NCBI GenBank assembly: GCA_051294375.1 | Contig: CM119271.1 | Span: forward strand, 17,013,799-17,077,798 | Reading direction: 5' to 3' | DNA length: 64,000 bases | Source of the DNA: Paraspadella gotoi | Lineage: Eukaryota > Animalia > Chaetognatha | Shown: positions 1-64,000 of the stretch, piece after piece | Numbering within the stretch: the stretch's first letter is position 1 | How the letters are laid out: each line of letters begins with the position of its first letter | The notes under the pieces: model-generated | Seen by the model: the letters and a program-made list of their open reading frames with translations, nothing else | Databases searched by the model: none | Told to the model about the DNA's origin: nothing | Position numbers and translations under genes: made by a program

Positions 1-921
1 ATTAGTAGAAAAAACAAAGTTTTAATGATTTTTTTACAACGAATTTGCTTTTATATTATTCGTTTTAAAAAAATCATTAAAACTTTTTTTTTCTACTATC
101 AACTAACAACAAAAAAGAAAGGATTAATACATCATGTCTACCAACAAAATCTTTTTAAACTATAAGAAATAAATGATCTATGATAGTAAAAAGAAAAGTA
201 ATGCGGGTCGCAACACCTTTGGAATAACGCTTCCTTGTTTTTCAATTGAAGTGATATAATATTTTATGAACTGTTTTAATTGTATAAAGGTCGATAAAAG
301 TGTCCACAAGAATCATATCGGGTAAACTATAGTAATTCAAAAACTTACATAAATTTTATACAAAATTTGTTATAAAATAATTAAAATAAATAAATAAACT
401 ACTCGTTTATATCCTTGAATAGACCCTCGATAGCCACTGAATAGTATCGATTTAATTTAACAGAAAAAACCATTGGGGAAACAACTTGGAACCATCAGGG
501 GAGATCTTTCGTACATGACCGAGGTGGTTTTTTAATTTTTTGATGTATCACTGTAAAATAAAAAGTAACTGTATTTCATTTTTTAAAAAACAAACTATTT
601 TTCACAATCTGTGAACTGAGGATAATAAACGACGATTTTTTTGGCAAATTAAAAAAAAATAAATAAAAACTATTTTATTTTCTTCTTTTATTTTTTAAAA
701 CAAAAAACTTTATTTTTTTTCCTTTTTTTTAAACAGAATGCGAATGTGAGAATTGAGCGCGAATTCACGTCACGATTCACGAGGTTCACTCAAGAAATTT
801 CACCAACTTTTCTCTCACATTGAACTGTCGAAACTCTCTCTCTCTCTCTTTCCCATCTCTGTCTCTCTATCTCTCTCTCTCCCTCTATGCAACTTCTCCC
901 TTCCATCTCCTAGCTCTCTCT

Positions 922-988
<67 letters not shown>

Positions 989-1187
989 GTTTTCGTTGAC
1001 ACCACTCGGACTTTTTCTCCTAAATGCACTCACAATATGAAACCCACTCACTTTCAACGCCTCTCTCTCTTCTGTCTCTCTCCTCTCTCTCTCCCTATCT
1101 ATTCTCCTTTCCTCTCGTCCCCCCGGTCGGTGGCGACGGTTAGACGCCAAGCGATTCCAAAGGGAGAAAAAAAAGGAACAGAAGAAC
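1..1187 (+). repeat. ~1.2 kb direct duplication, copy 1 (copy 2 at 5129-6392)
   Basis: Colinear near-identical sequence starting attagtagaaaaaacaaagttttaatg at 1 and 5129 and ending aaaaggaacagaagaac. Differences are mostly 1-bp indels, so this may be a haplotype or assembly duplicate. Confidence 0.9.
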
Positions 1188-1199
1188 ATCGAGAGAGAG

Positions 1200-1241
<42 letters not shown>

Positions 1242-1291
1242 GAGAGAGAGAGAGAGAGAAAGAAAGGAAAGAAAGAAAGAAAGAAAGAAAG

Positions 1292-1361
<70 letters not shown>

Positions 1362-1713
1362 AACGAGAAGAATTTCCGATATTTTTTCCTTTTGAAATAT
1401 AGTAAGAGAGAAAGAGAGAGAGAGAGAGAGACAGAGAGAGAGAGAGAGCGCAGCAGGCAGCATCTTCAACCCCAAAAAAACATTGTTTTTTATGAGTCAA
1501 GGAAGCCACGTGTCCCCTCTCTCTCTCTCTCTCTCTCTTTTTCTCTCTCTCTCTCCCCAACAAAGAAAAGAAAAAGTAGACCTTTTCTAACCATTAAGGG
1601 TCATTCGCCGGGAGGGACTTCCCCATTCGTCGTTTGCTTTTGAACAAAAATCACGAACTAAAAAACATCTTGATGCTTTTTTTATTGTTGTTTATCCCGG
1701 GTTACTGAGGCGT

Positions 1714-1751
<38 letters not shown>

Positions 1752-1967
1752 TTTGATATACGTTTACCTTTCAAAACCATTTTTAATCATGAGCCCCTTT
1801 TTCCGTATCGTTTTCGTCATAAAATGATAAAACGTTCTTTTTTATGTCATCAATATCGTCAGACTTTGTCGAAAGATCGTTATTTCTGTCATCATCCGAG
1901 TCATCATCATCATCTTTGTCCTCGTTTTCAACCTTGTCGTCGTCTTCGTCATCATCGTCTTCATCAA

Positions 1968-2025
<58 letters not shown>

Positions 2026-2406
2026 TATTTTTGTGTCATCGTCGTTATCTTCATATTTTTCGTCGTTGTCGTCAGAACTCAGAAGTGTCGTCATCATCTG
2101 CTTTGTCCAAGTCGTCGTCATCATCATCTTTGCCATTGTCATCATCATCATCATCATCGTCATCATCATCATCGTCATCGTTTTCTCTCGCAAATTCTCT
2201 TTCATTTATTTTAGTTTCTTTTTTTTTCTTTTTTCTTTTCAATTTTGTTTTCGTTTTAGTAAAGGTTTTACTTTTTCTTCTCTCCTCGTTTCCCACCAAA
2301 ATTACTCCGCCAATATCTACGTTTTGCTATTTTTTTTGTTGTTGTTATCGTCGTCGTCGTCGTCGTTTTCTTCGTCGCTTTTGTTGTCGTCGTCGTCGTC
2401 GTCATC
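1714..2406. repeat. (GTC)n/(ATC)n trinucleotide microsatellite cluster
   Basis: Long gtc/tca runs that generate poly-D/S/R/T ORFs in several frames. Confidence 0.9.
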
Positions 2407-2849
2407 GGAACTATTTTACTTTTCCAATTGAGTGAAGAGAAAGAGGAAGAGAAAACAAATTGTTTGTTTGAACGAAGATACTTTTCTCTTTGTCGCGCAG
2501 TGAATTGATTGGTAATTCGCATCTCTAAAAGCGTTCTATTTCCTTCTATTAGATATATGATGTTTAAGTCTATATATATTGGGTAATCCTTTCTTTCGTT
2601 GTGTTAATTGATTTAGNNNNNNNNNNNNNNNNNNNNNNNNNNNNNNNNNNNNNNNNNNNNNNNNNNNNNNNNNNNNNNNNNNNNNNNNNNNNNNNNNNNN
2701 NNNNNNNNNNNNNNNNNNNNNNNNNNNNNNNNNNNNNNNNNNNNNNNNNNNNNNNNNNNNNNNNNNNNNNNNNNNNNNNNNNNNNNNNNNNNNNNNNNNN
2801 NTTCCCTTTCTTTTGCACACATTTTCTCTGTCAAATTAAATTAAACTTT

Positions 2850-2892
2850 AACGCTGATGAAAGCTCGAAAATAGAGCCGAAACATGTACGTT
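2850..2892 (+). ncRNA. Minimal type I hammerhead ribozyme motif, Penelope-like-element (PLE) type
   Basis: aacg-CTGATGA-a-agctc(gaaaata)gagcc-GAAA-catg-TA-cgtt. Stem I AACG/CGTT, conserved core, stem II GCTC/GAGC with an A-C mismatch at the base, palindromic ACATGT stem III, GUA cleavage triplet. Confidence 0.75.
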
Positions 2893-3865
2893 TCTTANNN
2901 NNNNNNNNNNNNNNNNNNNNNNNNNNNNNNNNNNNNNNNNNNNNNNNNNNNNNNNNNNNNNNNNNNNNNNNNNNNNNNNNNNNNNNNNNNNNNNNNNNNN
3001 NNNNNNNNNNNNNNNNNNNNNNNNNNNNNNNNNNNNNNNNNNNNNNNNNNNNNNNNNNNNNNNNNNNNNNNNNNNNNNNNNNNNNNNNNNNNNNATAATA
3101 TATATCACCAAAATCCAAATCACAATCGCTCACATTTCGTGAATCTTCAGTGAATGAAAAGTAGAAAGGCACCTGGAAGAAATAATTCACATAAAAAAAA
3201 GAAAATGGAAAATTAATTGGATTCGGGTGAACGAGTTGCGCGATCACGTGAAGAGAGCGTGAGGTGAGGCGAACCAAACGAAGCGAAGGAAAAAAGTCAC
3301 TCGTTTGAGTTGAAATCTTTGCTCGTTCACGTGAACACTTACACGAGATCATGTGAATTCGATTCTAAATCACGTGAATGCTATTCTAAATAACCTGAAT
3401 AAACTTTTAATTCACGCGAATTCATTCATCGTCAACGTGAAAACTAAACGAGGACATTTTAAACAAGATTCTCAATAAACATATCACAAGAACTACATAT
3501 CACAAGAATTACGTATCACAAGTACTCGCCGTCTTTCACATGAACACTTTTCTAAATCTCGTGAACGCACTGCTTTTTCACACGTGAACACCTTATAAAT
3601 CACGTGAACACCGTCACGTGACCGCATTCGATTTGCTTCGCTCAACCTCTTTTCTTCTTTTCTTTTTTTTTCTTCTTTTCTTTTTTTTTCTTCTTTTCTT
3701 TTTATTCTTTTTTTCTTTTTTTTCTTCTTTTGTTTTTTTTTTCTTCTTTTGTTTTTTTTTCTTCTTTTCTTTTTTTTCTTCTTTTCTTTTTTTTCTTTTT
3801 CAAATTTGAGTTCGTGAGAATTTTCTCAAAAATCTAGAACGGAGAGAAAGGGTAAAAAGTGATAA

Positions 3866-4070
3866 TGTGAAGGTGTTAAGATGCGAAAATGTGCGGGAAT
3901 GAGTAAGTGTGCGACCGAGTGAAGGTGTTAAGAAGTGAATGTGTGAGACCAAGTGAAGGTGTTAAGATGTGAATATGTGACCGAGTGAAGGTGTTAAGAT
4001 GTGAATGTGTTAGACCGAGTGAAGGAGTTAAGATGTGAATGTGTGTGACCTAGTGCTGGATGGGGTTAAG
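3866..4070 (+). repeat. ~30-bp minisatellite (gaccgagtgaaggtgttaagatgtgaatgtgt)
   Basis: About 6 diverged tandem copies visible. Confidence 0.85.
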
Positions 4071-4947
4071 GTAAGAACTCGTGCGGGATTGTTTAAGATG
4101 TCCAGCATGGAGTTCATCACGATGAAGTCCGGTCTGCGGACTGAGTTTTAAAACGCGGGTAAATGGGATAATGGGATAATAAGGGTAAATGGGATAATGG
4201 GATAATAAGGGTAAATGGGATAATAAGAGTAGAAAAGGTGATATGAGAGCAATAAAAACGGCGAAGTTCGGTTTAGAAAAAAATAGAGTGTGAACTAAAT
4301 TTCGAGTCAGTGTGAATTCATCGCGATAACGAAAAACAGGGAATTCACGAGGGAGTGACTTGGTGAGTGGGAGAGTGAGCGGCCGAGTGAGTGGAATTTA
4401 TGAAGGAGGAAAAACTAAATGAAGGATTCATGAGAAAATATAAGGAATGCGTAGGAAGGAGAGATTTGGTGAGATGGCAAAGGATGAGACGGACGTGAGA
4501 CGGATGTGAGATGGTAAAAAATATAAAGGAACAGAAATGGGGCACTCTCGGAAAAAAGAGCCCATGTAATGAGATGGCGTTTCATCGATGAAATGGCCAA
4601 AAAAAAATTCCCGAGATGGTAAAACTAGACGGCATCTAAAGAGAAAAAAAGTGAGATTGTAACCAGTCACCTTGGATCTCTCTCTTGGCTGCTGCGGGGG
4701 CAAGAGTCATCGACGCGAAAAGAATTCTGATCGACGCTTCATCGTCTGCTGCGGCTGCCGCTGCCTTCGCCGCCTCAGCCGCCGCCCCCACCCGCGCATG
4801 CCACTTTGCTTTTTTTTTCGCCCCCGTTCCATGTTCGGGCAATTTTCCATTCCATGTTTACGAGATTTCCCCTCGAAAATTCTGTGTCGAGTTGATTTTC
4901 TTATTCTAGAACCAATATAAAAGTTATATATTCATATAATAAAAAAG

Positions 4948-5122
4948 CAACTCTATAAGTCACTTTTCGGTCGGTCGGTCCGCCAGTCGGTCGGTCAGTC
5001 GGTATGTCTGTCCGTCAGTCGGTCCCACTTATGTTAAAAACGTTTATAACTTGCCTATAGTTTGTTGCTCATTTGTTAAAAATCAAATCTAAGCGACTAC
5101 TGGCACCGCCTTTTGTTTTTAA
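4948..5122 (+). mobile_element. Helentron/DINE-1-like non-autonomous element fragment
   Basis: gcaactctataagtcacttttcggtcggtcggt...(GTCG)n...aaatctaagcgact...ccttttgtttttaa. Homologous to 37441-37700 and, reversed, to ~51400-51460. Confidence 0.55.
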
Positions 5123-5128
5123 AGAAAT

Positions 5129-6392
5129 ATTAGTAGAAAAAACAAAGTTTTAATGATTTTTTTACAACGAATTTGTTTTTATTATTATTCGTTTTAAAAA
5201 ATCATTAAAACTTTTTTTTCTACTATCAAACTAACAACAAAAAAGAAAGGTTAATACATCATGTCTACCAACAAAATCTTTTAAACTATAAGAAATAAAT
5301 GATATGATAGGTAAAAAGAAAAGTAATGCGGCGCAACACCTTGGAATAACCGTTCCTTGTTTTTCAATGAAGTGATATAATATTTTTATGAACTGTTTTA
5401 ATTGTATAAAGGTCGATAAAAGTGTCCACAAGAATCATATCGGGTAAACTATAGTAATCAAAACTTACATAAAAATACAAAGGTTTGTTTTATAAAATAA
5501 TTAAAATAAATAATAAACTACTCGTTTATATCCTTGAATAGACCCTTCGATAGCTGAATAGTATCGATTTAATTAACAGAAAAAACCATTGGGGAAACAA
5601 CTTGGAACCATCAGGGGAGATCTTCGTACATGACCGAGAGTGGTTTTTTAATTTTTTGATGTATCACTGTAAAATAAAAAGTAACTGTATTTCATTTTTA
5701 AAAAAACAAACTATTTTTCACAATCTGTGAACGAGGATAATAAACGACGAATTTTTTTGGCAAATTAAAAAAAAATAAAATAAAAACTATTTTATTTCTT
5801 CTTTTATTTTTTAAAAACAAAAACTTTTATTTTTTTCCTTTTTTTTAACAAATGCGAATGTGAGAAATTGAGCGCGAATTCACGTCACGATTCACGAGGT
5901 TCACTCAAGAAATTTCACAACTTTTCTCTCACATTGAACGTCGAAACTCTCTCTCTCTCTCTTTCCATCTCTGTCTCTCTATCTCTCTCTCTCTCGCTCT
6001 ATGCAACTTCTCCCTTTCCATCTGCTAAGCTCTCTCTCTCTCTCTCTCNNNNNNNNNNNNNNNNNNNNNNNNNNNNNNNNNNNNNNNNNNNNNNNNNNNN
6101 NNNNNNNNNNNNNNNNNNNNNNNNNNNNNNNNNNNNNNNNNNNNNNNNNNNNNNNNNNNNNNNNNNNNNNNNNNNNNNNNNNNNNNNNNNNNNNNNNNNN
6201 NNNNNNNNNNNNCTCCTAAATGCACTCACAATATGAAACCCACTCACTTTTCAACGCTCTCTCTCTCTCTCTGTCTCTCTCCCTCTCTCTCTCCCTCTCT
6301 ATTTCTCCCTTTCCTCTCGTCCCGCCCGCGTCGGTGGCGACGGTTAGACGCCTAGCGGATTCCAAAGGGAGAAAAAAAAGGAACAGAAGAAC
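5129..6392 (+). repeat. ~1.2 kb direct duplication, copy 2
   Basis: Matches 1-1187 and contains an N gap at 6049-6212. Confidence 0.9.
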
Positions 6393-7174
6393 GCTGTCCT
6401 GCTTCTCTCCTCTCCCCCCTTATTGGGCTCTCGGGTTATTTTTCTTTATTCCCAGTCGGTCTCTCAAACGTCCTTCCTCCCTCTCGCTCTCCTAATCTTT
6501 TCTCTCTCTCTATTTTTCCCAACTTCCTCTCGTGATTTTTTTTTATCCTAAACAAGCATCCGTCGTTTTACTTTCACTCGACTTCTACTACGAAACGACG
6601 AGAGTGAAAGTCACCCGCCCAGGATTTTTTTAATCTAAGCGCTTTCCAGGCACGTTGTTTTTCGTGAATTCACCTTTTTTTCCGCTGTGAACTAAAAAAC
6701 AACATTTGTGTCGTCATTTTTTTTTTTAACTCAAGAAAATAATGTAATCGAATAAATATAATTTATTTTATGTTTTTATGGTTTTACTTCGTAAATGTTC
6801 TGCACTATATCGCTGCTTTTATAGAACTTATATAGTCTTTCATTCATGGTCTCATTTTTCGGAAATTTTGTATTGAGATAAAGACTTAAAAAGTTTTTAT
6901 TTAATATCACCAAGAATGCAACTCTTAACAAAATTAAACAGAAAAATTATTCAAAAATAGTATAGTAAATTTTAATTCAGTTTGATTGCAGTTTTACGCG
7001 CTTTTCACAATATGTGCTGTTTATAATTGATGTTTGATTCTATTGAGTCAACTAAAGAACGCGGACATTTTCTCTCTCTCGCTCTCTCTCTCTCCAGTCA
7101 TCGTCATCTCTTCTCATTGCACTTCTCTCTCTCTCTCTCTCTCTTCTCTTCTCTCTCTCTCGTTCGTCGTCTCT

Positions 7175-7209
<35 letters not shown>

Positions 7210-9110
7210 GCCCCTCAATGGGTGTTTTTTGTTGTCTCCCTTCCATCTGCCGACCCCGTTCTCTAAATTCAAATTCACATCTCCCAAATACGTAACAGCA
7301 TCAATTTTGCGAAATTACAGTTTTCCTCCTCTTTCATTCTCATTCATAATCTAAACCTCTTTTTCCTTTGGAACCACGAACCTTTTTTTTTTTCGGTTCC
7401 CATGGGGGAATCGGCCCCGACGGGTGACAACCTGGAACGAGGGGAAATGGATCGACCGCGAGAGGACGGAGAGGACCGACTTACGGACTGACGACATAAG
7501 AGACGATTGCTATCCGTCAGCGAGAAATCGTTTGTTGTCATGTTTGTCGTCATCCCAGTGCGGCCAAAAGTTGGACTGGACTGAAATTTTTTTTTTTTTT
7601 TTTATGATTTTTAATAAAGTAAGTTTTTTCCTTTCCTTTTATAAATGTCATAACTTTCGTAGGGCGCTTATTCTTTGCCAATGAAAATCAAGGTTATTAT
7701 GTCTTTTTTTTTTTAAATTTTAATTCTCCTGCGTGTAAAGGACGCATCGGCTTAGGAAAAACGAATCGAATTCAAATCAAATTAATATTAATCAAAACGC
7801 CATTTTTGTTTTTGCTTTTTAAGGAATTTGGACTTCGGTGTCAAACGGAAAGTAAACGTTTCGTCTACGGAATATGAACCCGCCCACTTACTGTGACACT
7901 CGTCGAGGTTGGAATCTAAGTAATTTTATAACAAACTGGAAACTAATTATTCACATACCGGGAAGAAAAAAACGAAAACTAATTTTCGTGCTCAAACTGT
8001 CGATCCTCGGGATAGCCTAAAAAAAAAAACAACAAAACACTTTCAACTTGTTCGACGATGAAGTTGTGAAACTGTGATAAAGACGCCCTCGCGTCCTGTG
8101 AACATTAATCGTCGTTATCGTCGTCGTCCGGCGCCGTCGTTTCCGAGAAGAGACGAGCGCGAAACGAACCCCGGTGAGAATGGGTTTCTTCGATGAAGGC
8201 GGGATAACTTTCCTGTGATTGTACATTGTCGATGGTGAAGATTCGTTATCTTCGCGATCAAGGTGTTGTTTTTTCCCGCCTAAAAAACAAAAATACATTT
8301 TGACGAGGAACGCGGGAAGCAAGAGAGAGAGAGAGTAGCGAGAAGGTTAAAAGAGGAGAGGGAGAGAGAGAGAGAAATTATAGAACATTCCCACGAATCT
8401 GCATTGACTGTCATCGAAGGCATCTTGAGGCATTTACTGATTTGGGAGAAGAGGGAAAAGAAAAAAGCCTGAAGAAAGACACACAGAGCACGATCCTTGA
8501 CGTTGACTCTCTCTCTCTCTCTCTTCTTCTCGTCTCTTTTCTCTCAATTCATCTCTCTACTCTCTCTCTCTATAGTATCTCTCTTCTCTCTCTCTTCTCT
8601 CCCCTCGCCATAGTCTTCTCTCACCATCGTACTCTCTCTCTCAGCTGACCTACAATTTTTCTCTTGAACTTTGGGACTTTTTGAGAGAAAGTACGAAACC
8701 ATAAATTAGAATAAAAACAATAAACATCCTCAAGAAAATTTTTTTTTTAACTTTCGGGGAAATTAAATAGACGATCAAGTTGAAGGCCGACGATGTTAGT
8801 GTTTTTTAAAAGTTTTTTTTAAAACAAGTTGTTAATTTATCGTCGTCGAATTTATTTTGTCTCCTTTTTAATGTCGGAAATTTAATTAGGTGTAGGAGAC
8901 GGGAAAAGGGAAGTAGTAAGAATCAGAATGCGAGAGAGTATGATTTGATTTATTTTTAGACCACCCATTTAAACAACCTCTTCCCCCCCTTCCTCCCTTC
9001 TTTCTCTTCCTCATTACTCCGACTCCAAATTTTATTTTGTCTTCTTTTCTTTCTCAAAACTATCCAAAACTTTTTCTTTTGTTTTTCCTCTCTCCTCTTT
9101 TCTCTCTCTT

Positions 9111-9168
<58 letters not shown>

Positions 9169-11190
9169 CTCTCTCTCTCTCTCTCTCTCCCTTCTCTCCA
9201 AAAGACGCGCCCTTCTGACTTCGCCGATTGTTCCGTGAGAACTTTTCCTCTATACATCTTCAAACGACAACAACAACAACAACAACTACAACGAAAAGAA
9301 CCATGCGGCGCTGGGCGTCCGTATCGACTACGAACGCCGTCCGCCGCGGAGACCGCGCCCGCAACACCTTCACTCTGGCGCCGCAAACACCGAACGCTCC
9401 TGGCGCCAGTCTTCAATTCTCCAAAACGCCTATCGCTCCTAGGGCGACCCGACCACTTCCGGATCGTTCGTCGTTTCGATCACCAGCGACTGCGGCTCTA
9501 CGGCCCGCGGCGTCGCGCGCTGTTTTTGGGAAGGGCGCCGGTTGAAGAGAGGCCGACGAGGAAGGGAAAGTGAAGATGAGAGCTAGATTGTGGCGACCGA
9601 AATTGGAAGAAGAAGGTAATTAGATGAGGAAAGCGGATTGGGCCGAAGGTAAGACTTGGGAATGGGTGAGGTTGAAAGAGAACTGAAATAGTTCGCTGGG
9701 AATAAAGAAGGAAAAAAATTTATATGATGATTTTGTATTATTAGACACTAATCTCATCGTTTAATTGATTTGGTCGGTAAATCGGTTGCTTGTTTGATTG
9801 ATGGTTTTATTACTCCTCATCAATATCAAATCACAACAGACATCAAGGAAAACAGTTCACGTCTACTTTCCCTCTCCCGATAAATTGTACATCAATCTTA
9901 AAAATCCCCACTGTGTCTGATCAATCACTTTGGGAAAGAAAAAAAAAAAAAACTGGGTAGAAATCAGAAGCTAGATTTGCCCGATCGTAAACCCTTTTTT
10001 TTTTATTTGTCCGATTTTAAGTATTTGTTTCGGGGAAAAGGATAAAAAGATAATGTTAACGCCCAGGCGTTGCCAGCTTTTTTTCCTCTGAGTTGCGAAC
10101 AATGGGGTATTGGGTGAAGGAATTGGGGCGGTGATTGAATAATGGGGAATGAGAATGGATATTGGGGTTTTGATAATATATCTCCTTTGAATCGGGAAAA
10201 TTGTTTTGAACTTAATTGATTAAAAATGACTTGTTTGTTTCATCCCGTCCTTTTTCTTGCCTATAATGTTAACTTACCAATTTTAAACAACACTCCCATA
10301 TCTTCCTCCCACCTTCCTCTCACTCTCCCCACCTCGCCTCACCCGTCGCCTCACCCATCAGTCTGCTGCACCATCAGCGTCTGGTCGGCGTTAGAGCTCT
10401 CCCATCCACAGACAACGACAAACCGACAACGACGACACCACCGGATTCGGATCGGGGCGAGGGTCTAATCTGGATCGAGATCAGCGCCTTTGGCCTCTCT
10501 CCACTCCAGCGAATACTTACGATCCGAGCGTCTTCCTCGGACTCTTCTCGGTCCAGCGGCCTTCGAGAAGGAATCCGTTGGTCAAGCGCCGCAGCTCTGC
10601 CGATTTTGGCCGCTGAGGGTTTATACCGATGATACAAATGCGGGGCTGGTTGGTGCGGGACACTGTGATACCGATTCGCTAATATTTTAGCGATAATATC
10701 CTGGGTAATGTTTAAAAAATGTCTTAAATAAAACTAACAAACGATACTAAGGCAACAAAGAAGGATACAGAAGAAAACATAAGAAGGGAAAAGATCAAAG
10801 TAAAAGTCGGTTTGGTTGTATCTCTTTGAATTTCGTTTCCTTTGCGGTGAAAGTTCCAACAAGACACACTGCGAGAACTCATTAAACCTCTCTCTCTCTC
10901 CTCTCTCTTCGTTCTTCTCTTCTCTCTCTCTTTCTGTCTCTCTCTTCTCTCTCTCTCTCGTCTCTCTCTCTCGTCTGCCATTGTCCGCGCGTTTCCGGAT
11001 GCTCTCCACCGCTTGTATACTCTCAAGGAAAAAACATTTTAATGTTTGTATCTTTTCTCTCTTCATCTCTCTCATCTCGTCCTCTCTGCTCTCTTCTCTC
11101 TCTCTCTCTCTCTCCTCTCGTCCTCCTCACTTTTTTTTTACACTCCTCTCTCCTCTCTATCTCTCNNNNNNNNNNNNNNNNNNNNNNNNN

Positions 11191-11325
11191 GAAATAGAGT
11201 AAGAGAGAGAGAGTGAGAGAGATAGAGAGAGAGAGAGACAGAGAGAGAGAGATACAGAGAGCAGCAGGCAGCATCTTCACCCCAAAAAACATTGTTTTTT
11301 ATGAGCAAGGAAGCCACGTGTCCCC
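11191..11325 (+). repeat. Short duplication of 1394-1517
   Basis: gcagcaggcagcatcttca..cccaaaaaacattgttttttatgag..caaggaagccacgtgtcccc occurs at both sites. This copy starts immediately after a 25-N gap. Confidence 0.8.
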
Positions 11326-11504
11326 GAGGCAAAGAATTTCAGGTCTGAATCTTTCCTCTCAAGCATTTCTAAGAAATATCTAATATCTGATGGAATCGTA
11401 GGAGTGGAAAAGAGTTTAAAACAGAAAACCAAAAGACACATTTATGTCAATTTTTAAAAGTTTCTTTCTATCTCTCTCTGATTGATTGATTGATTAATTG
11501 ATTG

Positions 11505-11690
11505 ATTGACCAAATAATGCCAATTGACCAAATTATGCCGGTTGACAAAAATTTTGCAGTTGAGCAAATTATTCCAGTTGACCAAATTATGCCAGTTGAC
11601 TAAATTATGTCAATTGACCAAATTATGCCAGTTGATTTACTTATGCAAGTTGATTAGATTATGAAAGTTGACCAAATTATGCAAGTTAGT
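11505..11690 (+). repeat. 19-bp minisatellite (ttgaccaaattatgccagt)
   Basis: About 9 tandem copies. Shares the aaattatgcaagttg core with the reverse complement of the 16-bp satellite at 29-31 kb. Confidence 0.85.
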
Positions 11691-12286
11691 ATTGGCGCAG
11701 CTACTGGTAATGATTGATAGATCAATTGATTTAAAGATTTTTTTGTAGATTTATTACGAAGTCTGTTATGATTTGTTATAATCACAAATTGAGAGTCAGA
11801 AAAATTATCATGATTTATCATCGGATTAGCTTATTGCCGCTTAATTATCGTAGGCAGATCCGACATTGTTTGCTCAAACTTGTTCACTTAATGAATTTTT
11901 ATATTTATTGTACAATTACAATTACAATTACCTCGATTATTTCAGAGTTACACAAAAGCTTTTGATCTACCAGGATTGTGCTCTTCATGTACTTAGTCTG
12001 AATTGATTGATAATTTTACCTTTTCAAAAGTAAATACTTTTTTTCCTTAGTTCCACTCTGTCTCCTGCTCCACCGCAGATCCTCTACTCCTGCAAATTCC
12101 ATGCTCCTCTAGATTCTTCACTTTTCACACAAAATCTCATTTAAGCCGTGAGTTTTTATCCAGAGGTAATCCACCTCGAATCAGGAGACTGAGACCGAAA
12201 GAAGGGAATGTCTCTCTCTCTCTCTCTCTCCCTCTCTCCTCTTTTTCTGTCACAGTACGAGTTTGAATTCCGTATTCCGTTCTCGG

Positions 12287-12322
<36 letters not shown>

Positions 12323-12419
12323 CCCTTCAATCGTGCACGGCGTAGAACAGTTTGAATATTTATTGCTTTTTCTCACTTTCTCTCTCCCTTTCCTTCGCTT
12401 TTTTTTCTCGACTTATTTC

Positions 12420-12474
<55 letters not shown>

Positions 12475-13182
12475 ACTGCGCCACGGGACGGCGGCAGTCT
12501 TCGGCATCCCTAGAGAGGGCGCGCCAAGGTTTCAACGTCAACCGAAAATCGTCCTTTAATTCCATAGCGACGTTGAATGATTTCCACACAAAAAAAAACA
12601 TTTTTGTTCAATTTGCAAAACTAGACCGTGAGAGAGTCTTGATTAAAATCTAGTGAGGTCCTCCTTTGAAGTTGGTACAACTAATATAAAATTATCCATT
12701 CATTTATTAAATAAGCTATCTTGCCCTTGACTTTGAATAGGCCATGGTGGTTTAAGGCTTCCATCACTCTTACAAGCTTTTAATCAAGACTGTCTCACAT
12801 TCTAGATTAGTCATTTCAAAGTCACTGGCTTCCATATTAATGAAATGGTATAATGTTTTAAAACTAGACAGTAAGAGTAATATTAAAATCTTGTATGATC
12901 CTGCTATGTTATTATCTTGCGTGAGGGATGAAGGAAAGAACCGATTATCAACATTTATAGAATGAATGAATAATTTAAGTGAAAATTAATGACAACAATC
13001 CTAACATCGCAGGAGTATCAAGCCACCAGAATCGAATCGAGATTGAGGCTACGGGCGAAATGGAATCATCCGAATCCTCGATGGGTCAGCACGAAACCGG
13101 AATTACATAGGACAACAGCTTGACATAGAGATCATTGAATTGTAAATTTCCACGTTTGCGATCCTCTTCCTAGATATAAATA

Positions 13183-13836
13183 TGTGGATTCGATCTCGAG
13201 ATATCTCATCCCGCAGAATACTCGTCATGCCGAGCAATGAAGATGGTCAACCCTCTCGGATAGTCTTGTATTTACTTTCTACCGAGAGAGCAGTTAAAGA
13301 CTCTTGTTAAACACAAATTTTGAAGGTTTTCCGATTCCCGATATTTTAAAAAACCCAAAATTTACTTTTTATTTTTTAAATATCTTTTGTTTCCCGAACA
13401 AATGCACCAAGTAGTTTCAGTTCATTCATTAACAATCAGCTGATTTAACTTGTTGTGTTTTTACCTAGCTTAAAATCTGATTTAGCAGAGTAACTATATA
13501 ATTAACAACCTACTTTGAATCTCTCCGGTTATCAATTTAATTAGTAGATCTTTTATTACTGGTTTTTGATTTATTTTAATTGGCTCTCCTAGTATAATTA
13601 ATTAAATAATTAACTCGGAATATACCGAGTTTACTCATAACAGGATATTCTACATTGCTTGAAGGAGAAAGACAGTTTGAAATATCTATAATGCTTTGAT
13701 ATTTCTGTATAAGGTTGCTTTTAATTGAAACTAACGCAAGCAAGTGGTTTAAATACTAACTCTTACACAAAGCATAAAAACAAATTGGTCCGAACTGCCA
13801 CGAGCGCTAACTTCAATATATTGGTGCCATCCAACA
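13183..13836 (+). repeat. 5' LTR of the Gypsy element
   Basis: tgtggattcgatctcgagatat ... gagcgctaacttcaatatattggtgccatccaaca; colinear with 20414-20984. Confidence 0.9.
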
Positions 13837-16800
13837 TTGGTGAACCGACCCAACTCTGAATAATTCCAACCTTCATATTCAACCAAGACGCCGAGACTGC
13901 CCTTCAATGGGAGCGGATCCCGCGCGAGACCCTACATCCTCTCGCCTCCGCTTCAGACCACTCTCAAAGTTCCAAAGGCGCCGGAAGCGGCCGCGCTGTA
14001 CTCGCGATGACTTCTCCCACCGGATCTGTCGACGCCAAAGAGGCGCGCGGCACACCGCAGCACTTCAGCTTTCTCTCGAACTGGCGAACTCGCCCAGTGT
14101 TTTTTTCCGCTTTCCCGAACCGGGACTTCCTCCAACATCGAAGCCATTCGCGGACGCCAACGGCGAAACACTGAGGCACAGCCGAGACCACCAGAGACAG
14201 AAACGGACTCCGACCCGAGTCAGCCTCTCGAGATCGCCGCCCGCAAGGGCATTAGAAGAAAAAGACACACACGAGCACGCGCGGAAATACCGACTTTCGA
14301 CTCCCAAGAACATTGACATATGGATCGAAGAAAGGGTCGAAGGCAGCTTTCATCCGTTGCCAAACGTCAAGAGGCGAGCGACGAAATTTTGCCCACCTTG
14401 GAATCCAAGATCAGCGTCGACGCCAATCGACCGACCGCGGCGTTCACGCCTTTCTTGTATACGGAGGAGGACCGTCCGACGCACGCAAACTGGCGCTTCC
14501 CATGATTCGCGAGTACTGTACGTAAGGGGTACGGGACACACAGCGCCAACGGCCGGCAACTTCTTCTCGACGGTTTCAGGCCGCGATGGAACCGACGATC
14601 CCTCCAGCAACCTGCAAGACTAGAGACGCGAGGAAAATAGAAGTCAGTCACAGATGAGCGACATCAAAAAAGAAACGATACATAAGGGGCCTCCCGTGAA
14701 ATAAGACGCTCCTTAGAGGACTAAAGGTCGATGAGTTGGAACACGCGCAAGCACACCTGGGACCCCGAGAACGCAGAAGAATTAAGTTTTTTCGCGACGG
14801 CCGATGCGAAGGTCGACCCTCCGAACCCTTCGCGAGCCATCAGGCCGACCCAACCTCTGGCCCATGAAACCGCCGCCGACAGCCCACAGAGACCGAGAGC
14901 ACACACCTCCGAGATACCGGTGGGTCCCTCGCAGGGATCTTCTTCTTCGCATACGTATATACACCCCGTGCGAGCGCGTGACGCCCCCCACGGGTCGTTT
15001 TTTAACTCTTGTCCTTTAGCCGAAGAGAATCGAGGCATATTTTTTTACTCCCTGCGATCCGAGTGAGAGTCATTTTTTTTTCGACTCAGAGCGACCGGGC
15101 GACTCTCCCACTCTCGAACCCCAGACTAGCGACTGGCGCACAAGAGGTGCGTTCAAGCCGGATCGTGCGCCGCGATCTTCAGGAGATTCTCTTCTGCTAC
15201 GATCGGGCGGCCAAAAACGGGCCGATTGAGCAGGTGTGCCGTTGGCATCTCCAAGTTTGGGCGAACGCCGCCTTCCCGCTGTGGGACATTTGTTCCAGCC
15301 AGACAGGGTGAGCGGCAGGCGATCGCGAAGGACCCTTCAGTCGCGAGAAAAAAATCGCGTGACTAGGACGTCCCGCTCGCCTCGGGCCACCGAGGAGACG
15401 GATTCGAGAAGAACACGTTCTAGTAGTCACAGGACGAACCCCACGCGAGCGTCGACCAAGAGCCGCATTCTCACATTTCGCGAAGAGGGATTTATCGAGC
15501 GACCCCCTCCGGACCATACTTAACGCTATCGCCTGGTTCCCATTTCTGACGCGTGGCGTATTATATGCGATGGTGATAACCGACCGGCGATTCGGGCAAC
15601 CGGGAGCGCCAAAAATTTGCCTAGAGAGAGATCGGCGTGAGGTCGCACGTCGTAGCCTCTGGTCAAATTCGATATCTTTTTCTCGGTGAGAGGAGCCTCT
15701 TAGAGCAACACATGACTCCGGAGGAAGCGTGCCAGACCACGTCGCTATACTCGAAAACTCTCACCAAGTCTACACCCATCATGCGCTTTGCTACGGCCAA
15801 TAGATAATTAACTCTTGAGCTGCGATACATATACCATACTTGCAAGACGACGGATAGACTCCCATTTCCGCCGGTAACTTCTCTCTGAGATAAGCCACTC
15901 ATATACGTATTCGAAATTAGATGGTCTTCTCTCTTCCCGATCTCTGAATTGTGCTCCTCTTTCTTGAGCGTACGACACCGATTGCTACTGCACACAGGTC
16001 ATTTGTGGCGAGCCGACTTCCATCCATTGCCTCGGAGGATTCTCTATCTTTTATGTTCGCACAACATGCCATTCTTTCCGAATGGGGACACTGTTGGACC
16101 TACCCCCGCCGACCTGTCCAATTTTCCTCCAGAGAACAACTCTATATCGAGAAGGGAGAACACACACGATCAAATAGAGACAAAATCATTCAACTTATGT
16201 TCGATCTATATATATCATCTATCCGTAACTCACCATGCTTGGAAGAGCTATTCTAACCTACTCCTGGAGTACCTGTCTGTCCAAACACTTGTTCAACACC
16301 CTCGAAGACTAACGAGTTCGGTGGAAGACAATATCAGCCAGGACTAAAGGAGACTTTCATATAGAAATCATTCAGATACACCTACTTCCCCATGTCGGAC
16401 ACGGCCCGAGCCAAGCAAGGGCCCGAGCGACCTTCGATCCGTTCGGTTAGACAGCGTCGCGATGGCTTCTGCGTGAGAATCCGCAGACGCCAAGTGGCTA
16501 TAAGCCCCCTCCGAGTGGGTGGCCAAGCGACAAAAAGCTCCTGGTCGTCACACTTGGCTCTGGCGGTCCAAACAGGCTGACGGAGGTTGGCGATGCTGTG
16601 GAGATTTCCACCCGTCCAGCCAACGCCAACACCATAGGACGATAAAGTATCTCGCAAGCTCTTTAGCATGATTTCAACGGCAGAGTTGGCGGAAAGGGAA
16701 AAATATTCTCCAAAATCGACTTCTAAAGGGTAACCACCAGATTTCCCGTGCCGATGAAGACGTTCCCAGACCGCAGTTATCAGTCCCCGATACGCCGGCT

Positions 16801-19800
16801 CGCGCATATTTTATGCTCGTTAACCGGCTGCGCATGCGGACGCCTTTAAGAGAGCACGGCCGCGCGGCTCGTCAGCGGGCTTCCGAGTTCGAAGAGCCGT
16901 GATGATAGGATCAAACAGTTGGACCGGCGGGACGCCGCTTTCGCCGGGCACGCGTCACGCGACGTCCCCGGTTCTCGTAATCCTGGCTCTCTCTACTCGC
17001 GCATATCTACTGATCTTTCGAGACGCTTCACGAGCGCTGTGCTGAGAGATCTCGATCAGGTATCACTTGTGCAGACAACATTATCGAGACTGCGCGGAAC
17101 ACTGATGAGCTATGGTATTATCAGTATGTTTCACTCACTAATTGAACCATATTGAGTAACTAGGTGACTATTAGAAATTCCATTAGTTATAATATGCTAC
17201 CTTAGTGTTGCCACGCCGATATCTACTCTCTATTCTTAAAATTTCTTCTAGTTCTATATAAATGTGTTCTCGTCGAAAGTTTCTTTTGATAATGAGTCGG
17301 GCGATCCGTAAATTTAATTTTTACCAGATGTGAGTTGTCGTGTGAGACTCACTCAACACCTAGTTTGTCCAAGTGGGAGAGGAGTAGACGATATTATCCG
17401 CGTTCGCACATCCTTTTACCCGCCACACAGGTGACAGGCACGCTCCGGAGGCTAAGGTCCTCGCACTGCGTCACTTTATATATTTCGGGGATGGAAAACG
17501 CGATTTAAATATATTTTAAGAATTAGTCTGGTCCGTCATTTTTAAGTGGTGGTCACGTTTGTAATGATAAGCAAGTGCGACCCTAAAGACATACTTATAA
17601 CACAAGAAGATTGCACGCAACCTCTCAGATTAACTCGACGCATTTGGATGGACGGCATTGGCCGGAGTCGAGAGCCACGTCCTCGACGCTCATAATGTCG
17701 ACGCGCGACAACAAGAGTAACCATAAAGAAGTTTCTTTATTGTAACCCATATATTCAAGGCGACAGCGCTATTGGTGAAAGAATTACAGTATATTATTCT
17801 AATTTGTTATCAGAGAATATAGAAGCTTCCGGCACAATCACGCTAATCGACCTTCACAACCACCAGAGCAGCGCAGTGCATCCCTTTTTTTTTCGTTCAC
17901 CGGCTTTCACACGATTTACAGTGCGTCATCTACCAGGTCTGGTCCCACCCTGACATTTAACAGGGCCGGAGCGATCCAGTGCAAGGATTGAAACACAAAA
18001 ACAGGCAATACTTCTCGTGAGTAGATTTACCAAATTTATTACGTTCAAAGTGCTACATCAGAGGGCGTAGTTATTGCACCTCTCTTTCGTGTGTGTACAG
18101 AGGACAAGAGCAGATCGATGGAGGTAGGGTGAGAGAAGGGATAGCATTTCACACACGCGACGAGGCTGTCCGACATAATTTCGGCACTGGCTATGAGGCA
18201 GATCGTTTACTCTCTAACACTGAACCATCAGTCCTGCTAAAATACACGGCCCTCCAACCAAGCGAGCCGAGCGCTCAAACAAACTCGCCATAACTATCCA
18301 ACTATCATCATAATCCCGAAATTCACGACTGAACATCCGCCACATCCGCGGCAAGGCAATATGGTCGCCGACGCCTTTGTCGCCCAACCGCCGCAAATCG
18401 CAACAATCGACCGCTCCCACTACCTTCAAGAAAAAACGCAGGACTCACAAGCGACCGTCAACGCCATCGGGCAAGAGGGTGTGCTTGGAGGAAATGGCGC
18501 CGGCACCAACATTGGATCGGATTTCCAGCGCTTGCCCAGAGACGCCAGAACCGGGCCCTTCAATTCGCAGAGTCACAGTGGGCGATCAACAACTCTTCGT
18601 CGATGTCTCGAATGGTCCTGCAGACCTTTCGTGCAGAATCAGGCGGAAGCGAATCTTCACGCTATTCACGGCTTAGGACATCCAGGAATTTGCAAGAACG
18701 CGCGAGACATCGCCTCAAAATTTGTTTTGGCCATCTCTCCGAGCTGACACCACCAACGCTGGGCACGTGGAGTGATTACCCTGCCAGCGAGCGAAGGTCC
18801 ACACGTACGTGAAACCCTCCAATATCGGACGACTTCGGAAGTCCCGAGCGAAACGATTCCACACTTGAAAAACGTGGACAATATGCATTGCTGCCAACGT
18901 CCAAAATGGTTTCAATCCCCTCCTCACAAAATAGTCCGACAGATTTTCGAGGTGGCCCGCAGCTATACCAATGAAGGACTTGACGACACACATCAGTAGT
19001 AGACGCGATCCCATGGCTGGAAATTGCCCACTACGGGATCCCAGCGGCCATCACAACGGACTCGCGAGCACAATTTGCGGCAAAGCCATCTGGACTCAGT
19101 TGACACAAGCCTGGGGAATCAAGCACCAATCAGACGACAGCCCTAACCATCCGCATAAACGGATTGGTAGAACGTTTTCAATCCGAGCCGTCAAAAGGAG
19201 TCGCTGATGCGCGCTCCGTGACAATGAAACCCACAAATGGTTCTGGAGACTCCCGTGTCCCTCTTAGCAATTCGAACACTATTAACCGGACATTGGAGCA
19301 TCTCAGCCGAGCTAGTCTTATGGCGAAGGACTCGCAGTGCCCGGCGACGTGCTCCTCCCCATCTTGACAACCAACTTCAGAACAGCGTCGACGATTACGC
19401 GACAATCTCCGAGTGGAGGTCGAGCGCTCTCCATGACCAACGAGACTATAGCACAGCCGAGCGCCACGCCTTATATTAATCTTCCCCAAACCCTCGTGAC
19501 GCGACGCACGTCTTCATTCAAAGCGCACTCTGCGTGCACCCAGGCGTTGAACGGCGCCTTAATCACGGCCCATATCGAGTCGTGGTCTCGGGACAATTCA
19601 ACTTGCAAGTCCGAAAATGCCGCGGCGCGCGTACAAACAATCCGCCATCTGCACGATCAAGAGCGCAAGCAAACCCTATGGCGTGACGAGGATAGCGAAG
19701 AACAATCCGACCGCCCCCCTCCAGCCCAGCATGTGAATTTCGTCCACCTCGCCACGCCATCGGACGAGGCAAAATCCTCGGCTCAATGACTCGCCTTCAA

Positions 19801-20413
19801 ACGACTAAGCCGCCGTCCAGCAGCAAAACCAAAGATAGAAATATGAACGAACAATGGCGGCGACGACGAGAACGACGAAAATAAGAGGCGACGCTTCGAA
19901 ACCACTCGCCTCGATCATGATCCAGGCCACTGATCCAAGCGTCAACCGCACCAAACGTCATCGAACATGAGACACTCCCGTTATCCCGCTCCCCGTCGAC
20001 GCACCAAAGAGAAGAATCATCGCCCGAGGGCAGGCCGCCGCACCCTCACTCAATTTCGGCGCCCCCCGTATTTCACCACGCCATTTGTCGAGCCCCAACG
20101 CCCGAACAGAGGAAGTGTGTCCAACGGCACGAACGCTCACCAGAGGAGAATATGATCTTTGCGGCAGCCGCCATCAACACTTATCTATCATAAATGATAA
20201 ACGCTCTCAACAAAGCCCACTATAACGCCGTTAATACGTCGTTTATTTAGATGTGGTAAAAGATGACTTAAAACATTTTTTTACAATTTTTATATATATA
20301 ATTATGTATATATTGAGTTAGAAGTATTGCGGAGAGCGAAGTAGTGAGCTTACCTCTTAATAAGCCCAAAGCGTGTTCGCGTAAACTATTATGTTTTTCC
20401 GTCTGGGGAGGGA

Positions 20414-20984
20414 TGTAGGATTCGATCTCGAGATATTCATCCCGAATAACTTCATCGACAAAAGATTGGTCCAACTCCAATAGTTTATTTTTTACCTTTT
20501 ACAAACTTTGATTAAAGACTTTATTAGTTTACAACAAATTACTATTTATCTTTGTTTCCCGAACAAATGATCAATCCTGTTTCAAGTTCCATTCATTAAC
20601 AATCAGCTGATTTAGACTTGTTGTGTTTTTTACCTAGCTTAAAATCTGATTTACAAGATAACTAATATTAACAACCTACTTTGAATCTCTCCGGGTTATC
20701 AATTTAATTAGTATCTTTTATTACTAGTTTTATTATTTTAATTGGTTATTAATTAATTAAATAATTAATTTGATTATTGTTACTTCATATAGATATTCTA
20801 ATTGCTTGAAGGCAAAAGCAGTTGAAAATATCTATAATGCCTTTGATGTATTTATTAAGGTTGCTTTTATTGAACTAACCAAGCAAAGTTGGTTATACTA
20901 ACTCCTTACCACAAAGGCACGAAAAAAAAACAATTGGTCGACCGGCCAACGAGCGCTAACTTCAATATATGGTGGCCATCCACA
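20414..20984 (+). repeat. 3' LTR of the Gypsy element
   Basis: tgtaggattcgatctcgagatat ... gagcgctaacttcaatatatggtggccatccaca; preceded by the PPT. Confidence 0.9.
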
Positions 20985-21116
20985 AATAGACTTAGCTTTT
21001 TCTAGTTTCATTAGAATTGATCAAGACTCCTGCGCGCGTCTCACCGTCACCTTTATTCTCAGAATAAACTTCTTATTGATTTCTTCCATAGAAATCCATG
21101 AGTTTTTCCTTAAATG

Positions 21117-21147
21117 TGGTGGCAGCGGTGGGATTCGAACCCACGCC
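21117..21147 (-). pseudogene. 31-nt 3' fragment of mature tRNA-Leu including CCA
   Basis: Minus strand reads GGCGTGGGTTCGAATCCCACCGCTGCCA-CCA, the T-arm/acceptor end of eukaryotic tRNA-Leu(AAG/TAG). Flanked by a duplicated tccatgagtttttccttaaatg. Confidence 0.75.
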
Positions 21148-22416
21148 TCCATGAGTTTTTCCTCCATGAGTTTTTCCTTAAATGCTAAGAATTTTAAAAT
21201 AATATCTTTGGCGATTGACATATGTACGTCTACAAAAGCGTGAAACGTTTTTCACGCCACCAGTTCTCGGTGAGTTTTGAAACGATTTTCGATGGCATCG
21301 TGAACTGGCTGACGATATTATCCGATACGGGGAAGTGAAATCATCTAAAATAACCAGATACAAAGGGGAGCTACTGAAAGTCTATATAGTCTATATATAA
21401 AGTCTCTAAAGTCTATATATATCTAAAGTTAAACAAAAGAAGGTTGCCTAGATTCAGTATGGGATAGAGCCATCTCTCACTTTAGTCCTGAAACCTAAAG
21501 TTTTATTATTGAATCACAAGGAAAAATTTTTTTCAAATTTTTCTTTTTGTATCCGTGTCTGACCGATTGTTTTCTTTTGTTCTCCGAATTTTCTTCAGAA
21601 ATCATTTTTTCAAATGTCGTTATATCTTTTTGCGCTTTTGATGAAGACAGAAGTCGAACTATCGAGCGTTTTCTTAAACATACAAAAATTAAATTAAATT
21701 AAAAGGAAAAATTTTCAAAAAGTTGAAAAAATCAAAAATGAAGTTATTAAATTCTTATTATTTTACTGCCTTTTTCAAGTAAAGACCATCTGAGCAAAGC
21801 TGGCGTGGCGCCAAAAATAATAATATCCAATAATAACAACAACAACAACGACGACGACGACGACAACGACGATAACTGGGCCATATCGGGCGACCATCAA
21901 TCCTTCGGTCAACTTTTTATGATCTTGGATGAAATGTGCATGAAACGCATCTGCGCGAGAATCTATATTTAATGTAGTTTTACCAAATGAATATTTATTA
22001 TCGAATATATATTTTCTGTTACGGGAAAAGAAGTGAAGAAAAATGTGGAGAGATCAAGGATTTATGATATACCTACTGTATAATATAGCAAAATAGCTTA
22101 TTTATTAAATAACTGTTATATTGGTAAATTAATTATTAATTAAACTATGCTGACTACTGTCTTTGGACAAGATATAAATGTTATTGATTTAACAGTTTTC
22201 TTTAATTTGCCAATGAATGTAAATATTAATTTTTCAAATTACACGCAGCATTGTCTTTTGTTTTTACTTTTTACATCCTTTTAATTTTTTCTCTTTTTCA
22301 CAATTCTCACCCTTATATCATAACCGCCTTAGCTTCACCTCACTCGTCGTCTCACTTTCCCTTCCTCACCCTTTCTTTTTCTGGCCTTTAGATTCCTTCC
22401 TCTCGCTCTCCCGCTG

Positions 22417-22466
<50 letters not shown>

Positions 22467-22559
22467 TCTCGCTCTCACTCTCACTTCACGCCAGTCACCA
22501 CTTACGCCATCATTAATTCAATCAATCTGCTCTTTAAGTTTTCACCAACGATGAAAAAT

Positions 22560-24060
22560 GAGTCTTCATCCTTTTCTTTTCTTTTCTTCATCCTTTTCTT
22601 TTCTTCATTTCTTTTCTTTCTCTTCTTTTTCTTTTTGCCTTTCTTTTCTTCATCTTTCTTTTCTTTTCTTCTCCTTTCTTTCTTTCTTCTTTATTCCTTT
22701 TCTTTCTTTTCTTCATCCTTTCTTTTTCTTTCTTCAATCCTTTTTTCTCTTCTTTATCCTTTCTTTCTGTCTTTTATTCATCTTTTCTTTTCTTTCTTTT
22801 CTTTTTCTCTTCTTTCATCCTTTCTTTTCTTTATCCTTCTCTTTTCTTTCTTCTCCTTTTCTATTTCTCTCTTCATCCTTTTCTTTCTTATTCCTTCTCT
22901 TTTTCTTTACTTCATCCTTTCTTTTCTTTCTTCATCCTTTTCTTTCTTTCTTTTCTTCATCCTTTTCTTTTCTTCCCTTTTCTTTCTTTCATCCTTTTCT
23001 TTTTCTTTTCTTCAATCCTTTTCTTTTCTTTATCTCATCTTTTCTTTTCTTCATCCTTTTTCTTTTCTCTTCATCCTTTTCTCTTTTTCTTTATCCTTCT
23101 CTTTTCTTTCTTCATCCTTTTCTTTTCTCTTCTTCATCCTTTTCTTTTTCTTTATCCTTTCTTTTCTTCATCCTTTTCTTTTCTTTTCCTTCTCTTTTCT
23201 TTACTTCATCCCTTTTCTTTTCTCTTCTTTCTCCTTTTCTTTTCTTTATCCTTCTCTTTTCTTCAATTCCTTTTCTTTCTTTATCCTTCTCTTTTCTTTC
23301 TTTATCTTGTTCTTTTTCTTTTCTTCATCCTTTTTTTTTCTTTCTTCATTGCCTTTCTTTTCTCTTCTTCATTCTTCTCTTTTCTTTTTCTCAACCTTTC
23401 TTTTCTTTCTTTTCTTCATCTTTTCTCTTTCTCTTCTCCCTCCATTTCTTCTCTTTTCTTTTCTTCATCCTTTTTCTTTTTCTTTTCTTTCATCCTTTCT
23501 TTTTTTCTTTTCTTCATCCTTTTTTCTTTTTCTTTTCTTTCTTTCATTCCTTTTTTCTTTTCTTCTTCTTCATATCTTCTCTTTCTTTTCTTCAACCTTT
23601 TATTTTCTCTTTTCTTTTCATCATCCTTTTCTTATTCTCCTCTCTTCTTTCCATTCTGCTCTTTTCTTTTCTTCATCCTTCTTTTTTCTTTTCTTCATCC
23701 TTCTCTCTTCTTTTCTTCATCCTTCTCTTTTCTTTTCTTTATCATTTTCCTTTCTTTTCTTCATCCTTCTCTTTTCTTTTATTTATCATTCTCTTTTCTT
23801 TTCGTCATCCTACTCTTTTCTTTGTTCTTTCTTCATTTGCTTTCTTTTTTTCCTTATTAAATCTTCCTCTATTTTTTTTCACCTTCTGTTTCTCTTTTCT
23901 TTTTTTCATCTTATTCCTTTTTCTCACCTCCTTTTTTTCCTTCCTTTTTTCACATCCCTCTTTCCTCTTCACCTCTCTTTCCTCTTTCCTCATTTTTATC
24001 TTCCTTTTTACTTTTCTTTTTTTTACCTCTCTTTCCTTCCTTTCTTTTTTTTTCTTCAAC
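22560..24060 (+). repeat. Pyrimidine-rich degenerate satellite (ttcttcatccttttct..)n
   Basis: About 1.5 kb of T/C-rich sequence with a recurring cttcatcc core. Confidence 0.9.
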
Positions 24061-24724
24061 TATCAACCGCCTCGTTTCCCTCTCTTTCGCCTAAAGGTTA
24101 TTTTTCCATCTTCCTAATTTATTTGGAAGAAGCAAATTACGGACGGATTTTATTTTTTCTTATCAAAGAGGATTTAGAAGAGATTTCAAATTGACTAAAG
24201 ATAAAAAAGAAAAAGAAAATCACAGAAAAAGATTTAGATTTAAAAGAAGATTTAGAAGATGATTTATAAGAAGAAAATCGTGATTTTTTTTATTTTATCA
24301 CCGAAGGTTTAGAAGAACATTTAAATATCATTTATTTAATCGGAAAATTAACCCCGACTCGTTCGATTTGGAAAATTGTGTTTAAAATCATTTCGATTGT
24401 TTTTAAACGTTCTAAATTAATGTAATTTAATTTCCCGATTAATTATTTCGTTTTTATTAATCTGTCTCAACTAATTAGATTGATAGATCATCACTAAAAA
24501 GCTTGGTAAAGTTGAATCGGGTAAGCATAAACTATCGATCAAGACTGCATCACCAGTCTCTTCTTAACACGTATTATCCACATAATGAATAATGATAAAT
24601 AATAATAAATCCACATAATGAATAGTCACAATGAAATTCATTTTCAAATTCTTTGTATGGAAGAAGCCAAAGGACTCGACGCGTTCAAAAAATCCCGCAT
24701 CGTCGAATCCCCGTCTATTGAGCG

Positions 24725-24860
24725 AAGAACCGACCAATCAGAGACCGTCTTCACAACGGACGACGTCGTCGAGGTGTCGCGGAATCGACCAATCAGAGGA
24801 CGCGCTGCGGTTGACGCGACGGAGCAGTCGCGCAGCAGTCGCTCAGTGGAGGCTCGTGTT
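24725..24860 (+). promoter_or_regulatory. Putative promoter of the 19-finger ZF gene (two CCAAT boxes in a CpG-rich patch)
   Basis: gaccaatcag at ~24732 and ~24787 in a GC/CpG-rich island about 400 bp upstream of the coding exon. Confidence 0.45.
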
Positions 24861-25213
24861 GTTTTGGTCGAAGCTCCAGGACGAAGTCAAAAATATTGGT
24901 TATTTATCTTTGAACTTATATTTTTTTTATGCACAAAATTTCAAATTCACTCATTAAATTTGTTCTAAATGATTTACGTATATTTGATAAAATATTTCGC
25001 TCTATTGCGTTTTACCTCGTCTTTTTTCTCTTCTTTGTAGGTGTTTTTTAAAATTTTTAAATTTTTTGTTCAATTTTTTCCAATGTCAACGACCAAATAA
25101 TTTTTATTCGTCATGATGCTATCTATTCATACTAGTTCTTTCTACAAAAATGTTATTTATTTTATCTCTTTGGCATTTCATTATCTTAATATTTTTTTCT
25201 TTCTTACTTTCAG

Positions 25214-27058
25214 ATGTATGACGCTCAATCGATCACCGTTTCAAACCGCATCAAAGCTACCACCGGATTGCCGTTTCAAAATCTACCGTCTTTGGCAAAA
25301 AATCCTCGATCAACCTTTCGTAAAAATGATATTAAGTCTAACCCTTTCAAATGCATGGAGTGCACACGTTCCTTCAAACATCGTAAAATCCTCAACCATC
25401 ACATGCAACAGATGCACATTCCCGGGAGATCCTGGCGCTGCCACTTGTGCTACTACTCGTCAAAATCTAAAATCCGCCTCACGCATCACAAGAAAACGTC
25501 TCACGAGCTTTTCCTTTGCACCGAGTGTGATTTCAGTTCCAAAGACAAATACATCGTCGATGCTCACGTGTCTAAGCACAAAGAGGAAAGGGCCTTCAAA
25601 TGTTCCATGTGTCCCGTTGCTTGTAAGCACAGATATTTATTGCGCAAACATATGTTGACTCACAAAGATGGGGAAGATTCAAAAAACGACGGGAGTCAAT
25701 TCACTGCCGAAACCAAATCTAATTTGATCGAATACACTCGGAGGCGTAGCAAGGAACCTCTTTATAAATGCAAATCCTGCGTTTACTCAACCAACGATAA
25801 AAATTCTTTGCAAATTCATCATCGGAAACATAAGGGATTTTCTCTCACGTATTTTTGTGATTTTTGCGAGTATAGAACTTGGAAAGGAACTCAATTGCTC
25901 AATCACATGGCCGTTCACGGGAGTTTCGAGTGCGGAGTTTGTAAAGTTGTTTTTGAAGATGCCAACTCTTATCTGAATCACGCCAAGAGTCACAAGGCTT
26001 CTGAAGCTCGCGAATTCAACTGCGAAAAATGTAACTTTTCTTCTTCTTTCAAAGGCTGCTTTCGTCGTCATCAACTCAACTGCAATAGTATGAAAACTTT
26101 TGATTGCGATTGGTGCGATTTCAAGTCGGTTTTGAAACAACAGTTGGTCAGTCATTTAAAAATTCACAGACCTCTCAAGTGCCCCTTATGCGGGAGCATT
26201 TTTAAAGAGGGCTTTCATTATGTAAAACATAAAAAAATTCACGGCGTTGAGTCAAGGTTGTTTAAATGCACTTTGTGTAGTTTTGTGACAACTAAAGAAA
26301 ATACATTATACAATCACGCACAAAGACATGAAGCGAGACCAACATTTTCTTGCGTTTCGTGTCAATTCAAAAGTTTGAGTAAGAAAGAGTTGCTCATTCA
26401 CATGACGGCGCATGAACCATTTAAGTGCGATATTTGCAAAATGATTTTCGATCAAGGTCGTGACTATCTGAAACATTTGAAGGCGAACAATATGCATAAC
26501 ACAGATCATCAATTCAAATGCCCTAAGTGTGACTTCACTACCGATTATAAACAATCATTGATTAAACATGCTGCCAAACATGGGAAAACAATGCAATTTA
26601 TTTGTTGTTCTTGTGATCGCGGATTTTTTAAAAAGCAAGGTTTGCTTACACATATGATTTTGCATAATTCATTAACTTGCCGTTTTTGCCAACGTGTTTT
26701 TAAAAAAGGAAAAAGTTACTTAAAACATCTGAGAATTCATAGTATGTCAAATTCGGACCAGTTATTTCAATGCAGTTTGTGCAGTTTTTATACAAATTAT
26801 GGATCAGTATTTAAAATTCATCAAAAAAAGCACAATGGAAAGATGCCTTTTGCCTGCGACTTTTGCAGCTACAAGGCTTTGGCAAAGCAGTTATTGACCA
26901 GACATTTAGCAGTCCACAAACCGTTAAGATGCAAATTTTGTCTGAAAATTTTTAAACATCCTCTCGTTTATTTAAATCATATGAAAATTCATAACAAGGA
27001 AAAAAATGAGAAGAATCGAAAAAATGATAAAAAACTTTGTGATGATTCTGTTTCTTGA
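25214..27058 (+). CDS. Multi-C2H2 zinc-finger protein (19 fingers, 614 aa ORF; possibly the last exon of a spliced gene)
   Basis: 19 C-x2-C-x12-H-x3-6-H/C motifs counted in the translation; uninterrupted ORF; ATG directly follows the acceptor ttcttactttcag. Confidence 0.95.
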   Translation: MYDAQSITVSNRIKATTGLPFQNLPSLAKNPRSTFRKNDIKSNPFKCMECTRSFKHRKILNHHMQQMHIPGRSWRCHLCYYSSKSKIRLTHHKKTSHELFLCTECDFSSKDKYIVDAHVSKHKEERAFKCSMCPVACKHRYLLRKHMLTHKDGEDSKNDGSQFTAETKSNLIEYTRRRSKEPLYKCKSCVYSTNDKNSLQIHHRKHKGFSLTYFCDFCEYRTWKGTQLLNHMAVHGSFECGVCKVVFEDANSYLNHAKSHKASEAREFNCEKCNFSSSFKGCFRRHQLNCNSMKTFDCDWCDFKSVLKQQLVSHLKIHRPLKCPLCGSIFKEGFHYVKHKKIHGVESRLFKCTLCSFVTTKENTLYNHAQRHEARPTFSCVSCQFKSLSKKELLIHMTAHEPFKCDICKMIFDQGRDYLKHLKANNMHNTDHQFKCPKCDFTTDYKQSLIKHAAKHGKTMQFICCSCDRGFFKKQGLLTHMILHNSLTCRFCQRVFKKGKSYLKHLRIHSMSNSDQLFQCSLCSFYTNYGSVFKIHQKKHNGKMPFACDFCSYKALAKQLLTRHLAVHKPLRCKFCLKIFKHPLVYLNHMKIHNKEKNEKNRKNDKKLCDDSVS

Positions 27059-27208
27059 AACTCTCGCCATAAACGCCACATGAAACTAATAAACTTTTTT
27101 TTTCAGCTCATATGCTCTGAATCAGTCAAATTGAATGACTTCTTGTAAAATAGTTAAAAAAATGATTGAATAACACAGTCTTGAAACAACCTCCGGCTGA
27201 GACTTATC

Positions 27209-27664
27209 ATGGAATCTGACGATTACTCAGAAGAATGGGAAGATGATCCCAACTGTTGGCGAGACGCTAAGAACATCAACGACGAGGCCAACAACTTCCG
27301 TTGCATAGAATGCGGATTGTCGCTCGGAAGTCGAACGGATATTCTGCGTCACATGAGCGTCCATCTAGACTCGTCGTCCTCGTTTCGCGCCAAAAGACTC
27401 GAGGCTCAATTGCAGGAGCGAATCAAATGCGAATTTTGTTTGCGTCAATTCGGACGAATGGGAGATTTAAGGAGACATTGTTCCCTCGTTCATCGAAAAC
27501 TTAATGAGGAAAAGGGACGATGTTTGACGGCCTCGGATTCTCGCGTTGGAATTGCGGGACTGGGGAGACCGGCTGGACCGAGGAGCCTGGGCAGACCCGG
27601 GAGTCTGGCTGGACCGGAGCTGGACGGAGCAGTGAGACCGGCGCGGAGTAGGAAGGAAAATTGA
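27209..27664 (+). CDS. Small two-finger C2H2 protein with acidic N-terminus
   Basis: CIECGLSLGSRTDILRHMSVH and CEFCLRQFGRMGDLRRHCSLVH; acceptor-like tttttttcag at ~27106; repetitive GC-rich tail. Confidence 0.8.
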   Translation: MESDDYSEEWEDDPNCWRDAKNINDEANNFRCIECGLSLGSRTDILRHMSVHLDSSSSFRAKRLEAQLQERIKCEFCLRQFGRMGDLRRHCSLVHRKLNEEKGRCLTASDSRVGIAGLGRPAGPRSLGRPGSLAGPELDGAVRPARSRKEN

Positions 27665-28145
27665 GTGGTTTTTTGTTTGTTTGTTTGTTAAAAGTTTATG
27701 AATTTAAAGACTTTCTTTCCTCTCGTGAAATTGGTACAACTAATATAAAAATTATCAATACATTTAATGAATAAGCTAACTTGCCCTTGAATAATTTTAT
27801 GCTTAACAAAAGCAATGACTTTTTTTCTTAAATTTTCAAAATATATTTTAAGTTATGCGATACTATAAATCTATTTTTTATAATTTTTAAATTTATAGGC
27901 TCTATAATTTTTCTTTATTTTTTTATTTTTAAGATTATTTTAAAATTAATTTAAAAACTAATTACAAACTTCGCCTCTTGTGACAAATTTGCTTGAATAT
28001 AATATTGTTATTGTTTTTAACGTCATAAGATCTGGACATTCATTTAAAAAATAGACAAACTTTGTTCAATAGTAAAACTTTAAAACTCGAATTATCGAGG
28101 AAATAATATATAATATATCTGTTGGATATTTTCATGAATTAAAAT

Positions 28146-28290
28146 TTTTTATCGAACCAGGACAGGCTTCGCCTGGTCCTGACTCTATAAGGTTTTAAGA
28201 TTTCTTCTTTGTCGTCGTCTAAAAACTTTTATTATCGCCATTTAATCCGCGCTTTTTATCTCAATACAAAATCCCAAAATACAATAACTT
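28146..28290 (+). mobile_element. Helentron/DINE-1-like 5' end
   Basis: ttttatcgaac-caggacaggc(ttc)gcctggtcctg-actctataag then gtcgtcgtc. The internal aaaacttttattatcgccattta.tccgcgc segment is shared with 39511-39567. Confidence 0.5.
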
Positions 28291-28521
28291 ACTTGACCTA
28301 GATTTCGGGGCAACGAGTAAATAAAGTCGATGAACATGACCAAATAACGCGTTCGATGGCAACGGAAACGTTACGTGTATAAAAAAAAAAGTGACCTAAT
28401 TTCACGCCGCCGTTGTGAGGCAACGGATAACCGAGATAAACGAGAGTGACCTAATAATGCGTCTTGTTGGTGGGAAAACTCTCTCTTTCTCTCACTCTCT
28501 CTTTCTCACTCTCTCTATCTC

Positions 28522-28720
28522 TTTTTTAGTCGGATCTGCTTATCAGCAGATCCCGACTCTATAATTCACTTAGTCGGTCCGCCTCCTCAATATTGTCAGA
28601 CACTAACTTATATCATGGAATGAAATTTTGTGTGTGGGTAGGGAAGTGTGTGATTGAGCTGGATATGAAGTTTCGATGGAATCGTGCGAGTGGAAATGAG
28701 TTAAAATGGAAAAAAATTTA
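28522..28720 (+). mobile_element. Helentron/DINE-1-like 5' end (second copy at 49399-49470)
   Basis: ttttagtcggatctgcttatcagcagatcccgactctataattcact..gtcggtccg: terminal hairpin followed by (GTCG) repeats at both loci. Confidence 0.6.
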
Positions 28721-29119
28721 CTCAGTTTTTTTTTTTTTTTTTTTTTTTTTTGCTTTTCTTTTGTGAATCAGCAGGGCGCGAACCCGAGTCCTTTGGATTG
28801 GGAGGATTTCGCGCTACCTCCAGCGCTACCGGACAAGTAGAGGGGCTGTTCAGCTTCTCTCTCCCTCTTTTAATTATATGTCACCCTCTCTCTTTTTCTC
28901 TGTCGCTACTGATTCTGATTTGTGACGTAGTCGTTGTCATCATAATCCAGGTTAAGCCACTCTTTTATTCTCGCTCGCAACTTCTCTCAAGTAGCTATTA
29001 CAATATAAACCTGTGGCTGTGGCAATACATGTAAATCGCTTTCAAGGGCTTAAACTGAACTGTTACTGCGGCAATAATAATAATTTTTTGAAATTTGCAT
29101 TCATTTTTTACTTTTTTAT

Positions 29120-31655
29120 TTTTTTCAACTTGCATAATTTTTAACTTCAAATTCACTTTGCATTAATTTTTTGTCAACTTGCATAATTTTTCAACTTGCA
29201 TTAGATTTTTTCAACTTGCATATACTTATTTCACTTGCATAATTTTTTCAACGTTGCATAATTTTTTCAAACGTTGCATAAATTTTACTGATATTTTCAA
29301 ACTTGCATAATTTTTATTCAATTTTAACTTGCCATAATTTTTTAACTTGCAATTTTTTCAAACTTGGCATAATTTTTCACTTCAATTCTTGCATAATTTT
29401 TTTCCAACTTGCATAATTTTTTTTCAACTTGCAAATTTCAACTCATATTTTTTCCAACTTGCATAAATTTTTTCAACTTGCATAATTTTTTCAACTTGCA
29501 TAATTTTTTCACTTGTAATTTCAACTTACATATTTTTTTCCAACTTGCTATTTCATTGATATATTTTTCAACTTGCATATTCAGATAATTTTTTTCCAAA
29601 CTTGCATAATTTTTTTCAACTTGCATAATTTTTTTCAACTTGCAATAATTTTTTCAACTTGCATAATTTTTTCCAACTTGCACTAATTTTTTCAACTTGC
29701 ATAATTTTTTTCAACTTGCATAATTTTTTCAAACTTGCATAATTTTTTCAACTTGCATTAATTTTTCAAACTTGCATAATTTTTTCAAACTTGCTAATTT
29801 TTTTCAACTTGCATAATTTTTTTCAACTTGCATAATTTTTTCAACTTGCATAATTTTTTCAACTTGCATAATTTTTTTCAACTTGCATAATTTTTTCAAC
29901 TCATAATTTTTTCAACTTGCATAATTTTTTCAACTTGCATAATTTTTTCAACTTGCATAATTTTTTCAACTTGCATAATTTTTTCAACTTGCATAATTTT
30001 TTCAAACTTGCATAATTTTTTCAACTTGCATAATTTTTTCAACTTGCTAATTTTTTCAACTTGGCATAATTTTTTCAACTTGCATAATTTTTCAACTTGC
30101 ATAAATTTTTTAACTTGCATAATTTTTTCAACTTGCATAATTTTTTCAACTTGCATAATTTTTTCAACTTGCATAACTTTTTTCAACTTGCATAATTTTT
30201 TCAACTTGCATAATTTTTTCAACTGCATAATTTTTTCACTTGCAATAATTTTTTAACTTGCATAAATTTTTTAACTTGCATAATTTTTTCAACTTGCATA
30301 ATTTTTTCAATTGCATAATTTTTTCAACTTGCATAATTTTTTCAACTTGCATAATTTTTCAACTTGTAATCATCAATTTTTTCAACTTGCATAATTTTTT
30401 CAACTTGCATAATTTTTTCAACTTGCATAATTTTTCAACTTGCATAATTTTTCAACTTGCAGATTTTTTAATTTTTAACTATCTAGTTATCAAGTTCCAT
30501 TAGTGAGGCAGCGAGGAAGTTCAAATGTGTATCTATTTTATATGTTTTATTATCCATTCAAATATTTTTTATTTGCATTTCCATTTAATTATGATTTACT
30601 GCAATATGCAAATTAGATTAAAGTAATTTTTCATTAATTTTCTTTGATAGTAAGGTCTGGCGATTTTTTTTTTTTGCATTGATTTTCTTTGGATTTTATT
30701 TTACTTTTTAAAATGTTCCTTTTCAGTAGCAACGTTCCCATACTCACTACAACAAAAAAATTGGCACAAGCTAATAGACACAAAAAATCTAACTATGCCG
30801 AAAATCACGACGAATCCGCTTCCCCAATCCATTCCTTATGAGTGCAAAAGAAAAGATTGTGGATTCAAAACTTTCAACGACGTTGATTTTCTCTTTCACA
30901 ACGAACGACATAAACAGGAAAAGATTACCGGGCGTCGAGTGTCAATTCTCGTGCAACACGCGAAGCAAAATCGTGAGTCACATGAATCTCACAGTGACGA
31001 AAAAGCCTATCGATGCAACTCTTGTGAGTTCACGGCGCGAGCCTCTCCGGTCTCCTCAGCATCAAAAGATGCACAAGAAAAACAAATTCCTTGATCTCTC
31101 TCTTTTTTTTTTTTNNNNNNNNNNNNNNNNNNNNNNNNNTCAACTTGCATTAATTTTTCAAACTTGCATAATTTTTTCAAACTTGCTAATTTTTTCAACT
31201 TGTATTTTCACATAATTTTTCAACTTGGCATAAATTTTCACTTGCATAATTTTTTTCAACTTGCATAATTTTTTTCAACTTGCATAATTTTTTCAACTTG
31301 CATAATTTTTTCAACTTGCATAATTTTTTCAACTTGCATAATTTTTTCAACTTGCATAATTTTTTTCAACTTGCATAATTTTTTCAACTTGCATAATTTT
31401 TTCAACTTGGCATAATTTTTTCAACTTGATTTTTTCATCATAATTTTTTCAACTTGCATAATTTTTTCAACTTGCATAATTTTTTCAACTTGCATAATTT
31501 TTTCACTTGCATAATTTTTTCAACTTGCATAATTTTTTCAACTTGATCATCAATTTTTTCAACTTGACATAATTTTTTTTCTATCAACTTGCATAATTTT
31601 TTTCAACTTGCATAATTTTTTCAACTTGCATAATTTTCTTGCAATCAACTTGCAG
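29120..31655 (+). repeat. 16-bp satellite (ttttttcaacttgcataa-type)n, two blocks 29120-30462 and 31140-31655
   Basis: Roughly 100 tandem copies, interrupted by a duplicated ZF segment and a 25-N gap. Confidence 0.95.
30795..31093 (+). pseudogene. Truncated duplicate of the 32 kb ZF gene (probably an assembly duplicate)
   Basis: 30463-31093 is nearly identical to 31658-32289 and stops just before a 25-N gap. Confidence 0.7.
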
Positions 31656-31988
31656 CATTTTTTAATTTTTAACTATCTAGTTATCAAGTTCCATTAGTGA
31701 GGCAGCGAGGAAGTTCAAATGTGTATCTATTTTATATGTTTTATATCCATTCAAATATTTTTTATTTGCATTTCCATTTAATTATGATTTACTGCAATAT
31801 GCAAATTAGATTAAAGTAATTTTTCATTAATTTTCTTTGATAGTAAGGTCTGGCGATTTTTTTTTTTTGCATTGATTTTCTTTGGATTTTATTTTACTTT
31901 TTAAAATGTTCCTTTTCAGTAGCAACGTTCCCATACTCACTACAACAAAAAAATTGGCACAAGCTAATAGACACAAAAAATCTAAACT

Positions 31989-32494
31989 ATGCCGAAAATC
32001 ACGACGAATCCGCTTCCCAATCCATTCCTTATGAGTGCAAAAGAAAAGATTGTGGATTCAAAACTTTCAACGACGTTGATTTTCTCTTTCACAACGAACG
32101 ACATAAACAGGAAAAGATTACCGTGCGTCGAGTGTCAATTCTCGTGCAACACGCGAAGCAAAATCGTGAGTCACATGAATCTCACAGTGACGAAAAAGCC
32201 TATCGATGCAACTCTTGTGAGTTCACGGCGCGAGCCCTCTCCGGTCTCCTCCAGCATCAAAAGATGCACAAGAAAAACAAATTCCCTTGCGATGAATGCG
32301 GAAAGGAGTTCAACTTGAAACGATATTTGGTTAGACATAAAAAAAAAATGCACACGAGACAAGAAGAAGAAAAAAGGAAAGGAGGCGAAATGTCGGAGAA
32401 AGAAACTGATAAATCTGATGTATCGAACTCGCTTCATTTTCGGGATTGTCATGATTGTAGCGAGTATCTTAATGTTATCTTATTGTTATTTTGA
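31989..32494 (+). CDS. Four-finger C2H2 protein gene with frameshifts (pseudogene or consensus errors)
   Basis: Joined frames give CKRKDCGFKTFNDVDFLFHNERH, CVECQFSCNTRSKIVSHMNL(H), CNSCEFTARALSGLLQHQKMH and CDECGKEFNLKRYLVRHKKKMH; acceptor ttttcag at ~31919. Confidence 0.75.
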
Positions 32495-32654
32495 TTTTTT
32501 TATTATTTTTTTTTTGCTTACTTTGTCGGTCTGTCGATCTATATAACTATAGGCCTATAGTATATTAAAAGTATTTTTTTTAACATTCCCTCTTAGCTTG
32601 TGGTATCATTAAATTTTGTCATATATATGCATTTAATACTTGCATAATTATTAA

Positions 32655-33818
32655 GGCGGAACAGGTTACAAACTAACAGAAGTCCGGTATAAATATTGTT
32701 AATGTGTTTATTAAAGATCGCGAAAATAAAAACAAATTTAAGATTTATTTTATAGTTAAATGCATGGAAGCTATTTTATATTATCCAAATATAACTATAT
32801 AGTATATAACTATAATATGAAAAAAAATTTTATAAATTTTAATTTTTTTTATAGGATTCTGATAGAACTTGAAAAGTTAGATGACGGTTGTTATTACAAC
32901 TTTTTGAGGTTTTAATCTATAAAAATTAACAAAAACTATAAAATTTAATGAATGATAATAATAATTTTTTAAAGTTTTTTTCAAATTTTACCCCATTTTT
33001 CATTTAACATTTGTAATACTAACCTTAATCTAATTTTTTTTCTTTATCTGAATCTATTTTGAAAAATTTTAATTTAAAAAAATTTTAAGCATTTTTTATA
33101 TATTATTAAATATTAAAATTTTTCCATGCATGAGTAGGGGTAGCTGCACTCAATGGGGTGAGTCAAAAATTTACAGCAAGTACATGCTCAAACATTTTTA
33201 AGTATACTTTCAATGGACAAAAAATTTCTTATATGGCTCTATAATTTAGTAATTAATTTTTTAATATTTATTTATAAAAAGGAAAGGCCAAAGTTTCTTT
33301 TTTAAATTTTAAGACCAGATTTAGATAGCTCATAAAAAGTTGTCTGTACAAAGTATAATTCTTTTATAAAGATTTTTATGATAAGTGAGTCAAAAATAAG
33401 AAAAAACATAAATTGTCATCATCATCATATTTCGATGATTTTATCGGTTTTTTAAATTTTTATTTAGATAACATAATTTTTTTAAAAAGTGTATTTATAT
33501 TTTTTGTTTAACTTTTTATGCTCTCAGAATCCATCAAAAAAATTTAAAATTTAAAAAAAAATTTTTTTGCTCTATATAGTAATATAATAATTTTAATTAG
33601 GTGAGTACCTTCAGAAAAAAACATTTTTAAATAAAAATATTTTAATACCATAATATTTGCTCATGATTGATTATTTTAACACTGTATACATTAACTTTTA
33701 AATTTCATCGGCTATGGCTTGCATGAGGAAAATTAACTTAATCAAAATCTAACATCATAAGTAAATTTTGTTATAAAAGGATAAAATACTTTTATTACAG
33801 TTTAAATTCTGGCCCGCC
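32655..33818. mobile_element. Non-autonomous TIR element, Kolobok-like (TTAA|GG..CC|TTAA); paralog at ~35445-36422
   Basis: ttaa-ggcggaacag ... ctggcccgcc-ttaa with an AT-rich interior. Confidence 0.55.
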
Positions 33819-34193
33819 TTAATAGTTAATTAGTTATGTGTTAATGTAAAAATACAGTTGCATAATTATTTTTTTTAATAGGTTATAAACATGTTTCATA
33901 CTTGTGTTAAGGTTTTACTCATATGTTGGGAATTTAAAACTCAGGTCAATAATAATGTCTAATTTATGTTTAAATTAAAATTAAATTTCTATACTCAATA
34001 TAAAAATTATCCATATATTCAATAACTGTTAATTAAACTCTCTTGTCTTGTAATTTTAGACAGGGTCTGCACCTTTCATTTTGCATTGCGATTGACTTAG
34101 TACTGCAATATTTTAATTCAACTTGTCTGCAGTTAAAAATATCTTTTCTTTATCCTATTTAGATAAAGTGCCGCTCAAAAAAAATAAAACAAG

Positions 34194-34644
34194 ATGGAGG
34201 ATTCTCACGATCCTCAGTTCAAATGCACAGAAAGAGGTTGTGACTTCAAATCAATCAATTACATTGACTATATATCGCACAAAAAACAGCATGATCAATG
34301 GATTTGCATGGAGTGCAATTTTTCTGCCAGAAGCAGAGACAAATGCGGAAAACATGAGTTTGCATTTCAACGAAAAACCTTATCGATGCACCACTTGTGA
34401 GTTCACGGCGCGATCCATCTCCGGTCTGCTCCAGCATCAAAAGATGCACACAAAAAACAAATTCCCTTGCGATGAATGTGAAAAGGAGTTTAAATTGAAA
34501 CGATATTTGGTTAAACATAAACAAAAAATGCATAAGAGACAAGAAGAAGAAAAGAGGAAAGAAGGAGAAATGTCGAGAAAGAAACTGATAAATCTTATGT
34601 CATCGATCTTTCTGCATTTTTGGGATTGTCGTGATTGTAGCTAG
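34194..34644 (+). CDS. Chimeric four-finger C2H2 gene, frameshifted at ~34340-34352
   Basis: 5' half (MEDSH..EKPYRC) is near-identical to the 36.7 kb gene; 3' half (CEFTARSISGLLQHQKMH..) is near-identical to the 32 kb gene; acceptor cctatttag at 34162. Confidence 0.75.
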
Positions 34645-34813
34645 TATCTTAAAATTATCTTATTGCTATTTTGTTTGTTTTTTTGGCTTACTTTGTCAGT
34701 CTGTTGTATATAGCTATAGGCCTATAGGATATTAAAAGTATTTTTTTAACATTCCCTCTTAGCTTGAGGCATCATTAAATTTTGTCATATATATGCATTT
34801 AATACTTGCATAG

Positions 34814-35429
34814 TAGAGTGGAGCACTCAAGAACAAAAAATTTATTTGAATGATCGAACAATGATATTTAAATGTGAGATAGTATGATTAACTAGTACAA
34901 AAAATATTTCGTTCATATTATCTCGGGAACAGAATAGCAAAATATAATATATTTGTAGTAATATCCTTATAAAATAGTAAATTTTAAAAATAATTTTTAT
35001 AAAACTTTTAATAAAGATTCAGATTCTTCATAAAAAGTTGAATCAAAAATATAAAACATGTTATCAAAAATTCTGTTTAAAATAAGAAAAAAGGTAAAAA
35101 TTCCTGACTTTTTTATTCTCTGTAGTAGAAACTTATATATGTTAAAACGTTTTAGTCATTTTTTGGATCTAAACATTAAAATATCATATAACATATTTTA
35201 TAAAAGTTTCTTAGTTTTTTACACGCGAATCCAAATCAGTTCTTAAAAATAAAAAAAAATTATTTTGAAATTTAACGATTTTATAAGGATATTACTACAT
35301 AAATAATTGAATTTGCTATACTGTTATGCTAAAAAAATTTTTAAAAGGATTTAAAATTCATTAATTATATGTTCATAGGCAGCAAAAAAATAATGTTCAA
35401 TCACTCAATCTTTTCATCACTCCACCCTG
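34814..35429. mobile_element. hAT-like MITE
   Basis: 8-bp TSD ttgcatag (34806-13, 35430-37); TIRs tagagtggag / ctccaccctg; empty site in the paralog at ~32640 (tacttgcataattattaagg). Confidence 0.8.
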
Positions 35430-35986
35430 TTGCATAGTTATTAAGGCGGAACAGGTTACAAACTAACAGAAGTCCGGTATAAATATTGTTAGTGTTTATT
35501 AAAGGTCGCGAAAATATAAACAAATTTAAGATTTATCTTATAGTTTAACGCATGGAAGCTATTTTGTATTATCCAAATACTATATAATATCAAAAAAAAA
35601 TTTTTCATAAGTTTTATTTTTTTTAAGGATTCTGATAGCTTGAAAAATTAGATGACGGTTATTATTACAACTTTTTGAAGTTTTAATGATTTATCTATAA
35701 AAATTAACAAAAACTATAAAATTTAATAAATGATGATGATGATAATAATTTTTTAAAGTTTTTTCAAATTTTACCCCATTTTAAAACATTTGTAATACTA
35801 ACCTTTATCTATTTTTTTAATCTTTATCAGAATCTATTTTGAAAAATTTAAATTTAAAAATATTTTTAAGTATTTTTTATATATTATTAAATATTAAAAT
35901 GCTTGATTGCATGAGTAGGGTTAGCTGCACTCAATGGGGTGAGTCAAAAATTTACAGCAAGTACATGCTCAAATGAAAATTTATAC

Positions 35987-36219
35987 TGAAGAGACAGTAA
36001 TTATTGATAAGTGTTAATGACAGAACCGTTCAATATAAGCAGTCCCTGAGCTTCGGATCAGGCGGGTTACCATGTTACAGGCGGGTTAAGCGCCCCATCC
36101 CTCTTAACTGCCAGACGACCACCGGGCTAGAACCCCGGACCTTTGGGTTGGGAGGCGAATGACTTGCCTCCGGCACCAATGGCCGCTGATGAACGGTTAG
36201 TGGATTTTAGTCCACCATA
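35987..36219 (-). mobile_element. ~235-bp element with an internal tRNA-Gly-like segment (second copy 43450-43668, +)
   Basis: Minus strand gcggccattggtgccggaggc..cgcctcccaacccaaaggtccggggttctagcccgg; flanked by atac/atac; absent from the paralogous site at ~33190; internal inverted repeat aaccgttca/tgaacggtt. Confidence 0.65.
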
Positions 36220-36770
36220 ATACATTTTTAAGTAAATTTTCAATGGACAAAAAATTTATTATATGGCTCATGATAGATTATTTTAACACTTTACTCAATA
36301 ACATTTAAATTTCATTGGCTATGGCTAGCATGAGGAAAATTAATTTAATCAAAATATAACATAAGTAAATTTGGTTATAAAAGGATAAAATATTTTTATT
36401 ACAGATAAAATTCTGGCCCGTCTTAATATAAAAATACAGTTGCATAATTATTTTTTTAATAGGTTATAAGCAAGTTTCATACTTGTGTTAAGGTTTTACT
36501 CATATGTTGGGATTTAAACTCAAGTTAATAATAAGGTCTAATTTATGTTTAAAAGGCTATAATTAAATTTCTATACTCAATATAAAAATTATCCATATAT
36601 TCAATAACTGTTAATTAAACTCTCTTGTCTTGTAATTTTAGACACCTTGCACCTTTCATTTTGCATTGCGATTGATTTTTTAATTCAACTTGTCTGCAGT
36701 TAAAAATCTCTTTTCTTTATCCTATTTAGATAAAGTGCCGCTCAAAACAAAAAACAATCCAACTAACGAG

Positions 36771-37343
36771 ATGGAGGATTCTCACAATCCTCGGTTCAAA
36801 TGCACAGAAATAGGTTGTGACTTCAAATCAATCAATTACATTGACTATATATCGCACAAAAAACAGCATGATCAATGGATTTGCATGGAGTGCAATTTTT
36901 CTGCCAGAAACAGAGACAAAATGCGGAAACACATGAGTTTGCATTTCAACGAAAAACCTTATCGATGCGACGAGTGTGATTTTGCAGCAAAATTGAGAAA
37001 AAGTCTTTGGGAACACAAGAGGATTCATTCTGACCATTCTAAAGACTTCTCTTGTGAAAAATGTCACAAAAATTTTGCATGGAGGAGTAACCTGGTTCGA
37101 CATCAAATAACTATGCATTCAAACAAGCGTCAATTTAAATGCAGTCTTTGCTCCTTGACTTTTAAAAATAAATATGCTGTTGATTCTCATTTGATTTCGC
37201 ACAAGAAAGAGAAACTTTGGAAGTGCAATTTTTGTCATGTGAGGTACAAATTTAGAAATTCCCTCAGGAGGCATTCTCGTATGTGCAAACTCAAGCCAGA
37301 GGATACTAAACCTTTACAAATGTTCAATTCTAGTTTTAAATAA
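36771..37343 (+). CDS. Six-finger C2H2 protein (intact exon from the acceptor at 36730)
   Basis: Five C2H2 fingers plus a terminal C2HC finger; EKPYRC linker; open frame to TAA at 37343. Confidence 0.9.
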   Translation: MEDSHNPRFKCTEIGCDFKSINYIDYISHKKQHDQWICMECNFSARNRDKMRKHMSLHFNEKPYRCDECDFAAKLRKSLWEHKRIHSDHSKDFSCEKCHKNFAWRSNLVRHQITMHSNKRQFKCSLCSLTFKNKYAVDSHLISHKKEKLWKCNFCHVRYKFRNSLRRHSRMCKLKPEDTKPLQMFNSSFK

Positions 37344-37440
37344 TATTTTGATTGTCAGTTGCTAAAGACTTTTTACAACTGTTCCTTAACTTTTTTTTTA
37401 AATTCTGACAAAGTAGTTTTAAATTGCACCGCAAGTATTC

Positions 37441-37700
37441 GCGGAGCAACTCTAAGTCACTTTTTGGTCGGTTGGAATGTCTGTCCATTGGTCTGTCCCA
37501 CTTGGTTAATGCTTTAGTAATAAAGTTCATATTTGGAATGAAGATAAGGCACCATAAGACCTTTACGTGATCACCTTAAAAATTGATCATACCACCCAAA
37601 ATTGAATGCGGCTTATATTCAGTTGTTTTTTTGTTAATTTTGCGGAATAGGAAGGAACCTCAAATCTAAGCGACTCTTAGTGACACCTTTTGTTTTTAAC
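37441..37700 (+). mobile_element. Helentron/DINE-1-like element, homolog of 4948-5122
   Basis: Shared gcaactct..aagtcacttttt.ggtcgg start and aaatctaagcgact..ccttttgtttttaa end. Confidence 0.55.
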
Positions 37701-37969
37701 GAATATACATTGATAATAAAGTCACTAGGGCGAAAAACATATTGGAATCTCCGTTCTTGTTTTAATTTTTTTTTTTTGTACAAATGAAGCTTTAAATATG
37801 ACAAAGAATAATGATTTTTCCCCTTGTCAAAACTCTATAGTTTATTTTCAGTCTCAGTCATATAATTGCATTAATTTTGATGACACCATACAGGGAGGTC
37901 CAGATCTAATGGGATTAACTTCAGTTGTTTATAGCACAAAAATGTGTTGTTAGGGCCAATCTATGTCAA

Positions 37970-38534
37970 TAGGGTGGGTCAGAAATTTGAATTGGGAAAC
38001 TTCCTAAATGAAACTCAAGACATTTATAAAAAACTTTTATTTTAAATATTTAAAACACTAATAATTATTTTTTTCATATTTATTTAGAGATAAGAAATAT
38101 TAAAATCTTTTTTGAATTTTGTATTTTTAAAAAAAATAAAGATAGCTTATAAAAAGTTATTTATACAAAATATTTTTATTCTATATTTTGATAATATATA
38201 AGTTAAAATTTAAAAAACCTTTAAAAATTATTATTATATAATGATTTTAATAGCTTTTGCTAATTTTTAGTAATAAAAGATCAAAATTTTAAAAAGTTAT
38301 AATTATATTTTTATTTAACTTTTTGAGCTTTATCAGAATCAATTTAAAAAAACTTAAAATTGAAAAAAAAAAATTTAATATTATATAGTTATTAGTTAAT
38401 ATAATTAAAATTAGCGAATTACTCGTGGTTCAGGACATTTTTCAAAAAAAATATATTAGCACAATACTTAATACCAATAATAGATTTTTTTAAAGCTGTT
38501 CCCATTAAAATTTTAATTTGGTCGGCTCACCCTA
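37970..38534. mobile_element. MITE with TAGGGTG TIRs (hAT-like)
   Basis: tagggtgggtc ... ggctcacccta; interior similar to 33240-33660; TSD not clear. Confidence 0.45.
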
Positions 38535-38732
38535 CTACTATAATTGATGATTTTTGCATAATACGTCATAATTTTTCGCGCCGTTTCCTTACAAAAAAAA
38601 GGATGACTCCTGACTTTTGACCGCGCAGTTTTTCTGACTGCAATTTCCCTGATTAATAAAAATGTAGGATTTAGTCCCCAAAGAGCTGTACCTTCTTATT
38701 AAACAAAATTTTGATCAGCTTTTAATGGCATA

Positions 38733-39935
38733 TTTTTATCGAGCCTACCGGCGAAGCCGGTTCAGGCTCGATATTGATTCGGGTGAGCTTCTTTGTGACG
38801 TCATCGTCGTCGTCGTCACGTATTTTTATATAAAAACTTCCCGTTTTTTTTTAAATAAAAATTATTATAAATTACAATGAAGTTATATAAAAGTGTGCGG
38901 TCATAGTAAGTTAAAAATTTAGATATGGTTTCGCATCTTGAAATAGCTACAAATTTTCATATTACATTTGGATTCAAGTATTTTTTGTTTGAATTTCCAC
39001 TTCATTATGATTTACTGCAATATGAAAATGAGATTATTGTACTCATAATATCCAAATTAGTATATAGAAATGCTTTAATCTAATTTACATATTGCAGTAA
39101 ATAATATTGAAGATGAAATTCATAAACAAATTTTTGAATCAATAAAAAACATGTGAAATCCAAAGACCTTTTTAATGAAAAGCTATATCTTAATTTTAAT
39201 ACAAATAAAAATAAAATCTTTTACAAGCTATGATTGAAAAAAATTGTAAAAATTTTCAATTGTAAACAATTGTAACATTTTTTCCTTTCTTTTATTTCTT
39301 TAAATTATATATAAATTTTTCTTCCTATTTTTGTCAGTTGTTACTTTTTCTGAACCCTTTAAAAACGAGCTCAGGCTCTGCAGTGACTGTTCAGCTGCCT
39401 TCCAGCAGCTGTCCTGCTTTCTCTCTCTTTCTCTTTCTGTCTCTCTCTCTCTCGGTACGATCTCTTGCGTGATCATTTTTTGAAATATTTTGATTATTTT
39501 TTTCCTTTTAAAAACTTTTATTATCGCCATTTATTCCGCGCTTTTTTCTCAATACAAAATCCCAAATTTGCATGCGAGATTTTCGTGGATTTATTCTCTT
39601 TCTTTCTCTCTCTCTTTCACTCATACACGCATTTGTTTGTTTTATTTATGATGAATGATTCATTGCGTCAATGAATGACTATCATTGCATCAATGAATGA
39701 CTATCATCGTATCAATGAATGATTATCATCACATCAATGAATGACTATCATCGCATCAACCATTTGGTTATTATCACATCAATCATTTGGTTATCATCAC
39801 ATTGATCATTTGGTTATCATCGCATCAATTATTGGTTATCATCGCATCAATCCTTTGGTTATCATAGCATCAATATTTGGTTATCATTGAAGGGAGGCTC
39901 GATCCTATTCTTTTAAGATTTTTTTAAGGTTGTTT
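38733..39935 (+). mobile_element. Helentron-associated (HINE/DINE-1-like) element with internal tandem repeats
   Basis: 5' hairpin atcgagcct-accggc(gaa)gccggt-tc-aggctcgat, (gtc)n microsatellite, ~21-bp tandem array at 39655-39890, 3' subTIR aggctcgat at 39895-39903. Confidence 0.7.
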
Positions 39936-40086
39936 GATACAAAATAACTGATCAATCTATTATCGAGATAAATATTAATTTTATTTAAAAAATCTGTTTT
40001 ATATTTTTTCATTTAAAACTAGGTAAATACAACTAAAAACGAAACAAAAAATATATTGAACGAACATTGTTAGTGTTAGTAACAAC

Positions 40087-40569
40087 ATGGAATTTTTCAC
40101 AACCAAAAACAATTTATATTCTTCACATCAAAAACAGAAAAATCAAGATAAACAGTTTACCTGTATTGAATGTGCGTTTCACTCCAGCACCAGAAAATTA
40201 ATGCTGAAACACATGCGTTCGCACAGTATTAAAAAAACTTGGCCTTGCGACCAATGCCATTTCTCCGCAAGAACCCAAGAAAGACTCACAGATCACCAGA
40301 AGACGCATTCTCACCTTGAAATCTCCTGCGAAAAATGCGATAAAAAATTTTCAAGAAGATGCAATTTATTGCGACATCAATTATCAGTTCACTCCAACTC
40401 TCGTTATAAATGCGAGTATTGTTCTTTAACATTTAAAAAAAAATTTGCGTTTAATTCTCATTTAACGACTCACAAGGTGAAAAAACTTTGGAAATGTAAT
40501 TTGTGCAACAATATGTACGATTTGGAAGATTCATTGGAAAAACATTCTTGTGGTTTTAATGTACTTTAG
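40087..40569 (+). CDS. Five-finger C2H2 protein, paralog of the 36.7 kb gene
   Basis: Finger-by-finger similarity (SCEKC..F....NL.RHQ...HSN; CSLTFK.K.A..SHL..HK..KLWKCN.C). Confidence 0.88.
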   Translation: MEFFTTKNNLYSSHQKQKNQDKQFTCIECAFHSSTRKLMLKHMRSHSIKKTWPCDQCHFSARTQERLTDHQKTHSHLEISCEKCDKKFSRRCNLLRHQLSVHSNSRYKCEYCSLTFKKKFAFNSHLTTHKVKKLWKCNLCNNMYDLEDSLEKHSCGFNVL

Positions 40570-40923
40570 TAAATATGTTTTTGATTGTTAGTGTCGTAGA
40601 AATAACGTCATGATATTTTGAACTGTCTCCTTAATTAGGTCTGGAAATGTGTAACAAATTATTTTTAGCATTGTGCATCTTAAATTGTATAAGAATATTT
40701 TAAAATAAAAGAAAATAAAATAAAACGAGTGCCTTTAAAATAATCTGATCATAATTTGATGTATTAGTTACATTATCCTCATTTTGTTAATACGTATCTG
40801 CTCTGACATCAATCGCTAATAAATTCAAAAATTCGTCCGATCAAATTCCGTTTGCTCTTTGACTTTACCTTTAGAAGAGAGAAAAACCTTGAAAATGTTT
40901 ATTATTCAATTATTTATTTATTT

Positions 40924-41588
40924 TGTGGATAAGGCGCTAAGTGGGCTGAAGATGACTATCCGTAACTTTTATAACCCCCTCTAGCAGCTATGGAACGGGC
41001 TTGGAACCAGGCTTGAGGGTTTTCCACTCCCCCAAGGCGGCTTACGGCCGTCCTCACACTTCCCGCAGAGTAGGTACCGGGTTGGGATTGAACCCGGTAC
41101 CTAGTGGTCATGAGCTGATAGCTTTACTCAATGAGCCACTGGGTCACGACTGAAGGTGTCATGCTTAGAGGCGGGGTGAACTTTGTAATGCCCGACTACA
41201 TGCCCCCCAGATTGTAACCCACCCTGCACTGCTTCCAGTGGAGGAGGGGAGCAATTTTCAGCACATCCATGGGCCTGGAATCAGAAGGTTGGAATACGCT
41301 CGACAGGGTGGGCTCACCAGTGTGGATAAGGCGCTAAGGTGGGCTGAAGATGACTATCCGTAACTTCTATAACCCCCTCTAGCAGACATGGAACGGGTCC
41401 GGGGCTTGGACCCAGGCTTGAGGGTTTGCCACGCCCCCAAGGCGGCTTACGGCAGGGTAGGTACCGGGTTGGGATTGAATCCGGTACCTAGTGGTCATGA
41501 GCTGATGGCTTTACTCAATGAGACACCGGGTCACAACTGAAAGGGTTATGCTTATAGGCGGGGTGAACCTAGGCAATGCCCGACTACA
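40924..41588 (-). mobile_element. TRIM (miniature non-autonomous LTR retrotransposon) with tRNA-derived sequence inside the LTRs
   Basis: LTRs 41588-41321 and 41200-40924 (TGTAG..TCCACA); 120-bp interior with PBS TGGTGAGCCC and PPT GGGGGGCA; TSD ATTT (40920-23, 41589-92); A box TGGCTCATTGAG and B box GGTTCAATCCC in the LTR. Confidence 0.88.
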
Positions 41589-43449
41589 ATTTCGTTATTT
41601 ATTTTTTTTATTATTATTTTTAAAGCTCAAGTTGAGAATTCCAACGTTTTTATCCTGGGAAGAAACAATGTCATGTTTTATTATCCTATTCGCTTGTTTA
41701 CTTGGGACAAAAAATTTTTAAACGGGTTAATTTTTTTTTTTGTTTAATGGTTTGCGTAGTGTTTTTGACTGTAATAAACAAATTGGGAAATAAACTAATG
41801 ACATTGGAATAATTTAATCATCAGATTTGTTTAATAATTTTCTTTCACTAACCATGAAGTGATGTACAATTTCAAAGGTTAAAAAAAATTGGAACTAAAC
41901 TTTGTATCTTAAGTCAGAGGGAGTTTTCCCACTTGAAGTTAGTAAGTGTTATTAATAGTGTTATTTCTCTAATTCAGTCAATGAACAAATGTAACTATTA
42001 TGTTGAGGGGCGAAGATAATTTAAAGTAAAACTTTTTAATATCTTTTCACGTTATCTGTCTCTCTCTCCCTTTCTCTCTCGCTCTCTCTCTTGTCTAAAT
42101 TAAATTGAGACAAATGCTGATTTGCGGTAAAGAACAAATTTGCTGCTCAAGCATCACCCCTGCTGCGCTGAGGGACGCCGCAACCAAGGTTAAGGGGAAG
42201 AAGGAACAAAATAAATAAGAAGGGAGAGAAAGATAGAGAGAGAGACGAAAGAATGTGGAGGAGCGAAAAAAAAAGAATTAGAGAAAACGAGAAAAAGAGA
42301 CAGAAATAAAGAGGGAGAGAAAGTGGAACAAAAAAAGAGATCTAATGGCGACGAAATAGGAAAAAAGAAAACCTAAAAAAAACCCTGGCAAGATTAGAAA
42401 AAGAGATAGAGAGAGAGAGAGAAGATTGAAGAAGCTTCAAACTCCCGATCCTTGATTGTGCGGAAAGCTAAGTAGGTGCTTCAATTTACATGATTAATCA
42501 GGGGACAACATCTTTAGACGTAGAGGACCAAAAGTGGGGATTTTGGTAAGGATAATGATGATTCTTAATGTTTGGTGAGTTAGTAGCCACAGCCCTTCCT
42601 ATTTATTTTAGGGAAAATTCCCAAAAATTCAAAACCGAACCGAAATGTGAATTTGGGAATGGGAATTTGTTAATTTCTAATCCGTTTGATTAGAAACAGA
42701 TCTTTGCTTTGAGCAATGAGCATATTCATATTCACTCTCAATATGAGTTTCAGTTATTCGTTTGTAATTATTAAGTATGTGTAAATGTTTGTACAATTTA
42801 CAAAATTGTACAATCCATCCCTTTTAATAAAATATCACCTTTCTCTAAATGCATTAAGCCATGTGTTTTATATGTACTTCAATTTCCAGAATTTCTCGCA
42901 TTTCCGTAATTCTTTCAACTTTTAAGCATATTTTCCACAAGTGTCAAATTTTACTTTATATTTAATATTAAGGTTAGAGACAAAGGTTATATTTTGGGAC
43001 TAGGTTAAGGATTTGGTTATGGAATAAAAATAGGGAACTTGGTTAAGGATTAGTAGCGAGAACACAAGATTTTTATTTAAAACTTTTTTCTAACTAATTT
43101 GGTACCGAACGATAGGGAATTCTATTTGAGCGCTTCATGCAAAAAATCAGCACAATCGGTCCAGGCATTCAAAATTTATGGCCAAAAACGTCATCCAAAA
43201 ATCGCTTCCTCGCGTAATCAAGTCGCCCTATGTTAAGGATTTCGTTTTTGGTTCCATAAGGATTTGTACTACAAGTACGGTACGAGTAGAATGCTTGTTT
43301 CCGGGCCCTGTAGAAAACAGATCTCGGAGATCGAAGCTCGACAAATCGGAAACTGATCGTGATATTTGCAAAAATAAATATTTTTACGTCTTTAACTATT
43401 TTCCTTTAATATTAATTATTACTAAATATTTACTTTGGCAGTAAAATTT

Positions 43450-43668
43450 GGACTAAAATCCACCAACCGTTCATCAGCAGCCATTGGTGCAGGAGGTCAT
43501 TCGCCTCCCCTTCCAACCCAAAGGTCAGGGGTTTTAGCTCGGTAGTTGCCTTGCAGTAAAGAGGGACAGGGCGCTTAACCCGCCTGTTACAGCCTGATCC
43601 AAAGCTCAGAAACTGCTTATATTGAACGGTTCTGTAACTTACACTAACAATTATTACTGTCTCTTCAA
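43450..43668 (+). mobile_element. Second copy of the tRNA-Gly-like element
   Basis: Reverse-complement homolog of 35987-36219. Confidence 0.65.
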
Positions 43669-44346
43669 GATTTTCATAGTTAATTTAAAATGAATATTAT
43701 GAGTAAGAATACATTAAATATCTTTTAAAAAGAATCCTCTATTAGGAAAAGTATAAACTAGTTTATCAAGGAAGCAAGGGATCAAAGAATGCCACCAACT
43801 ACGAACGGCTCCTTGGCGATGGAGGGTGAAGATGACCGAGATTGAATTTAATTTTAATTTAATTGAATGAGTAACGGAATTTTAGTTGACCTTTCTCGGT
43901 GTCGGCTCGGCAAAGTTGTCCTGACAATGTCGGGAGAGTCAATGAATGAGGGAACGTATAAAAGACATGACCCAAGTTTCATAGCATCCATTTGCTCTAA
44001 TAGCCATGGGCGCGAATTATTTTAAGAAAAAATTATATGGTTCCAAGATGACCTTATCAGCTTTGTACTTTCGCAATTTTGACTAAATGTTATTAATGAT
44101 AGGTCATAGGTCATTGAATACAAAACCAAATTAATAACTAATACCCGCTGCCTTAACATCATTAATATAGTCTGAGCATAGTAATCTTAACCTATAATTG
44201 TTATAAAAGTTTTGTGAAAGAAAAATTAATAATTATAATTAGTATTATTATTGTTTGTGCCTCTGTACATTTAGTTTCGATCACGTTGGCTGACTTTAGT
44301 CCAGAATTTGGAACTCGTTGGTAAGTTTTAATATCAACAAACACAT

Positions 44347-44370
44347 TGGCGACGACTACGAGGACGGGAT
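44347..44370 (+). other. PBS-like sequence (tRNA-Ser GCT) after an ..acaca end, suggesting an upstream LTR remnant
   Basis: acaca-t-tggcgacga(ctacga)ggacgggat resembles TGGCGACGAGGATGGGAT with a small internal duplication; TATA-like gtataaaa at ~43956; LTR start not defined. Confidence 0.4.
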
Positions 44371-45025
44371 AAAAATGTTTGTTTACATAAAACGATGCGT
44401 GAAATTAACAAATTAATTTCCGAGATTAAAAGGTAAAAAATGAGTTTAAAACAGTTAAAAATAAACCCCCAACGGAGTTAAAAGCGTTGAACGTCCGTTT
44501 TAAAGGCAACGAGTTTTCCCTCCCGCGACAATTCAAACATTGCTCAAGTAAAAAATAAGACGGATACTAATTTTCCCCCTTTTTCCCCCATTCTTCGCGA
44601 CTGAATCAGTTGTTAAAACTTTTCCTTATAATTTGCGCCGTCTCGATCGTGATGTCGTCCGCCGATGACTCGGCGGACGCGCGGAAACGCACGCGTCGGC
44701 CGCCACGAGCGTAAAAACAATTATAATAATAAACTCCATGAAACAATCATTAAGTATTATAATTCATTCAAAGTGTGCAATAGAATTAAGCAAAAATAAA
44801 GTTGCAGTCGCCGCCGCCGTTGGCGAAGAATTTGCTGCCAGCGCCGCCAGTGGGAAGGGATGCCGTCACCTGATCGGAAAAGAATTCAAAGGAGATCCTT
44901 AATAATTTACTTTTATATAATATAATTAAATTATAAGCCTAATCCACGAAAAAAAAAACAATTTAAAAAGATTTATCTCTTAGTTTTTTTATTGTTTAAA
45001 AATAACGGTAAAAGTGAAACAAAAA

Positions 45026-45067
45026 TACGAACATGTTTCGGCTCCTATGAGAGCCTTCTTCAGATCC
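45026..45067 (-). ncRNA. Minimal PLE-type hammerhead motif inside a 47-bp-arm inverted repeat
   Basis: Minus strand CTGAAGA-a-GGCTC(tcatag)GAGCC-GAAA-CATG-TT; same stems II and III as the 2850 copy; stem I partner missing; IR arms 44982-45028 and 45075-45121. Confidence 0.7.
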
Positions 45068-46614
45068 AAAACATGTATTTTTGTTTCACTTTTACCATTA
45101 TTTTTAAACAATAAAAAAACTTTGCATATAAAACTTACAAAACAACGAAATGAAAGAAATTACACTATGCCTAAAAATTATCTCAAATAATATTAATAAT
45201 TAAAATTGTATCTTATTATGGTTAATGATTTAATTACTTGTAAATAAGGTAGTAGCAATAAAACACTTGGCAGCCGAGCCTACCTCACTACTAACCAGCC
45301 CTTTTGCCATGGCGTTGGTTTGGTGGAGCAACACAGTTTTACGAAGCGCGGTTTTGTTTTACCACTTGTTTTCCTTAGGTTATACGGAGCCCCCAGTTCA
45401 TAAACTCGGTTTGATCTGCCCTATAAAAGGAAAAAAGTAGTATAAATAATTATTAAACTTTTGTCCTGCCACGTATAAAAAGTTTTTAAAAAAATAATTC
45501 TTTTTATTTTTAAGGTCATTACGAGAAAATAAAGGAGTAGTCATAGTATAACCTAGAATAAATCTTTTAACTAAATAACATATAAAATAAAGACAATATT
45601 TCATCTTATTAGCATGATTAACTATAAAATTGAGATTAGGGAAAAAAATAGTACCTATGATCAGCGCTGTTTCCTCTTTTTTCTTATGGTATGATGAATC
45701 ACGAAGATTATTCTCATTGCAAGAATAAGCACTCTTTGTTAGTTGGTACAATCACTAAAGATAATAATAATTATTATATCTTGGCCAAAATCCTGTCTAC
45801 GATGTGGCAACCGCCGTTGCTATAGAAACCCAGATGGATCTGACCCGATCGCTGTCGCCAGTGATCATCCGAACCGATTCGTTCAACAAAAGATCGCGAG
45901 CCACAGCCATGACATGAGGCTTCCGAGCCAAGCACGCGTAACAAAGAAACTAATATTCCAAGCAAATTCAATACGGCGCCAGTGAGTATAAACAAAGAAT
46001 GTTAAACGGATTTATCCGGGAAAAAATAATGATTTGGATTTACTCTTTGATTAATATTAATTGTTCAAATTTTTTTCCGCGCTCCCCCCAAAAAGGAAAG
46101 TTCAAACACCTTTCTAACTGCTGATAAACTCGAAATCCTCTATCTCATAGGGCACGATGGTATAAAATACAACTGAAAAACTAGTTTACTTGATTGCTCA
46201 AATAAGCAAGCAAGCTTGCAAGAATTAAAAGAGGTCATTATATCAAATTGAAGCCAAGACAAAGGTTTAACAATATCTGAAGTTAAAATTACCTTTTGTT
46301 TTATTTACAAGATACGACATTAGGGAAAAGAAAGACATTAAAAAAAGGCACAAACCAGTCCTCTTTAATTGCACTTTTAAATATTAAAATGTTAAAATAT
46401 TTCTCGCGCTCCCCCTCAGTCGTCTTCCCAAGACTCTACGCTTTCCAAATATGCCCATATTGCCACTCTTTGTAATGGTCTTGACTATATATTTTTGATG
46501 GAACCATTTTTGAACGGAAATCGAGGAAAATCTGATTACTCTTCGATCCGAATTACGATTTAGTATTAGGTTAGTGTTAGCTATTGGGTTTTTATTGTCA
46601 TTACCTACTGGAAT

Positions 46615-46894
46615 TGTAGTCGTCATAGCATAAGTTCACGCTGCCTATAGGCTAAAACACTTTCAGTCGTGACCTGGTGGTTCATTGAGTAAAGCCATCA
46701 TGACCACGAGGTACCGGGTTCAATCCCAACCCGGTACCTACTCTGCGGGAAGCGTGAGAACGGCCGTAAGCCACCTTGAGGGCGTGCAAAACCCTCTAGC
46801 CTGATTCCAAGTCCAGGACCCGTTCCGTGGCTGCTGGAGGGGATAGAAGAAGCTGTGGATAGTCATCTTCAGCCCACTTAGCGCCTTATCCAAT
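46615..46894 (+). mobile_element. Solo LTR of the tRNA-bearing TRIM
   Basis: Same termini (tgtagtcg ... gccttatccaat), 4-bp TSD GAAT (46611-14, 46895-98), same A/B boxes and hairpin. Confidence 0.85.
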
Positions 46895-47348
46895 GAATTA
46901 AATATCTGGATTAAAATTAAACAACGAAAACGTGACGCTTTCCGAAAATAGTGCCAAACGTTCCTCTTAACCGAATCCCAAAATGTTACTTTTTCTTTGT
47001 TTTGATTTTTTTTGGTTTTGTTTTCCGATTTCTCTCCTTGTTTTTTGTTTTTCGCTGCGACGATTTTTAGCTTAAAATCGTCGGAATCCCATTGAGATTC
47101 GTTTATCTCTGTCGTCGTCGTCGTCGTCGTCGTCGTCTCATCATCATCATTATCATCGTCTTCTTGATCGTTGTCGTTAATTGTCCCTCTGGGTCGTTGT
47201 CGTTGTTGTGAATGCGCGGGAAAAAGGAGACTGGGGGGTGATGTTGACGTTGTTGTCGTCGTCGTTTTTGGTCTTCAATTTTAACGTATAATTTAATCAT
47301 ATCATAATAGGAGTATCTTAACAGGAGTTTAATAACAGGAGTATCATA

Positions 47349-47608
47349 ACAGGAGTATCAAGCCACTAAAAGAAAATTGAATCGGAGACTTGGGCGATCT
47401 CCGCGGAAATGGAATTGCCGAATCCTGATTGGTCGAGAATGGAACCGGATTCGACCAATCCGCTTGCAGGATCATCGGAACTGTAAATTCTACCCACGTC
47501 GCCGATCCTCTTTCTTAGCTATAAATAGTCTCCTGCGTGTGTCTCACCGTCACCTTCATTCTCAGAATAAAATCTCATCTTGATTTCACACGACTAAATC
47601 CATGAGTT
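47349..47608 (+). mobile_element. LTR-like repeat (TATAAATA ... AATAAA); uninterrupted homolog of the sequence split by the Gypsy (13009-13182 + 21024-21104)
   Basis: caggagtatcaagccac .. gatcctct..tag.tataaata | ctcctgcg.g.gtctcaccgtcacctt.attctcagaataaa .. aaatccatgagtt at both sites. Confidence 0.7.
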
Positions 47609-48217
47609 ATTTATTTAATATTTATGTATTTATATATATATTTACAAGTTTCTCTCGCTGTATTTTTTTTTTGTTAGCGATTTTGGTTGCTTAAATGTAT
47701 CCAGACAAATTTTAATACAATTCTTAATCGTTATTAAAAAAAAGAATTATTTACAAATAGTAAAGCGTCAATTTAATATTTTACCGCCCATCGTCGCGTC
47801 GTAACCCTGGGATTTATTTAACGATCCGGGCCGTTTCGCTTTAAGTAGTCCCCGGGGTATTTTCAATTTTAACACGCGTGACTTTTCTGGGAATATTTAC
47901 TTCGTTTCTTTTGCTGCAGTTTTAAGGGTTGGAATTCTATTTTTCAAAATCCCCATTTTAACCTTTATAATTAACCTAAATCTGTTAGCAAACATATAAT
48001 CCTTAATCCTAATCCCCTACACTAATCCTTAATCCTAATCCCCTACACTAATTCTTAATCCTAATCCCCTTCACTAATCCTAATCACTAATTTAATCCCT
48101 TAATCCTTTACCTAATCTTAACCTCTGACCTAATTTTTAAACCTAAAAATTGGCCTAATTCCGAATTAAAGATAAAATTGGCCCTTTTGAAAAAATAAGG
48201 CCCCATTTTTATCGAAC

Positions 48218-48274
<57 letters not shown>

Positions 48275-49115
48275 GTTCTCGGCAATCAGTTTTATTTTCT
48301 TCCTTCCAATTGGATTCAGAAGTTTTTCCCCTTCCGGACTTATGCGCGCAGTAAATAACCTCAGAGAAAGAGAGAGAGAAAGAGTAAGAGAGAGAGAGAG
48401 AGTGGAAATGGGGGGCATTAGTTTTTCATTACAATTTTTATTTCGTTTCCAGTTTTCGTCGAAACCGATTCTTGGCTGGAGCTTTAGATTTATAATCTCG
48501 GTTGGAGATTTAGATTAAGATTAAGATTATTGGCTGGAGATTTGGATTAAGATTATTGATGGAGATTTAGATTGAGATTAAGATTATCGGCTTGAGATTT
48601 AGATTAAGATTAAAATTATTTCTTATACAGAAATGTTCATTAGTATAATGTTGTTCGTTCCTCACTTTTAGAATTTTAATTAAAGTTAAATTTAGAAATT
48701 TTACTACCGCCTTATTGGACTGGCTTTGGTGGTTTAAGGCCTCCATCACTCTTTCAAGATAATAACATAGAAGGACCCTTTAAGCTTTAAATCAAGATTC
48801 TCTCTCATTGTTTAACAAGTAGAGGGTCCGACTTCCCAATCAATAAAATGATGGAGCTGAAAAAAAATTGAATCGTTAATTGAAAATGAACAGTATTCAA
48901 CTGTCTCACGATATTTTTTTTTACTTTTTGCTAGTTTTAACTTTCTTGATAGTCAATTGCCTCCACCAAGTTTCATCTGGTTTCTCTCGTGGCGAACGAC
49001 ATCAATGGCTTAGGATTCGCCAGATACAATTTAGATTCGAAGAAACTTGACGTCGTTTTGTGCGATATTTCTGCTGACTTTAATTTTTTTATGGCACCGG
49101 AGGCGAGAGAGAGAG

Positions 49116-49168
<53 letters not shown>

Positions 49169-49229
49169 CAGAGTGTCCACAGTCTCCAAACATCTCCACG
49201 CTCTCTAGATTTCGGTAATTGAATTAAAA

Positions 49230-49277
<48 letters not shown>

Positions 49278-50050
49278 CTCCATGATGACAGATTGCTTTC
49301 CCCATGAAGTTGTTTACTTTAAGCCTCAAATCCCCAAAACCCAAATCAACTCGTTTTTTTTTCCACGAAAATAAAAAAAAATCGTTTACCAAAATGACTT
49401 TTAGTCGGATCTGCTTATCAGCAGATTCCGGCTCTATAATTCACTTTGTCGGTCCGTCGGTCCGCCCCGCCAATCTTGTCGGTAAGTTACTAAAATAATG
49501 TCAGAACATCGAATTATATTGAATTATGCCAAAAAATTGATGTCCGTCCGTCTGTCGTTTTGTGACGAAAAGACAAAAAATAACAAGTTTGAGCAATCAA
49601 TGCTGCATCTGATTAATTATTAATTAATTCAATATTTAATTAAAAGTTTAATTAATTGATTAATTACCGCTAATGATCGTGGGGAGATCCGATTTTAAAA
49701 CGAGTCCGCATTTATCGAGAGATTTTCCATTTAACGAGGTTTTCGATTTAGCGATGGCCGGATTTTTTTGGGTCTAATGATTTAATTTTTGTTATTTGAT
49801 AAGTAATACTTATCTTGGTTTTTTTAGCTTAGATTAGCTTAGCTTTGTTCTTTTAAAGGAAATTATATTCGATTTTTGTTTGGTGACTGTAGTTTTTGTC
49901 GTGTAAAAATCTGATCAGAGAAAGACAGAGAGAGAGAGATTTGATTTGATTTGATTTCATTCTGCTCATAATGTTAATAAAACACATTTACAATTCACAG
50001 GATCGTAAGAGAGCCGTACATGGATATTATGTACATACAAGTATGTAAAA

Positions 50051-50102
50051 ATATAAAACAACAATTAAAAATTCATTAAATAAATAAACGAGGAAATGGT
50101 AA

Positions 50103-50167
<65 letters not shown>

Positions 50168-50285
50168 GATAGATAGATAGATAAATAGATAGATAGATAG
50201 ATAGATAGATAGAAAGAGAGAGGCAGAGAGAGATATAAAACAACAATTAAAAATTCATTAAATAAATAAACGAGGAAATGGTAAA

Positions 50286-50355
<70 letters not shown>

Positions 50356-50400
50356 AGAAGAAGAGAGAGGCAGAGAGAGAGAGAAAGAGAGAGAGAGAGG
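50051..50400 (+). repeat. ~180-bp tandem duplication with (GA)n/(GATA)n
   Basis: atataaaacaacaattaaaaattcattaaataaataaacgaggaaatggtaa at 50051 and ~50232. Confidence 0.8.
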
Positions 50401-51675
50401 CTCAAATAATCTATTGCCAAATGTAAACCTTTGGTCTCGCCGCCAAAGCATCAACCCAATTATGAGAAGAAGTGTTCCGACTCTCTCTCTCTCTTTTTTC
50501 TCTTTTCTCTCTCTCTTTCTCTCTTCTCTCTCTCTCTCCTCTCTCTCGTCTCTCTCTCCTCTCTTCTCTCTCTCTCTTTTTCCCTCTTTCTTCTCTCTCT
50601 CTCTCTCTCTTTCTCTTTTTCTCTTTCTCTCTCTCTCCTCGTCTCTCTCTCCTCGTCCTCGTTCTCTTCCTCTTGTCTCTCATCGTCTCCCACATCCCAC
50701 GTCATCTCTTCTTGGGGTCCCTTTTCAATACGTTTCAATCTCTTCATAAAAACTTTTCTCCGTCTGGATTCAGTTCAAAAATCAGAATTTATGTTGAGAT
50801 GAAAAAAAACGTAGGAGACAAAGTCAGGACTCATTTCTTTTTTGAAATGGCATAGAATTGGGAAAGGGAAAGTAAGCTTCATCGTGCAAGCGCTTCTAAT
50901 TAGATTTTGTCAATTTAGAATTTGTTTAATTTAAGTAATCTAAGTAAATCAAGCTTTCTCTCTCCCTCTCTTTTTAATGGCTTCATACTTCTGCTCCTTC
51001 TTAGTCTAAAAGGCGATTCGTCGCCCCAACTCTTTCCAATGTTTTTGCTCCAACGGCTCCAGCGGCAACAAGCAAGCTTTCCCCTCGCTCGCCAATGTTT
51101 TCGCTCCTACATCCTAGCGAGCCAAGCATTGCCAAGCTTTTTTTTTTTGCTCCCTCGAGTTCGATTGCATTTTTGTTTTTTACGAGAAAAACTTATGGTT
51201 TCGTCCAACGATGGGAAAAAAAACAAAAATCGGGTAAGTTGGAGTTATCGCGCCGCAGTAACTCTTTTATATAAACCCATTTTTAAAGGATCATATGCCC
51301 ATGCAAGTAAAAAACATATTATGGTTCTCAAAGTATATCATTTTACTACTAAAATTAATCAAAATTATACAATATTACCTGAGTTATAAGAATTCAAAGT
51401 AGGGTAGACCGATAGAAAGACTGACCGACCGATCAAAAAGTGACCTAAAGGGTCGCTCCGCGAATCCTCGCCGCGAAACTAAAAAAAAAGAAAATCCGGC
51501 AAAGAGCGCCTGAAATCTTTTTTAATGTTAGCCAACTTTCCTTTTTATTAAAAAAAAAACAAAAAAACTCGTAAATGGAAAATAAACAAATAAATAAATG
51601 TTGTTGTTGTTGTTGTTCGTTTTGTCAGTTTAGTTTTTTTTTTTTTTTTCGTTTTGGTTCATAATTTTGTTGGAT

Positions 51676-51721
<46 letters not shown>

Positions 51722-52266
51722 ACTAAACACTGAACTTATGCTCGCTGAGCGGCAATATTTAAAAATGGGTCGATAAAAGATCTAAACAGATGGAAGAGGC
51801 ATTGCGAATGTGAGGGGGTGAGTGTGAAATGAGTATGAGAATATGTGAATGAATGTGAGGGGGAGAGAGAGAGAGAGAGTTTGAAACGAGATCAATGAAA
51901 ATCTAAACGAGGGAATCAAATCAAAAGGGAGAGTGAAAAAGAGAGAAGAGAGAGAAAGAGAGAGATAGAGAGAGAGAGGGGGGGATGAATTTTAAAGGAG
52001 CCAATCGGAAGAGGAGGAGGAAGAGGAAGATGAGTTGGAAGATTAGAAAGAAGAGGAAGATTAGGAAGAAGAAAAGGAGGAATAGGATGAAGAGGATGAA
52101 AAAGAGGAGGAATATCGGAAACCGTCATAAATGACAATGAAAAATGAAGAGAAAAAGTTTTTTGAGATGCATCTGTCTCTCTCTCTCTCATCTGGCTCTC
52201 TCTACATCGTTCTTCGTCTCCTCACCTCGTCTCTTCATCTTCTCTCGTCTCTCTCTCTGCCTCATC

Positions 52267-52304
<38 letters not shown>

Positions 52305-52964
52305 CTCTCCTCTCTGCTTTCTATCTTTCATCTCTCTGTCTCTCTCGGTCATGGTCCTCCCCTCTCCTCATCGTCTCATACTCCTCCCTTGTAACTCGTA
52401 CATTCCTCCGCTTCTTCCCCTACGAAAAAAGGATTTAGACAAAAAATAAACGAAAATAAAAAACAAAAAGTTTCACCGTAAAACTCGGCGGAGTTTTTTC
52501 ACTCGCTCGATTTTTGGGCAAGGAGACAGAGGGAGAGAGAGAAAGGGATAAGAGAAAGGAGAGGAGAAGACGAGCGAGAGGGACGGGAAGTGAGAGAGGA
52601 GAGAGGAGAGAGCAAGAGAAAGAGCAGAGAGAGAGAGCAGAGACNNNNNNNNNNNNNNNNNNNNNNNNNGAGACAGGAGGGATTTAAAGAGAGAGAGAGA
52701 GGCAGAGCAGAGGGGAGAGAGAGAGTAGAGAGAAGAGAGAAGAGAGAGATGGTAGAGCAGTGAAGAGAGAGGGTGAAACACAGGAAAATAGCGAAAACAA
52801 TGGCCCAAAAGGGGAAATGTGATGCTGTGATATAAGGAGTTAAACGTGTGAGGGCAGAAGTAGCGTTTTATTGGTAAGTTAAGCGCGGTGAAAGCCTCAG
52901 AATTGGTGAGGTCAGGCACAAATCGGATCATGAGCCTCCATAAAATGAGGACAGCGTAATGATG

Positions 52965-53240
52965 AAAAGGACAATTGGACATGGAATAGGAAAGAGGAAT
53001 AGGACAAATAGGAAAAGACAATGGAACTAGGAATGAATAAGGAAAAGGACATGGAATAGGACATGAATAGACATGAAAGACGAATAGGACATGGAATAGG
53101 AAAAGACATGGAATAGGACATGGAAAAGGAAAAGACATGGAATAGGACATGGAATAAAGGAAGACATGGAATAGCGACATGGAATAGGAAAAAGACAATT
53201 GGAATAGGAAAAGACATGGAATAGGACATGGAAAGAGAAA
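52965..53240 (+). repeat. Minisatellite (ggacatggaataggaaaa)n
   Basis: Recurrent gacatggaatagg unit. Confidence 0.85.
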
Positions 53241-53364
53241 AGAAACCATAGAAAGGAAGCCAATGAGACAATTTGGTTCTCGGTGAAGATCACCACAGTC
53301 CAATCAGGAGACGAGAATCGTTTAGAAGCAGAGAGCAGAGAGATTAGAGAACGAGGAGAGAGAG

Positions 53365-53399
<35 letters not shown>

Positions 53400-53493
53400 G
53401 AGATGAGGGAGAGAGAATATTCGTGACTGAGGTCTGTCAACCTCGCATAATTCCGAACGCACGTTGCCTTGGTTTCGCTCTCTCTCTCTCCCT

Positions 53494-53595
<102 letters not shown>

Positions 53596-54067
53596 GATTC
53601 CCAGTTTGTTTGAGAGAGAGCCTCAAATCTCTAACGTAAAACTCTCTTTTTTTTCGCCGTGTAAAATCCTTAAAAAACAAAAAGCAAGCGATTACAGTAC
53701 GACCCGCTATAAAAACTCAAAACAAAAAAAAGGATTTTCCACTCGAAGCAAAAAAGTTTTATTTTGAGACAACGACAACATCAACAACAACAACAACAAC
53801 AACAACAACGACGACGACGACTTTAAACTACTTGTTTATTCCTCCTCATCCTCCGTCTAAAATCTCAACTGACTATCCACCCATCTCTTGCTACCGCAGT
53901 CCCGATCGCTACACACAACCCAATCACCGATTTCTCTTTTGAGCTCCAGCAAACTTTTTATCTCCGCTACTGTCTCCGCTTTGCTCCTTTAAACCTCTTT
54001 TTTTATGTAAGATGTAGCTACAATTCATCCAATTCATCCTCTGCCCCACTCAACTCTTATATCCTTT

Positions 54068-54220
54068 ACCTCGCTTTCCCTAACCCTAACCTCGCTCCCC
54101 TAACCCTAACCTCGCCCCCCCTAACCCTAACCTCGTTCCCCCTAACCCTAACCTCGCTCCCCCTAACCCTAACTTTATCCACTCCTATCCCTTTTACATC
54201 GCTCCCCTAACCCCTAACCC
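54068..54220 (+). repeat. Telomere-motif-containing minisatellite (cctcgctcc-ccctaaccctaa)n
   Basis: About 5 units of 20-22 bp, each with two CCCTAA hexamers. Confidence 0.8.
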
Positions 54221-55605
54221 ACTCCACTCCAACGCCCTCCCTCTCTCCTTTTCCCTTAAAAAGGCGCTTATCCAACTAAATCCTTAGACAAACGAAAAGC
54301 TCCAGTTGCCTTCGCCGGTGGCCTCGCCCAGAGAGGAGTCTGCGAACGACGACGACGATGACGATGACGACGACGACGACGATGACTATGATTCTGGCGA
54401 TGATGACAACGACTATCGAGAGAAGATGATAATTATGACGACGACAATGACAACGAAAACGATGATGACGACGACCGAGATGCCGACGAATGCCAGTTGC
54501 CAGCCGACAGATACCAGTTGCCAGGCCGACAGATACCAAATGCAAGCCGAGAGATACCAGGTGCCTGCGAGACGAGACGCAACCCAGTCGCCAATTCAAT
54601 CTGCGGCTTAACTCGTAATTTGATGCAGACTAACATCCTCAGCGACAGAGTTTGACTACATAAACAGAGAAGCCAATGAGTCGCCCTTGCAATATCCAAA
54701 GTCAACTTTTCCGACTTTTGTTTTATTGTCGATTATTAATTTGCCCAACAACGTTGATAACAAAGCCAATGCATTAGCGGTTAATTAATTATGGGTTTTA
54801 GTACGAAGAAAAAATAATTTGATGTTCTCAACTGTGTTTTAAACAAACTGCTGAGAAATACACTCTCACGAAAAATGCCCAACCAATTATTTCATACCGC
54901 AAAAGTTCCGCCCTTTCCCACCTCAGCTGCCGCCGCACTCCAGCCGCAGCCGAGCCGCACTTCAGCCACGCCTCCCGTCGTCATCACCAAAGTCAGCGCC
55001 GTAGCATTCACCCCCAGGCGCCTTTNNNNNNNNNNNNNNNNNNNNNNNNNCATTTTCCCTGCCGCAGCTGCTGTCCTCCGCCGCTGCAGCAGCCTTACCC
55101 CCCGGCCATTTTTTTCTTTCTTTCTTTTCTTATCCTATCTTCAGGTGTCTTTCTTTCTTCTCTTGTTTATCTTTCTTCTTCTTTAATCTTCTTTCTTTTT
55201 CTTTTCTTTCTTGTCTTTCTCTTCTCTCTGCTTCTCTCATTGTCTCTCTATCATCGGGATCCGACATCTCCGTCTATCGCAGTAATGGAGTCAATCTCTT
55301 TCTCTCTTCTCTCTCTTCTCAGAGCTCGGACTCTTTTTCTTCCAATCCATTATCCTAAGTGGAAAAGTGTTACCTATCACTCCTAGTTGAGAATTGTTCC
55401 TGTCCGGATACGACATCTTTAAAGAGCAACTCTCTCTACACTCTCATGGCGTCTCACTCGGCGTCTCATCCCGCAGTCTTTCCTCTCGTCAATATCCCTC
55501 TCTTCTCGCTCCTCTGTCGGCTGTGCCGCTTCCTCTGCCTAAAGCTCCAGCTGCAGGTGGTCTCTCTCGACTCTCATTCGATCTTCTTCTCTCTCTCGTC
55601 TCGTC

Positions 55606-55640
<35 letters not shown>

Positions 55641-55847
55641 TCTCTCATACTTTGTATAAACAGACGCGGTGGCCGGACGGACATTTATACGAACACCGGA
55701 TTGTCTAGAGTGATTCAACCAATCAGTTGCTAAAGAATTAAGTCGTTCAACCAATCAGATTCTCTTTCATCAGCGTCCGGCCAATCAAGTAGTCACGCCT
55801 TATTTCCCCCTTTTTCTCGCTGCCCCGACCCGAGATCGGACTCTATT

Positions 55848-56500
55848 TGTCCATTTATCCATTTCTATTTCCATTTTCCATTTCAATTTTTTTTTATTTT
55901 ACCATTTTCTGTTTCCATTTTCATTTCCATATCCATTTTCCATTTCCCTTTTCTTTTTCCATTTTCCATTTTCCATTTCCCTTTTTAATTTCCCAATTCC
56001 CTTTTCCCTTTTCCATTATTATTTCCATTTCTATTTTTGATTTTCCATATTTATTTTCCATTTCCCTTTACAATTTTCCATTTCTAGTTCCATTCCCATT
56101 CCAATTCACCATTTACTTTTCCATCTTCTTTTTCCATTTCTATTTACAATTCTATTTCCATTTTCCATTTTCCATTTTCCATTTCCCTTTTCTATTTTCT
56201 TATTCCATTTCCATTTTCATTTCCATTTCAAATTTCTATTTCCACTTCCCTTTTCCCATTTCCGTTTTGATTTCCATTTCGATTTCTATTTTCATTTTCC
56301 ATTTTTTCTCACATCGCCTTAATAATCTTCACGTTTCTGTGAAGTTTTCGGCTTTTCACAATTTCTATTTCCACCCTCTGTGGTCACCATTTACCATTTA
56401 CCATTTTCCATCAGCCATACCATTTACCATCAGCCATACCATTTACCATCAGCCATACCATTTACCATCAGCCATATCATTTTCCATCGGCCATACCACT
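55848..56500 (+). repeat. (tttcca)n degenerate satellite followed by a 19-bp (accatttaccatcagccat)n array
   Basis: Visible periodicity. Confidence 0.85.
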
Positions 56501-56527
56501 TTGGGGCGGAATCATAGTCGGAGCAGT

Positions 56528-56563
<36 letters not shown>

Positions 56564-57649
56564 NNNNNNNNNNNNNNNNNNNNNNNNNNNNNNNNNNNNN
56601 NNNNNNNNNNNNNNNNNNNNNNNNNNNNNNNNNNNNNNNNNNNNNNNNNNNNNNNNNNNNNNNNNNNNNNNNNNNNNNNNNNNNNNNNNNNNNNNNNNNN
56701 NNNNNNNNNNNNNNNNNNNNNNNNNNNNNNNNNNNNNNNNNNNNNNNNGCGCTCAAATGTCAAATGCATCCCGCAGCGCTGGGACGACGTATTTTTAAAC
56801 TCTCTTTTTACGTCAAATGGGATTCCGACTCGAGTGCGGAATCCAATTCACCTCTCGGTCTCTTATACCTAATTTAAACTCTTATACCGAAGGCCTTTAA
56901 TACAATTTCAAACATTATTTGAAACATTATTCCACTTCATTGATGGGGAAGACGGGTACTAAATAAGCTAGACTGTGAGAAAGTCATGATTAAAACCTTG
57001 TATTTTTCTGCTATGTTATTCTAAGTGAATAATTCCCTTCTTTCTCCTTATTTTTCCCTTTTCCTTTCTCTTTTCTATCTTTATCTCTCTTTTTACTATT
57101 TCCATCCACTCTCTTTCTTATTTCCCTCCCCTTTTTTTGGACCCTCGCTCCCTTCATCTCTCCCCCTTCCACTCTGGTTTTCAATGACAACTCCAAAATC
57201 GTGCGGCTTTCATATTTTGTTCTGCGTCAAAGTTCGTCGGCCTTTGACTTCAAATTAGTCGGTCCGTCTGTCGTTCTGCCTCTCTTCGCTCGGGTGAGGT
57301 TGGCCTGACCTTACTTTCTCTGTCGTCGCTTCTTGATTCGGGCTGAGTTTTTTTTTATTTATTAGTCATTATTAGACAAATGTCCCATTGATTGATAACA
57401 GTTTAAATTTATGTCTGTAATCGAAAAATTTCGGACGACCCTTTCTCAATAGTTGCTTCTTCAAGATGAATTAACTGATGTTCAATGATGTATGATAAAT
57501 ATAAGCGCGAAATCTCCATAATTATTGATTAATGTTATCGTCTCGACGATATAATTATTAAATCAATAGTTAAATATTTTATAGTTAGTTATAACCAATT
57601 ATGAATAAATGAAACATTTTTTACGTTTTATCATTTCATCAAAATCTAT

Positions 57650-57920
57650 TTTTTTCTTCATTGATTTTTTTCTTTATTTTTCGATATGAAAATCAATCGT
57701 GCATCTCAATGACCTCTTCTGGTCTTGATCGACCTTGCTGCGCTCTCTCTCTCTTGATGATCAACAAATTGTGCTTGTGAAGGTCTGAAAAGAGAGAGAG
57801 AGAGAGAGTAAGAGAGAGAGTGAGAGCGCAGCAAGGTCGATCAAGACCAGAAGAGGTCATTGAGATGCACGTATTGATTTCATATCGCGAAAAAAAAGAA
57901 AAAAATTCAATGAAAAATAT
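57650..57920. repeat. Long inverted repeat (foldback / MITE-like)
   Basis: cgtgcatctcaatgacctcttctggtcttgatcgaccttgctgcgctctc (57698-57747) is the exact reverse complement of 57822-57871; the arms extend outward imperfectly. Confidence 0.9.
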
Positions 57921-58019
57921 AAAAAAACTTAAATCAACTGTTTCGAATCTCTCTCCTTTAATGAACATTTACCAAAAAAATAGAAAAAAAAACGAATCAA
58001 ATTACTAGTAAATCATAAC

Positions 58020-61000
58020 AAAAATCTGCAGATTCTTGGGTGACTCACCGTTCATCGGTGAGTCCAGCGACCAGTCCAATGCCAGTCAAAAACAAATTCA
58101 AGTCAGCATACGTAACTTATCAACAAGAGGCTTTTCAGGCTGAACCGAATAATGAACAGCAAAATAAAACTGCTGGAGATGATATATGGAAGAATGAATA
58201 AATAACCTTGATGAGAATCTCGAAACCTTGCTAATAAACAAACTGTTGCAAAATGTGAAAAAGCCGATAGTAAGAGTTCAAAAAGACTGTGAACCAAAGT
58301 CGCGCCGGAAAAATTCTTCTGAAAAGGACTTCGGAAACGGAAGCTCGACGATCTTATTGGAGATCCCGCGCAACGAAGTAAAAGCCCGAGGCCAAACCAA
58401 AACAAGGAAAAAAAAAGATTGCTGGAGATGGAGAGACGAACTCGGATAACCCTAGAAGCGTCAAGCAGTTTCAAACTGGCTCACACTCTGGAATCTGAGC
58501 GTTTCTTTCTAGTCGGGAAAAAGCTTGCAGAGGTAATTCAGCAGTCGTTACAAGGGCAACTCAAACTATAGATGATATTAAAAGGTACTTAAAGTAGGGA
58601 CTTGCTTCTTCTCGGAAAAGACGGACGCAGCTTTAAACTCGTTTCTAAAACAGGAAATTGGACAGCTAGTAGAATTACAAGTTTACTCCCCGTCTTCCGT
58701 CTACAAAATCAATACACAAAGTGGTCTGTTATACGAGGAAGTGTTGACAAAACATTTTGACAGACGACATTGTAGAGAAGCTGCGGGACAAGGCTACTCG
58801 CCGGCCCAACGAGCCGTTCTTCAATCGGCAGTAACGAAAACTACCAACAGTGAAGTAAAGGTCACCTTGTATTCAAAAACAGAAAAAGACAAACTTTTAG
58901 CTGAAGGAGCCTGTTTTTACTTACAAACGCCCACAAATGTGTCGACTATAAGCCCGGGGTGTTGATTCAGTGTTACCGCTGTCAAGGCTTTGGCCACATG
59001 GACAGGAACTTGCCAAAAAAGAAAAACTTGCCACTTACGTGCCTGCGATTGTTTTCTGGAAGAGGCCCATTAACCACAAGAATGCAATAAAACAAATTCT
59101 GAAATTTAAATGTGCAAATTGCGGCGATAACCATGTATCCAACCTTCAAAAAAATTGCCCCGTTTATATATCTGCTTATAGATTTGCAAGAAAAGAAACA
59201 AAATGAAGCAGATGGAAAAACATCCAAAAGCTATTCAGATTGCAGTGAAAGGCTGACAAACAAGGAAAGCCTGAGCGCAGGACATAACTACAATGCAAGT
59301 AAGTGCCCCTGCATGGAAACAATCACTTCTCTTCTTTACAAGAATGGGGCGATTCTAAAGGCAATTCTCAAGCAGATCAACGTTCCAGCAACAATTGGCA
59401 GATCATTGAGACTCTTGAGCGGCCTAAAATCGAGAAACTAAATAATAACGTAACAAAAGTGTAAATCTTGCATCCTTTAAAAGGCCTGCCTCGCCTGTAC
59501 CCAATTCCTGAATCAAACTCTATCTTGAGTTACGTCTCGATCTCAACTTCTCCTGTTAGAAGACTGATTACCCAAGCTCCACCAATTAGCAATCTACGTT
59601 CATGGGGAAGTCAATGTGCAGCTGCAACGAACTCTAGCATCCCGTGGGCTATCCTTCAAAAGCTCATCAAAGCTTACCACAATATTCGACTCCAGAGGCA
59701 CTAATATCTACCTCAAAAAACCTAACATCCGCTATCCACCTGAACGGGCCCATATAATCAAAACCTTCGGACAAGTTCCATGAATGGAATCACGATCAGA
59801 AGAATCCATATCACAATCAGAAAAGCAAATGAATCGAAATCTTAAAACCCAAAATGGACAGTAAGTAGCCACTATTTGAATTGACTTATACTAATGGCAC
59901 ACCAATGAGACTAACGGAGTTAAATAAGCTAATTAAAACAACTCAAACAGAATAAGTTTACTTTCACAATTTTAATGTATTCGTTCTTAAAAAAAGGAAA
60001 TCAATTAAAAATGGATGGTATAATTTTTAAATCAATCCTGGGCAAAGTTCGTTAATGGGCTCCGCTATCTGCAGGGCATGCCACGGTTTCCCAGAAGGAA
60101 CTACTGGTTAAAAAACTATGCACAAATCAATTGAGCCAGAAGGTTTAATAGTCACTGTTCAAATCTGAATAAAAACAAAAAGTTAAAAATTAGGGACTAT
60201 CTATCTTCATCCAAAAAGCAAGATGCCCAGCGAAGCCTTCATAAAACGTTTTTCTCAGAATGATGGTTGAAACAATTAAGTGTTTTATGTGCGTGATTTC
60301 TAATGCGCCATTATGAATTGGGGAAGTAGGAACGAAACTCAACTGAAGCGTGAGTCACCTTACTATCAGCCCTGTATGCAATCCAATGATGTAATTAACC
60401 CCCGTCACAGCTTTAAATGATACTTACCTATGATAAAATCAAGGAGGGGCAAACTTCTTAATTCTGCTGGACTTTTATCGTTCGGTTAAACCATCTAGTC
60501 AAATTAATCTCTTAAGAGACCACACAACTTCCTCGGAAGATATCGGAACAGTGACCATCTGCCAGGGCTATTAGATCTGAAATAACACACTCCTCATGAA
60601 CAGAACATATCAAAACAAAATAGTTAACTGGCAAGCTTTCGTCCAGCAATCTTCAGTGAGAATTTGGTAGGTATGAACTGACCATAACAAGTTTGAAAAA
60701 CCATTAGTGCAAGGACGAAATAGACAAATTGGTCGAAAAACTCACCAAGCCATACAAAGGTCAAACACTACTCAAGCAACAAGCATGCAAAGGCAAGAGA
60801 AACTAAATTGGGGTACACCCCTTATCTACTGATGACACTCAGATGTTTAATTAAAAAGAAGAAGAAAAATTCTGAATACAATTGAAAAAATCTTAACAAG
60901 AAATGGTATCTTTGTACGAAAAACTTGCATAAGCAATATAACTTTTTATCGTAGGCAAGCTTTCGATAAAAAAATAAATGAAGACAAGCGAGACACGAAT

Positions 61001-61150
61001 CAAAGAAGAAATTAAATTTTGCCTGTTGTAACACAAAAGATGTTCTGCAAAGAAATGGAGCGCTAATCAAGGGAATTAACAAGATATAAATCTGAATCAG
61101 AAAACACGCATTCAGCCCATTGACGACGCGCCAGATGAGCGTTAGCGCCG
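58020..61150 (+). mobile_element. Decayed non-LTR retrotransposon (I/Jockey/R1-group type): ORF1 zinc knuckles and APE endonuclease, RT not seen
   Basis: QCYRCQGFGH (58968-58997), CLR. and KCANCGDNH...CP.Y (59108-59170); APE-like (G)DF-NA..WG across a frameshift (~60290-60325) and SDHLP (60550-60564); many frameshifts; boundaries approximate. Confidence 0.75.
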
Positions 61151-61169
61151 CAATCAGTTAGAAAGAAAA

Positions 61170-62690
61170 TTTGGAATAGATGGATAATGCGATTGACTAG
61201 ATGGACATGGCAGATGGATAGCAAGAATAGATGGATAGAATGAATGCGATTTTTTATAGAAGAATAGATGATAGATGGAAATGGATAGATGAATGGTTGG
61301 ATAGCATGGCATGGATAGATATGCAATCGATGACTGATATACTGACAATAAATAGATGACAACTAGAGAACATGGATGCCCACGCCACCTTTATAGAACA
61401 AGAATAGAATGGTCATGATGGATGGATAGACTGCAATGGATGGACTAGAAGAATAGATGATAGGATGAATTGATGTATAGATAATAGTATGATAGATGAT
61501 GATAGATGAATGGATTTATCAGAGATATAGTATGGCATAGATGGATTGGATAGTATGGAATAATGCAATAGAAGAAATAGTGGATAGATGAATGGATAGA
61601 TAGTATGAATGAATGAGTTTAGAAGAATAAGATGATAGATGAATGGATAGATGGAATGGACGCGATGAGAAGAATAGCAGGAATAGATGGATGGATAGAA
61701 GAATAGATGGATAGTAACGCATATACAGGAATTGGCATGAACGGTTGCGAAAAGACTAATGATCGAAACAACTTGTGCTGTGGAAGGTCTCGAAAGAAGA
61801 GAGAGAGGAGAGACATCTGAGACGAGACCTGAGATGAGATGAGCAGCGCGAGCATGGTCGATCAACCAGTAAGATTATGTCTCATTGAGATGCACGACCC
61901 TTGATTCTTCATTATCGAAAAATAAAGAAAAAAATCAATGCAAAAAAATTAGATTTTGTGCATTGAAATTGATAAACGTTAAAAATTGTTCATTTATTCA
62001 TAATTGGTTATAATAACTATAAAATATTCTACTAACTATTGAATTTAATAATCTCCTCTTNNNNNNNNNNNNNNNNNNNNNNNNNATCTAGTCTTTTCCA
62101 ACCGTCCATCCATCTATTCTTCTATCCATCTATTCTTCTATCCATCCATCTATCCATCTATTCTTCTATCCGTCCATTCATCTATCCATTCATCTATCCA
62201 TCTATTCTTCTATTCATTCATTCATCTATCTATCCATTCATCTATCCATCTATTCTTCTATTCATTCATTCATCTATCCATCCATCTATCCATCTATTCT
62301 TCTATAAATCCATTCATCTATCCATTCATCTATCCATCTATTATTCTATACATCAATTCATCTATCCATCTATTCTTCTATCCATCCATTCATCTATCCA
62401 TCCATCTATCCATCTATTCTTCTATACATCCATCTATCCATCTATTCTTCTATACATCCATTCATCTATCCATCCATCTATCCAACCATTCATCTATCCA
62501 TCCATCTATCCATCTATTCTTCTATACATCCATTCATCTATCCATCTATTCTTCTATCCATTCATTCATCTATCAATCCATCTATCCATCTATTCTTCTA
62601 TCCATCCATCCATTCATCTATCCATTCATCTATCCATCTATTCTTCTATCCATCCATTCATCTATCCATCCCACCATCCCTCATCGATTT
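61170..62690. repeat. (ctatccatctattctt/catt)n satellite in two opposite orientations
   Basis: Clean array at 62100-62690 (+) and a noisy reverse-complement array at 61170-61720. Confidence 0.85.
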
Positions 62691-62767
62691 AGCCTCAAGT
62701 CTTTCAGTTGCCCCTCGGGTTAATAACATCTGATACAACAATAACAAAAAAATATTCGTTATGCTCC

Positions 62768-62839
<72 letters not shown>

Positions 62840-62972
62840 ACTTTTTTTATTTCAGGATAAAATAATTAATAATTATTAACGCAACAATTGATCTTTAAAT
62901 TTGATTAAAGGTAAGGTGCCATAAAATAATTTGGTCGAAATCCTTTTGTATTCATCTATTCATCACTAAACA

Positions 62973-63016
<44 letters not shown>

Positions 63017-64000
63017 TCTCCCTCTCTATCTCATTTTCCCGCTTTGGAATACTCTCTTCCCTCTCTCTTTACCCTTTGAACTACGACGCTTCCTTTTACT
63101 GTTTCTCTCTCATCATTTAGTCTCGTGTAATGCGTTAAAAACATTTTAACTTTTAATGTTTTCTATGAAATAGGTACAACCAATATAAAAAATAATTCAT
63201 TCATTTAATAAATGTCTTTATATAATTCATTACAATCAGTTCTAATTTATAATCTAATAGAATAATTTTTTCAGATGATATTTAATATTAAATATTAAAT
63301 AATAATTAAATAATCATTAATCACGTTTAAACTTATACTGAGTATAAGTTTATAAATCTCCTCTTGTATAGCTTTATTTATTTATTCATTGACTAATTTT
63401 ATTTTACTTTTTATTTATTTACTTATATATTTAATTCATCACCTTTACTTACCTTTTTCTTCGCGGCGCCCTCTTGAGTTCAAACTTTTTTTCGTCTTTT
63501 GTCTTTTGTTTTCGAAAACATCAAAAGGAGACGTCTCTCCCCCCCTAGAGAGAGAAAGAGAACCCACACCCACACCAGCACAGCTATGGAGCCTAGGAGA
63601 TGTGGCTACAAAACCCAGAATAGGGAGGAAGACCTAATGGGATAACACGAGACGGAGCGAAACTCAAAAGACCAACAAACACGACCGACGGAAGACGAAA
63701 CATTCCATCCCGTCAGCAGAACTTACCGAATAAAGTCAGAAATCCCGACACACAAGAGAACATCACGACACCAAACTACAAGCCGATGGCAATACGTAAT
63801 CCAAAACGACCGACAATAGCCACGAGAACGAACGACGAACGACGAGAAAACGAGCGACGAAAACGAGCACAACCGAGCCGTCAAGAAAATAAGACAGAAG
63901 AAATCACTTAACTGAAAAAAAAATAGAGAATGACATATGCTACACGACATAAACACGACACACCAAAGACAACGACCGCAATAGAGAAAAAATGACAGAT

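What the first reader, a model, noticed from the sequence alone, without database searches (positions are those of the whole stretch)
40924..41588. Miniature LTR retrotransposon (TRIM) whose LTRs contain a tRNA-derived Pol III promoter
Seen: two ~270-bp direct repeats with TGTAG..TCCACA ends on the minus strand. They are separated by only 120 bp carrying a PBS (TGGTGAGCCC, 1 nt after the 5' LTR) and a PPT (GGGGGGCA), with a perfect 4-bp TSD ATTT. About 50 nt inside each LTR is a tRNA-like block: A box TGGCTCATTGAG (41138-41127), an anticodon-like CTCATGA, and B box GGTTCAATCCC (41094-41084). Known: plant Cassandra TRIMs carry 5S rRNA in their LTRs. I recall tRNA-carrying TRIMs with 4-bp TSDs in animals being described under the name Helenus, which should be verified. 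Inference: a SINE/LTR hybrid transcribed by Pol III from LTR to LTR and reverse-transcribed in trans, probably an undescribed family in this lineage.
Basis: partly seen in the sequence, partly recalled or inferred. Interest (0 to 1): 0.82.

Follow-up and report, generated by a model that had tools for sequence, protein, structure and literature searches.

The report
Twister-bearing tRNA-promoter mini-retrotransposon
A 665-base, protein-free jumping element with many copies in a likely invertebrate genome carries in its end repeats a tRNA-type promoter motif followed by a twister-type RNA fold predicted to cut its own transcript, which would join two known designs: Helenus elements and plant retrozymes.

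Summary
In detail: two LTRs (268 and 277 nt, 93% alike), a 120-nt interior with PBS and PPT, a 4-bp TSD, and A/B boxes at tRNA spacing. A solo LTR with its own 4-bp TSD lies at 46615-46894, and contigs of four runs show a high-copy family with fixed ends. It fits animal Helenus (Kojima 2024).

(1) Behind the B box lies a type-P5 twister-like fold. An unrelated LTR family in the window repeats its unusual spacing with other letters that still pair (4 hits, against 0.1 per shuffled window). (2) The element has no Pol III terminator, unlike 28 of 30 Helenus LTRs read by eye; the two exceptions hold a hammerhead core. (3) A decayed Gypsy element at 13183-20984 shares its termini, PBS region and PPT, and is a likely helper type.

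Cleavage would free a 405-nt unit that would circularise. Against: Rfam scores it far below threshold, P2 is atypical, a blocking hairpin competes, every family copy here is damaged, and nothing was tested on RNA. This scan already noted four other twister-LTR families in this genome; I found none in print.

The parts
41589..41592 (-). 5' target-site duplication (AAAT)
41321..41588 (-). 5' LTR, 268 nt; A and B box each changed at one base; lacks the 18 nt that hold the twister GAGGA block
41310..41319 (-). primer-binding site, 1 nt after the LTR; 9 of 10 to the tRNA-Trp site listed by Kojima, primer not identified
41201..41320 (-). non-coding interior, 120 nt; its two ends pair in the predicted fold; 5' part resembles the interior start of the Gypsy element at 13837
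41201..41208 (-). polypurine tract
40924..41200 (-). 3' LTR, 277 nt; 7-nt deletion in the P4 3' strand of the twister-like fold
41127..41138 (-). A box (3' LTR)
41084..41094 (-). B box (3' LTR), inside a 12-bp hairpin 41102-41072
40996..41059 (-). type-P5 twister-like fold: P2' 41059-56, GAGGA 41055-51, 6-nt mini-P1, predicted cut 41044^41043, P2 41041-39, T2 41038-37, P3 41036-12, P4 41011-07, L4 41006-40999
41044..41448 (-). predicted 405-nt unit between the two cut sites
   Evidence: fold z -3.9
40920..40923 (-). 3' target-site duplication (AAAT)
46615..46894 (+). solo LTR of the same family, 86% alike, TSD GAAT, ends in AT instead of CA
35987..36219 (-). solo-LTR-like copy of a second, unrelated family with A/B-box-like motifs and the same twister layout; TSD GTAT
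43449..43667 (+). second copy of family 2, 81% alike, 5' end unclear, no TSD seen
13183..20984 (+). decayed Gypsy-order LTR retrotransposon, TSD AATA; candidate helper type

Best explanation
It is a non-coding, high-copy miniature LTR retrotransposon of the Helenus type whose LTR likely works as a two-part device: a tRNA-derived box pair that likely recruits RNA polymerase III, followed by a twister-type fold predicted to cut the transcript. Shown: LTRs, PBS, PPT, 4-bp TSDs, fixed ends in many copies, A/B boxes at tRNA spacing, no T4 run, the twister letters and pairings, and their recurrence in a second family. Inferred: Pol III starts near LTR position 55 and, lacking a terminator, runs through both LTRs. 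The ribozyme cuts at U^A in each LTR and frees a unit of about 405 nt with no terminal repeat. A host ligase closes it into a circle, in which a competing hairpin keeps the cut site blocked. A Trp-like tRNA primes at the PBS, and Gag/RT/integrase of a Gypsy element like the one at 13183-20984 (CsRn1-like) copy and insert it. The copy in the window is probably dead.
For: Anatomy and TSDs. Family: 7756 contigs laid in run X2, summed depth 3e5-1.3e6 on LTRs against 177 on the flank, loose ends piled at the LTR end with unlike flanks. Twister: one descriptor hit in the 3' LTR, 65 of 5000 shuffles relaxed and 2 of 5000 with canonical letters. The same fixed layout hits 4 places in the window, all in the two LTR families; 150 shuffled windows average 0.1 and none reach 4. 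Between families T1, P2, P1 and the top P4 pair change letters and still pair; T2 changes on both sides in the solo LTR. At 41401 and 41411, 99% of family depth has the letter that completes P4 and L4. No T4 in either intact-ended family against T4 or longer in 28 of 30 Helenus LTRs, the two exceptions holding a hammerhead core (by eye). Unit fold z -3.9, antisense -1.9. Helper: RT-RH-IN order, junction match 0 of 2000 shuffles, 16 of 18 nt beyond the PBS 1 of 2000. Circle model from plant retrozymes (PMC4918200).
Against: Rfam Twister-P5 gives 13.8 bits against a cut-off of 37.6, on a different alignment; none on the other two LTRs. P2 is one base short with a bulge and P1 is one pair; published twisters show a 4-nt P2, and the tolerance data cover type-P1 only. 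0 of 3 family copies in the window have an intact fold. A hairpin over the cut site has probability 0.4-0.5 in the footprint and about 0.99 before P3-P4 are made. Covariation among three copies is not above shuffles, 251 of 500. My descriptors were written after seeing the sequence; a looser one gave 13 hits in 20 shuffled windows. Lack of T4 alone is common by chance, 794 of 2000. Whole interior against whole Gypsy interior is not significant, 25 of 300. Variant tables were cut (79 of 119 rows hidden).
Confidence: 0.5

Rival explanations
1. The twister is active but serves as the 3'-end former of a linear RNA. Pol III starts in the 5' LTR, the 5' ribozyme often stays blocked, and the 3' one cuts, leaving a repeat of about 100 nt for ordinary strand transfer. 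No circle is needed.
For: The blocking hairpin forms first. The ribozyme sits where other Helenus LTRs have a T run. Start near position 55 and cut after 157 give a usable repeat.
Against: Both LTRs are identical at insertion, so nothing known makes only one cut. Plant LTR retrozymes accumulate circles. The cut-to-cut unit folds unusually well.
Confidence: 0.2
2. Plain Helenus: the twister is a relic or inactive, and Pol III reads through to a T run in the AT-rich flank, giving a long repeat.
For: Atypical P2 and P1, low Rfam score; no intact copy in the window; first T4 only 29 nt downstream of the element.
Against: The same spacing and pairings persist in a second family with no detectable sequence similarity. 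Family-level variants seen in the fold fall in the P3 loop, the bulge or a wobble position (tables incomplete).
Confidence: 0.22
3. The LTR is a Pol II promoter and the tRNA block is a passive SINE remnant.
For: A TATA-like word at LTR position 33-37 in the 5' and solo LTRs and 72% of family depth. No cloverleaf. Pol III use is unproven for Helenus.
Against: A and B boxes keep the 45-nt spacing in two families while the stems have decayed.
Confidence: 0.06
4. Not an LTR element: tandem SINE copies or an assembly artefact.
For: The window shows gaps, duplicated segments and many frameshifts.
Against: Fixed ends, PBS, PPT, 4-bp TSDs, solo LTR, and the interior present at high depth in 3 of 4 runs.
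Confidence: 0.02

Closest known systems
Animal Helenus TRIMs (TRIMp3; Kojima 2024, PMC10886601)
   Same: Under 1 kb, non-coding, TG..CA LTRs with a tRNA-derived A/B block, PBS, PPT, 4-bp TSD, solo LTRs, likely Gypsy helper.
   Different: No T run behind the tRNA block; a twister-like fold instead. PBS string not found in the supplement. The paper's main text reports no ribozyme in any Helenus.
Helenus-2_SyJa and Helenus-2_SyUm (Synergus wasps, same paper's Data S1)
   Same: 277-nt LTR, tRNA block in the 5' half, Trp-type PBS, no T4 run, a ribozyme-like core behind the B box (by eye).
   Different: Hammerhead core letters, not twister; interior 485-487 nt; the core is not remarked on in the paper.
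Plant LTR retrozymes (Cervera, Urbina, de la Pena 2016, PMC4918200)
   Same: Ribozyme in each LTR, PBS and PPT, 4-bp TSD, Gypsy helper, stable cut-to-cut unit.
   Different: Type III hammerhead, tRNA-Met PBS, plants, no tRNA-type promoter; cleavage and circles are shown there and only predicted here.
Twister variants of Schistosoma Perere-3 (PMC8501958) and Rfam Twister-P5 RF02684
   Same: L4 and L1 letters, both pseudoknots, P3 and P4 order.
   Different: Perere-3 is an autonomous non-LTR element with type-P1 twisters; here P5 order, 6-nt P1 linker and short bulged P2, far below the Rfam cut-off.
Cassandra (as described in PMC10886601)
   Same: Small-RNA-derived Pol III promoter in a TRIM LTR.
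   Different: 5S-derived, with its own terminator and an 18-nt repeat; plants.

Membership tests
Helenus (animal) | TRIM under about 1 kb, two LTRs, no ORF | tested here: met
   665 nt
Helenus (animal) | [quoted passage not shown] | tested here: met
   TGGCT and GGTTC present at 45-nt spacing; the YGG part is not matched; no tRNA program scores it
Helenus (animal) | PBS for a tRNA 3' end, and PPT | tested here: inconclusive
   Position and TGG start fit; 9 of 10 to the listed Trp site; host tRNAs not held
Helenus (animal) | 4-bp TSD | tested here: met
   2 of 2 window insertions; other copies not testable
TRIMp3 | Pol III transcription | not testable with these tools
   no RNA holder listed
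LTR retrozyme | hammerhead ribozyme in each LTR | tested here: not met
   no hammerhead match; twister-like fold instead
LTR retrozyme | self-cleavage and circular RNA | not testable with these tools
   predicted only
Twister ribozyme | U^AA, general-base G, L4 loop ending AAGC, pseudoknots T1 and T2, P4 | tested here: met
   3' LTR: T1 3/3, T2 2/2, P4 3/5 (deletion); family 2 copy B: T1 3/3, T2 2/2, P4 5/5
Twister ribozyme | 4-nt P2 and multi-pair P1 | tested here: not met
   3 pairs with a bulge and a 1-pair P1 in 4 of 4 parsed copies
Twister ribozyme (Rfam RF02684) | gathering score 37.6 bits | tested here: not met
   13.8 bits; none in the window at gathering
tRNA-headed SINE | tRNA at the 5' end, simple-repeat tail, variable TSD | tested here: not met
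   tRNA block 55 nt inside, fixed CA end, 4-bp TSD
CsRn1-clade Gypsy (helper at 13183-20984) | Trp PBS, 4-bp TSD, CHCC gag, GPY motif | tested here: inconclusive
   Gypsy order shown; 4-bp TSD; Trp-like PBS and GPY by eye; CHCC not checked, no tree; features

The most novel reading that the evidence does not exclude
Animal TRIMs have repeatedly traded the Pol III terminator for a self-cleaving ribozyme (a compact type-P5 twister variant in several families here, a hammerhead in Synergus), giving Pol III-driven LTR retrozymes that travel as circles of about 400 nt inside Gypsy particles.
Probability: 0.45. Interest if true: 0.8.

Novelty: new variant of a known kind. Interest (0 to 1): 0.62.

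Why it matters
LTR retrozymes are described as mainly plant, hammerhead-based elements, and Helenus without ribozymes. A tRNA promoter plus twister in an animal LTR would give twister a role in LTR retrotransposition, answer how a Pol III LTR element makes its RNA ends without a terminator, and add a compact natural twister variant. Thousands of such copies would be a source of small circular RNAs. The pieces are short enough for a one-day cleavage test, and a candidate helper lies in the same window.

Tried and rejected
No genome is held, so genome-wide copy, tandem and TSD counts could not be made. No RNA holder listed; run X7, guessed as RNA, mirrors DNA run X8 and was treated as DNA. Type-P1 twister using the downstream GAGGG (41379): P2 does not pair and that G is A in 11% of family depth; rejected. 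Functional tRNA: rejected. Half-tRNA iMet priming as in fungal Helenus: 7 letters shared, but the TGG start fits a CCA end; not favoured. LTR divergence as a clock: several differences coincide with family polymorphisms (41168, 41148, the U3 block), so no age is given. Interior fold alone is not above shuffles (z 0.0). Descriptor hit at 13016: not in an LTR of these families, not followed further. Searches with no match: LTR-end pattern in metagenome contigs; twister layout in metagenome and viral contigs. MAFFT put the two families one column out of register, so pairs were read per copy. Pfam, PDB and protein-representative searches failed on the frameshifted Gypsy pieces; the Atlas gave no answer. 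The zinc-finger search did not name the host.

Full report
Observation. The element lies on the minus strand from 41588 to 40924: 5' LTR 268 nt, interior 120 nt, 3' LTR 277 nt, both LTRs TG..CA, TSD AAAT. The LTRs match at 240 of 259 aligned positions, with gaps of 18, 7, 1 and 1 nt. The block is tRNA-derived but no tRNA. In the 5' LTR both boxes carry a change that the family lacks, so this copy is probably silent. A solo LTR, 86% alike, lies at 46615-46894 with TSD GAAT.

Family. No genome is held. Nine of 11 listed runs hold the stretch, all one coded organism, three studies, none on record as RNA. I laid 4 of them and 2 of those again. In X2, 7756 contigs map; summed depth is 3e5-1.3e6 on the LTRs, 1e5-3.6e5 on the interior and 177 on the flank. 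The tool warns that this is no copy number; it suggests thousands. Loose ends pile at the LTR end (78 contigs at 40924 and 24 at 41321 in X2) with unlike, AT-rich flanks (agreement 0.40-0.44), and 61 contigs at 41183 carry the TG start. So ends are fixed, as for an LTR element and not a SINE. The host is likely an invertebrate animal: C2H2 finger genes with animal best hits at 21-33% identity; the taxon is unknown.

Known family. Kojima 2024 (PMC10886601; main text parts 1-5 of 6 read, supplement parts 1, 8, 9, 10, 11 of 11 and search passages) defines Helenus as TRIMs with tRNA-like LTR sequence, 4-bp TSDs in animals and likely Gypsy helpers, with Pol III use unproven. The element meets these features; its PBS string is not in the supplement and is 9 of 10 to the listed Trp site.

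What was missed: no terminator. The longest T run on the sense strand is 3. That alone is common by chance (794 of 2000 shuffles). But 28 of the 30 complete Helenus LTRs in supplement parts 8-9 have four or more T behind the B box, counted by eye; the two without, Helenus-2_SyJa and -2_SyUm, show hammerhead core letters there (motif recalled; pointer from e1-10418673). The paper does not mention this.

What was missed: a twister-like fold. A weak Rfam match led me to it before I looked at earlier notes. The 3' LTR parses as type-P5: GAGGA 41055-51, a 6-nt linker, U^AA at 41044, a 3-nt P2, GC, an 8-bp P3, P4 and the L4 loop, with both pseudoknots Watson-Crick (reference layout from PMC8501958 section 17). 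Shuffles match in 65 of 5000 (relaxed) or 2 of 5000 (canonical letters). At 41401 and 41411, 99% of family depth has the letter that completes P4 and L4. A loose pattern then found a second, unrelated repeat family at 36219-35987 and 43449-43667. It has A/B-like boxes 45 nt apart, a 4-bp TSD in copy B, no T run over 2 in that copy, and the same spacing, with other letters that still pair in T1, P2, P1 and P4. The fixed layout hits 4 places in the window, all in these two families; 150 shuffled windows average 0.1 and none reach 4. This cross-family agreement is the strongest evidence that the fold is selected.

Against the twister. Rfam gives 13.8 bits against 37.6. P2 is short and bulged and P1 is one pair. 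McKinley 2024 (PMC11662667, sections 24, 32, 33 and passages) finds P1 and P2 flaws tolerated, but for type-P1 only. None of the 3 family-1 LTRs here is intact: the 5' LTR lacks the GAGGA block, the 3' LTR part of P4, and the solo has T1 and P4 mismatches. Covariation among three copies is not above shuffles. A hairpin over the cut site competes. The descriptors were written after seeing the data; a looser one gave 13 hits in 20 shuffles. The layout pattern found nothing in metagenome or viral contigs.

Candidate helper. A 7.8-kb element at 13183-20984 has LTRs about 90% alike over aligned columns, TSD AATA and frameshifted pol pieces in RT-RNase H-integrase order (tblastn E 1e-3 and 2e-34 with P0059). 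It shares with the TRIM the start and end letters of the LTR, the PBS region (0 of 2000 shuffles), 16 of 18 nt beyond the PBS (1 of 2000) and the PPT junction (11 of 2000). Whole interior against whole interior is not significant (25 of 300), and these windows were chosen after the match was seen. A Trp-like PBS, 4-bp TSD and GPY motif fit the CsRn1 clade (passages of PMC2582038 and PMC3630058); this is inference.

Mechanism. Pol III likely starts near LTR position 55 and reads through. Cuts at 41449^41448 and 41044^41043 would free 405 nt with no terminal repeat; this unit folds better than 100 of 100 shuffles (z -3.9; circular -3.4; antisense -1.9). By the plant retrozyme model (PMC4918200, discussion and passages) it must circularise to be reverse-transcribed. 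I put this at 0.5, a linear RNA ended by the 3' ribozyme at 0.2, and an inactive relic in a plain Helenus at 0.22.

Novelty. Searches for twister with retrozyme and LTR, for twister with non-autonomous LTR and Pol III, for metazoan LTR retrozymes since 2021, for type-P5 twister and for TRIM with ribozyme listed no animal LTR element with a twister; I saw listings, and passages of PMC6765202, PMC7761336, PMC10085705, PMC12859917, PMC13570524 and bioRxiv 10.64898/2026.07.22.740005. The library lacks most subscription papers and Repbase; supplements of the twister surveys were not read and may list such copies. This scan had already noted four twister-LTR families on other pieces of this genome; neither family here resembles them by shared words, and those notes are unchecked. 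Verdict: a new Helenus-type family, and with the twister a new variant between Helenus and retrozymes; interest 0.62.

Noticed in passing
window 35987-36219 (-) and 43449-43667 (+): Second solo-LTR-like family with A/B-like boxes and the same compact twister layout. Copy B sits in a duplicated segment whose paralogue near 33192 lacks it, with a small deletion beside the empty site.
   Followed up: yes
window 13183-20984 (+): Heavily frameshifted Gypsy-order LTR retrotransposon with 4-bp TSD, sharing termini, PBS region and PPT with the TRIM.
   Followed up: partly
window 25190-40569: Cluster of at least six C2H2 zinc-finger reading frames, partly in duplicated segments; the TRIM lies 355 nt behind the last one, on the opposite strand.
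   Followed up: partly
PMC10886601 Data S1, Helenus-2_SyJa and Helenus-2_SyUm LTRs: Hammerhead core letters behind the tRNA block and no T run; not remarked on in the paper.
   Followed up: partly
window 43443-43467 and 44285-44309: 25-nt inverted match to the 5' part of family-2 copy A, perhaps a local inversion that removed its 5' end.
   Followed up: no
window 13002-13182 and 47342-47527: Another dispersed repeat, about 70% alike; it holds the stray twister-descriptor hit at 13016.
   Followed up: no
window 1-933 and 5129-6048; 29966-31090 and 31140-32285: Near-identical duplicated segments (94%) with N gaps and frameshifts, possibly assembly error or uncollapsed haplotypes; an AT-rich tandem array at about 29080-30470.
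   Followed up: no
window 41186-41148 versus 41574-41535: Several differences between the two LTRs coincide with family polymorphisms, which suggests gene conversion or two subfamilies in one element.
   Followed up: partly
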